From Antedon mediterranea (Eukaryota > Animalia > Echinodermata): a stretch of DNA of 64,000 nt. Each line of letters begins with the position of its first letter. Positions within the stretch are counted from its first letter, which is position 1. Shown here piece after piece: positions 1-64,000 of the stretch. The notes under the pieces are model-generated. The model saw only the letters and a program-made list of their open reading frames with translations, was not told the DNA's origin and searched no databases. Position numbers and translations under genes: made by a program. The DNA lies in NCBI RefSeq assembly GCF_964355755.1, contig NC_092674.1, positions 25,420,001 through 25,484,000 of the forward strand, written 5' to 3'.

Positions 1-669
1 CACGGCGATTTGAATGTTATGATAGAAGTACATTTCTGGAAAGATATATATACTAATTTAGATCAAAAAGGCATTTAAATTAGCTTTAGATCGTTTTTAG
101 GATTTTGATTAATAAATGGGAACATCTCTACAAGACATGAAATCGTTGGAAAAAATATAATTAGCCTAGATGAGTTCCAATTGTCTGTCGAAGTTATGCC
201 TTTCAGCCAAGCTAGTATAGGTCTAGCCTAGGCATGTTAGTAATAAGCTAGGCCTAGCCTAGGCGTTTTAGCCTTGCTAGACCTAGAAATGTTTGGTCGT
301 TTGTTGACATAATTAGCACTAAAGTACCGGATATTTATATGGATAAAATCCATATAAATATAACATTTATTACAATATTAAAAACCAAATGTGACGCTTT
401 TAATCAATGTGAATTAAAAATAGGCCTTGTCTAGGCCAGGCTAGGACTACCTTTTATTTGATTCAAATGACAGGATCGAATCTATGTAGATGTTATATAA
501 AACAAATAAATGTTTTATATTCGTGTAATGGTCCAAATAATGGCATTTTGGTGAATGATGAAATGTTAAATATCAACTAGGCTTTGCCTCATTGATATAT
601 AACCTTTCATAATTCACCTCATCCCATTATTTGTACCATTACACTCATAAACATTCATTATTTGTATAA

Positions 670-1084
670 TATTGTGCATACAACGCATGGTAACTCGCGG
701 CTATTACGGTGGATATGTGAGTGAGCAACCTACTCTGATGGCAAGAACAAAAAGGCATTGTTGTTGCTTGAATTACCCTTGGTTTGGGAAGACCCAACAG
801 AATGCATAATCATGTGCAGTTGTCTAGCCTTCAGGGCATGTACGTTTAGCTGGGATCATAATACTTGTTGGCCTTTTGCCAGACATACTGCGCAAGATGC
901 ATCCTTCTGAAATGGGTGACCCCAAGCGTATTTTCCTCCACTTGACGCTGCCGCTATTTTACGTTCGTCCATTCATATCTATTCGCCCTAAACAGCCATT
1001 GTAATCGGTTGAGAAAGTTGAAAAACACAGTGTTTTAATTGTACCAGCTCCATAATGTGAATAAGTGCCCTCCACCAAGATATC
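670..1084 (-). pseudogene. Degenerate C4-like domain exon (ancestral last exon of the lectin gene)
   Basis: Acceptor ttttag|GA TAT CTT GGT GGA and residual SCAVCL, IPAKRTCPEG, ELPCVVCT. It has an early +1 frameshift, TGG->TAG and an internal deletion relative to 21746-22236. Confidence 0.85.
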
Positions 1085-1278
1085 CTAAAATAAATAACAC
1101 TGTGGTCGAATGGATTAAAATATAATAGTTCTTCAACTAAATTTAGTTTGTTGTAATCAATGGACTCGTTCAGGCTTAGTTTGCCCGCTAAGTTGACTTA
1201 AAACCACTAACTTTGGTAACCAGCTTATCCGGGTATATTACAACACCTGAACGTACCCAATATCATGTTTACTTACTA

Positions 1279-2233
1279 AAGCCGATTTTCCACTAGGCGA
1301 ATTTGTTCGCGCGAATCGAAAGCGTCATGCTATGCACATGCGTATTCTAGTTTCTGTCTGTCATACTCCTTTCTGCAACGAATTCTAGTTCCTTTGATTT
1401 TTCGCTGCAGCGAAATTTAATAGTTCGAATTGTTTCTGCTTTTTGCCTCGGTATAACTTGGACACAGAAAAAGACATTAAAAGAAGAAAATCACTAGCAG
1501 CTATGGCATATAACAAGGTGAAGTCGTCGCTAGAACACAAAACGATGTCTATAGACGTGAAATCCCGTTTGTTTGACGCATACATAGCAAGTATTTTCTT
1601 ATGTAACAGTGAACTCTGGGTACTAAACAAAAAATTACAAGAGAGTATAGATATATATCACAGGAAAATGTTGCGAAAGATGATAGATATTAAATTAACA
1701 GATAGAGTGTGTAACACGAAAATATACAAGATAACAAAACAAGAAGAATGGAGTAAAAGAATTAAACGGAGGAGACTAAAATGGTATGGACACATAATTA
1801 GATTACCGGATGATACCCCAATCAAATAAACAATGAAGGAAACTAACAGGAAAGTAAAACGACCCGTAGGAAGACCAAGAAATAACTGGATGAATCAAAT
1901 ATAGAAAGACTTACAAGGACAAGTAGACACTAACACAATAACAAACCATCCTGCCATAAACAGAAAAAAATGGAAACAAATTGTGGAAAGCGTAATGTCG
2001 GAAGACGGAAAACAGTTTTGCGAAGAAAAAAAAATTGCCCAATCAATTCAATTGAATTAGAGCTCAAGAAATGAGCTATGACGCTTTCATGAGCACTCAT
2101 GCGAATCGAAAAGCTCAGAAGCCACGCGAGGAGCATAAACGTCGCAGCTATTCGCTCATGTAGTGGAGGCGATTTTTTTCTCTTCGAAACATTGGATTGG
2201 CGCAAACAAATTCGCTTAGTGGAAAATGGGCTT
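1279..2233. mobile_element. Non-autonomous TIR DNA transposon (MITE) with nested LINE fragment
   Basis: ~34-bp imperfect TIRs aagccgattttccactaggcgaatttgttcgcgc / gcgcaaacaaattcgcttagtggaaaatgggctt, flanked by TA on both sides. Confidence 0.8.
1448..1930 (+). mobile_element. Non-LTR retrotransposon (RTE-like) RT C-terminal fragment, with stops
   Basis: DIKRRKSLA..RLFDAYIASIFL.NSELW..RRRLKWYGHIIRL..KRPVGRPRNNW. Confidence 0.85.
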
Positions 2234-2235
2234 TA

Positions 2236-2282
2236 CATACGACTTTCTGAAGATGTAAGCTTGCAGTCTGTCTACCCCAATT
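2236..2282 (-). pseudogene. Degenerate HWGR exon of the C4-like family (first 11 nt read KLG*)
   Basis: aattggggtagacagactgc...tcttcagaaagtcgtatg aligns to cattggggtcggaaggactgc...tcttcaaaagtcgtatat (exon 22563-22658). Its gtaagt donor is displaced to ~1271-1276 by a MITE. Confidence 0.7.
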
Positions 2283-5200
2283 CTGTAAATAAAAAACAGT
2301 ATAATAATAATTGACCGAGATTTTAAAGTTAAGGCTTTTTATATTATCCAGACCGAAAGAGTGGAATCTCCGAGCAACTAGATGTCCACCCCCATTTTGG
2401 TTTGGGATGTGGTGGAGAGTAGGCCTACGTTAAAAACAAGTGTGCTATTTCCGAGAATCTAGAGGTGCTATATTTTAAAGAAAGTGAAGGCGTGTAAATT
2501 ATATTGAAAATGATGATACATACTATATAGTTCTACTTCACAAAGAGTGAGAGGTTCCCTTCCTTGAAGATATACACTGACGTACTGTCCTGTAATTGGT
2601 GGACTACACACAATTTCAATAGGATTTGTACGAATCATGGATGTCGATAGAGTAGCTCCACATTGGTCATTTCCTTTATCAAAAGGTGGAATGTTGTTGT
2701 TCCCAACACGAACTTTTGCACCTTTCAGTCTATTACCTAGTTAGTTAGACAAAATGGACATATCGGGTAAATATAATTATGTTTAAAAGATGTCTTTAAA
2801 AAAAGGATAAAAATAACTAATAAAATATAATAGTAAAGTTGTAAAATTACGTTAAATGTTTTTTTTTATTTTTGCTAAAATGTTTTAACTTGTTCTTACC
2901 ACAACAGTCTTCTCTGTTATATATCACAATCTTTGAAATAGGAATGGGTGATCCTAAATCAACATACCACCAAGGATCTTTAGAATTAGAGTCTTTGGAA
3001 AAATTAAACAAATCAGTTACTTCTATTCAGTCATTTTACAATTTATTCTGGCTTTAAAAGTGTAATAATAAACGATTTCGACTAAGATAAAATATAATAA
3101 TAAATACGAAAATATGGTATAAAATATGTATATCCATGTTTCATTGTACTTACGGGTGTGGGTACACGTCTTTTTCCAAAAGTTTCCGTCGGTTTTTCCA
3201 TCGATGGCTCTACCAGCAACAGCTCCAGAACCATGTGTAGAAATCTGTTTAGCTCCTTCAAAATCTGTCACTCTCACATTCACTAAAATTCAATTCGCAA
3301 AAATGTAATACAGTTTTATTATTCTATGCAAAATAATTTAATAATAAGAAGGATAGTACTAAATATTTTCTGAGACTATTCTATACAATTTCGTAAGAGA
3401 AGTTTTCTACCTCCTGTAACCCCTCCGACTTGAGCCTTAATGGAGTATTCACGTTTAATCAACAATCGAAACATTTATTTCATTATAAATTCTCTTAGAT
3501 AATAGGTAGTTTATCGATTCAACATGTATGCGTTATTGTCAATCCTACTAATTTTTTTTTGTAATTGTGTAAATATTCATTTTATTACAACTTCAATTGT
3601 TTTATTTGTCAATGGCTACATCTCTGAATGTATGTCATTTTACCTTTAGGTCTACTAGATGGTGTAATTTATTCATTAAAATGCCCTTTATCCCTTGTCT
3701 GACACGTGACTATGCAGTTTAAAATTGCAGTGAATGGGCATTTTCTATCACTGGTCGCAATGTTAAAATTTGATTACAACCTTCTCTTACTCATATTATT
3801 GCATTTCGCATAACACTCGATTTAACTACCACAATGTAATATAAAACATTTTACATTCGTAAAATAGCACGGTCAATATAATGGGCATTATAAAGACAGT
3901 AGTCACAATTTTGAATAATTTAGTCACCGCCAAACAAAATAACATATTGGTTTAATAAATCATGTTTACACGACCGTCTATGGCACAGTTTTACTGTTGC
4001 ACCCCATCCCACCACGATTTACTTTTGATTTAGGCTTTAAATTATACATTCTTACTTCTATCTGTAAATAGTTCTACTTCACAAAGAGTGAGAAATTCCC
4101 GTCGAGGAAGATATACACTGACGTACTGTCCTGTGATTGGTGGGCTACACACAATTTCAATAGGATTTGTACGAATCATGGATGTCGATAGAGTAGCTCC
4201 ACATTGGTCATTTCCTTTATCAAAAGGTGGAACGTTGTTGTTCCCAACACGAACTTTAGCATCTCTCAGCCTATTACCTAGTTAGTTAGACAAAATGGAC
4301 ATATTGGGTAAGTACAATTATGTTTAAAAGATATCTTTAAAAAGAATAAAAGTAGCCTAACTAGTAAAATATAATAGTAAAGCTGTAAAATTACGTTAAA
4401 TGTTTTTTTTTTTATTTTTGCTAAAAATGTTTTAACTTGTTCTTACCACAACAGTCTTCTCTGTTATATATCACAATCTTTGAAATAGGAATGGGTGATC
4501 CTAAATCAACATACCACCAAGGATTTCCAGAATTCTCTATGAAAAATTAAACAAATCAGTTATTTCTCTATTAGTCATTTTACAATTTATTCTGGCTTTA
4601 AAAATGTAATAGTAAACTTTTTCGACTAAGATCTAATATAATAATAAATACGAAAATATGGTAACAAATGTGAATATCCATGTTGCATTGTACTTACGGG
4701 TGTGGGTACACGTCTTTTCCCCAAATTTTCCGTCCGTTTTTCCATCGATGGCTTTACCAGCAACAGCTCCAGAAGAACCATAATTAGAACTCTGTTTAGC
4801 TTCTACAAACTTTGTAACTTTCACGTTTACTAAAATTAGAAACCATAATACAGACGTTTTATTACACCGTGCAAAATAATTACAGTGGAAAGACATAGTC
4901 AACGGTATACATACCTGCGACGTCTTATAAAACAAAATATGCATTTTATTACAACTTCAGTTGTTTTATTTGTAAATTACAATATCTCTGAATGTGTGGA
5001 ATTTTACCTGTAGGCCTACTAGATGGTGTAATTTCTTCTGTAATTATTTCTCCGCCTTTAAAAAATAAATACATTTTTTTTTAATTTTGTAAATATGCAT
5101 TTTTTCTACTTATTTGTAAATTACAATATCTCTGAATGTGTGGAACTTTACCTGTAGGCCTAGTATTGTGTATAATTTCTTTTATTTCATGAAAATGTCC

Positions 5201-8200
5201 TGTATCCCTTGTCTGACACGTGACTATGCAGTTTAAAATTGCAGTGAATGGGCATTTTCTATCACTGGTCGCAATGTTAAAATTTGATTACAACCTTCTA
5301 TACTCATATTATTGCATTTCGCATAACACTCGATTTAACTACCGCAATGTAATATAAAACATTTTACATTCGTAAAATAGCACGGTCAATATAATGGGCA
5401 TTATAAATACAGTAGTCACAATTTTGAATAATTTAGTCACCGCCAAACAAAATAACATATTGGTTTAATAAATCATGTTTACACGACCGTCTATGGCACA
5501 GTTTTACTGTTGCACCCCATCCCACCACGATTTACTTTTGATTTAGGCTTTAAATTATACATTCTTACTTCTATCTGTATATAGTTCTACTTCACAAAGA
5601 GTGAGAAATTCCCGTCGAGGAAGATATACACTGACGTACTGTCCTGTTATTGGTGGGCTACACACAATTTCAATAGGATTTGTACGAATCATGGATGTCG
5701 ATAGAGTAGCTCCACATTGGTCATTTCCTTTATCAAAAGGTGGAACGTTGTTGTTCCCAACACGAACTTTAGCATCTCTCAGCCTATTACCTAGTTAGTT
5801 AAACAAAATGGACATATTGGGTAAGTACAATTATGTTTAAAAGATATCTTTAAAAAGAATAAAAGTAGCCTAACTAGTAAAATATAATAGTAAAGCTGTA
5901 AAATTATGTTAAATGTTATTTTTATTTTTGCTAAAAATGTTTTAACTTGTTCTTACCACAACAGTCTTCTCTGTTATATATCACAATCTTTGAAATAGGA
6001 ATGGGTGATCCTAAATCAACATACCACCAAGGATTTTCAGAATTCTCTATGAAAAATTAAACAAATCAATTACTTCTATTCAGTCATTTTACAATTTATT
6101 CTGGCTTTAAAAATGTAATAATAAACTTTTTCGACTAAGATCTAATATAATAATAAATACGAAAATATGGTATAAAATGTGAATATCCATGTTGCATTGT
6201 ACTTACGGGTGTGGGTACATGTCTTTTTCCCAAAGTTTCCGTCGGTTTTTCCATCGATGGCTTTACCAGCAACAGCTCCAGAAGAACCATAATTAGAACT
6301 CTGTTTAGCTTCTACAAACTCTGTAACTCTCGCATTCACTACAATTCAATTCGCAAAAATGTAATACAGTTTTATTATTCTATGCAAAATAATTAGAAAA
6401 AACGAAACAAATATTAAATTATTAACGCTAGCCTATACATCTGGAACGTATATATTATAGTAGGGTCTATAAGGATAGTACTAAATATTTTCTGAGACTA
6501 TTCTATACAATTTCGTAAGAGAAGTTAACTTTTCTACCTCCTGTGACCCCTCCGACTTGAGCCTTAATGGAGTATTCACGTTTCCCTACACCACCATTTA
6601 TATTGTGTACTTGGTTGTCAGCCAATTTAGTATGCAAATTACCACCAACCCATCTGACCGAAGAATCTCCTCCATAATTGTATGTTAACACTCCTGTACC
6701 AAATGACCATCCAATCATATCGCCGGATTCTACTGTAATTCGTTCACTTTCAGGTATTCTATAAGTAACTTCTTTGTTAGCGTCACGTGCAGCTGGTATG
6801 TTATTGATACCCACAATCTTAAATTTCGAGTTTGAACCTTCTATCTGCCTAAATACAATAGCTTTAAATGCTGATTTTGTTTTGCCTTGGTATGACCAAC
6901 TTGTAACTTGGCCACTACAAGAAAACATTTGATCTAGCGCTACCATTGTCCAGCCATTACTATCAGGACCACCACGATTTTTAACTTGCCAACCTGCACT
7001 GCAATAGTCAGCTGTAAAATTAATCAACAATCGAAACATTTATTTCATTATCAATTCTCTTAGATAATAGATAGTTTATCGATTCAACATGTATGCGTTA
7101 TTGTCAATCCTGCTAATTTTTGTAATTGTGTAAATATGCATTTTATTACTATTTCAGTTGTTTTATTTGTCAATGGCTACATCTCTGAATGTGTGCCATT
7201 TTACCTTTAGCCTACTAGATGGTGTACTTTCTCTTATTCATGAAAATGCCCTGTATCCATTGTCTGACACATGCAGTTTAAAATGAATGGGCAACAAAAA
7301 CATGTTTACCATTACATTTTGGTATTTATCATTTCATCATATCCGCAGCGCAAAAGCCCGATTGTCGCATTTTCACTCGATTTTGCCCTCTATGAAAAAA
7401 ACCTTTTTCCAATCGCGCCTATATAAATAATATTGTTTGTTTGTGTTCGTTCTTTTAAAAAGGACAAAGGAGTCCGATTGCTCATTAACTTTGTTGCACT
7501 TGTGTGTTTTAGCTCACAAGTTTGTGATAGGATTGCTACCTACTTAAAAATATTGTAAATAAACAAAATTATTCAAGTAGTGAAGTGAAGTTATAAGTAC
7601 GCAAATAAAAACAAAATCAAAGTGCCCCAACCAAATAAAAAATAATGAATATAAAAATTATTATAATTAACGAACGAACGAAAAACTCACAACGCATGCA
7701 ACGTTTGTTGAACATCAACCTAGGCGTACATAAAAGTAACACTTACAGTGAAAATCTACTAGTTTTTACTATGTCACGTACAATAAACAAAGGTTGAAAA
7801 GGCATGTATTAAGATGAGAAAAGACTATAAACCATAATACTGTGAATTTAAAAAAAAAATATTATCATTTCATCATATCAACACAAATTCAGTAGGCTAT
7901 AGGCCTATACCCACCCGTAAAACTTAGGGAAGGTAGGCCTATATCATATTAGAATAAAAAGATTAATAGAGTTTCCACATATAAATCCCAAAACAATTTT
8001 TTTCCGAAAGAATGAACCACCACCAATGATTTGGTTCAGCTTACGTTCACAATTGTAGTAAACCCGCATGTATTTATGGGTTCCTCTGCATGGATCTCCG
8101 AACACAGAATTAGACGCGGGAATTGTACACTGTTGTTTTCCTTCACAACGTCTTGTTATCTCGTTTTCTGCACTCCTTGCGGAACAATCAGTGTTTTCCG

Positions 8201-11200
8201 TCGGTCCGTTGGGACACACGAGGCTATTGCTGCGACCGTAAAAACCATAGTAGATCTTAAGTGAATGATGTGGTTCGCAGGAAATAGTTCCAGTTTCCCC
8301 TTCACATGTATTAATCTGCGATAATCCTACAAACAAATATTTCATTATTACTAACAAGTTCTACATACCTGTAGGCCTACTAGATGATGTAATTTCTCTT
8401 ATTCATGAAAATTCCCTGTATCCCTTGTCTGACACGTGACTATGAGGTTTAAAATTGCTGGTAAATGGTCATTTTCTATCACTGGTCGCAATGTTAACAT
8501 TTTATTACAACCTTCTCTAACTCATATTATTGCATTTCGCATAACACTCAATTTTACTACTGCAATATCATATAAAACATTTTACATTCGTGAAATAATA
8601 AAAGTAGCACGGTCAATATAATGGGCATTACACATACAGTAGTCAGAATTTTGAATAATTTAGTCACCACCAACCAAAATAGCAAATTGGTTTAATAAAC
8701 CATGTTTACACGACCGTCTATGGTACATTTTTACTTTTTGAAATGTAGTTTAAAACCTTCCCGGTACAATTGCGATCATTTGACACCCCATATGTATGGT
8801 AACATGCAGACATTTGTATAACGAACAAACATCGAAAGTGGGGAAAAGTGGGCGATTTTTACCACATTTTGGCCTCTAACTTGGATCCTAGATGGCAGAT
8901 GATGTTCAAATATAGTTTAGAACTTTCCGGTACAATTGGGGTCATTTTGATACCCCATAATTGAAGGTAAAACATTTGTATAACAAACGAACAAACAAAC
9001 AAACACACAAACGTACAAACTCTCTAACTTATAAAATAGATAGTATAAGGATAGTACTAAATATTTTTTTAGACTATTCTATAAAATTTAGTAAGAGAAG
9101 TTAACTTGTCTCACCCCCTGTAACCCTTTCGACTTGAGCCTTAATGGAGTATTCACGTTTCCCTACACCACCATTTATATTGTGTACTTGGTTGTCAGCC
9201 AATTGAGTATGCAAATTACCACCAACCCATCTGACCGAAGAATCTCCTCCATAATTGTATGTTAACACTCCTGTACCAAATGACCATCCAATCATATCGC
9301 CGGATTCTACTGTAATTCGTTCACTTTCAGGTATTCTATAAGTAACTTCTTTGTTAGCGTCACGTGCAGCTGGTATGTTATTGATACCCACAATCTTAAA
9401 TTTCAAGTTTGAACCTTCTATCTGCCTAAATACAATAGCTTTAAATGCTGATTTTGTTTTGCCTTGGTATGACCAACTTGTAACTTGGCCACTACAAGAA
9501 AACATTTGATCTAGCGCTACCATTGTCCAGCCATTACTGTCAGGACCACCACGATTTTTAACTTGCCAACCTGCACTGCAATAGTCAGCTGTAATATTAA
9601 TCAACAATCGAAACATTTATTTCATTATAAATTCTCTTAGATAATAGGTAGTTTATCGATTCAACATGTATGCGTTATTGTCAATCCTACTAATTTTTTT
9701 TTGTAATTGTGTAAATATTCATTTTATTACAACTTCAGTTGTTTTATTTGTCAATGGCTACATCTCTGAATGTGTGTCATTTTACCTTTAGGTCTACTAG
9801 ATGGTGTAATTTATTCATTAAAATGCCATGTATCCCTTGTCTGACACGTGACTATGCAGTTTAAAATTGCAGTGAATGGGCATTTTCTATCACTAGTCGC
9901 AATGTTAAAATTTGATTACAACCTTCTCTAACTCATATTACTGCATTTCGCATAACACTCGATTTCACTACCGCAATGTAATATAAAACATTTTACATTC
10001 ATGAAATAGCACGGTCAATATAATGGGCATTATAAATACAGTAGTCACAATTTTGAATAATTTAGTCACCGCCAACCAAAATAACAAATTGGTTTAATAA
10101 ATCATGTTTACACGACCGTCTATGACACAGTTTTACTGTTGCACCCCATCCCACCACGATTTACTTTTGATTTAGGCTATAAATTATACATTCTTACTTC
10201 TATCTGTATATAGTTCTACTTCACAAAGAGTGAGAAATTCCCGTCGAGGAAGATATACACTGACGTACTGTCCTGTGATTGGTGGGCTACACACAATTTC
10301 AATAGGATTTGTACGAATCATGGATGTCGATAGAGTAGCTCCACATTGGGCATTTCCTTTATCAAAAGGTGGAACGTTGTTGTTCCCAACACGAACTTTA
10401 GCATCTCTCAGCCTATTACCTAGTTAGTTAGACAAAATGGACATATTGGGTAAGTACAATTATGTTTAAAAGATATCTTTAAAAAGAATAAAAGTAGCCT
10501 AACTAATAAAATATAATAGTAAAGCTGTAAAATTACGTTAAATGTTATTATTATTTTTGCTAAAAATGTTTTAACTTGTTCTTACCACAACAATCTTCTC
10601 TGTTATATATCACAATCTTTGAAATAGGAATGGGTGATCCTAAATCAACATACCACCAAGGATTTCCAGAATTCTCTATGAAAAATTAAACAAATCGGTT
10701 ATTTCTCTATTCAGTCATTTTACAATTTATTCTGGCTTTAAAAATGTAATAATAAACTATTTCGACTAAGATCTAATATAATAATAAATACGAAAATATG
10801 GTAACAAATGTGTATATCCATGTTGCATTGTACTTACGGGTGTGGGTACATGTCTTTTTCCCAAAGTTTCCGTCGGTTTTTCCATCGATGGCTTTACCAG
10901 CAACAGCTCCAGAATAACCATAATTAGAACTCTGTTTAGCTTCTACAAACTTTGTAACTTTCACGTTTACTAAAATTAGAAACCATAATACAGACGTTTT
11001 ATTACACCGTGCAAAATAATTACAGTGGAAAAGACATAGTCAACGGTATACATACCTGCGACGTCTTATAAAACAAAATATGCATTTTATTACAACTTCA
11101 GTTGTTTTATTTGTAAATTACAATATCTCTGAATGTGTGAAATTTTACCTGTAGGCCTACTAGATGGTGTCATTTCTTCTGTAATTATTTCTCCGCCTTT

Positions 11201-14200
11201 AAAACAAAAAATTAATACGTTTTTTTGTAATTTTGTAAATATGCATTTTTTTCTACTTATTTGTAAATTACAATATCTCTGAATGTGTGGAACTTTACCT
11301 GTAGGCCTAGTAGATGGTGGATAATTTCTCTTATTTCATGAAAATGTCCTGTATCCCTTGTCTGACACGTGATTATGCAGTTTAAAATTGGAGTGAATGG
11401 TCATTTTCTATCACTGGTCGCAATGTTAAAATTTGATTACAACCTTCTCTAACTCATATTATTGCATTTCGCATAACACTCGATTTAACTACCGCAATGT
11501 AATATAAAACATTTTACATTCGTAAAATAGCAAGGTCAATATAATGGGCATTATAAAGACAGTAGTCACAATTTTGAATAATTTAGTCACCGCCAAACAA
11601 AATAACATATTGGTTTAATAAATCATGTTTACACGACCGTCTATGGCACAGTTTTACTGTTGCACCCCATCCCACCACGATTTACTTTTGATTTAGGCTA
11701 TAAATTATACATTCTTACTTCTATCTGTATATAGTTCTACTTCACAAAGAGTGAGAAATTCCCGGCGAGGAAGATATACACTGACGTACTGTCCTGTGAT
11801 TGGTGGGCTACACACAATTTCAATAGGATTTGTACGAATCATGGATGTCGATAGAGTAGCTCCACATTGGTCATTTCCTTTATCAAAAGGTGGAACGTTG
11901 TTGTTCCCAACACGAACTTTAGCATCTCTCAGCCTATTACCTAGTTAGTTAGACAAAATGGACATATTGGGTAAGTACAATTATGTTTAAAAGATATCTT
12001 TAAAAAGAATAAAAGTAGCCTAACTAATAAAATATAATAGTAAAGCTGTAAAATTACGTTAAATGTTATTTTTATTTTTGCTAAAAATGTTTTAACTTGT
12101 TCTTACCGCAACAGTCTTCTCTGTTATATATCACAATCTTTGAAATAGGAATGGGTGATCCTAAATCAACATACCACCAAGGATTTCCAGAATTCTCTAT
12201 GAAAAATTAAACAAATCAGTTACTTCTATTCAGTCATTTTACAATTTATTCTGGTTTTAGAAATGTAATAATAAACTTTTTCGACTAAGATCTAATATAA
12301 TAATACGAAAATATGGTATAAAATGTGAATATCCATGTTGCATTGTACTTACGGGTGTGGGTACATGTCTTTTTCCCAAAGTTTCCGTCGGTTTTTCCAT
12401 CGATGGCTTTACCAGCAACAGCTCCAGAAGAACCATAATTAGAACTCTGTTTAGCTTCTACAAACTTTGTAACTTTCACGTTTACTAAAATTAGAAACCA
12501 TAATACAGACGTTTTATTACACCGTGCAAAATAATTACAGTGGAAAGACATAGTCAACGGTATACATACCTGCGACGGCTTTTAAAACAAAATATGCATT
12601 TTATTACAACTTCAGTTGTTTTATTTGTAAATTACAATATCTCTGAATGTGTGGAATTTTACCTGTAGGCCTACTAGATGGTGTCATTTCTTCTGTACTT
12701 ATTTCTCCGCCTTTAAAACAAAAAATTAATACGTTTTTTTGTAATTTTGTAAATATGCATTTTTTTCTACTTATTTGTAAATTACAGTATCTCTGAATGT
12801 ATGGAATTTTACCTGTAGGCCTACTAGATGGTGTAATTTCTTCTGTAATTATTTCTCCGCCTTTAAAAAATAAATAAATACATTTTTTTTGTAATTATTT
12901 TTGTAAATATGCATTTTTTCTACTTATTTGTAAATTACAATATCTCTGAATGTGTGGAACTTTACCTGTAGGCCTAGTAGATGGTGTATAATTTCTCTTA
13001 TTTCATGAAAATGTCCTGTATCCCTTGTCTGACACGTGACTATGCAGTTTAAAATTGCAGTGAATGGGCATTTTCTATCACTGGTCGCAATGTTAAAATT
13101 TGATTACAACCTTCTCTAACTCATATTATTGCATTTCGCATAACACTCGATTTCACTACCGCAATGTAATATAAAACATTTCACATTCGTAAAATAGCAC
13201 GGTCAATATAATGGGCATTATACATACAGTTAGTCACAATTTTGAATAATTTAATTACCGCCAAACAAAATAACATATTGGTTTAATAAATCATGTTTAC
13301 ACGACCGTCTATGGCACAGTTTACTGTTGCACCCCATCCCACCACGATTTACTTTTGATTTAGGCTATAAATTATACATTCTTACTTCTATCTGTATATA
13401 GTTCTACTTCACAAAGAGTGAGAAATTCCCGTCGAGGAAGATATACACTGACGTACTGTCCTGTGATTGGTGGGCTACACACAATTTCAATAGGATTTGT
13501 ACGAATCATGGATGTCGATAGAGTAGCTCCACATTGGTCATTTCCTTTATCAAAAGGTGAAACGTTGTTGTTCCCAACACGAACTTTAGCATCTCTCAGC
13601 CTATTACCTAGTTAGTTAGACAAAATGGACATATTAGGTAAGTACAATTATGTTTAAAAGATATCTTTAAAAAGAATAAAAGTAGCCTAACTAATAAAAT
13701 ATAATAGTAAAGCTGTAAAATTACGTTAAATGTTATTTTTATTTTTGCTAAAAATGTTTTAACTTGTTCTTACCACAACAGTCTCCTCTGTTATATATCA
13801 CAATCTTTGAAATAGGAATGGGTGATCCTAAATCAACATACCACCAAGGATTTCCAGAATTCTCTATGAAAAATTAAACAAATCAGTTATTTCTCTATTC
13901 AGTCATTTTACAATTTATTCTGGCTTTAAAAATGTAATAATAAACTTTTTCGACTAAGATCTAATATAATAATAAATACGGAAATATGGTATAAAATGTG
14001 TATATCCATGTTGCATTGTACTTACGGGTGTGGGTACACGTCTTTTTCCCAAAGTTTCCGTCGGTTTTTCCATCGATGGCTTTACCAGCAACAGCTCCAG
14101 AATAACCATAATTAGAACTCTGTTTAGCTTCTACAAACTTTGTAACTTTCACGTTTACTAAAATTAGAAACCATAATACAGACGTTTTATTACACCGTGC

Positions 14201-15171
14201 AAAATAATTACAGTGGAAAGACATAGTCAACGGTATACATACCTGCGACGTCTTATAAAACAAAATATGCATTTTATTACAACTTCAGTTGTTTTATTTG
14301 TAAATTACAATATATCTGAATTTGTGGAATTTTACCTGTAGGCCTACTAGATGGTGTCATTTCTTCTGTAATTATTTCTCCGCCTTTAAAACAAAAAATT
14401 AATACGTTTTTTTGTAATTTTGAAAATATGCATTTTTTTCTACTTATTTGTAAATTACAATATCTCTGAATGTGTAGAATTTTACCTGTAGGCCTACTAG
14501 ATGGTGTAATTTCTTCTGTAATTATTTCTCCGCCTTTAAAAAATAAAGAAATACATTTTTTTGTAATTTTGTAAATATGCATTTTTTCTACTTATTTGTA
14601 AATTACAATATCTCTGAATGTGTGGAACTTTACCTGTAGGCCTACTAGATGGTGTAATTTCTTCTGTAATTATTTCTCCGCCTTTAAAAAATAAATAAAT
14701 ACATTTTTTTTGTAATTTTGTAAGTATGCATTTTTTCTACTTATTTGTAAATTACAATGTCTCTGAATGTGTGGAATTTTACCTGTAGGCTTACTAAATG
14801 GTGTAATTTTTTCTGTCATTCTTTCTCCGCCTATAAAAAAGGAAATAAAAAAAGAAAAGAAAATACAACACAACACAACAATGTAATTAAATGCGTTTAT
14901 GTAAAGAGATCTCGTACTATTGCACGCCATGTGACCCACAATCGTCCAATCAAATGACAGCCGGGAATTTATTTGGGTGTTATATAATAGATACTTACTG
15001 GAGGGAGTAGTTGTTTCCCCAACATTTTTTGTACAATTCTGTTTAGCCTCTAAAAAATGTGCCACTGAAATTACAAAATGCATTTTTCTATTACTACAAG
15101 AAAACCTTTATAGATACCATTATAATAACCATTATTTTCATTTTACCAATCATACTACTATATTCAGTATC

Positions 15172-15228
<57 letters not shown>

Positions 15229-16339
15229 AATGTACCTCGTAAAGATAATGTATTAAAGATAGTCCCTCAAATAACATGAACAATTAAGATTAAAAAAGGC
15301 TTTGAATAGGCCATTTCGCAGTTTTAATAAAGAGGAAAAATAAAAAACTTAAAAAAACAACTTTTTCAACAATTAAATTCAACCAAAAATCTACTGACTT
15401 CCAGTCAATTTGAATATTTAAACATTTACCAGCTCATGTCGGTTGGTTGGTCGGTCGGTAAACACTAACTTGAGCACGCGACTGCAGCCATGTATATGGA
15501 ATTGTTTGCTTTAAATTATTGATTTTTCAGGTAAATCTTTTTTTTTTCTATCCAATTTTTGGTCAAAGTGACTACTTCTAGAACCTTTACATCGATTGTT
15601 GACAAAGTTAATTTATTTTTAAATGATAACTAGGGTGACATTAGTTCAGACTGACTAACTTAAAAGGCAAGCAAAGCGTTTGCGAAACATAGTAGAGAAT
15701 ACTCTATTTGTACTTATTTATTTTCTGTTATTAGATCAAGAAAATAATTGTTTAGACACTTTTCTGAAAATTAAAGATAACATTTTTATAATTTAGTGAA
15801 AGATAGTGAAAATCTGTCAAGTTTGTGAATAATAATTCAAAATACAATGTTTATTTACTCTCAAAAGCAATGTGCAGGAAAAGAAAATAAAGGAAATAAG
15901 ATAGTAATGTTCTAAATCACATAAATGCAAACTTACATTTGGCGCCGAAAAAGAAGTTCCAGGTCAATCCGCCATTTTTCACTTTGGCCTTTATAATAAT
16001 TATAATTTGAAATATATAATTATTAGTTTAGAAAACTGGTCAGGGAGATAGGAAGATATCAAAATATTCAATTATATATTTTTAAGAAAATAAGCATATA
16101 ATACGTCGAAAATTAGACAGACTTACATAAGCAAATGTCAGTAATTGGCAAACTTAGAGTTTGGCAAGAAAAGTATAGACTAAGTCTTACGCAAGCAAAC
16201 GTCTAAGTGTGCGAACAACTAAAGTTTCCTACTGTAGACTAGGCTTAAGACTATGTGGCCTTACCGATATCTTTGCTTCCGTTAGCAAAATCAGACAACA
16301 GACTAAAACGACAGTACATTTTAAGATCTTCATTTTCAT
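2272..16339 (-). CDS. Secreted mosaic multi-lectin (~1490 aa predicted): signal - WNFFF - linkers - FTL1-3 - domain X - SUEL - domain X - FTL4-6
   Basis: Hand-built GT-AG exons, frame-consistent with no junction stops: 16339-16265 (MKMKILKCTVVLVCCLILLTEAKIS), 15988-15937 (AKVKNGGLTWNFFFGAK), 15064-14999, 48-nt micro-exons, six 3-exon F-type lectin domains, exons 9588-9115, 8326-8045 and 7011-6538, and a putative terminal exon 2282-2272 (KLG*). The sum is 4473 nt. The terminal exon choice is the least certain part. Confidence 0.75.
2524..3282 (-). CDS. F-type lectin domain 6 (most diverged)
   Basis: Exons 3282-3154 (129 nt), 2992-2900 (93 nt), 2736-2524 (213 nt). Motif spacing is H-X27-REDCCGNR. 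Confidence 0.88.
3411..3456 (-). pseudogene. Deleted remnant of a third domain X exon
   Basis: Matches 6538-6583 and then jumps to sequence matching 7022 onward: a 438-bp deletion that removes the splice acceptor. Confidence 0.85.
4056..4829 (-). CDS. F-type lectin domain 5
   Basis: Exons 4829-4698, 4536-4447, 4277-4056. Confidence 0.9.
5569..6338 (-). CDS. F-type lectin domain 4
   Basis: Exons 6338-6207, 6046-5957, 5790-5569. Confidence 0.9.
6538..7011 (-). CDS. Unnamed 'domain X' exon, copy 2
   Basis: 474-nt phase-1/1 exon, near-identical to 9115-9588. Confidence 0.8.
8045..8326 (-). CDS. SUEL / rhamnose-binding (Gal_lectin) domain exon
   Basis: 282-nt phase-1/1 exon with CEG..ISC..YGR..C..CEGKQQC..FGDPC.GT.KY..V.Y.C, carrying the SUEL YGR/DPC/KY signature. 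Confidence 0.92.
9115..9588 (-). CDS. Unnamed ~157-aa extracellular 'domain X' exon, copy 1
   Basis: 474-nt phase-1/1 exon (acag|CT...GGG G|gtgag): DYCSAGWQ...FSCSGQVTSWSY...GDMIGW...REYSIKAQV. Confidence 0.8.
10198..10969 (-). CDS. F-type lectin domain 3
   Basis: Exons 10969-10838, 10675-10586, 10419-10198. Confidence 0.9.
11719..12484 (-). CDS. F-type lectin domain 2
   Basis: Exons 12484-12353, 12196-12107, 11940-11719, near-identical to domain 1. Confidence 0.9.
13386..14157 (-). CDS. F-type lectin (fucolectin/FTP) domain 1
   Basis: Exons 14157-14026, 13863-13774, 13607-13386. Motifs AKQSS..AIDG..CTHT / PWWYVDLG..IYNREDCCG / NRL..GQYV..LTLCEVEL, with the canonical fucose motif H-X26-R-X-D-X4-R. 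Confidence 0.9.
14336..14830 (-). repeat. ~149-bp tandem repeat, each unit carrying a 48-nt micro-exon (GGEIITEEITPSSRPT)
   Basis: ag|GC...ACA G|gtaaa at 14830-14783, 14681-14634, 14533-14486 and 14383-14336. Further copies at 12860-12813, 12710-12663, 11196-11149 and 5055-5008. Confidence 0.8.
15174..15224. repeat. (AT)n microsatellite
   Basis: About 25 AT units. Confidence 0.95.
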
Positions 16340-17546
16340 TAGTAGTTTTCAGTACATCTTCAAACGAATGAATTTGATGGAATGTGAATGTACAACCGAT
16401 CCTGTTTTGTTATATATACTGTACCAGTAACTTTCTAACAGATGTGGAGTATTATTTTACGTTATATTATTTTCATTTTATTACTGTTTATATGGCAAAA
16501 TAATCAAAATTAGATTTCTTATTATATTGCAAACCAATGTAATGTCTGTATTTTGTATTTGTTTTTAGTTTTATTATTTAATTTATTTTTATAATGCCTA
16601 AATTAAATGCACGTGTACCGTTCCAATAATTGTAAAGTTTTTTTTAATGAATTTACAGTACATATTTTGTACATAAGTGCTATAAAAAAAACAAATAAAT
16701 ATGAAAAATATATATAAATATAAATATTAGTATTGATACAGATGGTTCTAGACAATAAAACTCAAGAATTAATTCTTATTTTACGATTTTTTTTATTAGT
16801 TTATATTGCGTTATAGAGCGCATAGTATAAACATTATTTAATAATAATTTTGTGTTGATTTGATGTGGAAAATATGATAATTATGTATTATAAAATATTT
16901 TATAGGGCCTATGTATATATAAATTCACAACGAAAAAAAAAACAGTATGGTTCTTTGTGTTTAAAATAAAATTAAAAACTTCAAACGTATGAGAGTAAAT
17001 GCCGCTAGACAATTCCATAAGTTATTATTAAGTTATATTTATTATTATTATTTTAATAAAGATTTGCTTAAATCTATTACTAGTACATTCGCATTTTATT
17101 TATATATGATATTAAAATGCGATAATTGTTAAAATTTCTAGTGTTGAAATCCAAAGTTTAAAATTTTCAATTGTTATGATAAACAAACAAGCAAAGCAAA
17201 CATCAAAATACAGAAAATGTTATATTATTAAATTCAATTAATTTAATTATTAATAAGTATTAAATGTGTACTCGTGTGGGTCGACTAGTACATTTGAATT
17301 GTATTTATGTAGGTTTACTGTTTATTATGATTATTTGTTTAATGTTGTCATATTGGTGAGCCGAAGACCCGACATCACAAAGTTACGTAACCCAGCCGTG
17401 ACCATCTTAAACTCTTCGTGTAGATTATTGATAGGTCAGAGTTGGTTCGCTTCCTTGATCTGTAAACTCTGTATGTTCGAATAGATATGTCAGTATTCGA
17501 TATTGGGGAAAAACCGATGTAGAAACAGGCGAGTCATTCGTAACAT

Positions 17547-17773
17547 AAAGCGTGGTTTCCACTAGAACGCAACGAACGTAACGCAGTGACATGACGTATC
17601 GACGCAAAGTGTTGTATTGCGTAATCAAACGTGGGAACCGACGCCGATGCAACAGTGCTGCAAACATCACAGGTTTGATTTCACACAGACGGGGGAAAAC
17701 ACAATTATTGGAAGGGAATTTTCTTACGTTGCGTAGGTTACGTTACGTTACGTCGCTAGTGGAAACCAATCTT
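17547..17773. mobile_element. MITE (partial related copy at ~18845-19010)
   Basis: TIRs aaagcgtggtttccactag / ctagtggaaaccaatcttt, with internal acgta-type repeats. Confidence 0.7.
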
Positions 17774-17779
17774 TCCACC

Positions 17780-18608
17780 AATAAACCAATAACATTGTCT
17801 GGGCCAACACTTACCCTTCAAACATCATTAAACTCTCTATCCTACAAAAAAAAGCTATCAGGACTATATCTGGCGCTCATCCACTGTCACATTCCTCCCA
17901 CTTATTCTCCAAACTCAATCTTCTCAAACTCTCGGACATTAACCTATCCCAGCAAGGTGTCTTTGTTTTTTGGCCACTCACTCACTTCTCCCTTGCCATC
18001 TAAACGGCCTTTTCGCTCCTAATAATACCGTTCATAAATATTATACTAGAACAAGAAATAACATATATATCCCTAACCATAACACCAATTATTTTCAACA
18101 TAGCATTAGATATTCTGGACCTCTATTGTTTAACAATTTACCCCCCTCAATTTCCTGTGCTGCCAACCGCTATTCATTTAATAATAACATAAAAAATTAC
18201 CTTTTGTCTCATTACTGATCGATATGATTGATATGGTCGTTTTTTCCATGTTCCGTGACTTGCTATCTTTATTATTCAATTGTCATCATATTCGCTATAT
18301 GCCATGCAGCTGTACTTTTTTCTGTTCTTTTTTTATTTTTTATTCCAACTTTTATCTACTGGTTTTATATATATTTTGTATTTCTTTATTGTCTAATTAA
18401 TTTATTTTCTTTATTTATATATTTTTTTTTTTTTTTTTTCTTCTCTTATTTAAATATTTTGTAAAGGCAATCCCGTCACAAGATTGTAATCTTTTTGGGA
18501 TTTGCCTTCGTCCATTTTCTTGTTTTATCACTTGCCATTTTGTTTTTGTTACTTTTGTCTTTTGGACGTGAATAAATGTTCCTTGAATTGAATTGAATTG
18601 AATTGAAT
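17780..18608 (+). mobile_element. L2/Crack-like LINE 3' fragment
   Basis: Frameshifted IVWANTYPSNI.KL.ILQKKAIR.I...HKYYTRT...SIRYSGPLLFNNLP, then a T-rich 3' UTR, AATAAA and a (GAATT)n tail. Confidence 0.8.
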
Positions 18609-19012
18609 CTTTAGAAAATAATTCGAATGGTTTTTTTTTTATCTTTTGTGGTATTCCCACCATCTTTATAATTCTCAAAATAGCCCTATATCAGGGGGAT
18701 TACCTTCATCTGATAGGACAGTAAATTCATTTACTATTGGTAATCCTTGGCCACCTAGCCTAAAGACATTAAATAAAATAAAATAAACAATAACTGGAAG
18801 TGGCTTACGAAATGTGAAAAATGACGGTAATTTTTTTAAGCTTTAAGCGTGGTTCCCATGCCCACTAGAGCGCAACGTAACGTAACGACGGCGTGGCGTA
18901 ACAGTGCTGCAAACATCGCTACGGGAAATCAAATCAGTTTGATTTCACGCAACAACGCAATTCAAAAGAAACTGCGAAAACATAGTACTGCACGTGCGTG
19001 CCTACCGCAGTG

Positions 19013-19536
19013 TTCTTATTCTTATTCTTATTCTTTTATTGCCAAATATAAAATACATGAAAAACACGACATACAAAAAAATAACAAACAATAGAACCAA
19101 CTGACCAACTGAGTGAGCTGGCATGGGACACAAAAGCGAACCTAATCACTATGACTTAAAGCCTGTGTTCCCCACTCACCCAGTTTCACAAGCAATGATT
19201 ATACCATCTTAAAATATAATATATCAAAATTCCAAAGCTAAGTTTAGATCATAAAATAAAATATATATATAAAAAGCATTTTAAATTATATACATAGGCC
19301 TAATTATTATCGGAGAACAAATTTATTTTAAGTTTAGCAAGGAATGTAGGGAAATAATCCAATAGCAGGGAATCTTTCACTTCATCATGGATGTCTTCCC
19401 ACAGTCGCGGGAAGACATGGATAACTGAGCGATGCAAACAGTTGGTCCGTGTATACAAATGCTTGAAACTTAAGGTTTCTTGACGTCGAGTATTGATTTT
19501 TATGTCCTGTAGGCGAGTCTGTTGTATCCCGGACAT
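19013..19536 (-). mobile_element. LINE 3' end fragment
   Basis: ORF end NTRRQ..TRTN..RSV...PRLWE resembles a CR1/L2-group C-terminus. AATAAA and an (AATAAG)n tail lie at 19013-19040. Confidence 0.65.
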
Positions 19537-19539
19537 CTA

Positions 19540-21149
19540 CTCAACCTATGTCAATCTGCGACTATGAAGAGGCCGACTCCAGGATGTGCATTCACATTGA
19601 TGATGCCTTAAAGAAAGGTAGCAGGGTTATTTTGGTGCGTACAGTTGATACTGATGTCATTTTTATCCTGGTTGGTATTTTCTGCAATATAATAGCATGT
19701 TATCCTGGTACGTGTATCTGGGTCGCATTTTTAAATATAAATACCATCTGCCATAACCTAGGAGAGGATAAGTCAAGAGGGCTGCCAGTTTTTCATGCAT
19801 TTACTGGGTCCGATACTACATCCCAGTTCTTCGGAAAAGCAAAACACTCTGCATGGGAGACGTGGAACTCATTTCCAGCAGTCACAGAAGCCTTTCTTTT
19901 CATGGCACATCACCCTTTCAAATCTCTAGGAGTCAACTCATCTCAATTCCAGTTGCTAGAGGAGTTTACATGTCATCTATACGACAAGACAAGTACTTTA
20001 AGAAGTGTTACTAAGCTAAGACAAGATCTTTTTTCAAGAAAGGCACGGACAATGGACATTCCTCCTACACAGGTAAGGGGAGCTTCCATATAATTGTCAA
20101 TTGTGGTTTAATAATTTATTATCAGGTTCATTTTTTTCTTTCATTAAAAGGTAACACCAATCTTTAAATTGTTTATTGTAGGATGCACTTTTAGAGCATT
20201 CCAACAGATCATCCATACCAAGCAAGCATTTGGACCACCAGTCTACAGCCACAGCAGAATGCTCCATCACCAGAAGACTTTGGTTGGACTAAAACTGGCA
20301 CTACATGGACACCAGTCTGGACCATATATACTACCTGAAGCATACAAGGCATGTGGGGAATTGCTGAAAAGTGTGGCTGCAAAAAGTTGCCTTTTTGCTC
20401 AGGGAACTGTAAGGGCCGTTCAGCAGGTCTTTCTTGCAGTGGTCTTTGTTACCCATGCCGTGGAACTTGTTTGTCATCGATCAACTCCGTACCATTATAA
20501 GTGTTTGTTTCCAGATAAATAATTTCATAAAAGTAAAGTTGATAATCACCTCCATGTATTGTTATGGATGCTAACGCCATAATTGTCAGTCAAATGGTCT
20601 TTTGTCTGTTTACTTACTCCAGTGATTATTGAGCCAAGTTTGATACAGTATATGTTTTATATACTTTTTTTCAGTGGTTCCTAATATTATGTTAAAGGAA
20701 AGTAACTGGTACAGGATAAATATATATTAGTAGTTCTATTACAAAAATGAATGTTGTTGTTCTTATAACTACAATGTTCATAACATAGCACAATATTGGC
20801 GCGTTTTGATTGAAATCCCCTTCAATATGACAGAAAATTACATTATTTGACCTATATATTCCGTTTGAAGAGAAATCATATATTTTGTATATGTGTATTG
20901 CAATGTACATGTCATGAGTTTTAATTTGATACCAAACTTGGTATGTATAGGCCTATACAGTACAAAGATTTAAGTTGTCACTTAATTACGTAATACTAAA
21001 AAAAGGGCGTGGTCTAAATGACGTCGTTAAATTGTTCCGATTTTTGGGCACCCCTTCTAGGATTGTTAGATATACCCTAAAGATAGTTTGTGCCAAATTT
21101 GGTGCTTTTGTCACAAAGTGCACTAAAAAAGTGATAAGTTACCCTGCTA
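19540..21149 (+). mobile_element. Academ-like (XPG-nuclease + Cys-rich) DNA transposon, 3' part, degenerate
   Basis: EEADSRM..H, RTVDTDV and HAFTGSDTTSQFFGK are XPG/FEN1-like motifs. An intron PPTQ|DA (gtaagg..tgtag) is followed by a frameshifted Cys-rich tail (CGELL..CGC..C). The element ends in ...CTA, the Academ-type terminus. Confidence 0.65.
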
Positions 21150-21745
21150 TTTTCGTCACGTCTTAAAATGTAAGTATAACACTCGTGTTTTTAGAGAAAC
21201 TGTATTTATTATGTCCTGTACTATATATTGATTCAGGGTTTCGTGAAGTTTACCAGAAGTAAAGTGATACTGGAATGTATACGGCATATCGGTTCTCACA
21301 TTGCTTGTTCAACTAGGAAACGCAGCGTATGTAATTTTCATTTTAAAAATAACAAAGATTTATGGAAAGCGGAAAGTGCAATAAATGATTAATTGTTTTC
21401 TTTCGTAGTTGTTGTTAATAGCCATTCAATTTGATATTGTTTTTGTTATATATACTTATAATATGTATTTATTCTGAATATTGTATAAATAAAAGTATAT
21501 GTAATTAATTGTTTCTTGAAATTTGTATTGTTTTATTGTTCAAAACACATCAATAACTAACTCGTGAAGCCATTTGAGTTTTAACCTCTCTTTTTATTTC
21601 GCCAACTATACGCTAAAGTGTGTAACACAAAGCAATAGCGTCATCATCTACCATGAATAATTGATATCATTTGTTAAAGAAAATGTATCCAGTGAGTAGG
21701 CCTTTGTAGCCTCAAAATCAAAAACGAGATACCAGTAGTACCTCA

Positions 21746-24700
21746 TTATCTTGTGCATACAACGCATGGTAACTCACGGTTGTTTACATACGGCGGACAT
21801 TTGAGTGTACCGCATACTCCGACGGCAGGATAAAGCAAAAAGCCGTTATGGTTTGTAGCGGAATTATCTCTAGATTGGGGAGAGCCATCGACGCAAAGGA
21901 ATTCATGTGCGGCTTTATGATCAGTTTTACCACCCATTAATAGACCTTCGTATTCCTTTGTCCAGCCTCCAGGACATGTTCGTTTAGCTGGGATCATCAT
22001 ACTTGTTGATCTGCCTGTTGCCAGACATACTGCGCAAGATGGATCATTTTGATATAGGTGACCCCACGGAGCATATATTTCTCCCCCACTTGGCGCTGTT
22101 TGATACTCGGCCCCAAATACTTTAGCCCGGGCAGATCCTGTCGAAAACAACTGGTCATTGTAATCTGGCGAGGATGGCAAACACAGTGGGTTTGTACCAG
22201 CTCCAGAATTTGTATAGTGTCCGCCGCCAAGATATCCTTTAAAAAAATCAAAATGTTGAATGTTGCGCGGTCTGTTGCTTTTATTATAATTTTATATAGG
22301 CATAAATGCAATCATTGTAAGCCTATATTTAAATTTTATTATCATACATGTAAATATAATATAAATAATGTAGTTAATTATAATTATATTTCAAGTATAA
22401 GAAAAGGTTCATCTGTATGAATATAATAAGTAGAGAAAGACATATTAATATATTATTTATAGACAGTATTCTACTGTGTTAATTTTTTTTGTTTGTTTCA
22501 TATTGTGATCAATTATCGGATAGGTAAATAAGCCTGAACACGACCAATATCATTTTACTTACCAATATATACGACTTTTGAAGACTTTGGGCAGTCCTTC
22601 CGACCCCAATGATTATACACAACATTGGAACTTGCCAAAGTGATGCCTGATGAAAATTCTGTAAAAAAAAATTTAAAAAAAACAAAACAAAAAACACGTA
22701 TACTATTATTTGAATTTGATCAATCCCACTCGATGAGGTGATACTGTAAGGACGGACGCGAAACACAAGTAAATTAATCAATCACAATCGACAAGAAGAA
22801 ATTCGATTATACGAACTATCGTTTGTGGTTGGTCAATTTGTGTGCTTACGCGTTTCGTCCTTTTTATTCGAATCCCCTTCGTCATGATTTGGCAGTCCGC
22901 TGCAGGACATATCTCTCTTCTAAAGCTCTCCATCTGCTTCTATGTTTTGCAACCAGTTGTATTGAGGTTTGCCTATTTTCCTTTTCCCTATCATTGGTTG
23001 CCAAATTATAATTCTTCTTGTCCATCTATCTTCCTGGATTTTTGCAACGTGGCCTTCAAATCATCACTTTGTATCAATTGCTTGAAGCAGGGCTCTTGTT
23101 TTTTTATCTTTCTCTTATTTCTTTGCATGGTATCTTGTACATTATTGCTATACCAAGCATTCTCCATTCCGTAGCATACGGGGTAGATCTTAACTAATCC
23201 TTGTTTTTTCTCGGTTAGTCTCCGCGTTGCTGTCATTTTCCGTGCGAGAATAATTTTCGAACATTTTCTTTCTGAGGCACATTATTATATATTATAACCT
23301 ATTATTTGAATAGTTGCAAGGATGTCTTTGAATCTGCCAAACGCTCGGCATCCTGTTATAATTCTGTCTGTAATGTCTTTGGATTTCTTTGATAGGCTGA
23401 TAGGTTTGCTATAAGTTGTTAACTGTTTAAATGTTTGGATTTGTGTCAGAGTTGGTCATAAATTTGGTTTTCCCTTATAATTTTAAACTCAATTTCTTGC
23501 CTTATTCATTTATCCTTTTTAATTGATCTTTGTCCCACGCTTGAAAGAGTATGAACCTAATTTCATTAGACTATAATTTTGAAGATAGTGAAACTATTAT
23601 TGTAGTCTATTAAGATATCTCAAATAAAAAGAAATAGTACTGCTCTTACTAAATTAATCATCAGAAGATAAGGTTAAGCCTACCTTTGCCGCCGAAAAAG
23701 AAATTCCAGATTACTCCACTCTTGTCCTCAGTGGCCTTTATAATAATTAATATAAAATATATAATATTTACTTTAGGCTGATGTTGACGTATTAAAGTGT
23801 AAAATGAAATAAATACTTTTAACACATATAATTTATTTATTGCGGTATATACAAATAATAAATAAATTACAAAGCAATAGCTACGAGCTAAGCATGTAAG
23901 TTGTAAGTGTATGAAGATCATGATGGACACATTTCAACAATGCAAAAATTCAAATGCACAAAAATGCGGCTTATATTGATTATAATGAACTATTTAATGT
24001 TGTATTATATTTGTTATTTTATTCTTAAAGAAAAACAGCAATGAACACCGCCACAGGTTGGATATACAACAAAACAAGGCCATATACATGGCTGCAGTCG
24101 CGTGTTCAAGTTAGTGTTTATGACCGACCGACCAACCGACCGACCGATATAGTGAGCTGTAGAGTCGCGTTGCACACGCGACTAAAAATAACTTAAACAG
24201 TCACATTTGTCACAACATCTATATAAATCAGCATGTCATTGTCGATTAAGTGGTAGCGGCAATACATTTTTAATCTGATATTCAAAATTAAGTAGACTAT
24301 ATAAATTTATTGAATAATTTAGGAAAGATGCTTGCTACTATAAACTATGCTTAATTTAGAGTTAACTTAAACTTAGAGTTTGCTAGAGATTCCGAACTAA
24401 AGTTTGCTAGTGTAGACACATTACACTCACGGTTTGTAAACCTCGAGAATTGACAAACTTAGAGTTTATTAGAGTTTCTGAACTAAAGTTTGCTACTGAG
24501 ACAAGTTTACACTCACAGTAGTTAAACCTCGGGAATTGGCAAACTGAAAGTTTGCTAGAGATTCTGAACTAAAGTTTGCTAGTGTAGACAAGTTTACACT
24601 CACAGTTTGTAAACCTCGGGAATTGGCAAACTTAGAGTTTGCTAGAGATTCCGAACTAAAGTTTGCTAGTGTAGACAATTTTGAACTCACAGTAGTAAAC

Positions 24701-25321
24701 CTCGGGAATTGGCAAACTTAGAGTTTTATACAGATTCCGAACTAACTATTGCTAGTGTAGACACATTTACACTCACGGTTTGTAAACCTCGAGAATTGAC
24801 AAACTTAGAGTTTATTGGAGTTTTTGAACTAAAGTTTGCTACTGAGACAAGTTTACACTCACAGTAGTAAACCTCGGGAATTGGCAAACTTAGAGTTTGC
24901 TAGAGATTTCGAACTAAAGTTTGCTAGTGTAGACACATTTACACTCACGGTTTGTAAATCTCGGGAACTGACAAACTTGGAGTTTGCTAGAGTTTCTGAA
25001 CTAAAGTTTGCTACTGAGACAAGTTTACACTCACAGTAGTAAACCTCGGGAATTGGCAAACTTAGAGTTTGCTAGAGTTTCCGAACTAAAGTTTGGTAGT
25101 GTAGACAAGTTTACACTTAGTAAACCTCGGGAATTGGCAAACTTAGAGATTTCTAGAGATTCCGAACTAAAGTTTGCTAGTGTAGACAAGTTTACACTGA
25201 ATAAACCTCGGGAATTGTCAAACAAACAAACAAAATGTTGCATTATTCTTACCGGTACCTTTGCTTCCGTCAGCAAAATCAGACAACAGACACAAATGAC
25301 GATACAATTGAAGATTTTCAT
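21746..25321 (-). CDS. Secreted short-chain-collagen-C4-like domain protein, paralog 2 (~235 aa, no collagen helix)
   Basis: Exons 25321-25253 (MKIFNCIVICVCCLILLTEAKVP), 23735-23684 (ATEDKSGVIWNFFFGGK), 22658-22563 (..YNHWGRKDCP..) and 22236-21746 (GYLGGG..LCLP..GAEY..CAVC..MMIPAKRTCPGGWTKEYEGLLM..CPPY..CVVCTR). Phases 0/1/1. Confidence 0.88.
22870..23550 (-). mobile_element. Degenerate RTE-like LINE RT fragment (intronic)
   Basis: Alternate frames give DITDRIITGCRAFGRFKDIL and GHVAKIQEDRWTRRIIIWQPMIGKRKIGKPQYNW. Confidence 0.75.
24074..24188. mobile_element. Short Helentron/HINE-like element
   Basis: agtcgcgt sub-terminal repeats, a (gacc)n microsatellite and an agtcgcgt..acgcgact hairpin. 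An inverted remnant lies at ~15430-15497. Confidence 0.5.
24368..25222. repeat. Minisatellite, ~72-78-bp unit, ~11 copies, in intron 1 of paralog 2
   Basis: Unit aaacttagagtttgctagagattccgaactaaagtttgctagtgtagacaagtttacactcacagtagtaaacctcgggaattggc. Confidence 0.92.
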
Positions 25322-26033
25322 TTTTCTTATAGTTGTTGGTTTGTACACCTTCAGAGAAAGGATGTGCGAATGTACAACTGACTCTGTTATTATTATGTAA
25401 TGGACTGTTAATTTTGAACATGTGTGCATAATAAATTTATTTTAATATAGGTATATTTAGCCTATTGATACGCAAAATAAGTAATAAAAATAAAATCAAA
25501 TATTCGATTATGTAATTTTTTGTATTTTGTGTTTGTACATCTTATTTATTTGTGTTATTAATACAGAATCAATTCCTAAATTATACAAAAAATATACCGC
25601 CCTAATGAAAAATTATATAGAAACCAAAGTCGTACTTCAAATATTGATACAGATTGCTTTAGACATTAAGCAAAAAAAATCAATTATTATTTTATGTTAA
25701 TTTTTTTTTAATATTGCTGTACGCTTAGCGCATATGTACAAACATAATGATTAAATAATAAATATTAATAACTAATAATTTGAATCGAATATGCAAACTA
25801 TAATTAGTATGGTTATGTATATTAGAAATAATTGAACAAAATGTCATAATACAGATGATATATTATACACAAACGTACCGCTCCAATGGAAAATTATATA
25901 GAAACCAAAGCTTCAAATATTGATACAGGTGGCTCTAGAAATTTAGCAAAGAACAAATCAATTATTTTATAAACGTCATTTTTTTAAAATATTGTTGTAT
26001 ACTTGGCGCATATGTACAAACGTAATGATTTAA

Positions 26034-27590
26034 CTAGAATTTAATTCGTCACTTTGACGAATTATAGGTGATCATTTTTATCATTTTACTGAAATTAATT
26101 TTTTTTAAACATGCACGTACGTTAACATACGATCGGAAAATATTGATGTATGCCATCCTATTATACGCTTATAGTGCTGAGTTGTGCCTATTATATGCCA
26201 TATACAATATGTACAGTACATACTGTATATCTATATACAGTGTAGCATAGGTGAAATTACGGGACACACATCATGTTCAAATTTTTTGGTATGATGGAAT
26301 TATCAAAATAAACTCGAAGATGACAATTTCGAAAGATAATGAATTGAGCAAATAAATATAAGAATTGGAAGAGAATTTGGCACGTAGAAGCGCTGTGCGC
26401 GCTCTTTGAAATTTGTATAACTTTGACGAAAAAGATGAAAAAACTACTTTTTAACTTCAACTGGCCATATGTTAACATCACAACATCCGATAGGCTTGAT
26501 TTTTATATGAATTCATATCTAAATTTCAGCTTTCATAATAAATTATAGTCATCAAGGTAACCTTCAATTCTGAAGAGCTGTAAGATATTCAAATTTACGG
26601 CGAAGGTGAAATTACACGACCTACGTTATTCAAGTTTTATTACGTGATGACGTTTAAAAATGAAAATATTGGCAACTCATGAGTAACATAATTGGTTGAG
26701 GTAGAACATATTAAAAATTAAAAGAAAATCGATCACAGATAAGCAAGTTGCGCTCTGTTGAATATGGTGGTCTATGACAAAAGAGATAAAAACACTATTT
26801 TTAAAATTCATGTGGCCAAATGATGACGTTGTACCATTTTGTACGTCTAATGTGTATATACACTTATATCTACAACTCATTGGCTTCCATAATAAGTTAA
26901 AAAAATTAGGGGTCACTTTCCATTCTGAAGAGTTATATTCATTTTTAAAAGGCCTTATTTTTTAGCACTTTTGTACAATTAATGTGCGCATTTTGTCATT
27001 TTTAACGTGCTCGTATAGCACTATTTTAAGTCGAAATAGACTCAAATTTGGTGAATGTACTAAGGAAGATGAGTAGAATGTAATTTGTACAAAACATTAG
27101 TATTTTTTACGCTTCCTATGTACGCACGCGCAAAAACGTGTTTTTGCGCAGTAATTTTTTAAAACACGCAAATGGCCTAATTCATGCTCTAAATTGATCA
27201 AAACGTAATTTTGAGCTTTTTTAATTTTTAACGCGCGATTTCACGCGCATGACCCAAAGTGCACGTGCGTTTCTATTTGCTAATATTTTTACCCTTGGCC
27301 TGAACCTTACGTGTAGTGAATTTTATTAATATGTGATAATGAATTATGGAGATATGATTGATAATGTGATTTCACAAAATGGCGTATAAATAACGTCACG
27401 GGTGAGTGATCACGCTCAAAAGATTATTAGGACTAAGTTACAGTATTTGAAAGACATTGTGAAATTTTGGTAATCATTGACATTTAACTTTTTGAGATAT
27501 TTGTTACACAAAAAGTGTACAGAAAGAAGAAAAATATTTTAATGCAAGTACAATAACAATAGGTGATCATTTTATTCTAAATGATCACCT
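26034..27590 (-). mobile_element. Helentron-associated non-autonomous element (HINE/DINE-1-like)
   Basis: On the minus strand: 5' aggtgatcattt with inner inverted copy, 3' aaatgatcacct, hairpin aattcgtca-aag-tgacgaatt, then ctag-TT. It is inserted at TT/AA in one copy of a locally triplicated sequence. Confidence 0.75.
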
Positions 27591-27780
27591 AATAATAAAT
27601 AACTAATGATTTGGATCGAATATGTAAACTATAATAAGCAGCACATGGTTACGTATGTCATACAGATAATTTAAAAAGGTCACCATAGGTTAATAATGTT
27701 AGCTGTTGTACTTTAAACATATTCTATGAAACAGTTATATCTTTCATTGCCTGGTTCGGTAATTTAAATGAAGAAGAAAG

Positions 27781-28250
27781 GGCTCATTAGAATTATTAGC
27801 ATCAAATATAATTGGTTGTACGGTTAATGATTTAAGATACCTTTATGAAAAATAGGTCCTAAGTAATTTAATTAAAAATTTAGAAGATAAGAAACACCCA
27901 TTACAAGTCAGGCCGGCTTACAGACTCCTAGAGCTGATACGTCAAGAAACCGACTGTCATTTGTACCAAATTCCAAGCATATTTTTAACTTAAAGATTGT
28001 ATATAATAAATAATAATAATGTCTCATTAGAATTACTAAGATAGCATCCAATAAAATTGGTTGTACGGTTAATGATTTAAGATATCTTTATGAAAAATAG
28101 GTCCTAAGTAATTTAATTAAAATTTTAGAAGATAGAAACATCTATTACAAGTCAGGCCGGCTACGGGCTCCTAGAGCTGATATTCAAGAAACCGACTGTC
28201 ATTTGTACCAAATTCCAAGCATATTTTTAACTTAAAGATTGTATATAATA
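27781..28250 (+). mobile_element. Tandemly duplicated (~240 bp x2) LINE 3' fragment
   Basis: Two near-identical units, each encoding PRADTSRNRLSFVPNSKHIFN (CR1/L2-group C-terminus). Confidence 0.65.
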
Positions 28251-28639
28251 AATTTTAATGAATATTTTTTATTGTAATTTTTTTTCTATGTAGGCCTATG
28301 ACGTAATTGTGAATGTTTTGTTTGTTTTACCATATTTTCTGTCGAGGAAACAATTTTTTCATGCACACATTTTTATATATGGAACAAATAAAGATTTGAT
28401 TTTTGATTTAAATTGTTTAAAACGTCAAAATACAGATGATAAATTATACACAAACGTACCGCTCCAATGGAAAATTATATAGAAACCAAAGTCGTACTTC
28501 AAATATTGATACAGGTGGCTCTAGATATTAAGCAAAAAAATCAATTATTTTATAAATGTTAGTTTTTTTTAATATTGCTGTATACTTAGCGCATGTGTAC
28601 AAATATAATTATTTAATAATAAAATAATATTTGGTTATG

Positions 28640-29450
28640 TACAAAGAATCAGTAACGAAGTACTATGGCTCTTTGGCCATACCAAAAATAACAGAAACAA
28701 TAAGAAGACGACTGGCATTTTCTGGACACTGTCTTCGCAATAAAGAAGAAATTATTTCAGATGTTCTGGCAGCAACTCAGGGGCGGATTTAGAGGGGACA
28801 GACTTTTTCAATTTCCACGTGGGCTCTGCTATGCGTAACCGACCTTTGCTTCGGAACACTTTACGTCCGTGTGTCCCAGAGAGGTGTGAAAATTCAACGC
28901 AACTCAAATCGTCGTAACGTTACGTCGACAGAAAAACATGCTTTAGGCTATATGGTTTATCGCAAATAGCTTGATTTTTCGAAGAGCGAACAAAATACAC
29001 GATGGGAAGGGTTTTGGAGCAATCGTCACGACGCGTACGTACAGACAATAAATCACGTACGTACGCGTTTTGACGTTTGCTCCCAAGCCATTACCATCAT
29101 TGTGTCGCCCACGCTATTTGGGATAAACCTAATTGGCAAGAGAAAAAAACCACTTTCGTATATTAAATATTATATATAAAACCCACTATAATCAGATAAT
29201 AAGAATCGCGTAAGATGCTATCTCCAGGCGTCTACTGTAGAAGAAAATTTGTCCAGACCGCCTAGACGAATATTTTTCCATGTCGGCACCCTCTTTATCA
29301 AAATCCTAGATCCGCTCCGCTGTGGCAGCCAAAACATGGGCTTGCAAAACAAGGAAGGCCAGCACTCACATACATTGATGTACTAGAGACGGATACTGAT
29401 ATGCAGAGAGAGAGAGAGGAACTGGCTGTCACAATGGCACAATGGAAGTT
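28640..29450 (+). mobile_element. RTE-like LINE remnant interrupted by a CAGGGGCGGAT-type MITE (~28778-29322)
   Basis: ETIRRRLAFSGHCLRNKEEIISDV ... WQPKHG..KQGRPALTYIDV is split by an insert with ends caggggcggattt / gatccgctccgctg. Confidence 0.6.
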
Positions 29451-29476
29451 GTGGAAGTTCGGGTATGTCCCGGACG

Positions 29477-29905
29477 CGATTTTTTTTTTCGTACATAAGT
29501 TGGGGACCCCATGTGAAAGATAGCCAAACTACTTCCTAAATATAACTAAACCTAACCCTCCAAATAATCTCTCTCTCACTATAAAGTAAAAGAGTAGCTC
29601 ATGGGAGTCGAACCCCATACATCGACATGTAAAGTCCATAGTCTTATTCACTCGACTACACAGACGGCTCGACAGAAATCGTTTACATTAGCGAATTGTA
29701 GTTAGCTCGATTCTTACGTCACACCTTATGGATATCGCTAATGCAAACGATTTCTGTCGAGCCGTCTGTGTAGTCGAGTGAATAAAAGCTACTTCTTTCA
29801 CTTTATAGTTATAGATTATTTAGAGAGTTATGTTCAGTTATATTTAGGAAATAGTTCGGCTATCTTTCACATGGGTCCCCAACTTATGTACGAAAAAAAA
29901 ATCGC
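29477..29905. mobile_element. Foldback element with long inverted arms and a tRNA-like segment
   Basis: Arms gcgattttttttttcgtacataagttgggg.. / ..ccccaacttatgtacgaaaaaaaaatcgc, plus an inner inverted repeat ttattcactcgactacacagacggctcgacagaaatcgttt. Confidence 0.8.
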
Positions 29906-30588
29906 TAAGTAAGTCAGTTTTACATACGTCAATTGTCGCTCAATCTCTTTGTGCCTACGTTCGTTGCGTTGCGTCCAAGTTGGAATCAAGCTTTAACGAC
30001 GAAGAAGACAGAGACGAGTCAAGAAGAGAATTAAAAGCAAGATATTTTTCTTCCACAACACAGATTTAATAACTTTTTATAGTATAGAACTCATTGTATT
30101 CTAATATAGGTACAGTAGGACCTATATTAAGTTAGTAAAGTTATAGTAGTATTGTGCAGTTCTGTACTTATGTCAGATAATGTACCGTAATGTTACAATT
30201 GTCCCCCTAAAAATAAAATAAAATTGTCGTTTAAATTTACCTGAAAAAACTGTAATTTAAAGCAAAAAAATAGTCCAAATTGTCTATCAGGCAATGGTTT
30301 TTTGTTAAATTTAACTTTCTTTTTTTGTCTTTTTATAAGTGAAATCATTATTTTTGTTTGTTTTTTTAAAAGTGCAAAAGTGACCGGAAAACGAGCGTTG
30401 GTCTTATGGCCATCCACACCAACAATTGTAAATCTTAAATTATTAATTTGAAATTGTGAATAAATTGATACTCGAAATTGAGAGGAGACATAAAGATACT
30501 GGAAATAAATTTAAAACACTGCAAAACAAATCATGTAACACAACAACAACATTCTCTAACCCTACCCATAACCACTATGTCATGGTAA

Positions 30589-33294
30589 TTACCATGTGCA
30601 AACAACGCATGCCAACTCGTCGTTGCCAACGTACGGTGGACATGGGAGTGACCCACATACTCCGACAGCAGGGGAGAGCAAAAAGCCATTCTGGTTTGAC
30701 GAGGAGCTCGGCCTTGCTTGAGGATTTGCATCGACACAAAGGTGTTCATATCCGCTTGGACGACCACCAAGGGAACCCATTAACAAACCTTCGTACTCTT
30801 TGGTCCAGCCTTCAGGGCATGTACGTTTAGCTGGGATCATCATACTGGTCGAGCGACCTCGCGCCAGGCAGACCGCACAAACTGCATCCCAGTCATTCAT
30901 GCCACTCAACGGAGCGTAAGAGCTGGTATCATACTCAGCACCATATACTCCTGACCGTCCGCTGGAGGCTCCACTCGCTATCAAGCCGGTATTGTATTCA
31001 GGCGACTCTGGTAAACACAGTGGCTTGGTACCAGCCCCATGTTGTGAATACAAACCTCCACCAACATATCCTAAAATTGTAAAATAAATTACGATGTAAA
31101 TGTATACATCAATCTTACATTAATTTGTTCATAATAAATACTGAATAATATTACCTTAAAACAAGATTCCTTTCAGGAAAAAAACGTAAATGCCCAGTTT
31201 TAACGCATATTTTCCATGTTAAATTTTCCAATTTTAATTTTATTATTTTGCAGGATTTCACAATCAGGTTTAAGAAAAAAAACTATTTAGTGAACCAGTT
31301 CACCGGGGTAACACCCTACTCTTCTTTAAAGTGCACACAGGTTATAACTGTGTACACTGGACCTACGGTTTATAGTCCTTATCCGAGAAGACTTGTTCCA
31401 CCACCAGAACTACTGTAGGAGCGAGTCGGCCTCGAACCCTTGCCGATGTTGTTGGCTTTTTAGGTACAGTAAACGGCGCCCCTTAACCGCTCATCCATTT
31501 GACTCTTTAACCTACCAGTATATACGATGTCTGAAGAATCTGGAGTGCAGTCAGTTCGTCCCCAATGAGTGTACGCAACACTGGAATTTTTCATCTGCCT
31601 CTCTTGGCATTCATTTGGTGTTTGAGTGTCTTCTGTAAATGAAGTAATATTGTATTTATAGAGTTTCATTTTACGTTTTAGTTAATCACAAAAGAGTTTA
31701 TTGTAAAAGTATTCACTACCAATTTATAGCCCAATCCTATAGATGCGAGGTGAGAATTTGATTTTTAGTAGGGAGCTTCGATTTCAGACGACCTATGACC
31801 TAGCCATGACGTGTCATCGGTCGTCCTCTGAATCTAGAAACCATCAAAACTGTGTCGAGGAATAAGAAGCACGTCCTAAGTTTCCCGCATGCCCACATAT
31901 GTTTCTAAGCTCCCTATTTATTAATAATTAATATAAATATGGATTTTGTGATGCGCTAAATCCATGTTTGTGCCCATACATGGACACGATGACGTCATAT
32001 CACTACCATATTTGGACACATCACACTTTTTTTGTCACATAAATTTTGATAGTGTAGACAGAGATTTATACTGTAGGCCTCCTGATTCCAGTCTCTGTAA
32101 TGTACATATAAACAAAATCATGAAAACTTTACCTTCTTCGTCGAAAAATAAATTCCAGACATTTTGCCCGTCATCGTCAGATCCCTTTAAAATAATTATG
32201 ATAACATTATAAAATCATTTTTTTTATTCATGAACCTTTTACTTTTTTTGTGAAAGTAAATATATGGCATTATATTAACTACTACATTAAATATTTCATA
32301 TCATAACGTTTTCAGTGTCACTTTAATGATTTTAAAAGTGGATCACATTATGAAATTATGAATACAATTTTAGCAAAAACAATAATGTAAAACCAACTTA
32401 GTGAATAAAATTTGGATCCCAAAAAAGAAAAAAAAAGAAAATAACTATTTATATGGTCCAGTAAGAAGCAATTAATGAACAACGATTTTACTATTTCTAT
32501 TTGAGCTTTAAAAGTGTTTATTTAATTTTAAAATGTATAGTTAAATGTGTGTGTTTGTTGTGTTAACATACTGTACATCCATAATTACCCCTGGTCGAAT
32601 ATCATCAAATCCAGATATTTTTTGTATTCATTTAAAGATATATTGTCCCCCTAAAAAAATATTTTTTATAATTTTTTTGTTGAATATGTTATTTTAATAT
32701 CACATAATAGTTATTCACTCTCACAAAAAATTGGGTCTGAAAAAAATTTATTTACCTGAGAAAAATGTAATTTAAAGCAAAAAATGGTCAAATTGTCTGG
32801 AAGACAATGAGTTTTTGGGTAATTTAACTGTTTATTTTGTCTTTTTATAGGTGAAATAATTTTTTTTCTCCGTTTTTTTTCTTATGGAAGTGAACAACTT
32901 CATTAAAACTGCAAAATGGCCTATTCAAAGTCCGATTTTAAAAATCTTTATTTTTCATGATTTTGGGGGACAATACATCTTTAACTGTGAGAACCAGGTG
33001 CGAATCAAAGATGTTGAAAGTGGGAACGTAAACATTGTCAAATGAATTGTTGGACCCAACAACATTATTGTTCTATCTTTTACATTGTAATTTTCAAAAT
33101 TTGGGAAGCTTTCAGTCCGCCTAATATTGACTACCGTACTATTTTCAATCTCACAGAACAATACACATACCATACTTTTCCCCTTCTTCTTCCTAACCCA
33201 GAACAAAAATGGTTTCAAAATGCGTATAACTTACCTGTGTCTGATGTACAAGAAGCAGGAAAGAGAAAACCAAAATGGTTGTATACTTGAACAT
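30589..33294 (-). CDS. Secreted C4-like domain protein, paralog 3 (~236 aa)
   Basis: Exons 33294-33235 (MFKYTTILVFSFLLLVHQTQ), 32184-32133 (GSDDDGQNVWNLFFDEE), 31632-31516 (..YTHWGRTDC..) and 31070-30589. Same phases as paralog 2. Confidence 0.88.
31290..31503 (-). mobile_element. tRNA-derived SINE with Deu/Nin-like central domain
   Basis: A box tggatgagcggttaagg and B box ggttcgaggcc, followed by tcttctcggataaggactataaaccgtaggtcc...aagagtaggg..ccccgg. Confidence 0.75.
32636..32980. mobile_element. Kolobok-like MITE
   Basis: TIRs agatatattgtcccc / ggggacaatacatct with TTAA on both sides. Related pieces lie at ~30195-30370 and ~59155-59226. Confidence 0.7.
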
Positions 33295-34712
33295 TTTTAT
33301 TTACCCGTCACTATCTTTACCGTCTGCAGATTAAATGTTATGTGCGGACCCTTAGAAGAAGTGGATCTATTTAAATAATATGTACCCTAAATTGAACTTC
33401 CCAAATACAAATGAAACAGGAACATTATTAACCAAATAGTCGTGTTTTCTAATTTATGTTACAAAACAGTTTATGGACAATACAGTTATTAATTATAAAG
33501 CAACAACCCCCTACTTTGTTTGAAAGAACTTCTGTTGTTTAGCGTATATACCCAAGAGAAATTGTTGCACCCCTGCTGATGTGAAGTCTACCTTTGGCCA
33601 GAATACATGATGCGCTCTTGCTTCATTTTTGCTGACCATCTCCTCAGAGAATTGTGTATTATTTTCTCGTAAATTACATTAATATGTGTGTATCGATTAT
33701 GCCGGTAAATAATTAGGCCGTGTTTCCGCAGCCAAAATACAAAAAAAAAATTATTGGTTAATTTTTTAACCAATCATGTTATTAATTGAAAAATATAAAG
33801 CGCGTATGGTCAGTTATTACCAAACATCCAATCACAACGCAACAATTTGTCCTTCGGATCAAAAGTTAAAAATTATCGCATTTATCCGATAATTATCCGA
33901 CTTGAATGAGAAACTTATCGGTATGTAAGTGGAATCGGTTAAACCCTGTTTCCACAGGCAGTTTATCGATTAATGTTTGGCATCGGAAAGACAGCATTAG
34001 ATAAAGTAGACCTATATTATTATATCATTCTAAGACGGTTGAAATTTGATCAGTTTCCATTTTTGTGGGAAAATATGTTTGTAGTCAGTACAGTACAGTG
34101 GTAGTTTCAATGACACTGGTTTTTAAGCGTATGATAGGTTGGATTAATGTCAATAAAGTTATCATCCAATTTGACTAAAATGTAGGAATCTAGGAAACTC
34201 TCGCAACCATGCTTTACTGGTCATTGTTTTAGGGGCTATTGTTCTAGTTTGCATTGTTCTTATGGAATACATTCCACAAGAACAATACTGTATGCATTGG
34301 CTACTTGTTTGTTGAACACAGCTAACATCAGTATAGTGTGCGTGAAGTATCCAAAATTCCATAAGCAATTATTGTACTTAACTACTACTCTGTAAGAAGG
34401 TAAAGTTGGCCTACAGTTTGAATATTCTTGTAACACAATCTTTGGTGAGTTATCTATACGTTGTATTACTTGTTGACTAGATGTTGTAGAATGCGCTACA
34501 GGATTGTGTCCGGTAATGGTTTACTGTTTAAGCCACTCTGAACCACACACTAGGATATCGCTATGATCGGTCTACTAGGCCTACTAGGCCTACATATCTT
34601 GGTTTATTTGTTTCATCCATGTCATACGTATGTTGGTTTAGCCTATTAGTTATAAAAGCTTGGTTATTGGTTTACTTTACTTGTCTTACCTAAATGAATA
34701 TGCATGGTGTTA

Positions 34713-34903
34713 AGGGCCTTTCACACCTGTTCCGGCACGGTTCCGGTCCGGCGAATCGAACACAAATGTTTCGTTTTTACGACGCTCCACGCGGCCAAGC
34801 ACCAATCGATATGCGCGTAGCCGCGTGAAAACGAAACATTGACGTTCGATTGGATTTGCCGTCGCCGGACCGGAACCGTGCCGGAGCAGGTGTGAAAGGC
34901 CCT
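34713..34903. mobile_element. PIF/Harbinger-like MITE
   Basis: ~40-bp TIRs agggcctttcacacctgttccggcacggttccggtccggcg and its reverse complement, with a TTA duplication. Confidence 0.85.
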
Positions 34904-36582
34904 TTATTTATGTTCAGGCTATTATTTGTCATGCTCTTGATTATATATTATAAAGAATGGCAAGAATGAGAAGCGCACTTTGTGACAGCGCACCCCGCGC
35001 GTCAATTCAAATACTATTTTTGCTTGGTTACTTGTGTTGCGCTTACGTCATTGCGTTTTGTCAAAGAGTGGGAACCAGCTTAAGTAATTTGACCAATCAC
35101 GATGCGATGGGTCATCCAAACTGTCGCCTATGATTGGTCAACTCACTTTGCATACAAGTGGAAACAAAGCTTTAATTACTACCGTGTATATTTAGGTCTT
35201 TAATTTGTATAAAAATGTGATATATTTATTACGTTTACAAACAATGGACAAATAAGACATATGTTGCTAAATACGATGAACAAATTTATTTATTTATTTA
35301 TTCTGTCTTTATCTGAATGACACTTTCAGTGCTAAAGCATTGATTTACAAAGTGGTTCAGTAGAGAACATTAAAAATATAATAAAAATAATTCAAACACC
35401 AACTAACACAGTAATTTACATTAGTACACACATTTACTAACTACCTACCCATGTATTGAAACAATTGAGAAGTATTTGCATTTAACGAACACTATCTTCC
35501 ATACTGAGTATTCTATGCGCATCTGCCATTTTGTGACGCAAATCAGAGCTCATGAATGTTCTATTTGCGCGAATAGATCCGATCCACCCAAATAGATCCG
35601 ATTCGCCCGAACAGATCCGATCAGCCCGTCGGCGTTGTTGTTTTCTATCGGGTTAAGACAGAAATCAGGAATAGTGCATGAACCTTATAACTATTTTTTA
35701 TGAAAAAGGTTAATTACAAGATAGCTAAATATAACTTAACCTAACTCTTTAGATAGTCTCTCTAAAATATTTCAAACCCAGTGGCCATATTCACCATTCA
35801 CAATAGGCTAAGGGAAACACTTAAATCCTTAAAAATCTCCTATCTAAATGAATACAATTTAAGAGAAATACTTAAATATTTATTGAATTAAGTGAAATAC
35901 TTAGTTTTAAGTCTTCAAACTGAAGCATAAATACCACTCGTCCAAGCATTTCGGCCTGGCGTAACCCTTTGACACGATGTTGGTCCGCGTCCATCTAATT
36001 TCCTAATTCATGCCATAACATCATATGGAAAAAAATAATGCCGCCCGCATAATGGAAAAGGATTTATCTCGGCATTTGGTGAGATTGTCAATACTAGGGT
36101 ATGATATCTGCGTGACACATTATCTCACAAATAATTTTTTCTTCAGTAGATTTATTTATTTTTCTGTGTAAACATTTAAAATTAACTAAAGAGAAACTGA
36201 AAAAAATACGTAAAATACAATGTTTTGTATTCAAACAAATTGAGATCTAGCATAACCACATCAATTCTATATGGAACATTTAAAAAACAATGAACAAAAA
36301 TAAAAATACATGTATGGATATTGTCATTCATATATCTGTTCAACTGGACTTACCTGGTAATAATATAACAGCCAACATTCCATCATTCAGCCTGATGATA
36401 CGACCTACATAGGTTGTGACGGCGTCGGGTTATTATAAACAAGTAAAGTCCAGTTGAATAGATTTATCCTTCTAAACTTAACCTGACAGTGTTTAGAGTG
36501 CAAGTTAGAACACTAAGCACGCGCACGCTACAGGTATGAGTATTAAATGTAGTGTATTTTGATAATTTCACTTTCCCATATT

Positions 36583-38947
36583 TTACCATGTGCATACAAC
36601 GCATGGCAATTGGGCATCATTTGTGTATGGTGGACATGGGAGTGACCCACATATTCCAACGACAGGATAGAGCAAGAATCCGTTCTGGTCTGCTAAGGAA
36701 CCATGCCTAGCTTGAGGAGTTCCATCAACGCAAAGGTAGTCATGTCCACCACTATGCGTATGATGGCTACCCATTAATAAACCTTCGTATTCCTTTGTCC
36801 AGCCTCCAGGACATGTACGCTTAGCTGGTATCATCATACTGGTCGACCGACCTTGCGCCAGACAGACCGCGCAAATTACATCGTGGTCATGCATGTCATT
36901 CAAAGGAGAATATGAAGTGGTTTCGTACTCGGCACCATATAGATTTGTCCGACTACCAGTAGTCGATTTCAAATCGTCATTGTATTCAGGTACATCTGGT
37001 AAACACAATGGATCTGTGCCACCTCCATGGTGTGAATAGTGTCCTCCGCCGACATATCCTACAGGTTTAATAAATCATCATCATTAATTTTGTTTAAGCA
37101 AATTAATCAATTAGATTGCCTTGTGAATGTAAACCGTAACCCTGTGCTTGATATTGTTATTGAAAGTATTGTTTCTTTTTAAGACTGCCACTGTCTTATC
37201 ATTGTAAGCCTAATTAAATTTCATAATTTACCTACCAGTATATACGATGTCTGAAGAATCTGATGTGCAGTCAGTTCGTCCCCAATGAGTGTACACAACA
37301 CTGGCATTTCTCGTTTCACACGTCATTTGCTTCCCTTTGCAACTATCTTGTGGCCTGTATTCTGTCATTATAAGTTAAAAAGTATAAAATTAATGTTTTA
37401 TATATCACCTAAATAAATTCCTGTCATTTAATTGGGCGATTGTGGGTCACATGGCGTGCAATAGTACGCACTATTTAACGATCGTTAAATAGTATTTTTA
37501 AATCTGTTCGGGTTTGGAAAATATTTGTTTATACTTATATTGCATTTAAAATACAACAGCCCCACCTAGGCTATATAAGAATTGTTTACTGTATGACGTC
37601 AGAATATAGAATACACAGTAATTTTAATTGCCTTCATAAAGCATAATGTCTACTATACATTTGTTTTCTTTTCGAATTTGTTTAATGAAATGTCAGTAAT
37701 TTACTTTTATTGTTAATTCGAAGTCTCTATAAGTTCACTCTCAAATACGAATGACCAAACATAATTATGTATATTTCAAAGTACATACAAAATCTAAGAT
37801 AAATCTGAGTATAGTGACAATATCTGCTCGTGGTCGTATTCATATGTCTGAAGTTGTTAAGGAGACCATTTTTTTTATTTCATACTTCCAATATTGGTAG
37901 GTAAATTATTTGTATTGAGGCTGTAGTTTGGGGGTTGACGTGCTTGTTGCCTTCCAATTCCAAGGTCCAGGGTTCAATCCTGACCTAGTGCCAGGGTTGT
38001 AACTCACGACTCTTTCAACTCCACTTCCTAAGCCTCAGATGAGAAATAGTTTATAAGCACGATATATTATAAAACAGTTTATCCATCCTCCTGTAATTGG
38101 CCTGTGTGGACCCTTTCTCAGAGCTTTCTACAAACGTTTATTGCCCAAGAAAAACGTTATAATTAAAGAAATTAACAACTTACCCTTGTCACCGAAAAAG
38201 AAATTCCACACTCGGTTTCCATCATTACCTTCGTCTTCACGTCCCTTTGTAATTATCAAATAAATAGTATAGTTTTAAACTCATCGAAATTCGTCACCGC
38301 GATAATGCTGAGATAATTAAATAAAACGGTATAATGAGAGGCACTCCCAATCGGATTTGAATAAAAACAGCCCCAGACAGATATATAGTAAGATTGTGCG
38401 GCATTGTATACCGTAGTATAGCTTGTGTTTCTTCTTTGAAAAATAGATCTTTTATGACACCGCATTTCAAGAGCGTCCCTTTTTAAGGTCTTCAGAACGG
38501 CTTGGTACTAATAATATTACAGTAAGGATACAGATGCTGTACTAAATAAACCGAGACAAATACTGATACATGGAATAAACTAATGCATACTGTAGCTACT
38601 GTAATAATGTTCATATTAAGTGCAGTCTCCATAGTTGCAACTGTAAACAAAAGAAGGTTTTTTTCTAAACCAGCCTGTCCAGAATTGTTATTAGATTTCT
38701 TAAACCACCTTCGTTTAACTGTGCAAACCAGGAGCAGATCCAAAAATGTTGAAATAGTGGGAGCCTAACAAATTATGAGAAAGACATTCTTGGATGCGCC
38801 TATGCAAAATGATATTATTTTTATTGGGATTGACTGCTGTAATAGCCAACTATGTTGTATATATACGACAAAACTTACCTCTGTTTGTTGTCTTGTTAAG
38901 GATAACAGGCAGAAAACTGCAACCGCCGTATACTTTGAAATTCTCAT
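36583..38947 (-). CDS. Secreted C4-like domain protein, paralog 4 (~243 aa)
   Basis: Exons 38947-38879 (MRISKYTAVAVFCLLSLTRQQTE), 38244-38184 (GREDEGNDGNRVWNFFFGDK), 37361-37236 and 37058-36583. Confidence 0.88.
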
Positions 38948-40383
38948 TGTAGAAAATTGGAAAATTCACCTGAAATAACTTCTTTGCCTTTATAGTTTGA
39001 AGTGAAAAAAAATGCAATCGGATCTATTTTAAATACTCTTTAAAATAAAGGGAAATTCCCCAAAATGTTTTCGTTCAAATGCTGTGTATTTATGCATTTC
39101 TTGATGGACAAGGTATTATTATTGAATAGTGTACATATTTGTCTCCAGAAGAAAAAAGGAAATTGTTTATTATAACCTATATAATTATTTGAGTTGTGAA
39201 AAATGTTAAACCCGGAAGGCGCATTCCTTTTCAAACAAAAAAGCTTTTAAAAAACAGGTGAGTATATTAATACCTCTGAGATAGGTATTCATTTAAACCA
39301 ATCAAGTCGCCGTGGTTTCTATAAACGGGGAATTTCGGAAAATCTAGAAAAAATCCCTTAAGTTTTTATTGTACAAAACCATCAACACACTTTATAAAAT
39401 TAATGAAAACATTCAAAAGGGTTAGGAGGGGATTAGGAGGAACAATATACCACCATTTTGTTTACAAATTATTTATATCTGTATACACTTCAGTTATGTT
39501 AACTCAACTAATCTTCTATCATAAAGTACAAGAAATGTAACTGTGTTCAATCTTGTAAAAAAAACATGTATTATTATACACAAAAGGTGGATTTCATAAA
39601 CGTCACACTACACGACCACGGTGGCACAGTTCCAAAAGACCACAATGGATGATGTGAAAATTCAAACTTTTCAAACTGGCTTGGCTCTGTCTACACCTAT
39701 CAAACTAGTTGAAAAAATGTGATTTACCCAATTATGGTAGTGATATGTAATGTAGATATGTAATAAGTGAATGTTTTAAGGTTTTTTATTTATGTATGTT
39801 TTTAATTGTATGGTACGATATCTAATTTTATTAAGATGTTTCTATTTTTATAGCAATTTTAACTAATTTTTAGTCATTTGTAATACATTTCATTTCAGTC
39901 CATGACTGTCGTTTTGTAATATATTTTTATATACCGAATAAATAAAAATAAAAAAATGTCAATAATCGGTATAATATTCGGGTATTTTCAGGGGTTTAGG
40001 ACAGGTGTTGCTCGCGCGTTAAGAGCCACAATCCTTTAACGTTATGTTTCGTTATTTTATTGTGTTTTTTTTATTTGTTAAAACATTGAAATAATTAACA
40101 GTTAATTCATATCTAAATACAATTACTTTATTATGAATATCTTTTTTAAAATACATACGGTTAATTCGATACGTAAGAAGTATATACAATTGTCCGTACT
40201 ATTCAAAATGTGATTAACCTGAACTCATCTGATTCAGTTGTTAGCCTTATGTGGTTCAGTGAGCTAAGTCTTAAGCATGCTGATGATATGTGAGGTTTCA
40301 GAGGGTTGTGACCGCGTTAGTTAGTATTGTTCTACCGTTAATTGTAATGCTTGTTTATACGATGACTTTGGACATTGAAGGAA

Positions 40384-41438
40384 TTACCAATATGTTCCTC
40401 CACCACCACCGCCTCCACCTCCGCCACCGCCTCCCCCTCCTCCACCGCCTCCTCCTCCACCGCCTCCTCCACCGCCTCCTCCTCCACCGCCTCCTCCGCC
40501 ACCGCCTCCTCCTCCACCACCGCCTCCTCCTCCACCACCGCCTCCTCCCCCACCACCACCAGAACCAGTTTTACATCGTCCACGTCTACATCTTCCACGT
40601 AATTCTATAAGCGTTTGGAGTCCTCGAAGTACTTGCGTTTCCGTGTCTTCGTACTTCTTTTCTAGCGCCTTCTCGAGTTCCCTTTCAAGTTTGAAATCCT
40701 TGATTAATAAAAATGGAAATTGAAAAAATTCAAAGGTGAAATAAATACATGTGTACACTAGTAATACCAATAATGGAGACTTTTTACCTAAATATTGATG
40801 CAGAACAAGGAAATCATCGTAAAAGTAGCGTAAGAACCAAGCTTAAGTAACTTGTTCTATGACAAGCAATCGCTCGCTCTTTATTGTGGCGTAATCTGCA
40901 GGCAGAAGTTGATCGTATAATCATATCTTTCCATAACTTATCAATGAATTTTTAAAAGGCATAACAAATAAAGATTTTGCTGCAACAATTCAAATAAGCT
41001 CTCAGAAACTGGGAAAACGACACTGCGTGGCAAGAGACTGAAAGTCGGCAGAGGGCGCGCTATTTAATATTTAATATTGAAGATACCGTTGACTCGAGAT
41101 TTGTGTGACGTCATCAATACATCGATTGTTTTATAATCATAGGAATGGCCTGTTAGAATGTACCTATACTTACTATACAAATTCAGCAAAATAACTTAGA
41201 ATCTGTGGATGTTATTTCACAAACAAACACAACAGAAGCAAAGCATCAATCGTCCAAAACATGCAATACTTAGAACTTTGCCTAAGAACAGGCAACAGAA
41301 CTAGGAAAGATTGAGAAAGTAACTTACTTCGAGTTCTCTTCGTTCGTATTCATCGTCTCTATTATCGGCTGGGTATGCCGCGGCGCACACTATCATCAAC
41401 GCCAGGCAGACCAGAGTACATTTACTCCGAGAAGCCAT
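40384..41438 (-). CDS. Secreted polyglycine prepropeptide A (~141 aa)
   Basis: Exon 41438-41328 MASRSKCTLVCLALMIVCAAAYPADNRDDEYERRELE (phase 0). Exon 40698-40384 DFKLERELEK..LIELRGRCRRGRCKTGS-G55-TYW*. Confidence 0.8.
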
Positions 41439-42078
41439 CCCAAAAAAAACAGTAACTTTATCTGTGATGAGAATTCCTCAGCAGCTCGATCACTTTGTGA
41501 TGTTTGGTGTTCGGCGCAGACGATAAATAAGTTGCGCGTCTATACCAAATCAACCAATCAACGACTCGTTCTTTACAATGACAAAATATATACCTAGATT
41601 TGAACAATTACCACTTCAACGATGTTTGTTATAAACTTACAAACTTAATTCAGTACTAAACATACAGTGATATTTACCTTCTTCGGACACTCCTTCCCGG
41701 CTATTAACATAATATTTATTTTTTTTTAAGGGTAGGCTTGGCCAATATTTATTTTCATTTACCGAATACTGAGCTGAGGTATGTTCTTTGACTTTTAAAG
41801 GTGCCCTATATTCTTTGATTTATAAATGGATAATGATGATTTTTAAAGAATGAGAGTGCATCTTCTACAAACATTTTCATTATTTAAATTGATAGCTACT
41901 CTTCCTGTTTTGTGCTTGTTGTAAATCACGACGATTATATAAGGCTACTGTCGAAAAAATGTATTTATTATTTTTTTTTTATTTTATGTCTTTAGGCAAT
42001 GTGGCCAAGGATTACCAATTGTAAATTAATCACTGTCTTATCAGATAGGTGGTAGTCCCCCTAATACAGGGCTATTTT

Positions 42079-42308
42079 GTGAACCAATTCACCGGGGTAA
42101 ACCCCTACTCTTCTAGAATAATAAACTAGGTTCTTTAAAGTGCAAACAGGTTATAACTGTGTACACTGGACCTACGGTTTATAGTCCTTATCCGAGAAGA
42201 CTTGTTTCACAACTATAACTAGTTGCGAGTCGGCCTCGAACCCTTGCCGATGTTGTTGGCTCTTTGGGTACGGTAAACGGCCCCTCCCTTAACCGCTCAG
42301 CCATTTGA
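42079..42308 (-). mobile_element. tRNA-derived Deu/Nin-like SINE, second copy
   Basis: Aligns to 31290-31503, with A box tggctgagcggttaagg and B box ggttcgaggcc. Confidence 0.75.
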
Positions 42309-42880
42309 AAATTAGTGAGATAACAAGTTTCTACAACACTTTTTTACACCACTCGTCAAACCGATTTCATGTCAATGTAGGCATACATAGGCCTACATAA
42401 ATCTTCTGCTCTGATTTTAGCATGCACTTCCATAAATATACGCATGTTATATACGGTTTCACGCAATGTAGCATAATCAGTAGACCTAGTATCTCAAAGG
42501 CAAATACATAATATCGTGTGGGTGGTTGTGTTGAAAGCACCTAAGTGAAGTAGGCCCAAAGTTCATGTTATACTGTTATCTCTTTTGTAATCAAGGTTTA
42601 CATATGTATTTGTTAGAATAAATAACGTCTCGGACAAGGTACATATGGTTAACATTTATACATTATGTGTTGTTTTATATTTCGGTTATGTAATAGAACT
42701 TGTTTGTCGACGATGAAATTTGAAGTAACAATGGTTATGAATATGAACGGTGTAGAAAATAACATTCCATATTCTAATCTATGGAAATGTGCTCTTTCTC
42801 TATAAATTGATCATTTGTCTGTGTTTTAGTTTTAACAATATCAATTTGGTCAATCGATAAGTACATCATAAAAAGTAAAT

Positions 42881-43052
42881 GCCAATTTACACAGATGAGG
42901 GGTAACGGTAATGTAAATATAGAATATGTTATTCCTTATGACCGTTTACACTCAACTCGGAGCGACCGTTCGGTTCCCCGCTCTCTCAGGATAGTTACAA
43001 ATTCTACGTGGTTTTTCCGCTTACCGTTACCGTTCCTCTGTGTAAATTGGCC
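42881..43052. mobile_element. MITE
   Basis: TIRs gccaatttacacag..ggtaacggtaa / ttaccgttacc..ctgtgtaaattggc. Confidence 0.7.
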
Positions 43053-43665
43053 AAGTCAAGTTATGATATTTTTACAATGTTTTCAGCGATTACTTAAAAA
43101 TATAAACAAAAATGTCTGTTTCAATTATGGAATTGAATTCCGATTATAAAATTTTGATAGTAAATTGATACGGCCATTTAACACATTAAAAATAGCATGC
43201 AGCTCCAAAATGTTGAGTGAGTGGACGCTAAAAGTACACTATATAGACTGATTGAGTTGACCTTTCCACCAGACGAACGGGATAGACCCCCTTGCCCCGG
43301 TTGCACTTTTGTTTCGTCGTAAGCGTAGAAATCATGAACTATTCATTATTTGTATCCGCTGGCCAGAAACAATAATCTGTCCCAAATACCTTCTTAATGC
43401 GAAAGAAAAAACTAAATTCGTGGGGAAAGCATGCACATTCAATAAGGTAGAGGAATATATTTAATCGTTTCCGCATCTACGAAAAGAAACTAAGAATACA
43501 AATCAAGACAAAATATGAGTCGAACTTGGTATTTTTTTTCCACTGTTCATTATAGGCCTACGGTACATTATAAATAATAACATTTAATAGTAATTTATTA
43601 ACTATGAATTATGTATATATTTTATTAAATAACAAAACATTTAAATCGTTCATAAGTATGGTAAA

Positions 43666-44380
43666 TTAGGCTATTTCCATTGGTTTCCATTTCTGGAGTT
43701 CATAATCTATGGAACGTCGATGATCGTGTCCTTTTTTACTTTTTCCTCCTTTGCTTTTGCCTCCTTTGCTTTTGCCTCCTTTGCTTTTGCTTCCATGGTC
43801 ATGGCTCTTTGACCCTTTGCTTTTGCTTCCATGGTCATGGCTCTTTGACCCTTTGGTTTTGCCTCCATGCGTCTTTCCTCCATGGTCATGACTCTTTCCA
43901 CCATGCTCATGGCTCTTTCCTCCATTATCATGGCTCTTTCCTCCTCCATGTTCGTGGGTTTTTCCACCATGCTCGTGACTTTTTGACCCTTTACTTTTAG
44001 ATCCTTTGCTTTCTGATCCTTTGCTCTGTGATCCCTTGCTTTTCTTGGATCCACTTCCATGACTGTGACATTCATTGCTTTTACTCTTTTTCGAACTCTT
44101 TCCTCCACTCTTTGAACCTTTGTGTTTATGACAGTCGTTGTCATCATCGTCTGAATCGGGTGGTGGTTTTGGTTTCTGAGTTGTTACTGGTTTCGGTTTC
44201 TTGGTTTGTGGTTTCGGTTTTTCTGTTACTTCGTTGCCACCATCACCGCCATTGTCACCTCCTCCGCCACCGCCTCCTCCTCCTCCTCCACCGCCGCCGC
44301 CACCACCACCTCCACCGCCACCACCGCCGCCGCCACCACCACCGCCGCCTCCACCGCCACCGCCGCCTCCACCACCGCCT

Positions 44381-44415
<35 letters not shown>

Positions 44416-47297
44416 TCCTCCGCCACCTCCACCACCACCTCCTCCTCCACCTCCTCCGCCACCTCCTCCACCACCACCTCCTCCGCCTCCTCCTCCTCCT
44501 CCTCCTCCTCCACCACCACCGCCACCTCCAAATCCACCTCCTCTTCCACGTTTTTGGTTAAGAATTGCGATCAAACGTCTCGTTGCAAAGAATTTTTCAT
44601 CTTCCTCATCGTCTTCTGATGATTTCTGTAAATCAATACATCATTTTTAAAAAAGATTTATATATGAAATCACCAAAATGTCATAAAAAAGATTTATGCG
44701 CGTACATAATACATTTTACCAGAGGTTATTTTTAAATCAAAATGTAATCAAAATCAGTGGTGCCACTGATCAATATATATATATATTACATAATGTTTAC
44801 ATGTACACATGTAATCTGGGCTCCAGACGGAGTTTTGTCTTAATATTAGTAAAAATATATATATTTTTGCACATATGGCGTTTCATACGTGTATTACTTG
44901 AGTTTCAGACAAAAATCGCGGTCGAAATAAAAACAAATAAATAAAAAAAAGACAATAAATACAGACTTGGGGCAAGTCTAGTACTAATGTTTATTGATAG
45001 GGATGAGTGAAGATACCTTCATAACATCATAAATGTGTAACATTACATAATTGCCAAATTATGTTTATAGATATTGCATAGATTGTAAGCTATCTCAGTT
45101 TGGATTGTACATTATTATTTTATATATTTTTATTGATTTATTATAGTGATGCATATTCCAGCAAGTTCTTCGGGTATGCGGGTCGTTTGGACTTTATGTC
45201 GGACTACCTGAAACAGTGCGCAGATGTTAGCGCTTCTGCGTATTGTGATGGGACATCCTAAACGTATTGATTAAAATATATTTTAGCAGATGGTGTAATA
45301 GTACAATAAGTCGACGCACATACTTGATTTGAAGAAAAAAAGTGGTTAGCCCTAGCTGGCCCGTACCCGAACTCTCAAAGCAAGCGATCTCAAAACTGTG
45401 ACACCTGACGATAGTATCCATAGCAGCGAAATGTAAACGTATAGGAGTTGATTGCACAAATTTATTAAGATAATTTCGAAGATCAGATCGGTCGGTGATA
45501 TGATAAAAGGCCTACTTTCGCCCACATATTATATTTGCAAACATTGGTATTGACAAGACGGTAAGTCAATTCAAGATAACCAACGTGACTTTTGAGCGTG
45601 GGCTAATAGTACTTGTATATTATTTGTTTAACGTCGAACTTTTGTGTTCCGGACAATCGGGTGTTACGAGAGACCCGAGACATGTTACTACGTTTCTGCT
45701 TCTGTTAAGCTATGTCTACACTATCAAACTAATTTAACACAAAAAAAATGTATGATGTGCCCAAATATTGGTAGTGATACATCGTGTTCATATTATGGGC
45801 ACATCACATTTTTCGTCACATACTAGACAGAGCTAACTAATATTTCTCAATAATCCGTAAGATTAGTAAGACAATAATATTCATAGATTAAATTTATGTA
45901 TTTCACTTTTTGACAAGAATATCACAAGTTTCAAATGGTATGTACCGTAAAAAAAATAATTCGATTTTGATGCATAAATGGTTTAAATAGGCGTGTTATT
46001 TAAGCATTGTTCCATTAATTATGTTTCAACGTATCTACTCTTAAGGCCCATTAAAAACTGCTACACCAGGACAGAAACGATCGACGTTAATTAGATAAAC
46101 ATTTTACATTTACATACATTTATACATTTTTCTTACAAAAAACAAAAACAAATATAAAAGTGTTCATTCAAGAACTATTGGTTAACCATTTAATGATTGA
46201 TATAAGTTTGCGGTACACCGCGTATGTTAGTTCTGAAAAGAAAGGTTGAGTTTCTCTTTTTTGAAAAACTCAACAGTTCTTTTCAGAACTAATATACGTA
46301 ATGTACCGCAAACTTTATATTAACATTTGATTTCGCCATGCAAACATTCAAACAAAACAGTTAATGATTAATAAGTGAAATTACGATTTTATTGGTCATG
46401 ACGTCATTTGATTGGATATTTTGTTAAATATTATTGTATCAAAGACAGTATAAATAATGGTTATTCTGTAGTTCTAGAATGGAGACTTTTCTAATTTATT
46501 TGTTTATGTAGGACGATGTATGTTTATCTTTGTATCGTCGATCGCTATCGCCATAGTGTATAGCAGCCTTTAACAACAAAATAGTGCAAGGCATGAAGAA
46601 TATTCATGTGAGGTATCGTATCAATCGTCTCAATACAGTGATACACGAGGCATTATTTAAGTATTTTCCAAAAGTCAAAATGTAGTAGGCAAATTTATGC
46701 GGAAAACAACTTAATGAAATGCAGAATATATTATTTTATATTTGCTTAGTAGTCACATTCTTAACCTTTCCCATGATCATTTAGTAGGCCTGGCATAGTT
46801 TTCTTTTTTAACCATCTCATGATTTTCTAAACGACTTGTTTTGTATCAACACTTTTCACTTAATTAGTTATAATTATTATTATTACTATTATTGTAATTA
46901 CTAATATTCAAAATATCCACACTATATAAAATATCATAAATTATTAATAACAGTAAACATTCTAGAAGTAACGCGCGATTTACTCGAATTTTGCCCTAAC
47001 GTAAATGTATATTATATAAATGTCTCGTACTGCTCTAAAACGATGCCTCACACTCTGTCACTAGTTATGCCTCGAACGTTTTTGGATACCTGACATACAT
47101 TTTCTTGGTGACTCACTTCCTTTGCATCGCTCTTTCTCTCTTACTCTTACCTTATTGTTTAGTTGTACTTCACCGCCATGGAAACTATCGTCGAATTCTT
47201 CAATTTGGACTTTATTGTTAGACACGGGCGCAGCGGTGCAAATATTAAACACCACTACTACCATTGAAAAACCAATGGCCACACACAGGCTCTTCAT
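43666..47297 (-). CDS. Secreted polyglycine / His-Lys-Ser-rich prepropeptide B (~368 aa)
   Basis: Exon 47297-47151 (signal MKSLCVAIGFSMVVVVFNICTAAP + acidic pro region, phase 0). Exon 44625-43666 KSSEDDEEDE..LNQKR-GRGGGF-G91-..KPKP..GGKSHDH repeats..RR-SIDYELQKWKPMEIA*. Confidence 0.8.
46196..46325. repeat. Palindromic (hairpin) element, probable MITE
   Basis: agtttgcggtaca..ttagttctgaaaagaa / ttcttttcagaactaa..tgtaccgcaaact. Confidence 0.65.
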
Positions 47298-47732
47298 TTT
47301 AGTCTAAGAGTGCTCTCAAAACTGTATCGTAAGCCAGGATTCTTTTTAGCTGCACTTCTTTCCAATTCCAAATGATACTTAATCTATAAACTCTTGATTA
47401 TTATAAAGCTCTGCACCCACGTCTCTAGGTCTGAAGTTTAATTTGATAACTATATTTTGTTCTATTGGTCTGTAAAGATGAACTTGTGGGTTGTAAGTAA
47501 GCAAATTTATCTTTGTTTGTTTTGAGCCATGTGATGTTTGGTTTTAGATAATTACCTAGGTTTTGTGAATAACATTAAAGCCCAATAGTCCGTATTCATG
47601 TCGTGTTTTGTTATATATCCACCACTGAAAAAAATAAACTCAAACATTCATTCAGTTTTCGAAGATTTTATTTGAATTTCAATTACTCTTTCTTTATTTT
47701 AATGTACTGTAAGTCTATGTTCTATACTATGT

Positions 47733-48732
47733 TTAGTTAGGATAATCCATTGGTTCCCATTTCTTCAACACAAAGTCCAAGAATTCGTCCAATCCTCTTT
47801 TACTACTCCCGCCACCATGGTTATGCCCATGTTTGCCACCACTTCCACTTCTACTTCCGCTTCTACTTCCACTTCTACTACCACTGCTTCCAGGAAGTAC
47901 CCATGTTGGTGGTCTTGCTGGCGGTCTTGGAGGTGGTCTTGCTGGTGGTCTTGGAGGTGGTCTTGCTGGCGGTCTTGGAAGTGGTCTTGCCGGTGGTCTA
48001 GATGGAGGTCTAGATGGGGGCCTAGATGGAGGTCTTCCACCACCTCCTCCACCACCACCTCCTCCGCCGCCGCCGCCTCCTCCTCCACCACCACCTCCTC
48101 CTCCACCACCTCCTCCTCCTCCTCCACCACCTCCTCCTCCACCACCACCACCTCCTCCTCCTCCTCCTCCTCCTCCTCCTCCACCACCACCTCCTCCACC
48201 ACCACCTCCGTATCCAACGTACTGCTGCCAATAGTTTTTCTCATCGAGTTCTTGCAACAATCGTAAATATTCTTCTACTTCATCTTCTTGCTGAATTAAA
48301 AAAGGAAAGGCTTTATTTACTTTAGCTAAGCAAAAGTTGGTACATCAAGATGCTTTTATCAGAATTGTTAATAAAACAATTGAATAGTAATCAAAAATGT
48401 ACTGTAGGTGTATCAAGGTTGTGTACGGTATTCTAATAATAATAAAACTATGAATTATTTGGCACACCATAGACTAAATATCTCGTTTCACAACTTCGAG
48501 GCACTAAATGTTAACAAATCATGGAAGTTTTCAGTTCATGATATACAAATTATCGTAGAAAGCAATTAAAAAAACATACCTGAATGTCTAGGGCTCTGTT
48601 GTTGTCACCATTTTCGTAATCTTTATATTCTCGAGCCACGGCGGCGTATTCATCATCATCATACTGCGGTGGCGCGGCAATGGCAAAGCAAATGAAGCTC
48701 CACAGAGCTAGGCTCTGAAGAAACCTTACCAT
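47733..48732 (-). CDS. Secreted polyglycine / Arg-Pro-rich prepropeptide C (~236 aa)
   Basis: Exon 48732-48580 (MVRFLQSLALWSFICFAIAAPPQYDDDE.., phase 0). Exon 48290-47733 QEDEVEEYLRLLQELDEKNYWQQYVGY-G58-(RPxx)11-WVLP-GS-rich-KR-GLDEFLDFVLKKWEPMDYPN*. Confidence 0.82.
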
Positions 48733-49557
48733 TGTTCGGTCTGATCGAATCTTCTTCTGGAAGTAATGAAACGTTCACTTGGCTACTTAAGAAGATGATT
48801 AAGTACAAAAATTTCTGTTGACTTTTAAAAGGAGTGTAAATTAACCGATACAAAGAATTCAGACAAGGTGTATGCGCAATATGCATTGTTGTGAGAGGAG
48901 TGTACTTTGTACAAATTAAACAAAGATGTTTGTCATTTGAATTATAAGAAGCACATATAACCTACTTTATTCACTTTGTGCCTGATTCTGCAGCTGTCGC
49001 TAGATTCATATTTACTGACAATCGCAAGTCAGTTAGATACAAGTCTATGTGTATTACATTTTTCTGTCGAATGCAGCTCAGTACTTGCATTCGTGTCAAA
49101 CAAACATAAACAACGGATAGCATTTATCACAGTATGTGGTGCCTATCTATACAAACAAACACTGTCACCCTGTTAGGATTTGATTCTGGAATCTCCTGCT
49201 TCGTAGTCATTGGGTCATAATGATTTCAAATTCAATATTCAGATGCAATTTTATTATTTAAATTTGTTTTAATATTTACATTTTGTTGACATAAAGAAAT
49301 GATATTGTTTTAGATAAAATGTGTATTTTACATAACGATTGACATCATAAAATTCATTCAGTTTATATTATGGAGAGAACATCACATAAAACTATATATT
49401 CCCTTTTTTCATGCGTAATGAACACCCTTTCTGCATATGTGTAGTGTTGTTAGTCCTTTTTAGGCCGCTGGTCCATAGATTTTTCTAGGTTGTTTTGTTG
49501 TAGTCTATGTTTTCAAATGTATACAGTAGTGTACAATACAATCAACATTGTCAATAT

Positions 49558-52374
49558 TTATACAGTGGTAACATAGCTATCAATAATATATTCATAGTTT
49601 GGATCCGACGGCATCTTGTTATCCACTAAGTACCGCTCAGGCGCAAACACCTTTTGATATAAAGGAGCAGCTTGTAGAAATATAGCGCCGATAAAATACA
49701 TGCCACAGCTTATTAAAAGTCCAACGTCGTAAGATCCAGTGAAATCAACACTCATACCTGTGAATTAATAGAGAGCTGATAATGTTCTTTGTGTGACAAT
49801 GATACCTACATATACATCCATTCAATTCAAACGTAACTAAAATATTGTAGGCCTACTAGAACAGTCTAACTTGGATTTTAACAAAACAATTGCAGATTTT
49901 AAAGACCGTTATTTTTCTAATATGTCTTTGACTGACATTTTTGCTCTGATGTACCTAAATATGGTAGTAGGCCTAATATACATAATAGTAATATAATAAT
50001 AATAATCGTGTCCACATCACACTTTTTTCACACAAACTCTGATAGTGTCGACGTAGCTTGTAAGCCACTATATTCTTTTTGTATTACCTATAGCTAGCTT
50101 ACCTCCAACAAGAGTTCCGCAAAAGGAACCAATACCGTAACCTAGACAGGTTAGTACGGTAGATTCTGTATTTCGACGCGAACCAAGCAATTCAATTGTA
50201 GCTAACCAAGGTATGGCATGGAAAATACTTCTCAAAAGTCCCATAGCTGCAAATACATTGGATAAAGTTATTGGTTATTTGTATATTTACAAAAACAGAA
50301 ATATAAGCCTACCTAATATTTACACTAGAACAAACCTGCACTATTCCAATTAAAGGAGTGTGGTAAGAAACTCAATTAAACTGGTTGAGCTAACGTTTTT
50401 TTTTGTTACTATGTCATTGAAAGTAAATAAATGTTTTTAAAAAAGTACTGGGATAGATCCCCTTGCCCCCAAAAACAAATGTGTTTCTCTTAGGTAAGTA
50501 CGATGTGTACTGAACCCAACTCTCTCAATATGAAGTTTAAAATGTTGTTGTTGGGATTCGAACACCGTATATTGACATATAAATCCCACAGTATAATCTT
50601 TCGGCTACTCAGAGGACTCGATGGAAAATATTAATAGATTTGCCAGGCTAAACACGTTTATGAAAAACACTGGATGGTCTGCACAATCACAGAGTATTAG
50701 CACTAGAAATCTTATTGATGCGGCTACTTACATATCACCAGTATAATCATATGTAGTGATGTTCGAACATAAATTAAAACAATCATAATTGCAGCTAAGA
50801 GTAGGTTATTGGGAGGTAGAATATAGAGCTTAGGAAACGTCATCCTATCACCAAACACTACAAAAATTGTCTTTCCGGAAATATCTGCAACAGCAGCTCC
50901 TATTAGAATCCAGGAACTTACGTAAGGTGAAATACCAACGTATTTCATAAAATCAACCTTAAATAAATATAAATAAATATAGGTTAGCATTTGATTTATA
51001 ATCAGTTTTAAGGATGTGTGTAATTTTCACTCGTCGAAAAAAGTGCCACGACTCCCACCCACCCTTCAAAAACCTTGATCTCCACCATTCAACAAGACTC
51101 GTTTGTGTCATATTTTGGCTTCTCGTGATCTGTCCGACTTCTTTTGTGAGAAGAGAATTGGAGAAATTGCATACAAGAATTGGCAAAAATGAAAAGATCA
51201 CGTCTATGAAAATATACTTACTATGTTGACGTATGAGAAGAGAGTGGCTGTAGTAGTAAGTACCATGCCAATGAAAAAGCACCACCATTCAGGATACGTT
51301 AATACGTTCCACAAATTATGTTTTTCGTCTTGTTCTTCATCTTCCTTTACCCCTGTGTCAACGTTTTTTCCACGCTTTACTCTATTGTTAAGACGTGTGT
51401 CCGGTGTCTGCATGAACATACTACAGGTGAATCCAACAATTAATGTTAAGCCGCTATAAATACGTAGAACTGAACGCCACCCGATTGCAGTGAGCAACTT
51501 ACCAACCAAAGGACTTTGTATAAACAAACCTAGAAGAATATTAAAGTTGTAATTAATATAGGAAATTTTGTTTGTTATTCTCAGACAGATCAGCATGTTT
51601 TGCCGTTGCAACAGTAGTAGGTTGAACACATCTGGTCGGACAGAGAAAACAATGAGGAATTTATTGTATATATCTATTCTGGAAGCAAGATTGTTTAGGC
51701 CTAAGCCTGATTCTTTATTACAGAAGATGTGCCCTGTTTACTTACCGACTGTTCCGCCCATACTTGCAAAACATGATACTCGTGTTATTTTCGAAGAATT
51801 TGAGTAGAAAATCTTCATTAGATCTATCGTTACGTAGAATGCGAGGCAAGTACCGGTTGAATACAAAACGCCGTAAGTTATAAATAAACCATGTATAGAC
51901 TGTACGAAGGAAGATGCCAGCAAACTTAGTCCTGCAAGCACTGTACCAGATAAACATATAGTTCTGTATTTAAACCTCTTGAGTAACAGAGCCATCACTA
52001 TAACTAAGGTGTTACTTAGGCCGTAATATGCAGATCCTACCCATCCTGAAAGAGAAAGAAAGTAAATTGCTAGAGACCTTTTATTTGCCACTCCAAAATA
52101 ATTATGTAACTGTCTCCTACTAAAATAGAAATGCATTCAATATTCCCACCATGTCAATTAATCATTCTTAATTCTAAATTGTCATTTTTTTTCTGAGAAC
52201 CTTCTAACCTGTTGCTGTTGTGCTTGAGTTAAATTCTTCCTGAATATAAACAAATATTATTGTGAATGTATAAGCAAATCCCCATAAAACGATACCATAT
52301 ATGAACGACGATAGCACCACGCATAGACCCTTATTTCGGTCGATGGCGGTTGCAATGGAATCACGAAATGTCAT
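49558..52374 (-). CDS. Monocarboxylate transporter-like (SLC16/MFS), copy 1 (~447 aa)
   Basis: Exons 52374-52209, 52045-51746, 51529-51222, 50957-50732, 50246-50103 and 49757-49558, in frame (1344 nt). MCT-like motifs EEFNSS..TGWVGS, GWR..LRI and D.TGSY. Confidence 0.85.
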
Positions 52375-53966
52375 CTTGTCCTTCCAAATGCCAATTTTGG
52401 GCCAAAATGTCTTTCTTGGACGATATCCTACATACAAACGGCGGTGGCTATTTCCTTTTGATTAGTGTATTGCAGATGATTGTGACATGCTTGAATTTAG
52501 CTGGACCTCTGCCAAATAATTAGAGCTGGTAAAGCACTATTAATACAAAGTCTATATTTGTGTTATTAGCTTTGACATACGATTGTAAAAGATAAGTGAT
52601 TTGAACATAATGTACGTTTCACTCTATACGACGTTATGTAGGCTTGATATTGCCGCGTTGTCATAGACTTGTTGATGTTTATTACTGCGCATGTGTATTA
52701 TATTTTCACCTACTCTATTAATATTTTTACCCACCTTTTGTGACGTGTGCAACCAATACAAATTAGTTTGTCCGATTCGTGCGAATATATTCGCCTAACA
52801 TGATGTTACTAACTAATGTACCTCGTGCTTTTAAGCTTGGCCCGACCATGTTGAATAATCTCACTAAAACAATAAAAATTCACCGTATCAGTGACAAACT
52901 TAGAAAATCTTAAAAACACACCATTTTAATAAACAAAAAAGAAATACCAGATAATCGGTTCTTCTGGTAAAGCGCTTTAATCTTAGTAAAAGCGCTATAG
53001 AAATGATAATTCGTAGAAACTTAACCCAAAACTAGTATGACAAAAAAAAAGGTGTGCCTAAAATATGCTAGTGATATGACGTAATCTTATCCATATAATA
53101 TGGGCACACTACATTGTTTTGTCACATAAAGTTTGATAGTGTAGAGAGGGTTTCCTACCCGTATTGCATCTGGCACCAGATCCAAATTTGGCATCATTTT
53201 AGAAGTTGAAATTTCAAATTGACGGCAATGATGGTCATAAAATCATAATAAACCGTTGAGTGCGCAATTTCCCTATGCTTATGCAAAGTTTCTACCTTTT
53301 ATGTTGTAAAGCTACTCCTATTATTGCATTCTTTCTTGTGTGTGTGAATAGAGATGAACAATGTTGGGTAACACAAATTAAAAATGTATTATTTAATTAT
53401 TATTATTATTTTGGATACGTATTCATGGTTATAGTACAATGCATTGATAACAAAATTAGAAATTATTTTTAAAAAGTGTTTGCTGACTGCAAATATAAAT
53501 CAATACATAAAAAATATTGAATCATCATAATCAAAGTTGATTGAAGACACTGTGGACCTTAACTCAAATTAGAAAATTAGGCTGTTTCTATCCATTTTCT
53601 AAGCCCCAATTAGATTTATTTGCAAAGTTTGTCTACACATACTTGTAATTACGGTATTGACTTAGGCCTACTTGCTGTTGGATGTACATAAATAGAACAT
53701 CATTTTTCTAAATTTATTATTTGTGCGTATAACAACAGAATTAAGTATTTATATTAATTATTATTGCTTCTAGGTTATTTTTTTCGGCCTATACCTCGAG
53801 CGGCTGCCTAAAACTCTGCTCCCCGGGTGTTGAGAAAAAACCTAATTTTGGGAGATCGTCACGTTTTATCCCTTTTCCCTTTTTGTATGTACAAATTACA
53901 TGTCAATCCGTCGGGTTTTTGTCGTCCATGTTGCAATGTACAGTACTGTAACACTCATTTTAAATT

Positions 53967-56900
53967 TTATACAGTCGTGATATAGCTATCAATAATATAT
54001 TCATAACTGATCTCTATTTTATCTGACGCCATCTTGTTATCCACTAAGTATCTCTCAGACGCAAACACCTTTTGGTATAAAGGAGCAGCTTGTAGAAATA
54101 TAGCGCCAACAATCAACATGCCACAGCTTATTAAAAGTCCAACGTCGTAAGATCCGGTGAAATCAACACTCAGACCTGTGAATTAATAGTTAATAAATAA
54201 TTTCGAGTATACAAAAGAAACAATTAAGCTTAACCAGAAACCCATTTACGATTACGGTTTTTTCTTGTTTAATGTTTAATATTGTTGTGTAAGTAGAGTA
54301 TGTATAGGGCGAGATAAAATCTGTTTTAAAATATAGCTTACCTCCAACAAGTGTTCCACAAAACGAACCAATACCGTACCCTAGACAGGTTAGTACGGTA
54401 GATTCTGTATTTCGACGTGAACCAAGCAATTCAATTGTAGCTAAGTAAGGTATAGAGTGGAAAATACTTCTAAGAAAACCCATACCTGCAAACAATAATT
54501 AAAAATAAACTTGTTTAAGGTAATTTCGTGTGTGAGTTCTATTGCACGTAAAACTGATATTTCATGGCACTATTGCATGTCCAGCTTTCCACATTGGTTG
54601 GTAGATTATTTGAAGGTGAAGGTATGTCTTTGTTTTTTGTTTTTTTTTTTCGTTTTCTTTTTCATCTTTTATTCTTTTTCAATTTGTTTCATTTCTTTTT
54701 TGGTTTTAAATTTTTCAATTCCTTGTTCTTTGTCTAGAATGTTTTTATTGTTGTTAAATATCTTTTGTTCTTTGTTATTTTGTATTACTGGTAATTTTCC
54801 ATTTTTATTTTTTTTAATTCGCTTTTTTCTATTTTCCAGATTTTTTAGTAGGTGTGTTTTACGGTATTAAACAAATCATGAATATTTTGTAACTTAATTT
54901 TCAATAATTTTCCCTTTTTTTTAAACAGTTTTTTTCTTCTTTTTTTTCTTTTATTATTTTCTTGTTGTTTTCTTCCCCCCCCCCCCTTTTTTTTTTCTTT
55001 TTTAAATTGTTTTCTTCACAGCCAAAATATGAGCTCTTTTTAGCTTCCGATCAGCCTGGGTGCCTTTGACAATGCTTCAAGATGGGAACAGCGAATTAAT
55101 CAAATAACATTTATTTTAGAACAGTGTCTAGCTGTTGTAAAACAAATAATTAATGTTTTATATCACTGGAATGGCGAGTATTATTAAAGAGGGAGATCAT
55201 TTAGATTATTGGAAGCTTGGCTGTTTAAAACAGTCAATCTTGAAACATTTTTCTTTGTATACTTACATATCACCAGTATAATCATATGTAGTGACGTTCG
55301 AGCATAAATTAAAACAATCATAATTGCAGCTAAGAGTATGTTATTGGGAGGTAGAATATAGAGCTTAGGAAACGTCATCCTATCACCAAACACTGCTAAG
55401 AAAGTCTTTCCACAAGCTTCTGCTACAGCAGACCCTGTTAGGATCCAGGAGCTTACGTAAGGTGAAATACCAGCGGACTTCATAAAATCAACCTTAAATA
55501 TATTTAAAGAAATACTAGGTTACTTACACAAATAAGCACAAAACTGTTTCATTATTTAAACAAATTAATTATATAAGCCTAAGTTATAGGTTGTTTTCGG
55601 TTTTGATGATAAATGTGACATTTTTTCGGTTGAAAATGGGAATACGCGTGCCACGACCCCCTTCAAACACCATCAACAGAAATCTCTACGAGCCACGGAG
55701 AGGTGGGTACGTCTGGGAAGCAGTCCGCATTCTATTGGAACGGGACAGGAATATGAGAGATCGCTTTCCAATTTTGACTGAATACTGTACCTATTTCACT
55801 CATGCCCATAAAAATATACTTACTATGTTGACGTATGAGAAAAGAGTGGCTGTGGTAGTAAGCACCATGCCAATTAAAAAGAACCACCATTCTAGACACG
55901 TCAATACGTTCCACAAATTGTGTTCTTCTTCCTGTTTATACACAACACCATATAAGTACAGTAATAGTCACATCGGTTAACATTTATTATATATTTAATA
56001 CCAGCCACTGCCGTGGTACCTTACTCTCAATAACAAAATACCTTAGTAATTATTGCTTATTTATGTATTATATATTTATGCTACTACTTCGATCTACACA
56101 CCTTAAATAATTTAATTCTTAATTGTTATTTGGCTATTTCGGGGGCTACTCTTGTCATACTAGTTCGCTGTGTTACGGATATTTTATGAGACCTGAGTAG
56201 GACCCAGGTGAATTCCACTGAGTGTCGGTAAATTATTAGTACCGAGTAGGCCTACGTGGAATATAATATTTTATTGGGGGCGAGATAATTGTCAAGAATT
56301 ATACCAGCCCAATTGAACGACTAGCTAAGTAGCACCATAATAGTAAGATGGGATGATGATGGGGATGGTTGGGTGGGAAAATAAAATCTGACTGATGCTA
56401 GCGAGTTGCTGTAACATCAATGATACGTGTCCAGTTTGTTATACTATGTATAGTCAATCTGATCTATTTGATAGGGACACCTGTTTTTATAAATATGTCG
56501 CCTAGTCTTTTAAGTTTAATTTATTAGTACGGTAACCTTGTGTAAAATACCAATTCTCCTTAAAAAGTAGACTAACCCATCCATCAACTGTCACTTGTTG
56601 AGGTCACTATAGTGTAGGTATAATTATCTATTGACATACGTCAATACGTTCCACAAATTGTGTTCTTCTTCCTGTTCTGGTTTCGTTGTCGTCTCATCAA
56701 CGTCTCTTCCACTTTTTACTTTATTTTCATGACGTGTGTCTGGTGTCTGCATGAACATACTACAGGTCAGTCCAACAATTAATGTTAAGCCGCTATAAAT
56801 ACGTAGAACTGAACGCCACCCGATTGCAATGAGCAACTTACCAACCAAAGGACTTTGTATAAAAAAGCCTGAAGAAGAAGAAGAAGAAGAAAAAGAAGAA

Positions 56901-58291
56901 GAAGAAAAGGAATCATGATATTATAACATTGTCCGTCGTTGCAACAGTCTATCGAACAGGAGGTATTGGAAGTTATATTTATTAAAATACTATTCTCAGT
57001 AGCATATCCTTTTATATTTTAGAGCACTTACCGATTGTTACGCCCAAAGTCGCAAAACACGAGACCCGAGTTATTTTCGGAGAGTTTGCGTAGTGCATCT
57101 TTATTAAATCTATCGATGTATAGAATGCGAGACAAGTACCAAACGAATACAAAACGCCGTAAGTTATAAATAAACTATGTATAGATTGTACGAAGGAAGA
57201 TGCCAGCAAACTTAGTCCTGCAAGCATTATACCAGATAAACATATAGTTCTGTATTTAAATTTCTTGAGTAAGAGAGCCATCACTATAACTAAGGTGTTA
57301 GCTAGGCCGTAATAAGCTGCTCCAACCCATCCTGAAAAGAGAAATTCATGTTACCGTCATTTAGTTTGGGGAGCCAGAAATGGTTTACCTGCACCCTCTA
57401 GCAAACTATGTTAAAAACGTTTTTTACCGGCCTTCCTTATATCAATACAAATCAATTTTATTGCTGTTTACCGAAACAAATTGGATGCTTGGTCAGTACA
57501 GGGGTCAATATGGTCAAGGTTAAGACTTGGGGTAGGCCTAACTTACTGGGTACCTACTGGGTGTATTGGTATAGTTTTTGTGACAAAGACCCATATTTAT
57601 ATTCACTCTAATGGGCAACTTTGGGAAACCCCCTTTCTCACCACTGGTCAAGAAATTGGCCATATGAATATCTCAGCAACCACTGGTCAGAAAGTGATAA
57701 ATGTGGTCTCAAATATAATTGTTCTAATGTAATAAAAATCATAAAACTGTCAATAAACCCCAAATTTTGACCTTTGACATAATAGCCGGTACAAACATTT
57801 TTAGCTTAGAGCACACTTTTCATATCTCAGAAATTGTTGGGCGGATATGGTCGTAGTTGGTGTTCCTCCAGGAATATACTCGTAGCTAGATGATATTAAT
57901 TCTCAAGATAATTGACGGACAAAATAGTGCTGCTAAGGAAAGAATAAATAAAGATCCTGACAAAATCAATAAGGTTATATGCATGATAATGCATCCATAT
58001 AACCTAAATATTTATACAAGACAATGGATAGAATAGTAAATGACCTTCTATCAAATTATTCCCGCCACATGTCAATTAATCATTCTTAATTCAAAATTTT
58101 CAATTATTTTTGAGAACCTTCTAACCTGTTGCTGTTGTACTGGAGTTAAATTCTTCCTGAATATAAACAAATAGTATTGAGAATGTATAGCCAAATCCCC
58201 ATAAAACGATACCAAAGATGAACGACGATAGCACCACGCATAGATCCTTATTTCGATCGATGGCGGTTGATATGGAATCACGAAACGTCAT
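53967..58291 (-). CDS. Monocarboxylate transporter-like (SLC16/MFS), copy 2; exon 3 interrupted
   Basis: Exons 58291-58126, 57331-57032, 56868-~56648, 55932-55823, 55492-55267, 54485-54342 and 54175-53967. Function depends on splicing out the insertion at 55937-56637. Confidence 0.7.
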
Positions 58292-59475
58292 GTTGTCTTT
58301 CAATCATCAATAAATCATGGTCCAAAATGTCTTTCTCAGACAATATCCTATAGGAAAGACGCTGGCTGTTTCCTTTCGATTAGTCATGCATTGCAGCTTA
58401 TCGTGACATGGCTTGAATTTAGCTGAACCTCTGCCAAATAATTTGAGCTGGTAAGCCTACGGTTAGCCCTATTATTATATATATTGTATTATATTACAAA
58501 GTCTATAATTATTTGTGTTATCAGCTTTATCATACAATTATAAAAGATAACTGATTTGAACAGTTCACGTTTCACTCTATACGACGTTATGTAGGCTTGA
58601 TATTGCCGCGTTGTCATAGACTTCTTGATGTTAGTGCACATGCGTATTGATATTTTTACCAATACAAATTAGTTTGTCCGATTCGCGGGAATATAATTGC
58701 CTAACATGATGTTAACTATCGTTAACTTGGCCCGACCATGTTGAATAATCTCACTAAAACAATACGAAATTCACCGTATCACTGACAAATTTGAACATCT
58801 TAAAACGCACATTTTTACAACAAAATATATGTTTACCAGATGATCGGTTCTTCTTGTAAACGCTTTAATCTTAGTAAAAGAAATAGGAATAATAATTAAA
58901 AAAATAAATAAATTAAAAAAAATAATAAAATAGAAATGATAATGTTAATACAATTCGTAGAAAACCATAAGGTGGAGTGAACAACATGATACGATTATTC
59001 TTATTGTCATAGGCCTTAGCTCTGTCTAAACTATTTTGGGATAAAGTGGGTCCGCAATGACAAAATCTCCAAACAATATAATAGGCCTATGCACTTTTAG
59101 TTTCTATGACAAGCCCGGCCCATTGGATGGTGAATACCTTTCTTACAACTACAAAATGACCTATTCAAAGTCTTATATAGTTAATGTTCATTCTTCATGT
59201 TTTGATAGAGGAACAATACATCTTTAAGCAGTAAACAGTAACTTTGTATTGTAATGTAACACATCTTTGATTGAACTTTGGGTAAACATTGGGGGCGCAA
59301 TTGTGAGCTGTTACGTAAGAACAACCCTGCGATGACGTAGGACTACTTTATGTAAACAACATCCCACCAAATCAGCAGTCAGGGCCACAATTAATAAAAG
59401 ATAAAGTTCAACTGGTGATGGATTCGCCAAGGAACGGTTTCGAAAAACATCTTCAAACATTCGTTAACCTTCGCT

Positions 59476-62393
59476 ATGAATTTACCGACGGAAGTAAGTA
59501 GAAATAGTTTGCATACAGTCCATATATTAAAGCTAGACCAGGCCTAGCCCTACTCTAGTATTTAGCTAGTAGGCCTCCTACTAGGCCTAGGGGGCCTAGG
59601 CCTAAAACTATTCTGGTGGTAGCCACCAACCAAGTATCTAATCTAGGCCTAGTCCTACAGTAGGCCACCTATAGTATTATAAATAAAAGTAAAACAAAAT
59701 TCCTAGAAAGCAGGAAGCCTTCGCCAAGTTTGCTGCCCTGCCTGTGTATATTAATATATATAAATGGCTGGCTGTTTTACTTCTCGTTTTGATTTAGCTT
59801 TTCACTCTTATTTTGTATCTCCATTGAGATCCAGCTACTGATACCCACAGCATTGTCATTTTTTCAGTAATTTGCCTTTGGATTAATATATATAAATATA
59901 TATAATATATAATATTATCATTACAGTAATACTGTAGTAGTTTTAAGAGCACTCATATAGTAATACGACTTGTCATTGTCATGTGATAATTAGTCATATG
60001 CACTATACTAGCTACATAATCTAGCACTATTTCTAGCTTACAAAATTTACAGTACTGAGTACAATACATCTCAATTGATTAAAATAAACTACGCCTATAC
60101 ATTACAATTCATAGCAATTGTATAGGCTGGTCCACACACACCCACACTTTAATTCAAACATATTACAATAAATCTACTGTTGTACCCTACCAGCAAATTA
60201 AATTTAATATAACACGGTTCTCAATTGATTTCATAGTATTTCTAATTTCAGTGACATTTATTATTTTACAATTCTAAGTATGGTAATGCCTAGATTGTAT
60301 ATTGTTACCATTATTATTTTATTTGTAAAATGCTATTCATATGCTCTCCCTGGCAATACTATTTTCATGGAAGGACCAGCATATTTCAATAATTAATTTT
60401 TCGCTCTGCTCATGGTATAAAGTCTATTAGTTTTCTTTATATATTAATCATGCCTTGTAATTTGTCATAGAGCGGTTATATGAGGCTTTTAATTACTGAA
60501 ATCACAGTAATAGTTTTATATAATTTTGTCTTTCAGATTCTGTCGTATATTTTTGAATTTCTGAATTTTGGTGATAGACAAGAAGCAGCCTTAGTATGTA
60601 AGAGATGGCATGATGCCTCTCTGCATCCAGGACTCCACAAGAATGTTTCCATCTTGTACGAAACACCTGTATACTCAGAAACACCTCTGAAAAATTTACC
60701 ACGACGGAGAACACCTCATCTAGCTCTGTCGCAAGTCGACTGTTCCAACAACTCGAAGAAGTTTCTACTAGACGTATGCATGTACTTCAGCGAGGGCCTG
60801 CAGTCGCTTTCTTTAAAAGGCTCAGGAGTTACTGAGAGTATGTTTATGGGTATGCTTGTGTATTGTGCCAATGTGACCCACCTTGATTTATCAGCGTGCA
60901 ATAGTTTGTGTATGTCTGGTAAATTGTTTGAAACTAATGACGGTATCAATCTAGGCCAGGCTTCTTTAAACAACGTTCAACATCTGTATTTGAACTTGAA
61001 TCGGTACTTGTCGGATGCGTTGCTATCTCGCATTGTTTCCTGTGTGCCAAATATACGTGGACTTTCCTTGGCGGCGTGCAATATTCTCTTTAATTACAAT
61101 GATAGTCATTCTAAAAATCTATCAGTGACTGTTCTTAGTTTTAAAAATCTGTTGAACTTGTTGACGGTAAATACTAGTTTGTTGGTGATGCTTGACTTAA
61201 GCCGTACGAATATAACAAACTCGGCCCTTGGTGCATTAGCTTCAGTTCCTGGCCTAAGATTGCAGACGTTTGTTTTGCAGAACTGTCGGCAGGTTGGTAA
61301 TTCAGGTGTAATTGATTTTGTAAAAGTGCAAGACAACTTACATCACCTTGATCTTGGAGGCTGCCATCTTATTGGAGATCCATGCGTAACTGCACTATGT
61401 TCAAGTACAGTGCAATTGTATAGTTTAAAGCTAAAGAAATGCCGACTTATCTCGACCGTATCGCTAGAGAATTTAAGTAGCCTACCTAAGTTGAAGCATT
61501 TTGAGATATCCGAGTGCTATCAAGGTGACCCTAAGTGGCTGATAAAAGGATTTGAGATGGGAACTCTTGGTAATTTAACCTCTTTACATATGCCATCCTG
61601 CACTATAGTGACTGATGCCTTTGTATGCTGTCTTGCTGAGCACTACCCACAACTTGAAGAATTGGATCTATCGTCTTGTATACTGTTGACTGACACAGGT
61701 TTCCTTGCAATCTCGAAACACCTCCATCAACTAACTCTTCTCAGGCTAGCATGGTGTCAAGAACTAACAGACCTTGGTTTACTGGGTGTTACTCTGCAAT
61801 CCTTCGATAATGATGGCAATGGCAACAAGCCTTCTGATGCGTTAACAAGTGGGTTTACTCATTCTCACAGCAATATTGGCTTCTTTAAAGGACCGAGCTT
61901 TGATTCAAAAACAAAGTACCTAACTGAAACCGAGATACTGTCTAAAGCTAATGAGGCCAATGCAAATCTGTTAAGTCTAAAGAAACTCAATGTGCTTGAT
62001 TTAACAGCATGCAAATCTATCACTGATTTAAGCTTCCATAGGTGTTTTCAATTCAAGGACCTACAATTTCTCAGCATCAAAATGTGTAATTTTTTAACAG
62101 ATAAAGGACTCCATTCCGTTACTTTTAACAATCCAGCATTGCAGATGTTAGACATAAGTCATTGTCACCAAATCACTGACATAGGCTTAGCTTACGTGGC
62201 TAAGAAGCTCAGCCGTCTTATAACATTACATATGTCAAATTTAGACTTGGTGACCAACGCTACACTGGAGCTTATCTCAATCTATAATCTAAGGCTCAAT
62301 AAAATTGATGTGTCTTTATGTCGTAAAATTACAGTTTCGGCCGTACAGAGGCTGCAAACAAAGTTAGTTGCGCTTAAAGTTGTAAACATGTGA
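59476..62393 (+). CDS. F-box / leucine-rich-repeat protein (FBXL family, possibly LRRC29/FBXL9-like), ~624 aa
   Basis: Exon 59476-59493 (MNLPTE|gtaagt) spliced to 60537 (tttcag|ILSYIFEFL..ALVCKRW) rebuilds the F-box motif LPxEIL. Many Cys-containing LRRs follow (LDLSSCILLTDTG, LDISHCHQITDIG). Confidence 0.9.
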
Positions 62394-63431
62394 ATGATGC
62401 AGATCTATAGCATCTATAGCTGTACAGTTGCGACAATTCCACCCCATATATCCCATCAGGAGTTTTCAAAAGCTTCTCCCTTTTTAAGGCTAAAATGATG
62501 ATCTGACTTTTTATCTGTCGCAGTCTATTCATTTTTTTTCACTGCCATGTTTGAAAGTTGATCAACATTGTTTACTTTCTTGACAAACAATTTCCAACAT
62601 GTGACTGCGTAAATTTAGAAATGAAATCAAAGATCGTAGTAATGAAAACACACTCTTACCTTATCATCTTCAATAGAAAGTCTGACAAATACTATATTAT
62701 CTATCTCTATTACAATTTACATATGGATATATGTTAACATAATGATTATATATTGGACAATATTATTTAATTTAAGGACTATTTATATTTGAAGGATAAT
62801 ACATTTTGAGGACAAAATACTAGGAAATGGCGAAACCAGTTGTCAATAATGAATTGGGTATCAAAGCATAAAAAAACTGTTTAGGGCGCTAGTTTATTAT
62901 ACTATGTCGTTTTTTGTTAAATCTATACCTAACTCGGAAATTTTTTTAGTGACGTCATCCCGGTTCACACCGTTTACCTTTCTTTTATAAATGTTTGTAA
63001 ATACCCAGTGTTGGTTGACTCCTTAACTTAATTACTAAATAATTTAATTGTTAATTATTACTCAAAAAAAGGTATAATATTTATTATATTATAATTTATA
63101 ATTTATTTTATTGATATATCACATATAATGATATGACTTTTAACTTGAGAAAAGAGAATAAATACTTCAATAAAAATTAATAAAATCAAGATTTTTTTTA
63201 TCAAATTATTTTATATTTCATTCACTTGTCATCAGATCATCGAATAAAAAATAACTTATTGTCTAAAGGCCATCTTGGCGTTTCATAGTATGGGGAGGCT
63301 ACTAGTACTTTAGATATGCATAATGCGGAGGTATATTCAGAGCGTCATTTCGACGATGGAGCATTCTCTACTTCTACGGAGCGCCATTTATGCCTTTATT
63401 TACTTCCGAATTAGAAATAGTACTACGGTAA

Positions 63432-64000
63432 CTGCTCCAGTGGACCAAATTTAGCACCGGTGGAGCACAGTGATATAAAATAGAAATAAGTCACTAATTT
63501 TAATATCTTTTCGTATGTAAATACACTGTGCTCAAGTGGACACAATTTGGCGCCAGTGAGGAGCACAGTGATATAAAATAGAAATAAGTCACTGAATTTT
63601 AATATCTGTTCGTATGTTGATAACACTGTGCTCAAGTGGACACAATTTGGAGCTAGGGGAGCACAATGATATAAATAGAAATAAATCACTGAATTTTAAT
63701 ATCTTTTCGTATGTTAATACACTGTGCTCAAGTGGACCCAATTTGGAGCCAGGGGAGCACAATGATATAAAATAGAAATAAATCACTGAATTTTAATATT
63801 TTTTCGTATGTTAATACACTGTGCTCAAGTGGACCAAATTTGGCGCCAGGAGAGCACAGTGATATAAAATAGAAATAAGTCACTGAATTTTAATATCTTT
63901 TCGTATGTTAATACACTGAGCTCACGTGGACCCAATTTGGAGCCAGGGGAGCACAGTGATATAAAATTGAAAAAAAGTCACTGAATTTTAATATCTTTTC
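63432..64000. repeat. Minisatellite, ~88-bp unit, at least 6 copies, runs off the window end
   Basis: Unit gagcacagtgatataaaatagaaataagtcactgaattttaatatcttttcgtatgttaatacactgtgctcaagtggac... Confidence 0.93.

What the first reader, a model, noticed from the sequence alone, without database searches (positions are those of the whole stretch)
670..16339. Exon shuffling caught in the act: a C4-like gene converted into a giant multivalent lectin
Seen in sequence: the first two exons (signal MKMKILKCTVVLVCCLILLTEAKIS and AKVKNGGLTWNFFFGAK) are clear homologs of the first two exons of the adjacent C4-like gene (MKIFNCIVICVCCLILLTEAKVP and ATEDKSGVIWNFFFGGK). Decayed copies of that family's last two exons sit downstream at 2236-2282 and 670-1084. 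Between them, in what is a phase-1 intron in the paralogs, lie ~13 kb of exclusively phase-1/1 modules (6 F-type lectin, 2 domain X, 1 SUEL, linkers). Established knowledge: phase-1/1 modules are the classical currency of exon shuffling. Inference: a lectin cassette invaded a C4-family paralog, took over its promoter and signal peptide, amplified, and the original C4 domain was then lost, creating a new secreted glycan-binding protein.
Basis: partly seen in the sequence, partly recalled or inferred. Interest (0 to 1): 0.88.

Follow-up and report, generated by a model that had tools for sequence, protein, structure and literature searches.

The report
Lectin cassette hijacks feather-star secretion leader
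In a feather star, 34 lectin-cassette exons lie in one open reading frame between the intact first two exons and the decayed last two exons of a short-chain-collagen-C4-like gene, so the old gene's signal peptide likely now exports a predicted nine-domain sugar-binding protein: a clear case of a known kind of gene birth.

Summary
Observation confirmed. The window is Antedon mediterranea. 'C4' means short-chain collagen C4-like, not complement C4. Two leader exons are followed by 34 phase-1/1 exons (6 F-type lectin, 2 X, 1 SUEL, linkers), giving a 1,499-residue open frame, then by broken C4 exons 3 and 4. Leader and remnant are both closest to the adjacent paralog and about equally diverged from it (~80% identity), which fits one interrupted gene. 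Spliced FTL-linker-X paralogs exist elsewhere, so a likely donor family exists. One low-depth contig suggests this copy is spliced, but no leader-to-lectin transcript was seen. RefSeq splits the locus into two leaderless models.

The C4 remnant has lost 13% of its conserved sites, has 17 indels and carries a transposon, while the lectin repeats differ by only 1-8%. The visible amplification therefore looks younger than the C4 loss, and the event is not 'in the act'.

Domain X has no Pfam family. It is a mobile extracellular beta-sandwich predicted to resemble lectin-like folds. Leader capture has precedent in cone-snail toxins and notothenioid antifreeze. No earlier scan note covers this locus or X.

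The parts
16410..16416 (-). TATA-like box in a core promoter/5' UTR homologous to paralog P1
   Evidence: function inferred
16265..16339 (-). Exon 1, predicted signal peptide of the C4-like family, phase 0
   Evidence: (hydropathy peak 3.33)
16143..16162 (-). Intron-1 20-mer shared with the tandem repeat in P1 intron 1
15937..15988 (-). Exon 2 (WNFFF exon), phase 0/1, C4-like family
14999..15064 (-). Exon 3, phase 1/1, first cassette exon; partly like an FTL first exon and a linker
   Evidence: (marginal); origin inferred
14243..14830 (-). Four 48-nt T/S/P/E-rich linker exons and one inferred 9-nt micro-exon
13386..14157 (-). F-type lectin unit a (3 exons: 132/90/222 nt)
11719..12860 (-). Two linkers, micro-exon and FTL unit b (12484-11719)
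10198..11196 (-). Linker, micro-exon and FTL unit c (10969-10198)
9115..9588 (-). Domain X copy 1, single 474-nt phase 1/1 exon, predicted beta-sandwich
8045..8326 (-). SUEL/rhamnose-binding-lectin domain, single 282-nt phase 1/1 exon
6538..7011 (-). Domain X copy 2 (467/474 nt identical to copy 1)
   Evidence: contig beginning its match at the exon's first base
5569..6338 (-). FTL unit d
4056..5055 (-). Linker, micro-exon and FTL unit e (4829-4056)
3405..3456 (-). 3' stub of a third X copy whose acceptor and most of the exon are deleted (coordinates approximate)
2524..3282 (-). FTL unit f (129/93/213 nt), the most diverged copy
2236..2282 (-). Decayed C4-like exon 3. The acceptor at 2282 gives a terminal KLG-stop, as in RefSeq XP_071950909.1
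1277..2235 (.). Element with 44-nt terminal inverted repeats (89% complementary) at the end of pseudo-exon 3, holding a LINE-like ORF fragment (1398-1829, +)
   Evidence: the LINE label is recalled, no Pfam hit
668..1084 (-). Decayed C4-like exon 4 (17-22 indels, stops), closest to P1
21746..25321 (-). Intact paralog P1 (RefSeq XP_071950160.1/161.1, short-chain collagen C4-like), exon phases 0, 1, 1
30589..33294 (-). Intact paralog P2 (XP_071950125.1)
36583..38947 (-). Intact paralog P3 (XP_071950126.1)

Best explanation
This is likely one chimeric gene: a block of phase-1/1 lectin exons lies in the phase-1 second intron of a short-chain-collagen-C4-like paralog whose last two exons are dead, and it is likely spliced behind that gene's signal-peptide exons to make a predicted secreted chain of about 1,500 residues. 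The order is signal, WNFFF peptide, T/S/P-rich spacers, FTL x3, X, SUEL, X, FTL x3, stop. Shown: the anatomy, the phases, the open frame, the common closest paralog of leader and remnant, and spliced FTL-linker-X paralogs elsewhere. Inferred history: (1) tandem duplication gave a spare P1-type gene; (2) an FTL/X block from the paralogous lectin family entered intron 2 by non-homologous or repeat-mediated recombination; (3) the C4 exons died early, and the old exon-3 region now supplies only a terminal acceptor and stop; (4) unequal crossing-over later multiplied and homogenised the FTL-linker units, and the SUEL exon probably arrived later. Inferred function: a high-avidity agglutinin or matrix/mucus lectin with six near-identical fucose sites, one rhamnose/galactose-type site and two candidate carbohydrate-binding X domains. 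It would gain valency rather than new specificities.
For: 34 of 34 cassette exons are phase 1/1, with 0 stops in 4,498 nt. Exon lengths are fixed in units a-e and change by multiples of 3 in f, while intron lengths vary. Intron 2 is phase 1 in P1. Against P1, differences by codon position are 7/41, 6/40, 12/40 for the leader and 21/134, 25/134, 35/136 for the remnant, which are about equal. P1 gives the best score for both: leader 139 (next 113); remnant sister to P1 at 94/91 within a 100/98 clade; DNA scores 406 against 286 and 231. The leader has 0 indels in 121 aligned nt, where the remnant's indel rate gives P = 0.003-0.012 for any indel (computed over 127 nt), and it keeps 21/25 shared residues against 55/84 in the remnant (p about 0.06). 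Run X1 has joints at exon boundaries from diverged paralogs: F1-F2, F2-F3, F3-linker-X, and X running into an F1 start. One X1 contig is identical to X copy 2 over 284 nt from the exon's first base and carries 36 other letters in front, where a DNA contig runs on into the intron. The basic triad H...RxDx4R is present in 6 of 6 FTLs. Matches to solved lectins: FBP32 E 6e-43, eel lectin E 3e-27; rhamnose-binding lectins E 2e-54. X model pLDDT 97, with Z 10.9 to the Cwp84 lectin-like region.
Against: No joint from exon 1 to exon 2, or from exon 2 to the cassette, is among the 15 listed of 35 joints, and the 36 letters in front of X copy 2 were not shown. RefSeq makes two leaderless models of 196 and 1,075 aa. 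Constraint on the leader is weak: substitutions at positions 1+2 do not differ from the remnant (p 0.48-0.64), and lack of frameshifts alone gives P = 0.035-0.13. The leader tree is unresolved (57/79, open). The remnant's protein tree was codon-mapped on P1 and leans towards it. Neither boundary intron matches P1's intron 2 above shuffles, and no shared 12-mer marks the insertion ends. FTL exons are no more conserved than their introns, and replacement changes outnumber silent ones in 7 of 10 pairs among a-e. The calcium motif reads AIDGK, with K where the review gives N/D/S. X's best structural match is a phage capsid chain (Z 11.3), and Foldseek gave no hit at E <= 0.001.
Confidence: 0.68

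Rival explanations
1. The insertion happened, but the result is a barely transcribed or decaying locus. The leader is not productively used, and the cassette multiplies neutrally or yields only the short leaderless products that RefSeq models.
For: Own-locus X1 contigs have depth 5-26 and are mostly unspliced, against 300-560 for paralog contigs (contig depth is a poor measure of expression). Exon identity equals intron identity among units. A third X copy is deleted. RefSeq has no leader.
Against: No stop or frameshift in 36 exons although introns carry indels. ATG, frame and all leader splice sites are intact despite about 20% divergence from P1. One apparently spliced own-locus contig exists.
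Confidence: 0.14
2. Two neighbours rather than one interrupted gene. A deletion or unequal crossover fused the 5' half of one P1-type paralog to a lectin gene lying in the cluster, and the remnant is the 3' half of a second P1-type paralog. The gene is chimeric, but there was no intronic insertion.
For: The P1 subfamily has further members on the same chromosome outside the window (P0003, P0123, P0124). The leader is as identical to P0123 (25/38) as to P1 (25/40). No intron-2 homology or insertion footprint links the two halves.
Against: It needs two exactly complementary losses. Leader and remnant show the same divergence from P1 and both score best against it.
Confidence: 0.1
3. The leader-lectin fusion is older and defines a family. 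The expressed FTL-X paralogs already carry this leader, and this locus is one later-amplified member, possibly the founder.
For: Several diverged FTL/X transcripts are in X1. Something 80-90% like the leader region is laid there (bin depth 15.5 at likeness 80; 1.85 at likeness 90).
Against: P1's own exon 1 is 84% identical and can explain that signal. None of 150 X-domain hits has the WN-F-F leader motif or a C4 end, and none of 120 C4 hits has an FTL motif (the C4 search was limited to 89-284 residues). The remnant lies at this locus.
Confidence: 0.06
4. A mis-assembled chimera, or an over-expanded repeat.
For: No listed contig spans the whole stretch, and the DNA runs may be the assembly's own sample.
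Against: A DNA contig runs without a difference from the last 30 nt of FTL exon f into the C4 remnant (2089-2553), one letter under the tool's bridging rule. Another covers 15542-16500. FTL contigs are 2.5-4 times deeper than unique ones. A run from a second study holds pieces of the leader, X copy 2 and both remnant exons with 0 differences.
Confidence: 0.02

Closest known systems
RefSeq XP_071950910.1 (fucolectin-like, 196 aa) and XP_071950909.1 (uncharacterized, 1,075 aa), Antedon mediterranea
   Same: Same locus and nearly the same cassette exons; the long model ends with the same KLG-stop at acceptor 2282.
   Different: Split in two, no signal peptide, leader exons and micro-exons absent, and part of unit b missing.
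Tandem and mosaic F-type lectins (striped bass FBP32, Xenopus pentraxin-FTL fusion, sea urchin SpCRL; PMC5712786, passages and section 13)
   Same: Multiple FTL domains in one secreted chain; the review calls domain duplication and shuffling predominant in this family.
   Different: Six FTLs with SUEL and the unnamed X domain, five of them 97-99% identical, behind a leader from an unrelated family whose remnant is still in place. This combination was not in the passages read.
Cone-snail doppelganger toxins with captured conotoxin 5' UTR/signal exons (PMC13542836, passages)
   Same: A new secreted gene made by joining the 5' UTR and signal exon of one family to another gene at a phase-1 intron.
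   Different: Here a large multi-exon cassette lies inside the recipient, and the recipient's dead 3' exons remain.
Notothenioid antifreeze glycoprotein from trypsinogen (PMC3449122, passages)
   Same: The old gene's 5' exon and 3' end are kept, its functional domain is lost, and the new middle is amplified.
   Different: AFGP amplified a 9-bp piece of the same gene; here foreign folded domains were imported.
Echinoderm X-domain mosaic proteins, e.g. Amphiura filiformis XP_072051771.1 (FTL + X) and XP_072045785.1 (F5/8-type + X repeats), Patiria miniata XP_038047394.1 (VWD, F5/8, SUEL, X), Antedon XP_071957123.1 (C-type lectin + X)
   Same: X sits beside lectin and other extracellular domains.
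   Different: None has the C4-type leader motif or a C4 end.
[quoted passage not shown]
   Same: Source of the leader and the remnant; paralogs P1-P3 are intact members.
   Different: The lectin gene no longer encodes this domain. The crinoid members tested have no Pfam collagen hit. Not complement C4.

Membership tests
F-type lectin domain | Basic triad motif H...RxDx4(R/K) | tested here: met
   6 of 6 units; spacing 26 in a-e and 27 in f. The review writes HX24; a spacing of 26 in the eel lectin is recalled.
F-type lectin domain | Calcium motif h2DGx, x small hydrophilic (N, D, S) | tested here: inconclusive
   AIDGK in 6 of 6: h2DG met, x is K
F-type lectin domain | Sequence similarity to solved FTLs | tested here: met
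   3cqo E 6.2e-43, 1k12 E 3e-27; PF22633 above its cut-off
F-type lectin domain | Binds L-fucose | not testable with these tools
   needs a binding assay
SUEL / rhamnose-binding lectin | PF02140 match with YGR and DPC..T.KY motifs | tested here: met
   79.8 bits against a cut-off of 31.4; aligned motifs
SUEL / rhamnose-binding lectin | Binds rhamnose or galactose | not testable with these tools
   needs a binding assay
Short-chain collagen C4-like proteins | Intact C4-like C-terminal domain in the product | tested here: not met
   Remnant has 17-22 indels and stops; every modelled ending stops within 3-41 residues of the last FTL
Chimeric gene by exon shuffling | Symmetric-phase modules in a same-phase intron of the recipient | tested here: met
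   34 of 34 exons phase 1/1; P1 intron 2 is phase 1
Chimeric gene by exon shuffling | Parts trace to different parent families | tested here: met
   Leader and remnant to P1; cassette to spliced FTL/X paralogs
Chimeric gene by exon shuffling | One transcript joins the parts | tested here: inconclusive
   Only one apparently spliced own-locus contig, inside the cassette; no leader joint among those listed
Chimeric gene by exon shuffling | Uninterrupted ortholog at the same position in an outgroup | not testable with these tools
   No whole genome was held. Anneissia has a leader+C4 family member (P0011), but orthology and synteny were not tested.
Lectin-like / CBM beta-sandwich (Cwp84 lectin-like, DUF4082, PHR) for domain X | Shared fold and family-level sequence match | tested here: inconclusive
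   Z 10.9, rmsd 2.9, 137 aligned to 4ci7; tied with 9jwb (Z 11.3) and 7tog (Z 10.3). Atlas named clusters at 0.86-0.88 are leads only. No Pfam or PDB sequence hit.

The most novel reading that the evidence does not exclude
A complete, datable birth record of a mosaic secreted lectin at one locus: recipient promoter and signal kept under selection, recipient domain dead in place, live donor paralogs elsewhere, a later SUEL addition and continuing unit turnover. Domain X would be an undescribed, widely shuffled carbohydrate-binding module of echinoderms, hemichordates and probably other marine invertebrates, making the product a three-specificity lectin.
Probability: 0.3. Interest if true: 0.62.

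Novelty: new member of a known kind. Interest (0 to 1): 0.42.

Why it matters
Most exon-shuffling cases are old and have lost the recipient's discarded half. Here leader, remnant, nearest intact paralog and candidate donor transcripts can all be compared, so the order of steps (insertion, domain loss, amplification) can be tested. The data suggest domain loss came before the visible amplification. It also corrects a split, leaderless RefSeq annotation. It draws attention to domain X, a single-exon module without a Pfam family, with 196 library hits and a confident beta-sandwich model, which is a ready target for a glycan array.

Tried and rejected
Whole-genome work was not possible because no genome is held, so synteny and donor loci were not examined. 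The run search listed no holder on record as RNA. X1 was treated as RNA only because it shows joints at exon boundaries.

Leader expression: X1 holds only an unspliced contig at 16124-16314, and the depth gained at likeness 80 cannot be assigned between P1 and a lectin paralog. This is inconclusive. Parts without cover prove nothing, and the tables were cut.

DNA joints 666/673 to 14913/14915, which seem to skip the whole cassette, were rejected as an allele without the cassette. Their sides are 26-44 letters and both ends lie in very high-depth repeats.

Insertion footprint: no shared direct or inverted 12-mer between the boundary introns, and no intron-2 homology above shuffles.

The first indel test on a MAFFT alignment gave P = 0.18. 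That alignment misplaces the middle of the remnant, so pairwise alignments were used; both results are reported.

The single-sequence fold of X failed (pLDDT 39). Foldseek gave no match at E <= 0.001, and PDB sequence searches gave none.

Searches for longer proteins were insensitive: X found 1 of 103 candidates and F3 1 of 16, and neither returned the donor paralog. No search for C4-domain proteins over 284 residues was run, so intact lectin-C4 fusions elsewhere are not excluded.

The 5'-truncated linker remnants at 12996, 11329 and 5180 (29-31 nt) would break the frame and were left out of the model. Those at 9812, 8395, 7232 and 3670 were also left out.

Literature: searches listed no paper on this locus. 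Subscription papers and supplements were not seen.


Full report
Organism and names. The last exon of the gene next to the finding is 100% identical to RefSeq 'short-chain collagen C4-like isoform X2' of the feather star Antedon mediterranea (accessions). 'C4-like' therefore refers to the spongin short-chain-collagen-related family, not complement C4. I saw the paper that defined that family only as a reference title in PMC6626399 (passages). Three intact members lie upstream on the minus strand: P1 25321-21746, P2 33294-30589 and P3 38947-36583.

The observation. Exon 1 (16339-16265) and exon 2 (15988-15937) match P1 at 58/69 and 38/52 nt. Homology extends into the promoter and intron ends (scores 301.5 and 167 against shuffle maxima of 142 and 110), and a 20-mer of P1's intron-1 repeat sits in this gene's intron 1. 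Behind exon 2's phase-1 donor come 34 exons, all phase 1/1 with AG/GT ends. They give 4,498 coding nt and 1,499 residues without a stop. The order is exon 3, linkers, FTL a-c, X, SUEL, X, FTL d-f. Splicing to the acceptor at 2282 adds KLG and a stop; reading into the intron or splicing to pseudo-exon 4 also ends within 41 residues, so no C4 domain can be made. RefSeq has the same cassette as two models without a signal peptide, 196 aa and 1,075 aa, the second ending in the same KLG. It skips the four 9-nt micro-exons, which are my inference.

The remnant. Pseudo-exon 4 (1084-668) aligns to P1, P2 and P3 with scores 406, 286 and 231 (shuffle maxima 79-86). Pseudo-exon 3 is no better than shuffles by score (59 against 59.5). 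It ends where a 959-nt element with 44-nt inverted ends begins, and the sequence after the element resumes like the start of P1's third intron.

One gene or two? Leader and remnant are about equally far from P1 at each codon position: 7/41, 6/40, 12/40 against 21/134, 25/134, 35/136. Among 11 crinoid leaders, P1 scores best (139, then 113 for P0123), though the leader tree is unresolved. In the exon-4 tree of 18 rows the remnant is sister to P1 (94/91) within a 100/98 clade; that row was codon-mapped on P1 and leans towards it. The WN-F-F motif lies directly before a C4 domain in 12 protein records of 11 genes, one from Anneissia japonica, so leader-plus-C4 is the older state. A single interrupted gene is the simplest reading. 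It is not proven: no intron-2 homology or target-site footprint survives, and other subfamily members lie outside the window.

Order of events. At sites invariant in P1, P2 and P3, the remnant differs at 32 of 241 (12/83, 15/98, 5/60 by codon position; 48 of 252 on the poorer alignment). That flat pattern indicates long neutral decay, with 17-22 indels. FTL units a-e are 97-99% identical in exons and introns alike, unit f 92-94%, and the X copies 467/474. A 2.9-kb block (3455-6395 / 9597-12537) is 96.7% identical. The visible amplification is therefore younger than the death of the C4 exons, unless gene conversion has reset the repeats, which I cannot exclude. Paralog contigs differ from the cassette by 21 of 176 letters in X but only 12 of 287 in SUEL, which hints that SUEL came later (inference). 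'Caught in the act' overstates it: the capture is old enough for heavy decay, and only the repeat turnover is recent.

Is the leader used? Indirect support is moderate. There are 0 indels in the leader, where the remnant's rate gives P = 0.003-0.012 (0.035-0.13 counting frameshifts only; 0.18 on the first alignment). It keeps 21/25 shared residues against 55/84 (p about 0.06), but shows no difference in first- and second-position substitutions (p 0.48-0.64). Five runs of two studies hold the stretch; I laid three of them and X1 again alone. X1 shows joints at exon edges from diverged paralogs: F1 to F2 (depth 310), F2 to F3 (382 and 86), F3 to X through a linker reading GEIMTGEIKPSSK (440; read by hand), and X to an F1 start (495; letters between not known). 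Several of the same variant letters are in the DNA runs, so these are other genes, and a spliced FTL-linker-X family exists elsewhere as a likely donor. For this copy, one 320-letter contig is identical to X copy 2 from the exon's first base and has 36 other letters in front, where a DNA contig continues into the intron. That suggests splicing at low level. No leader joint is among the 15 of 35 joints listed. Chimeric transcription remains unshown.

Assembly. A DNA contig runs unchanged from the last 30 nt of FTL f into the remnant (2089-2553), and another covers 15542-16500. X1, from another study, has unchanged pieces of leader, X copy 2 and both remnant exons. No contig spans everything, and the DNA runs may be the assembly's own sample.

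Domains. All six FTLs keep H...RxDx4R with adjacent cysteines and match solved fucolectins; the calcium motif has K at its last position. SUEL passes Pfam and aligns with rhamnose-binding lectins. X has no Pfam or PDB sequence match but 196 library hits at E <= 0.001. I scanned 28 of the 150 listed hits, mostly the longer ones, plus P0001: X lies beside C-type lectin, FTL or F5/8, HYR, SRCR, WSC, EGF, Sushi, PKD and protease domains. Nine of the ten hits looked up carry names, from brittle star, sea star, feather star and acorn worm. With a 69-row alignment it folds at pLDDT 97 as a beta-sandwich. The best matches are a cyanophage capsid chain (Z 11.3, rmsd 3.3, 146 aligned), the Cwp84 protease/lectin-like entry (10.9, 2.9, 137) and carbohydrate esterase domains (10.3, 9.9); fucolectins score 6-7. 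The Atlas names Lectin_like, DUF4082 and PHR as weak neighbours. Sugar binding by X is a hypothesis.

Mechanism. Most likely the C4-family promoter drives a transcript whose signal peptide exports a beads-on-a-string lectin. Near-identical fucose sites raise avidity for clustered fucosylated surfaces, as multivalency does in FTLs (PMC5712786, section 13), and SUEL and X may add cross-linking. Immune agglutination or a matrix/mucus role are both possible; neither was tested.

Comparison and verdict. Tandem and mosaic FTLs are common, and the review calls domain shuffling predominant in the family. Capture of a 5' UTR and signal exon at a phase-1 intron is documented for cone-snail toxins (PMC13542836, passages). 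Retention of an old gene's ends around an amplified middle is the antifreeze-glycoprotein story (PMC3449122, passages). Eight searches (listings and abstract starts only, apart from the four papers named) showed nothing on this locus. The scan's own notes had nothing on it or on X. This is a real, unusually legible, unannotated chimeric gene of a known kind, with one under-described mobile domain. Interest 0.42.

Noticed in passing
window 9115-9588 and 6538-7011; proteins P0125-P0274: Domain X is a Pfam-less, single-exon, phase-1/1 module found beside many extracellular domain types in echinoderm and hemichordate proteins; Atlas neighbours also list annelids and sponges. It merits its own family definition.
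   Followed up: partly
window 40379-40723, 43666-44640, 47733-48344 (minus strand): Three tandem ORFs with long poly-glycine runs. Two end in a similar KW(K/E)PM motif and one has Gly/His/Lys/Ser-rich repeats; a signal-like start lies at 48550-48774. Probably a family of secreted glycine-rich structural proteins.
   Followed up: no
window 47061-47303 (minus strand): Short ORF with a signal-like start, two cysteines and a KR site; possibly the first exon of a secreted peptide precursor or of another glycine-rich gene.
   Followed up: no
window 50700-57400 (minus strand): Two tandem multi-exon genes that look like monocarboxylate/MFS transporters (label recalled from the translations).
   Followed up: no
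window 60471-62393 (plus strand): Long ORF with F-box and leucine-rich repeats.
   Followed up: partly
window 19497-20093 (plus strand): ORF fragment with EEAD..., DTDV and HAFTG motifs typical of a widespread invertebrate transposon nuclease (recalled); no Pfam hit. It lies between the lectin gene and P1.
   Followed up: no
window 24350-25230: Tandem repeat in intron 1 of paralog P1; one copy of its core 20-mer survives in the lectin gene's intron 1.
   Followed up: yes
window 25253-25262 and 16265-16270: P1 has two donors six bases apart (RefSeq isoforms X1 and X2). The lectin leader keeps only the second, and P0123 appears to use the first.
   Followed up: partly
window 13386, 11719, 10198, 5569, 4056 (ends of the third FTL exons): Reading through each donor gives SKNV-stop, the ending RefSeq uses for its 196-aa model; intronic termination could give shorter forms with fewer FTLs.
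   Followed up: no
X1 contig laid on window 8045-8331: A 1,779-letter contig carries a SUEL exon with 12 differences in 287 letters; several of these variant letters are also in the DNA runs. A candidate source gene of the SUEL exon.
   Followed up: no
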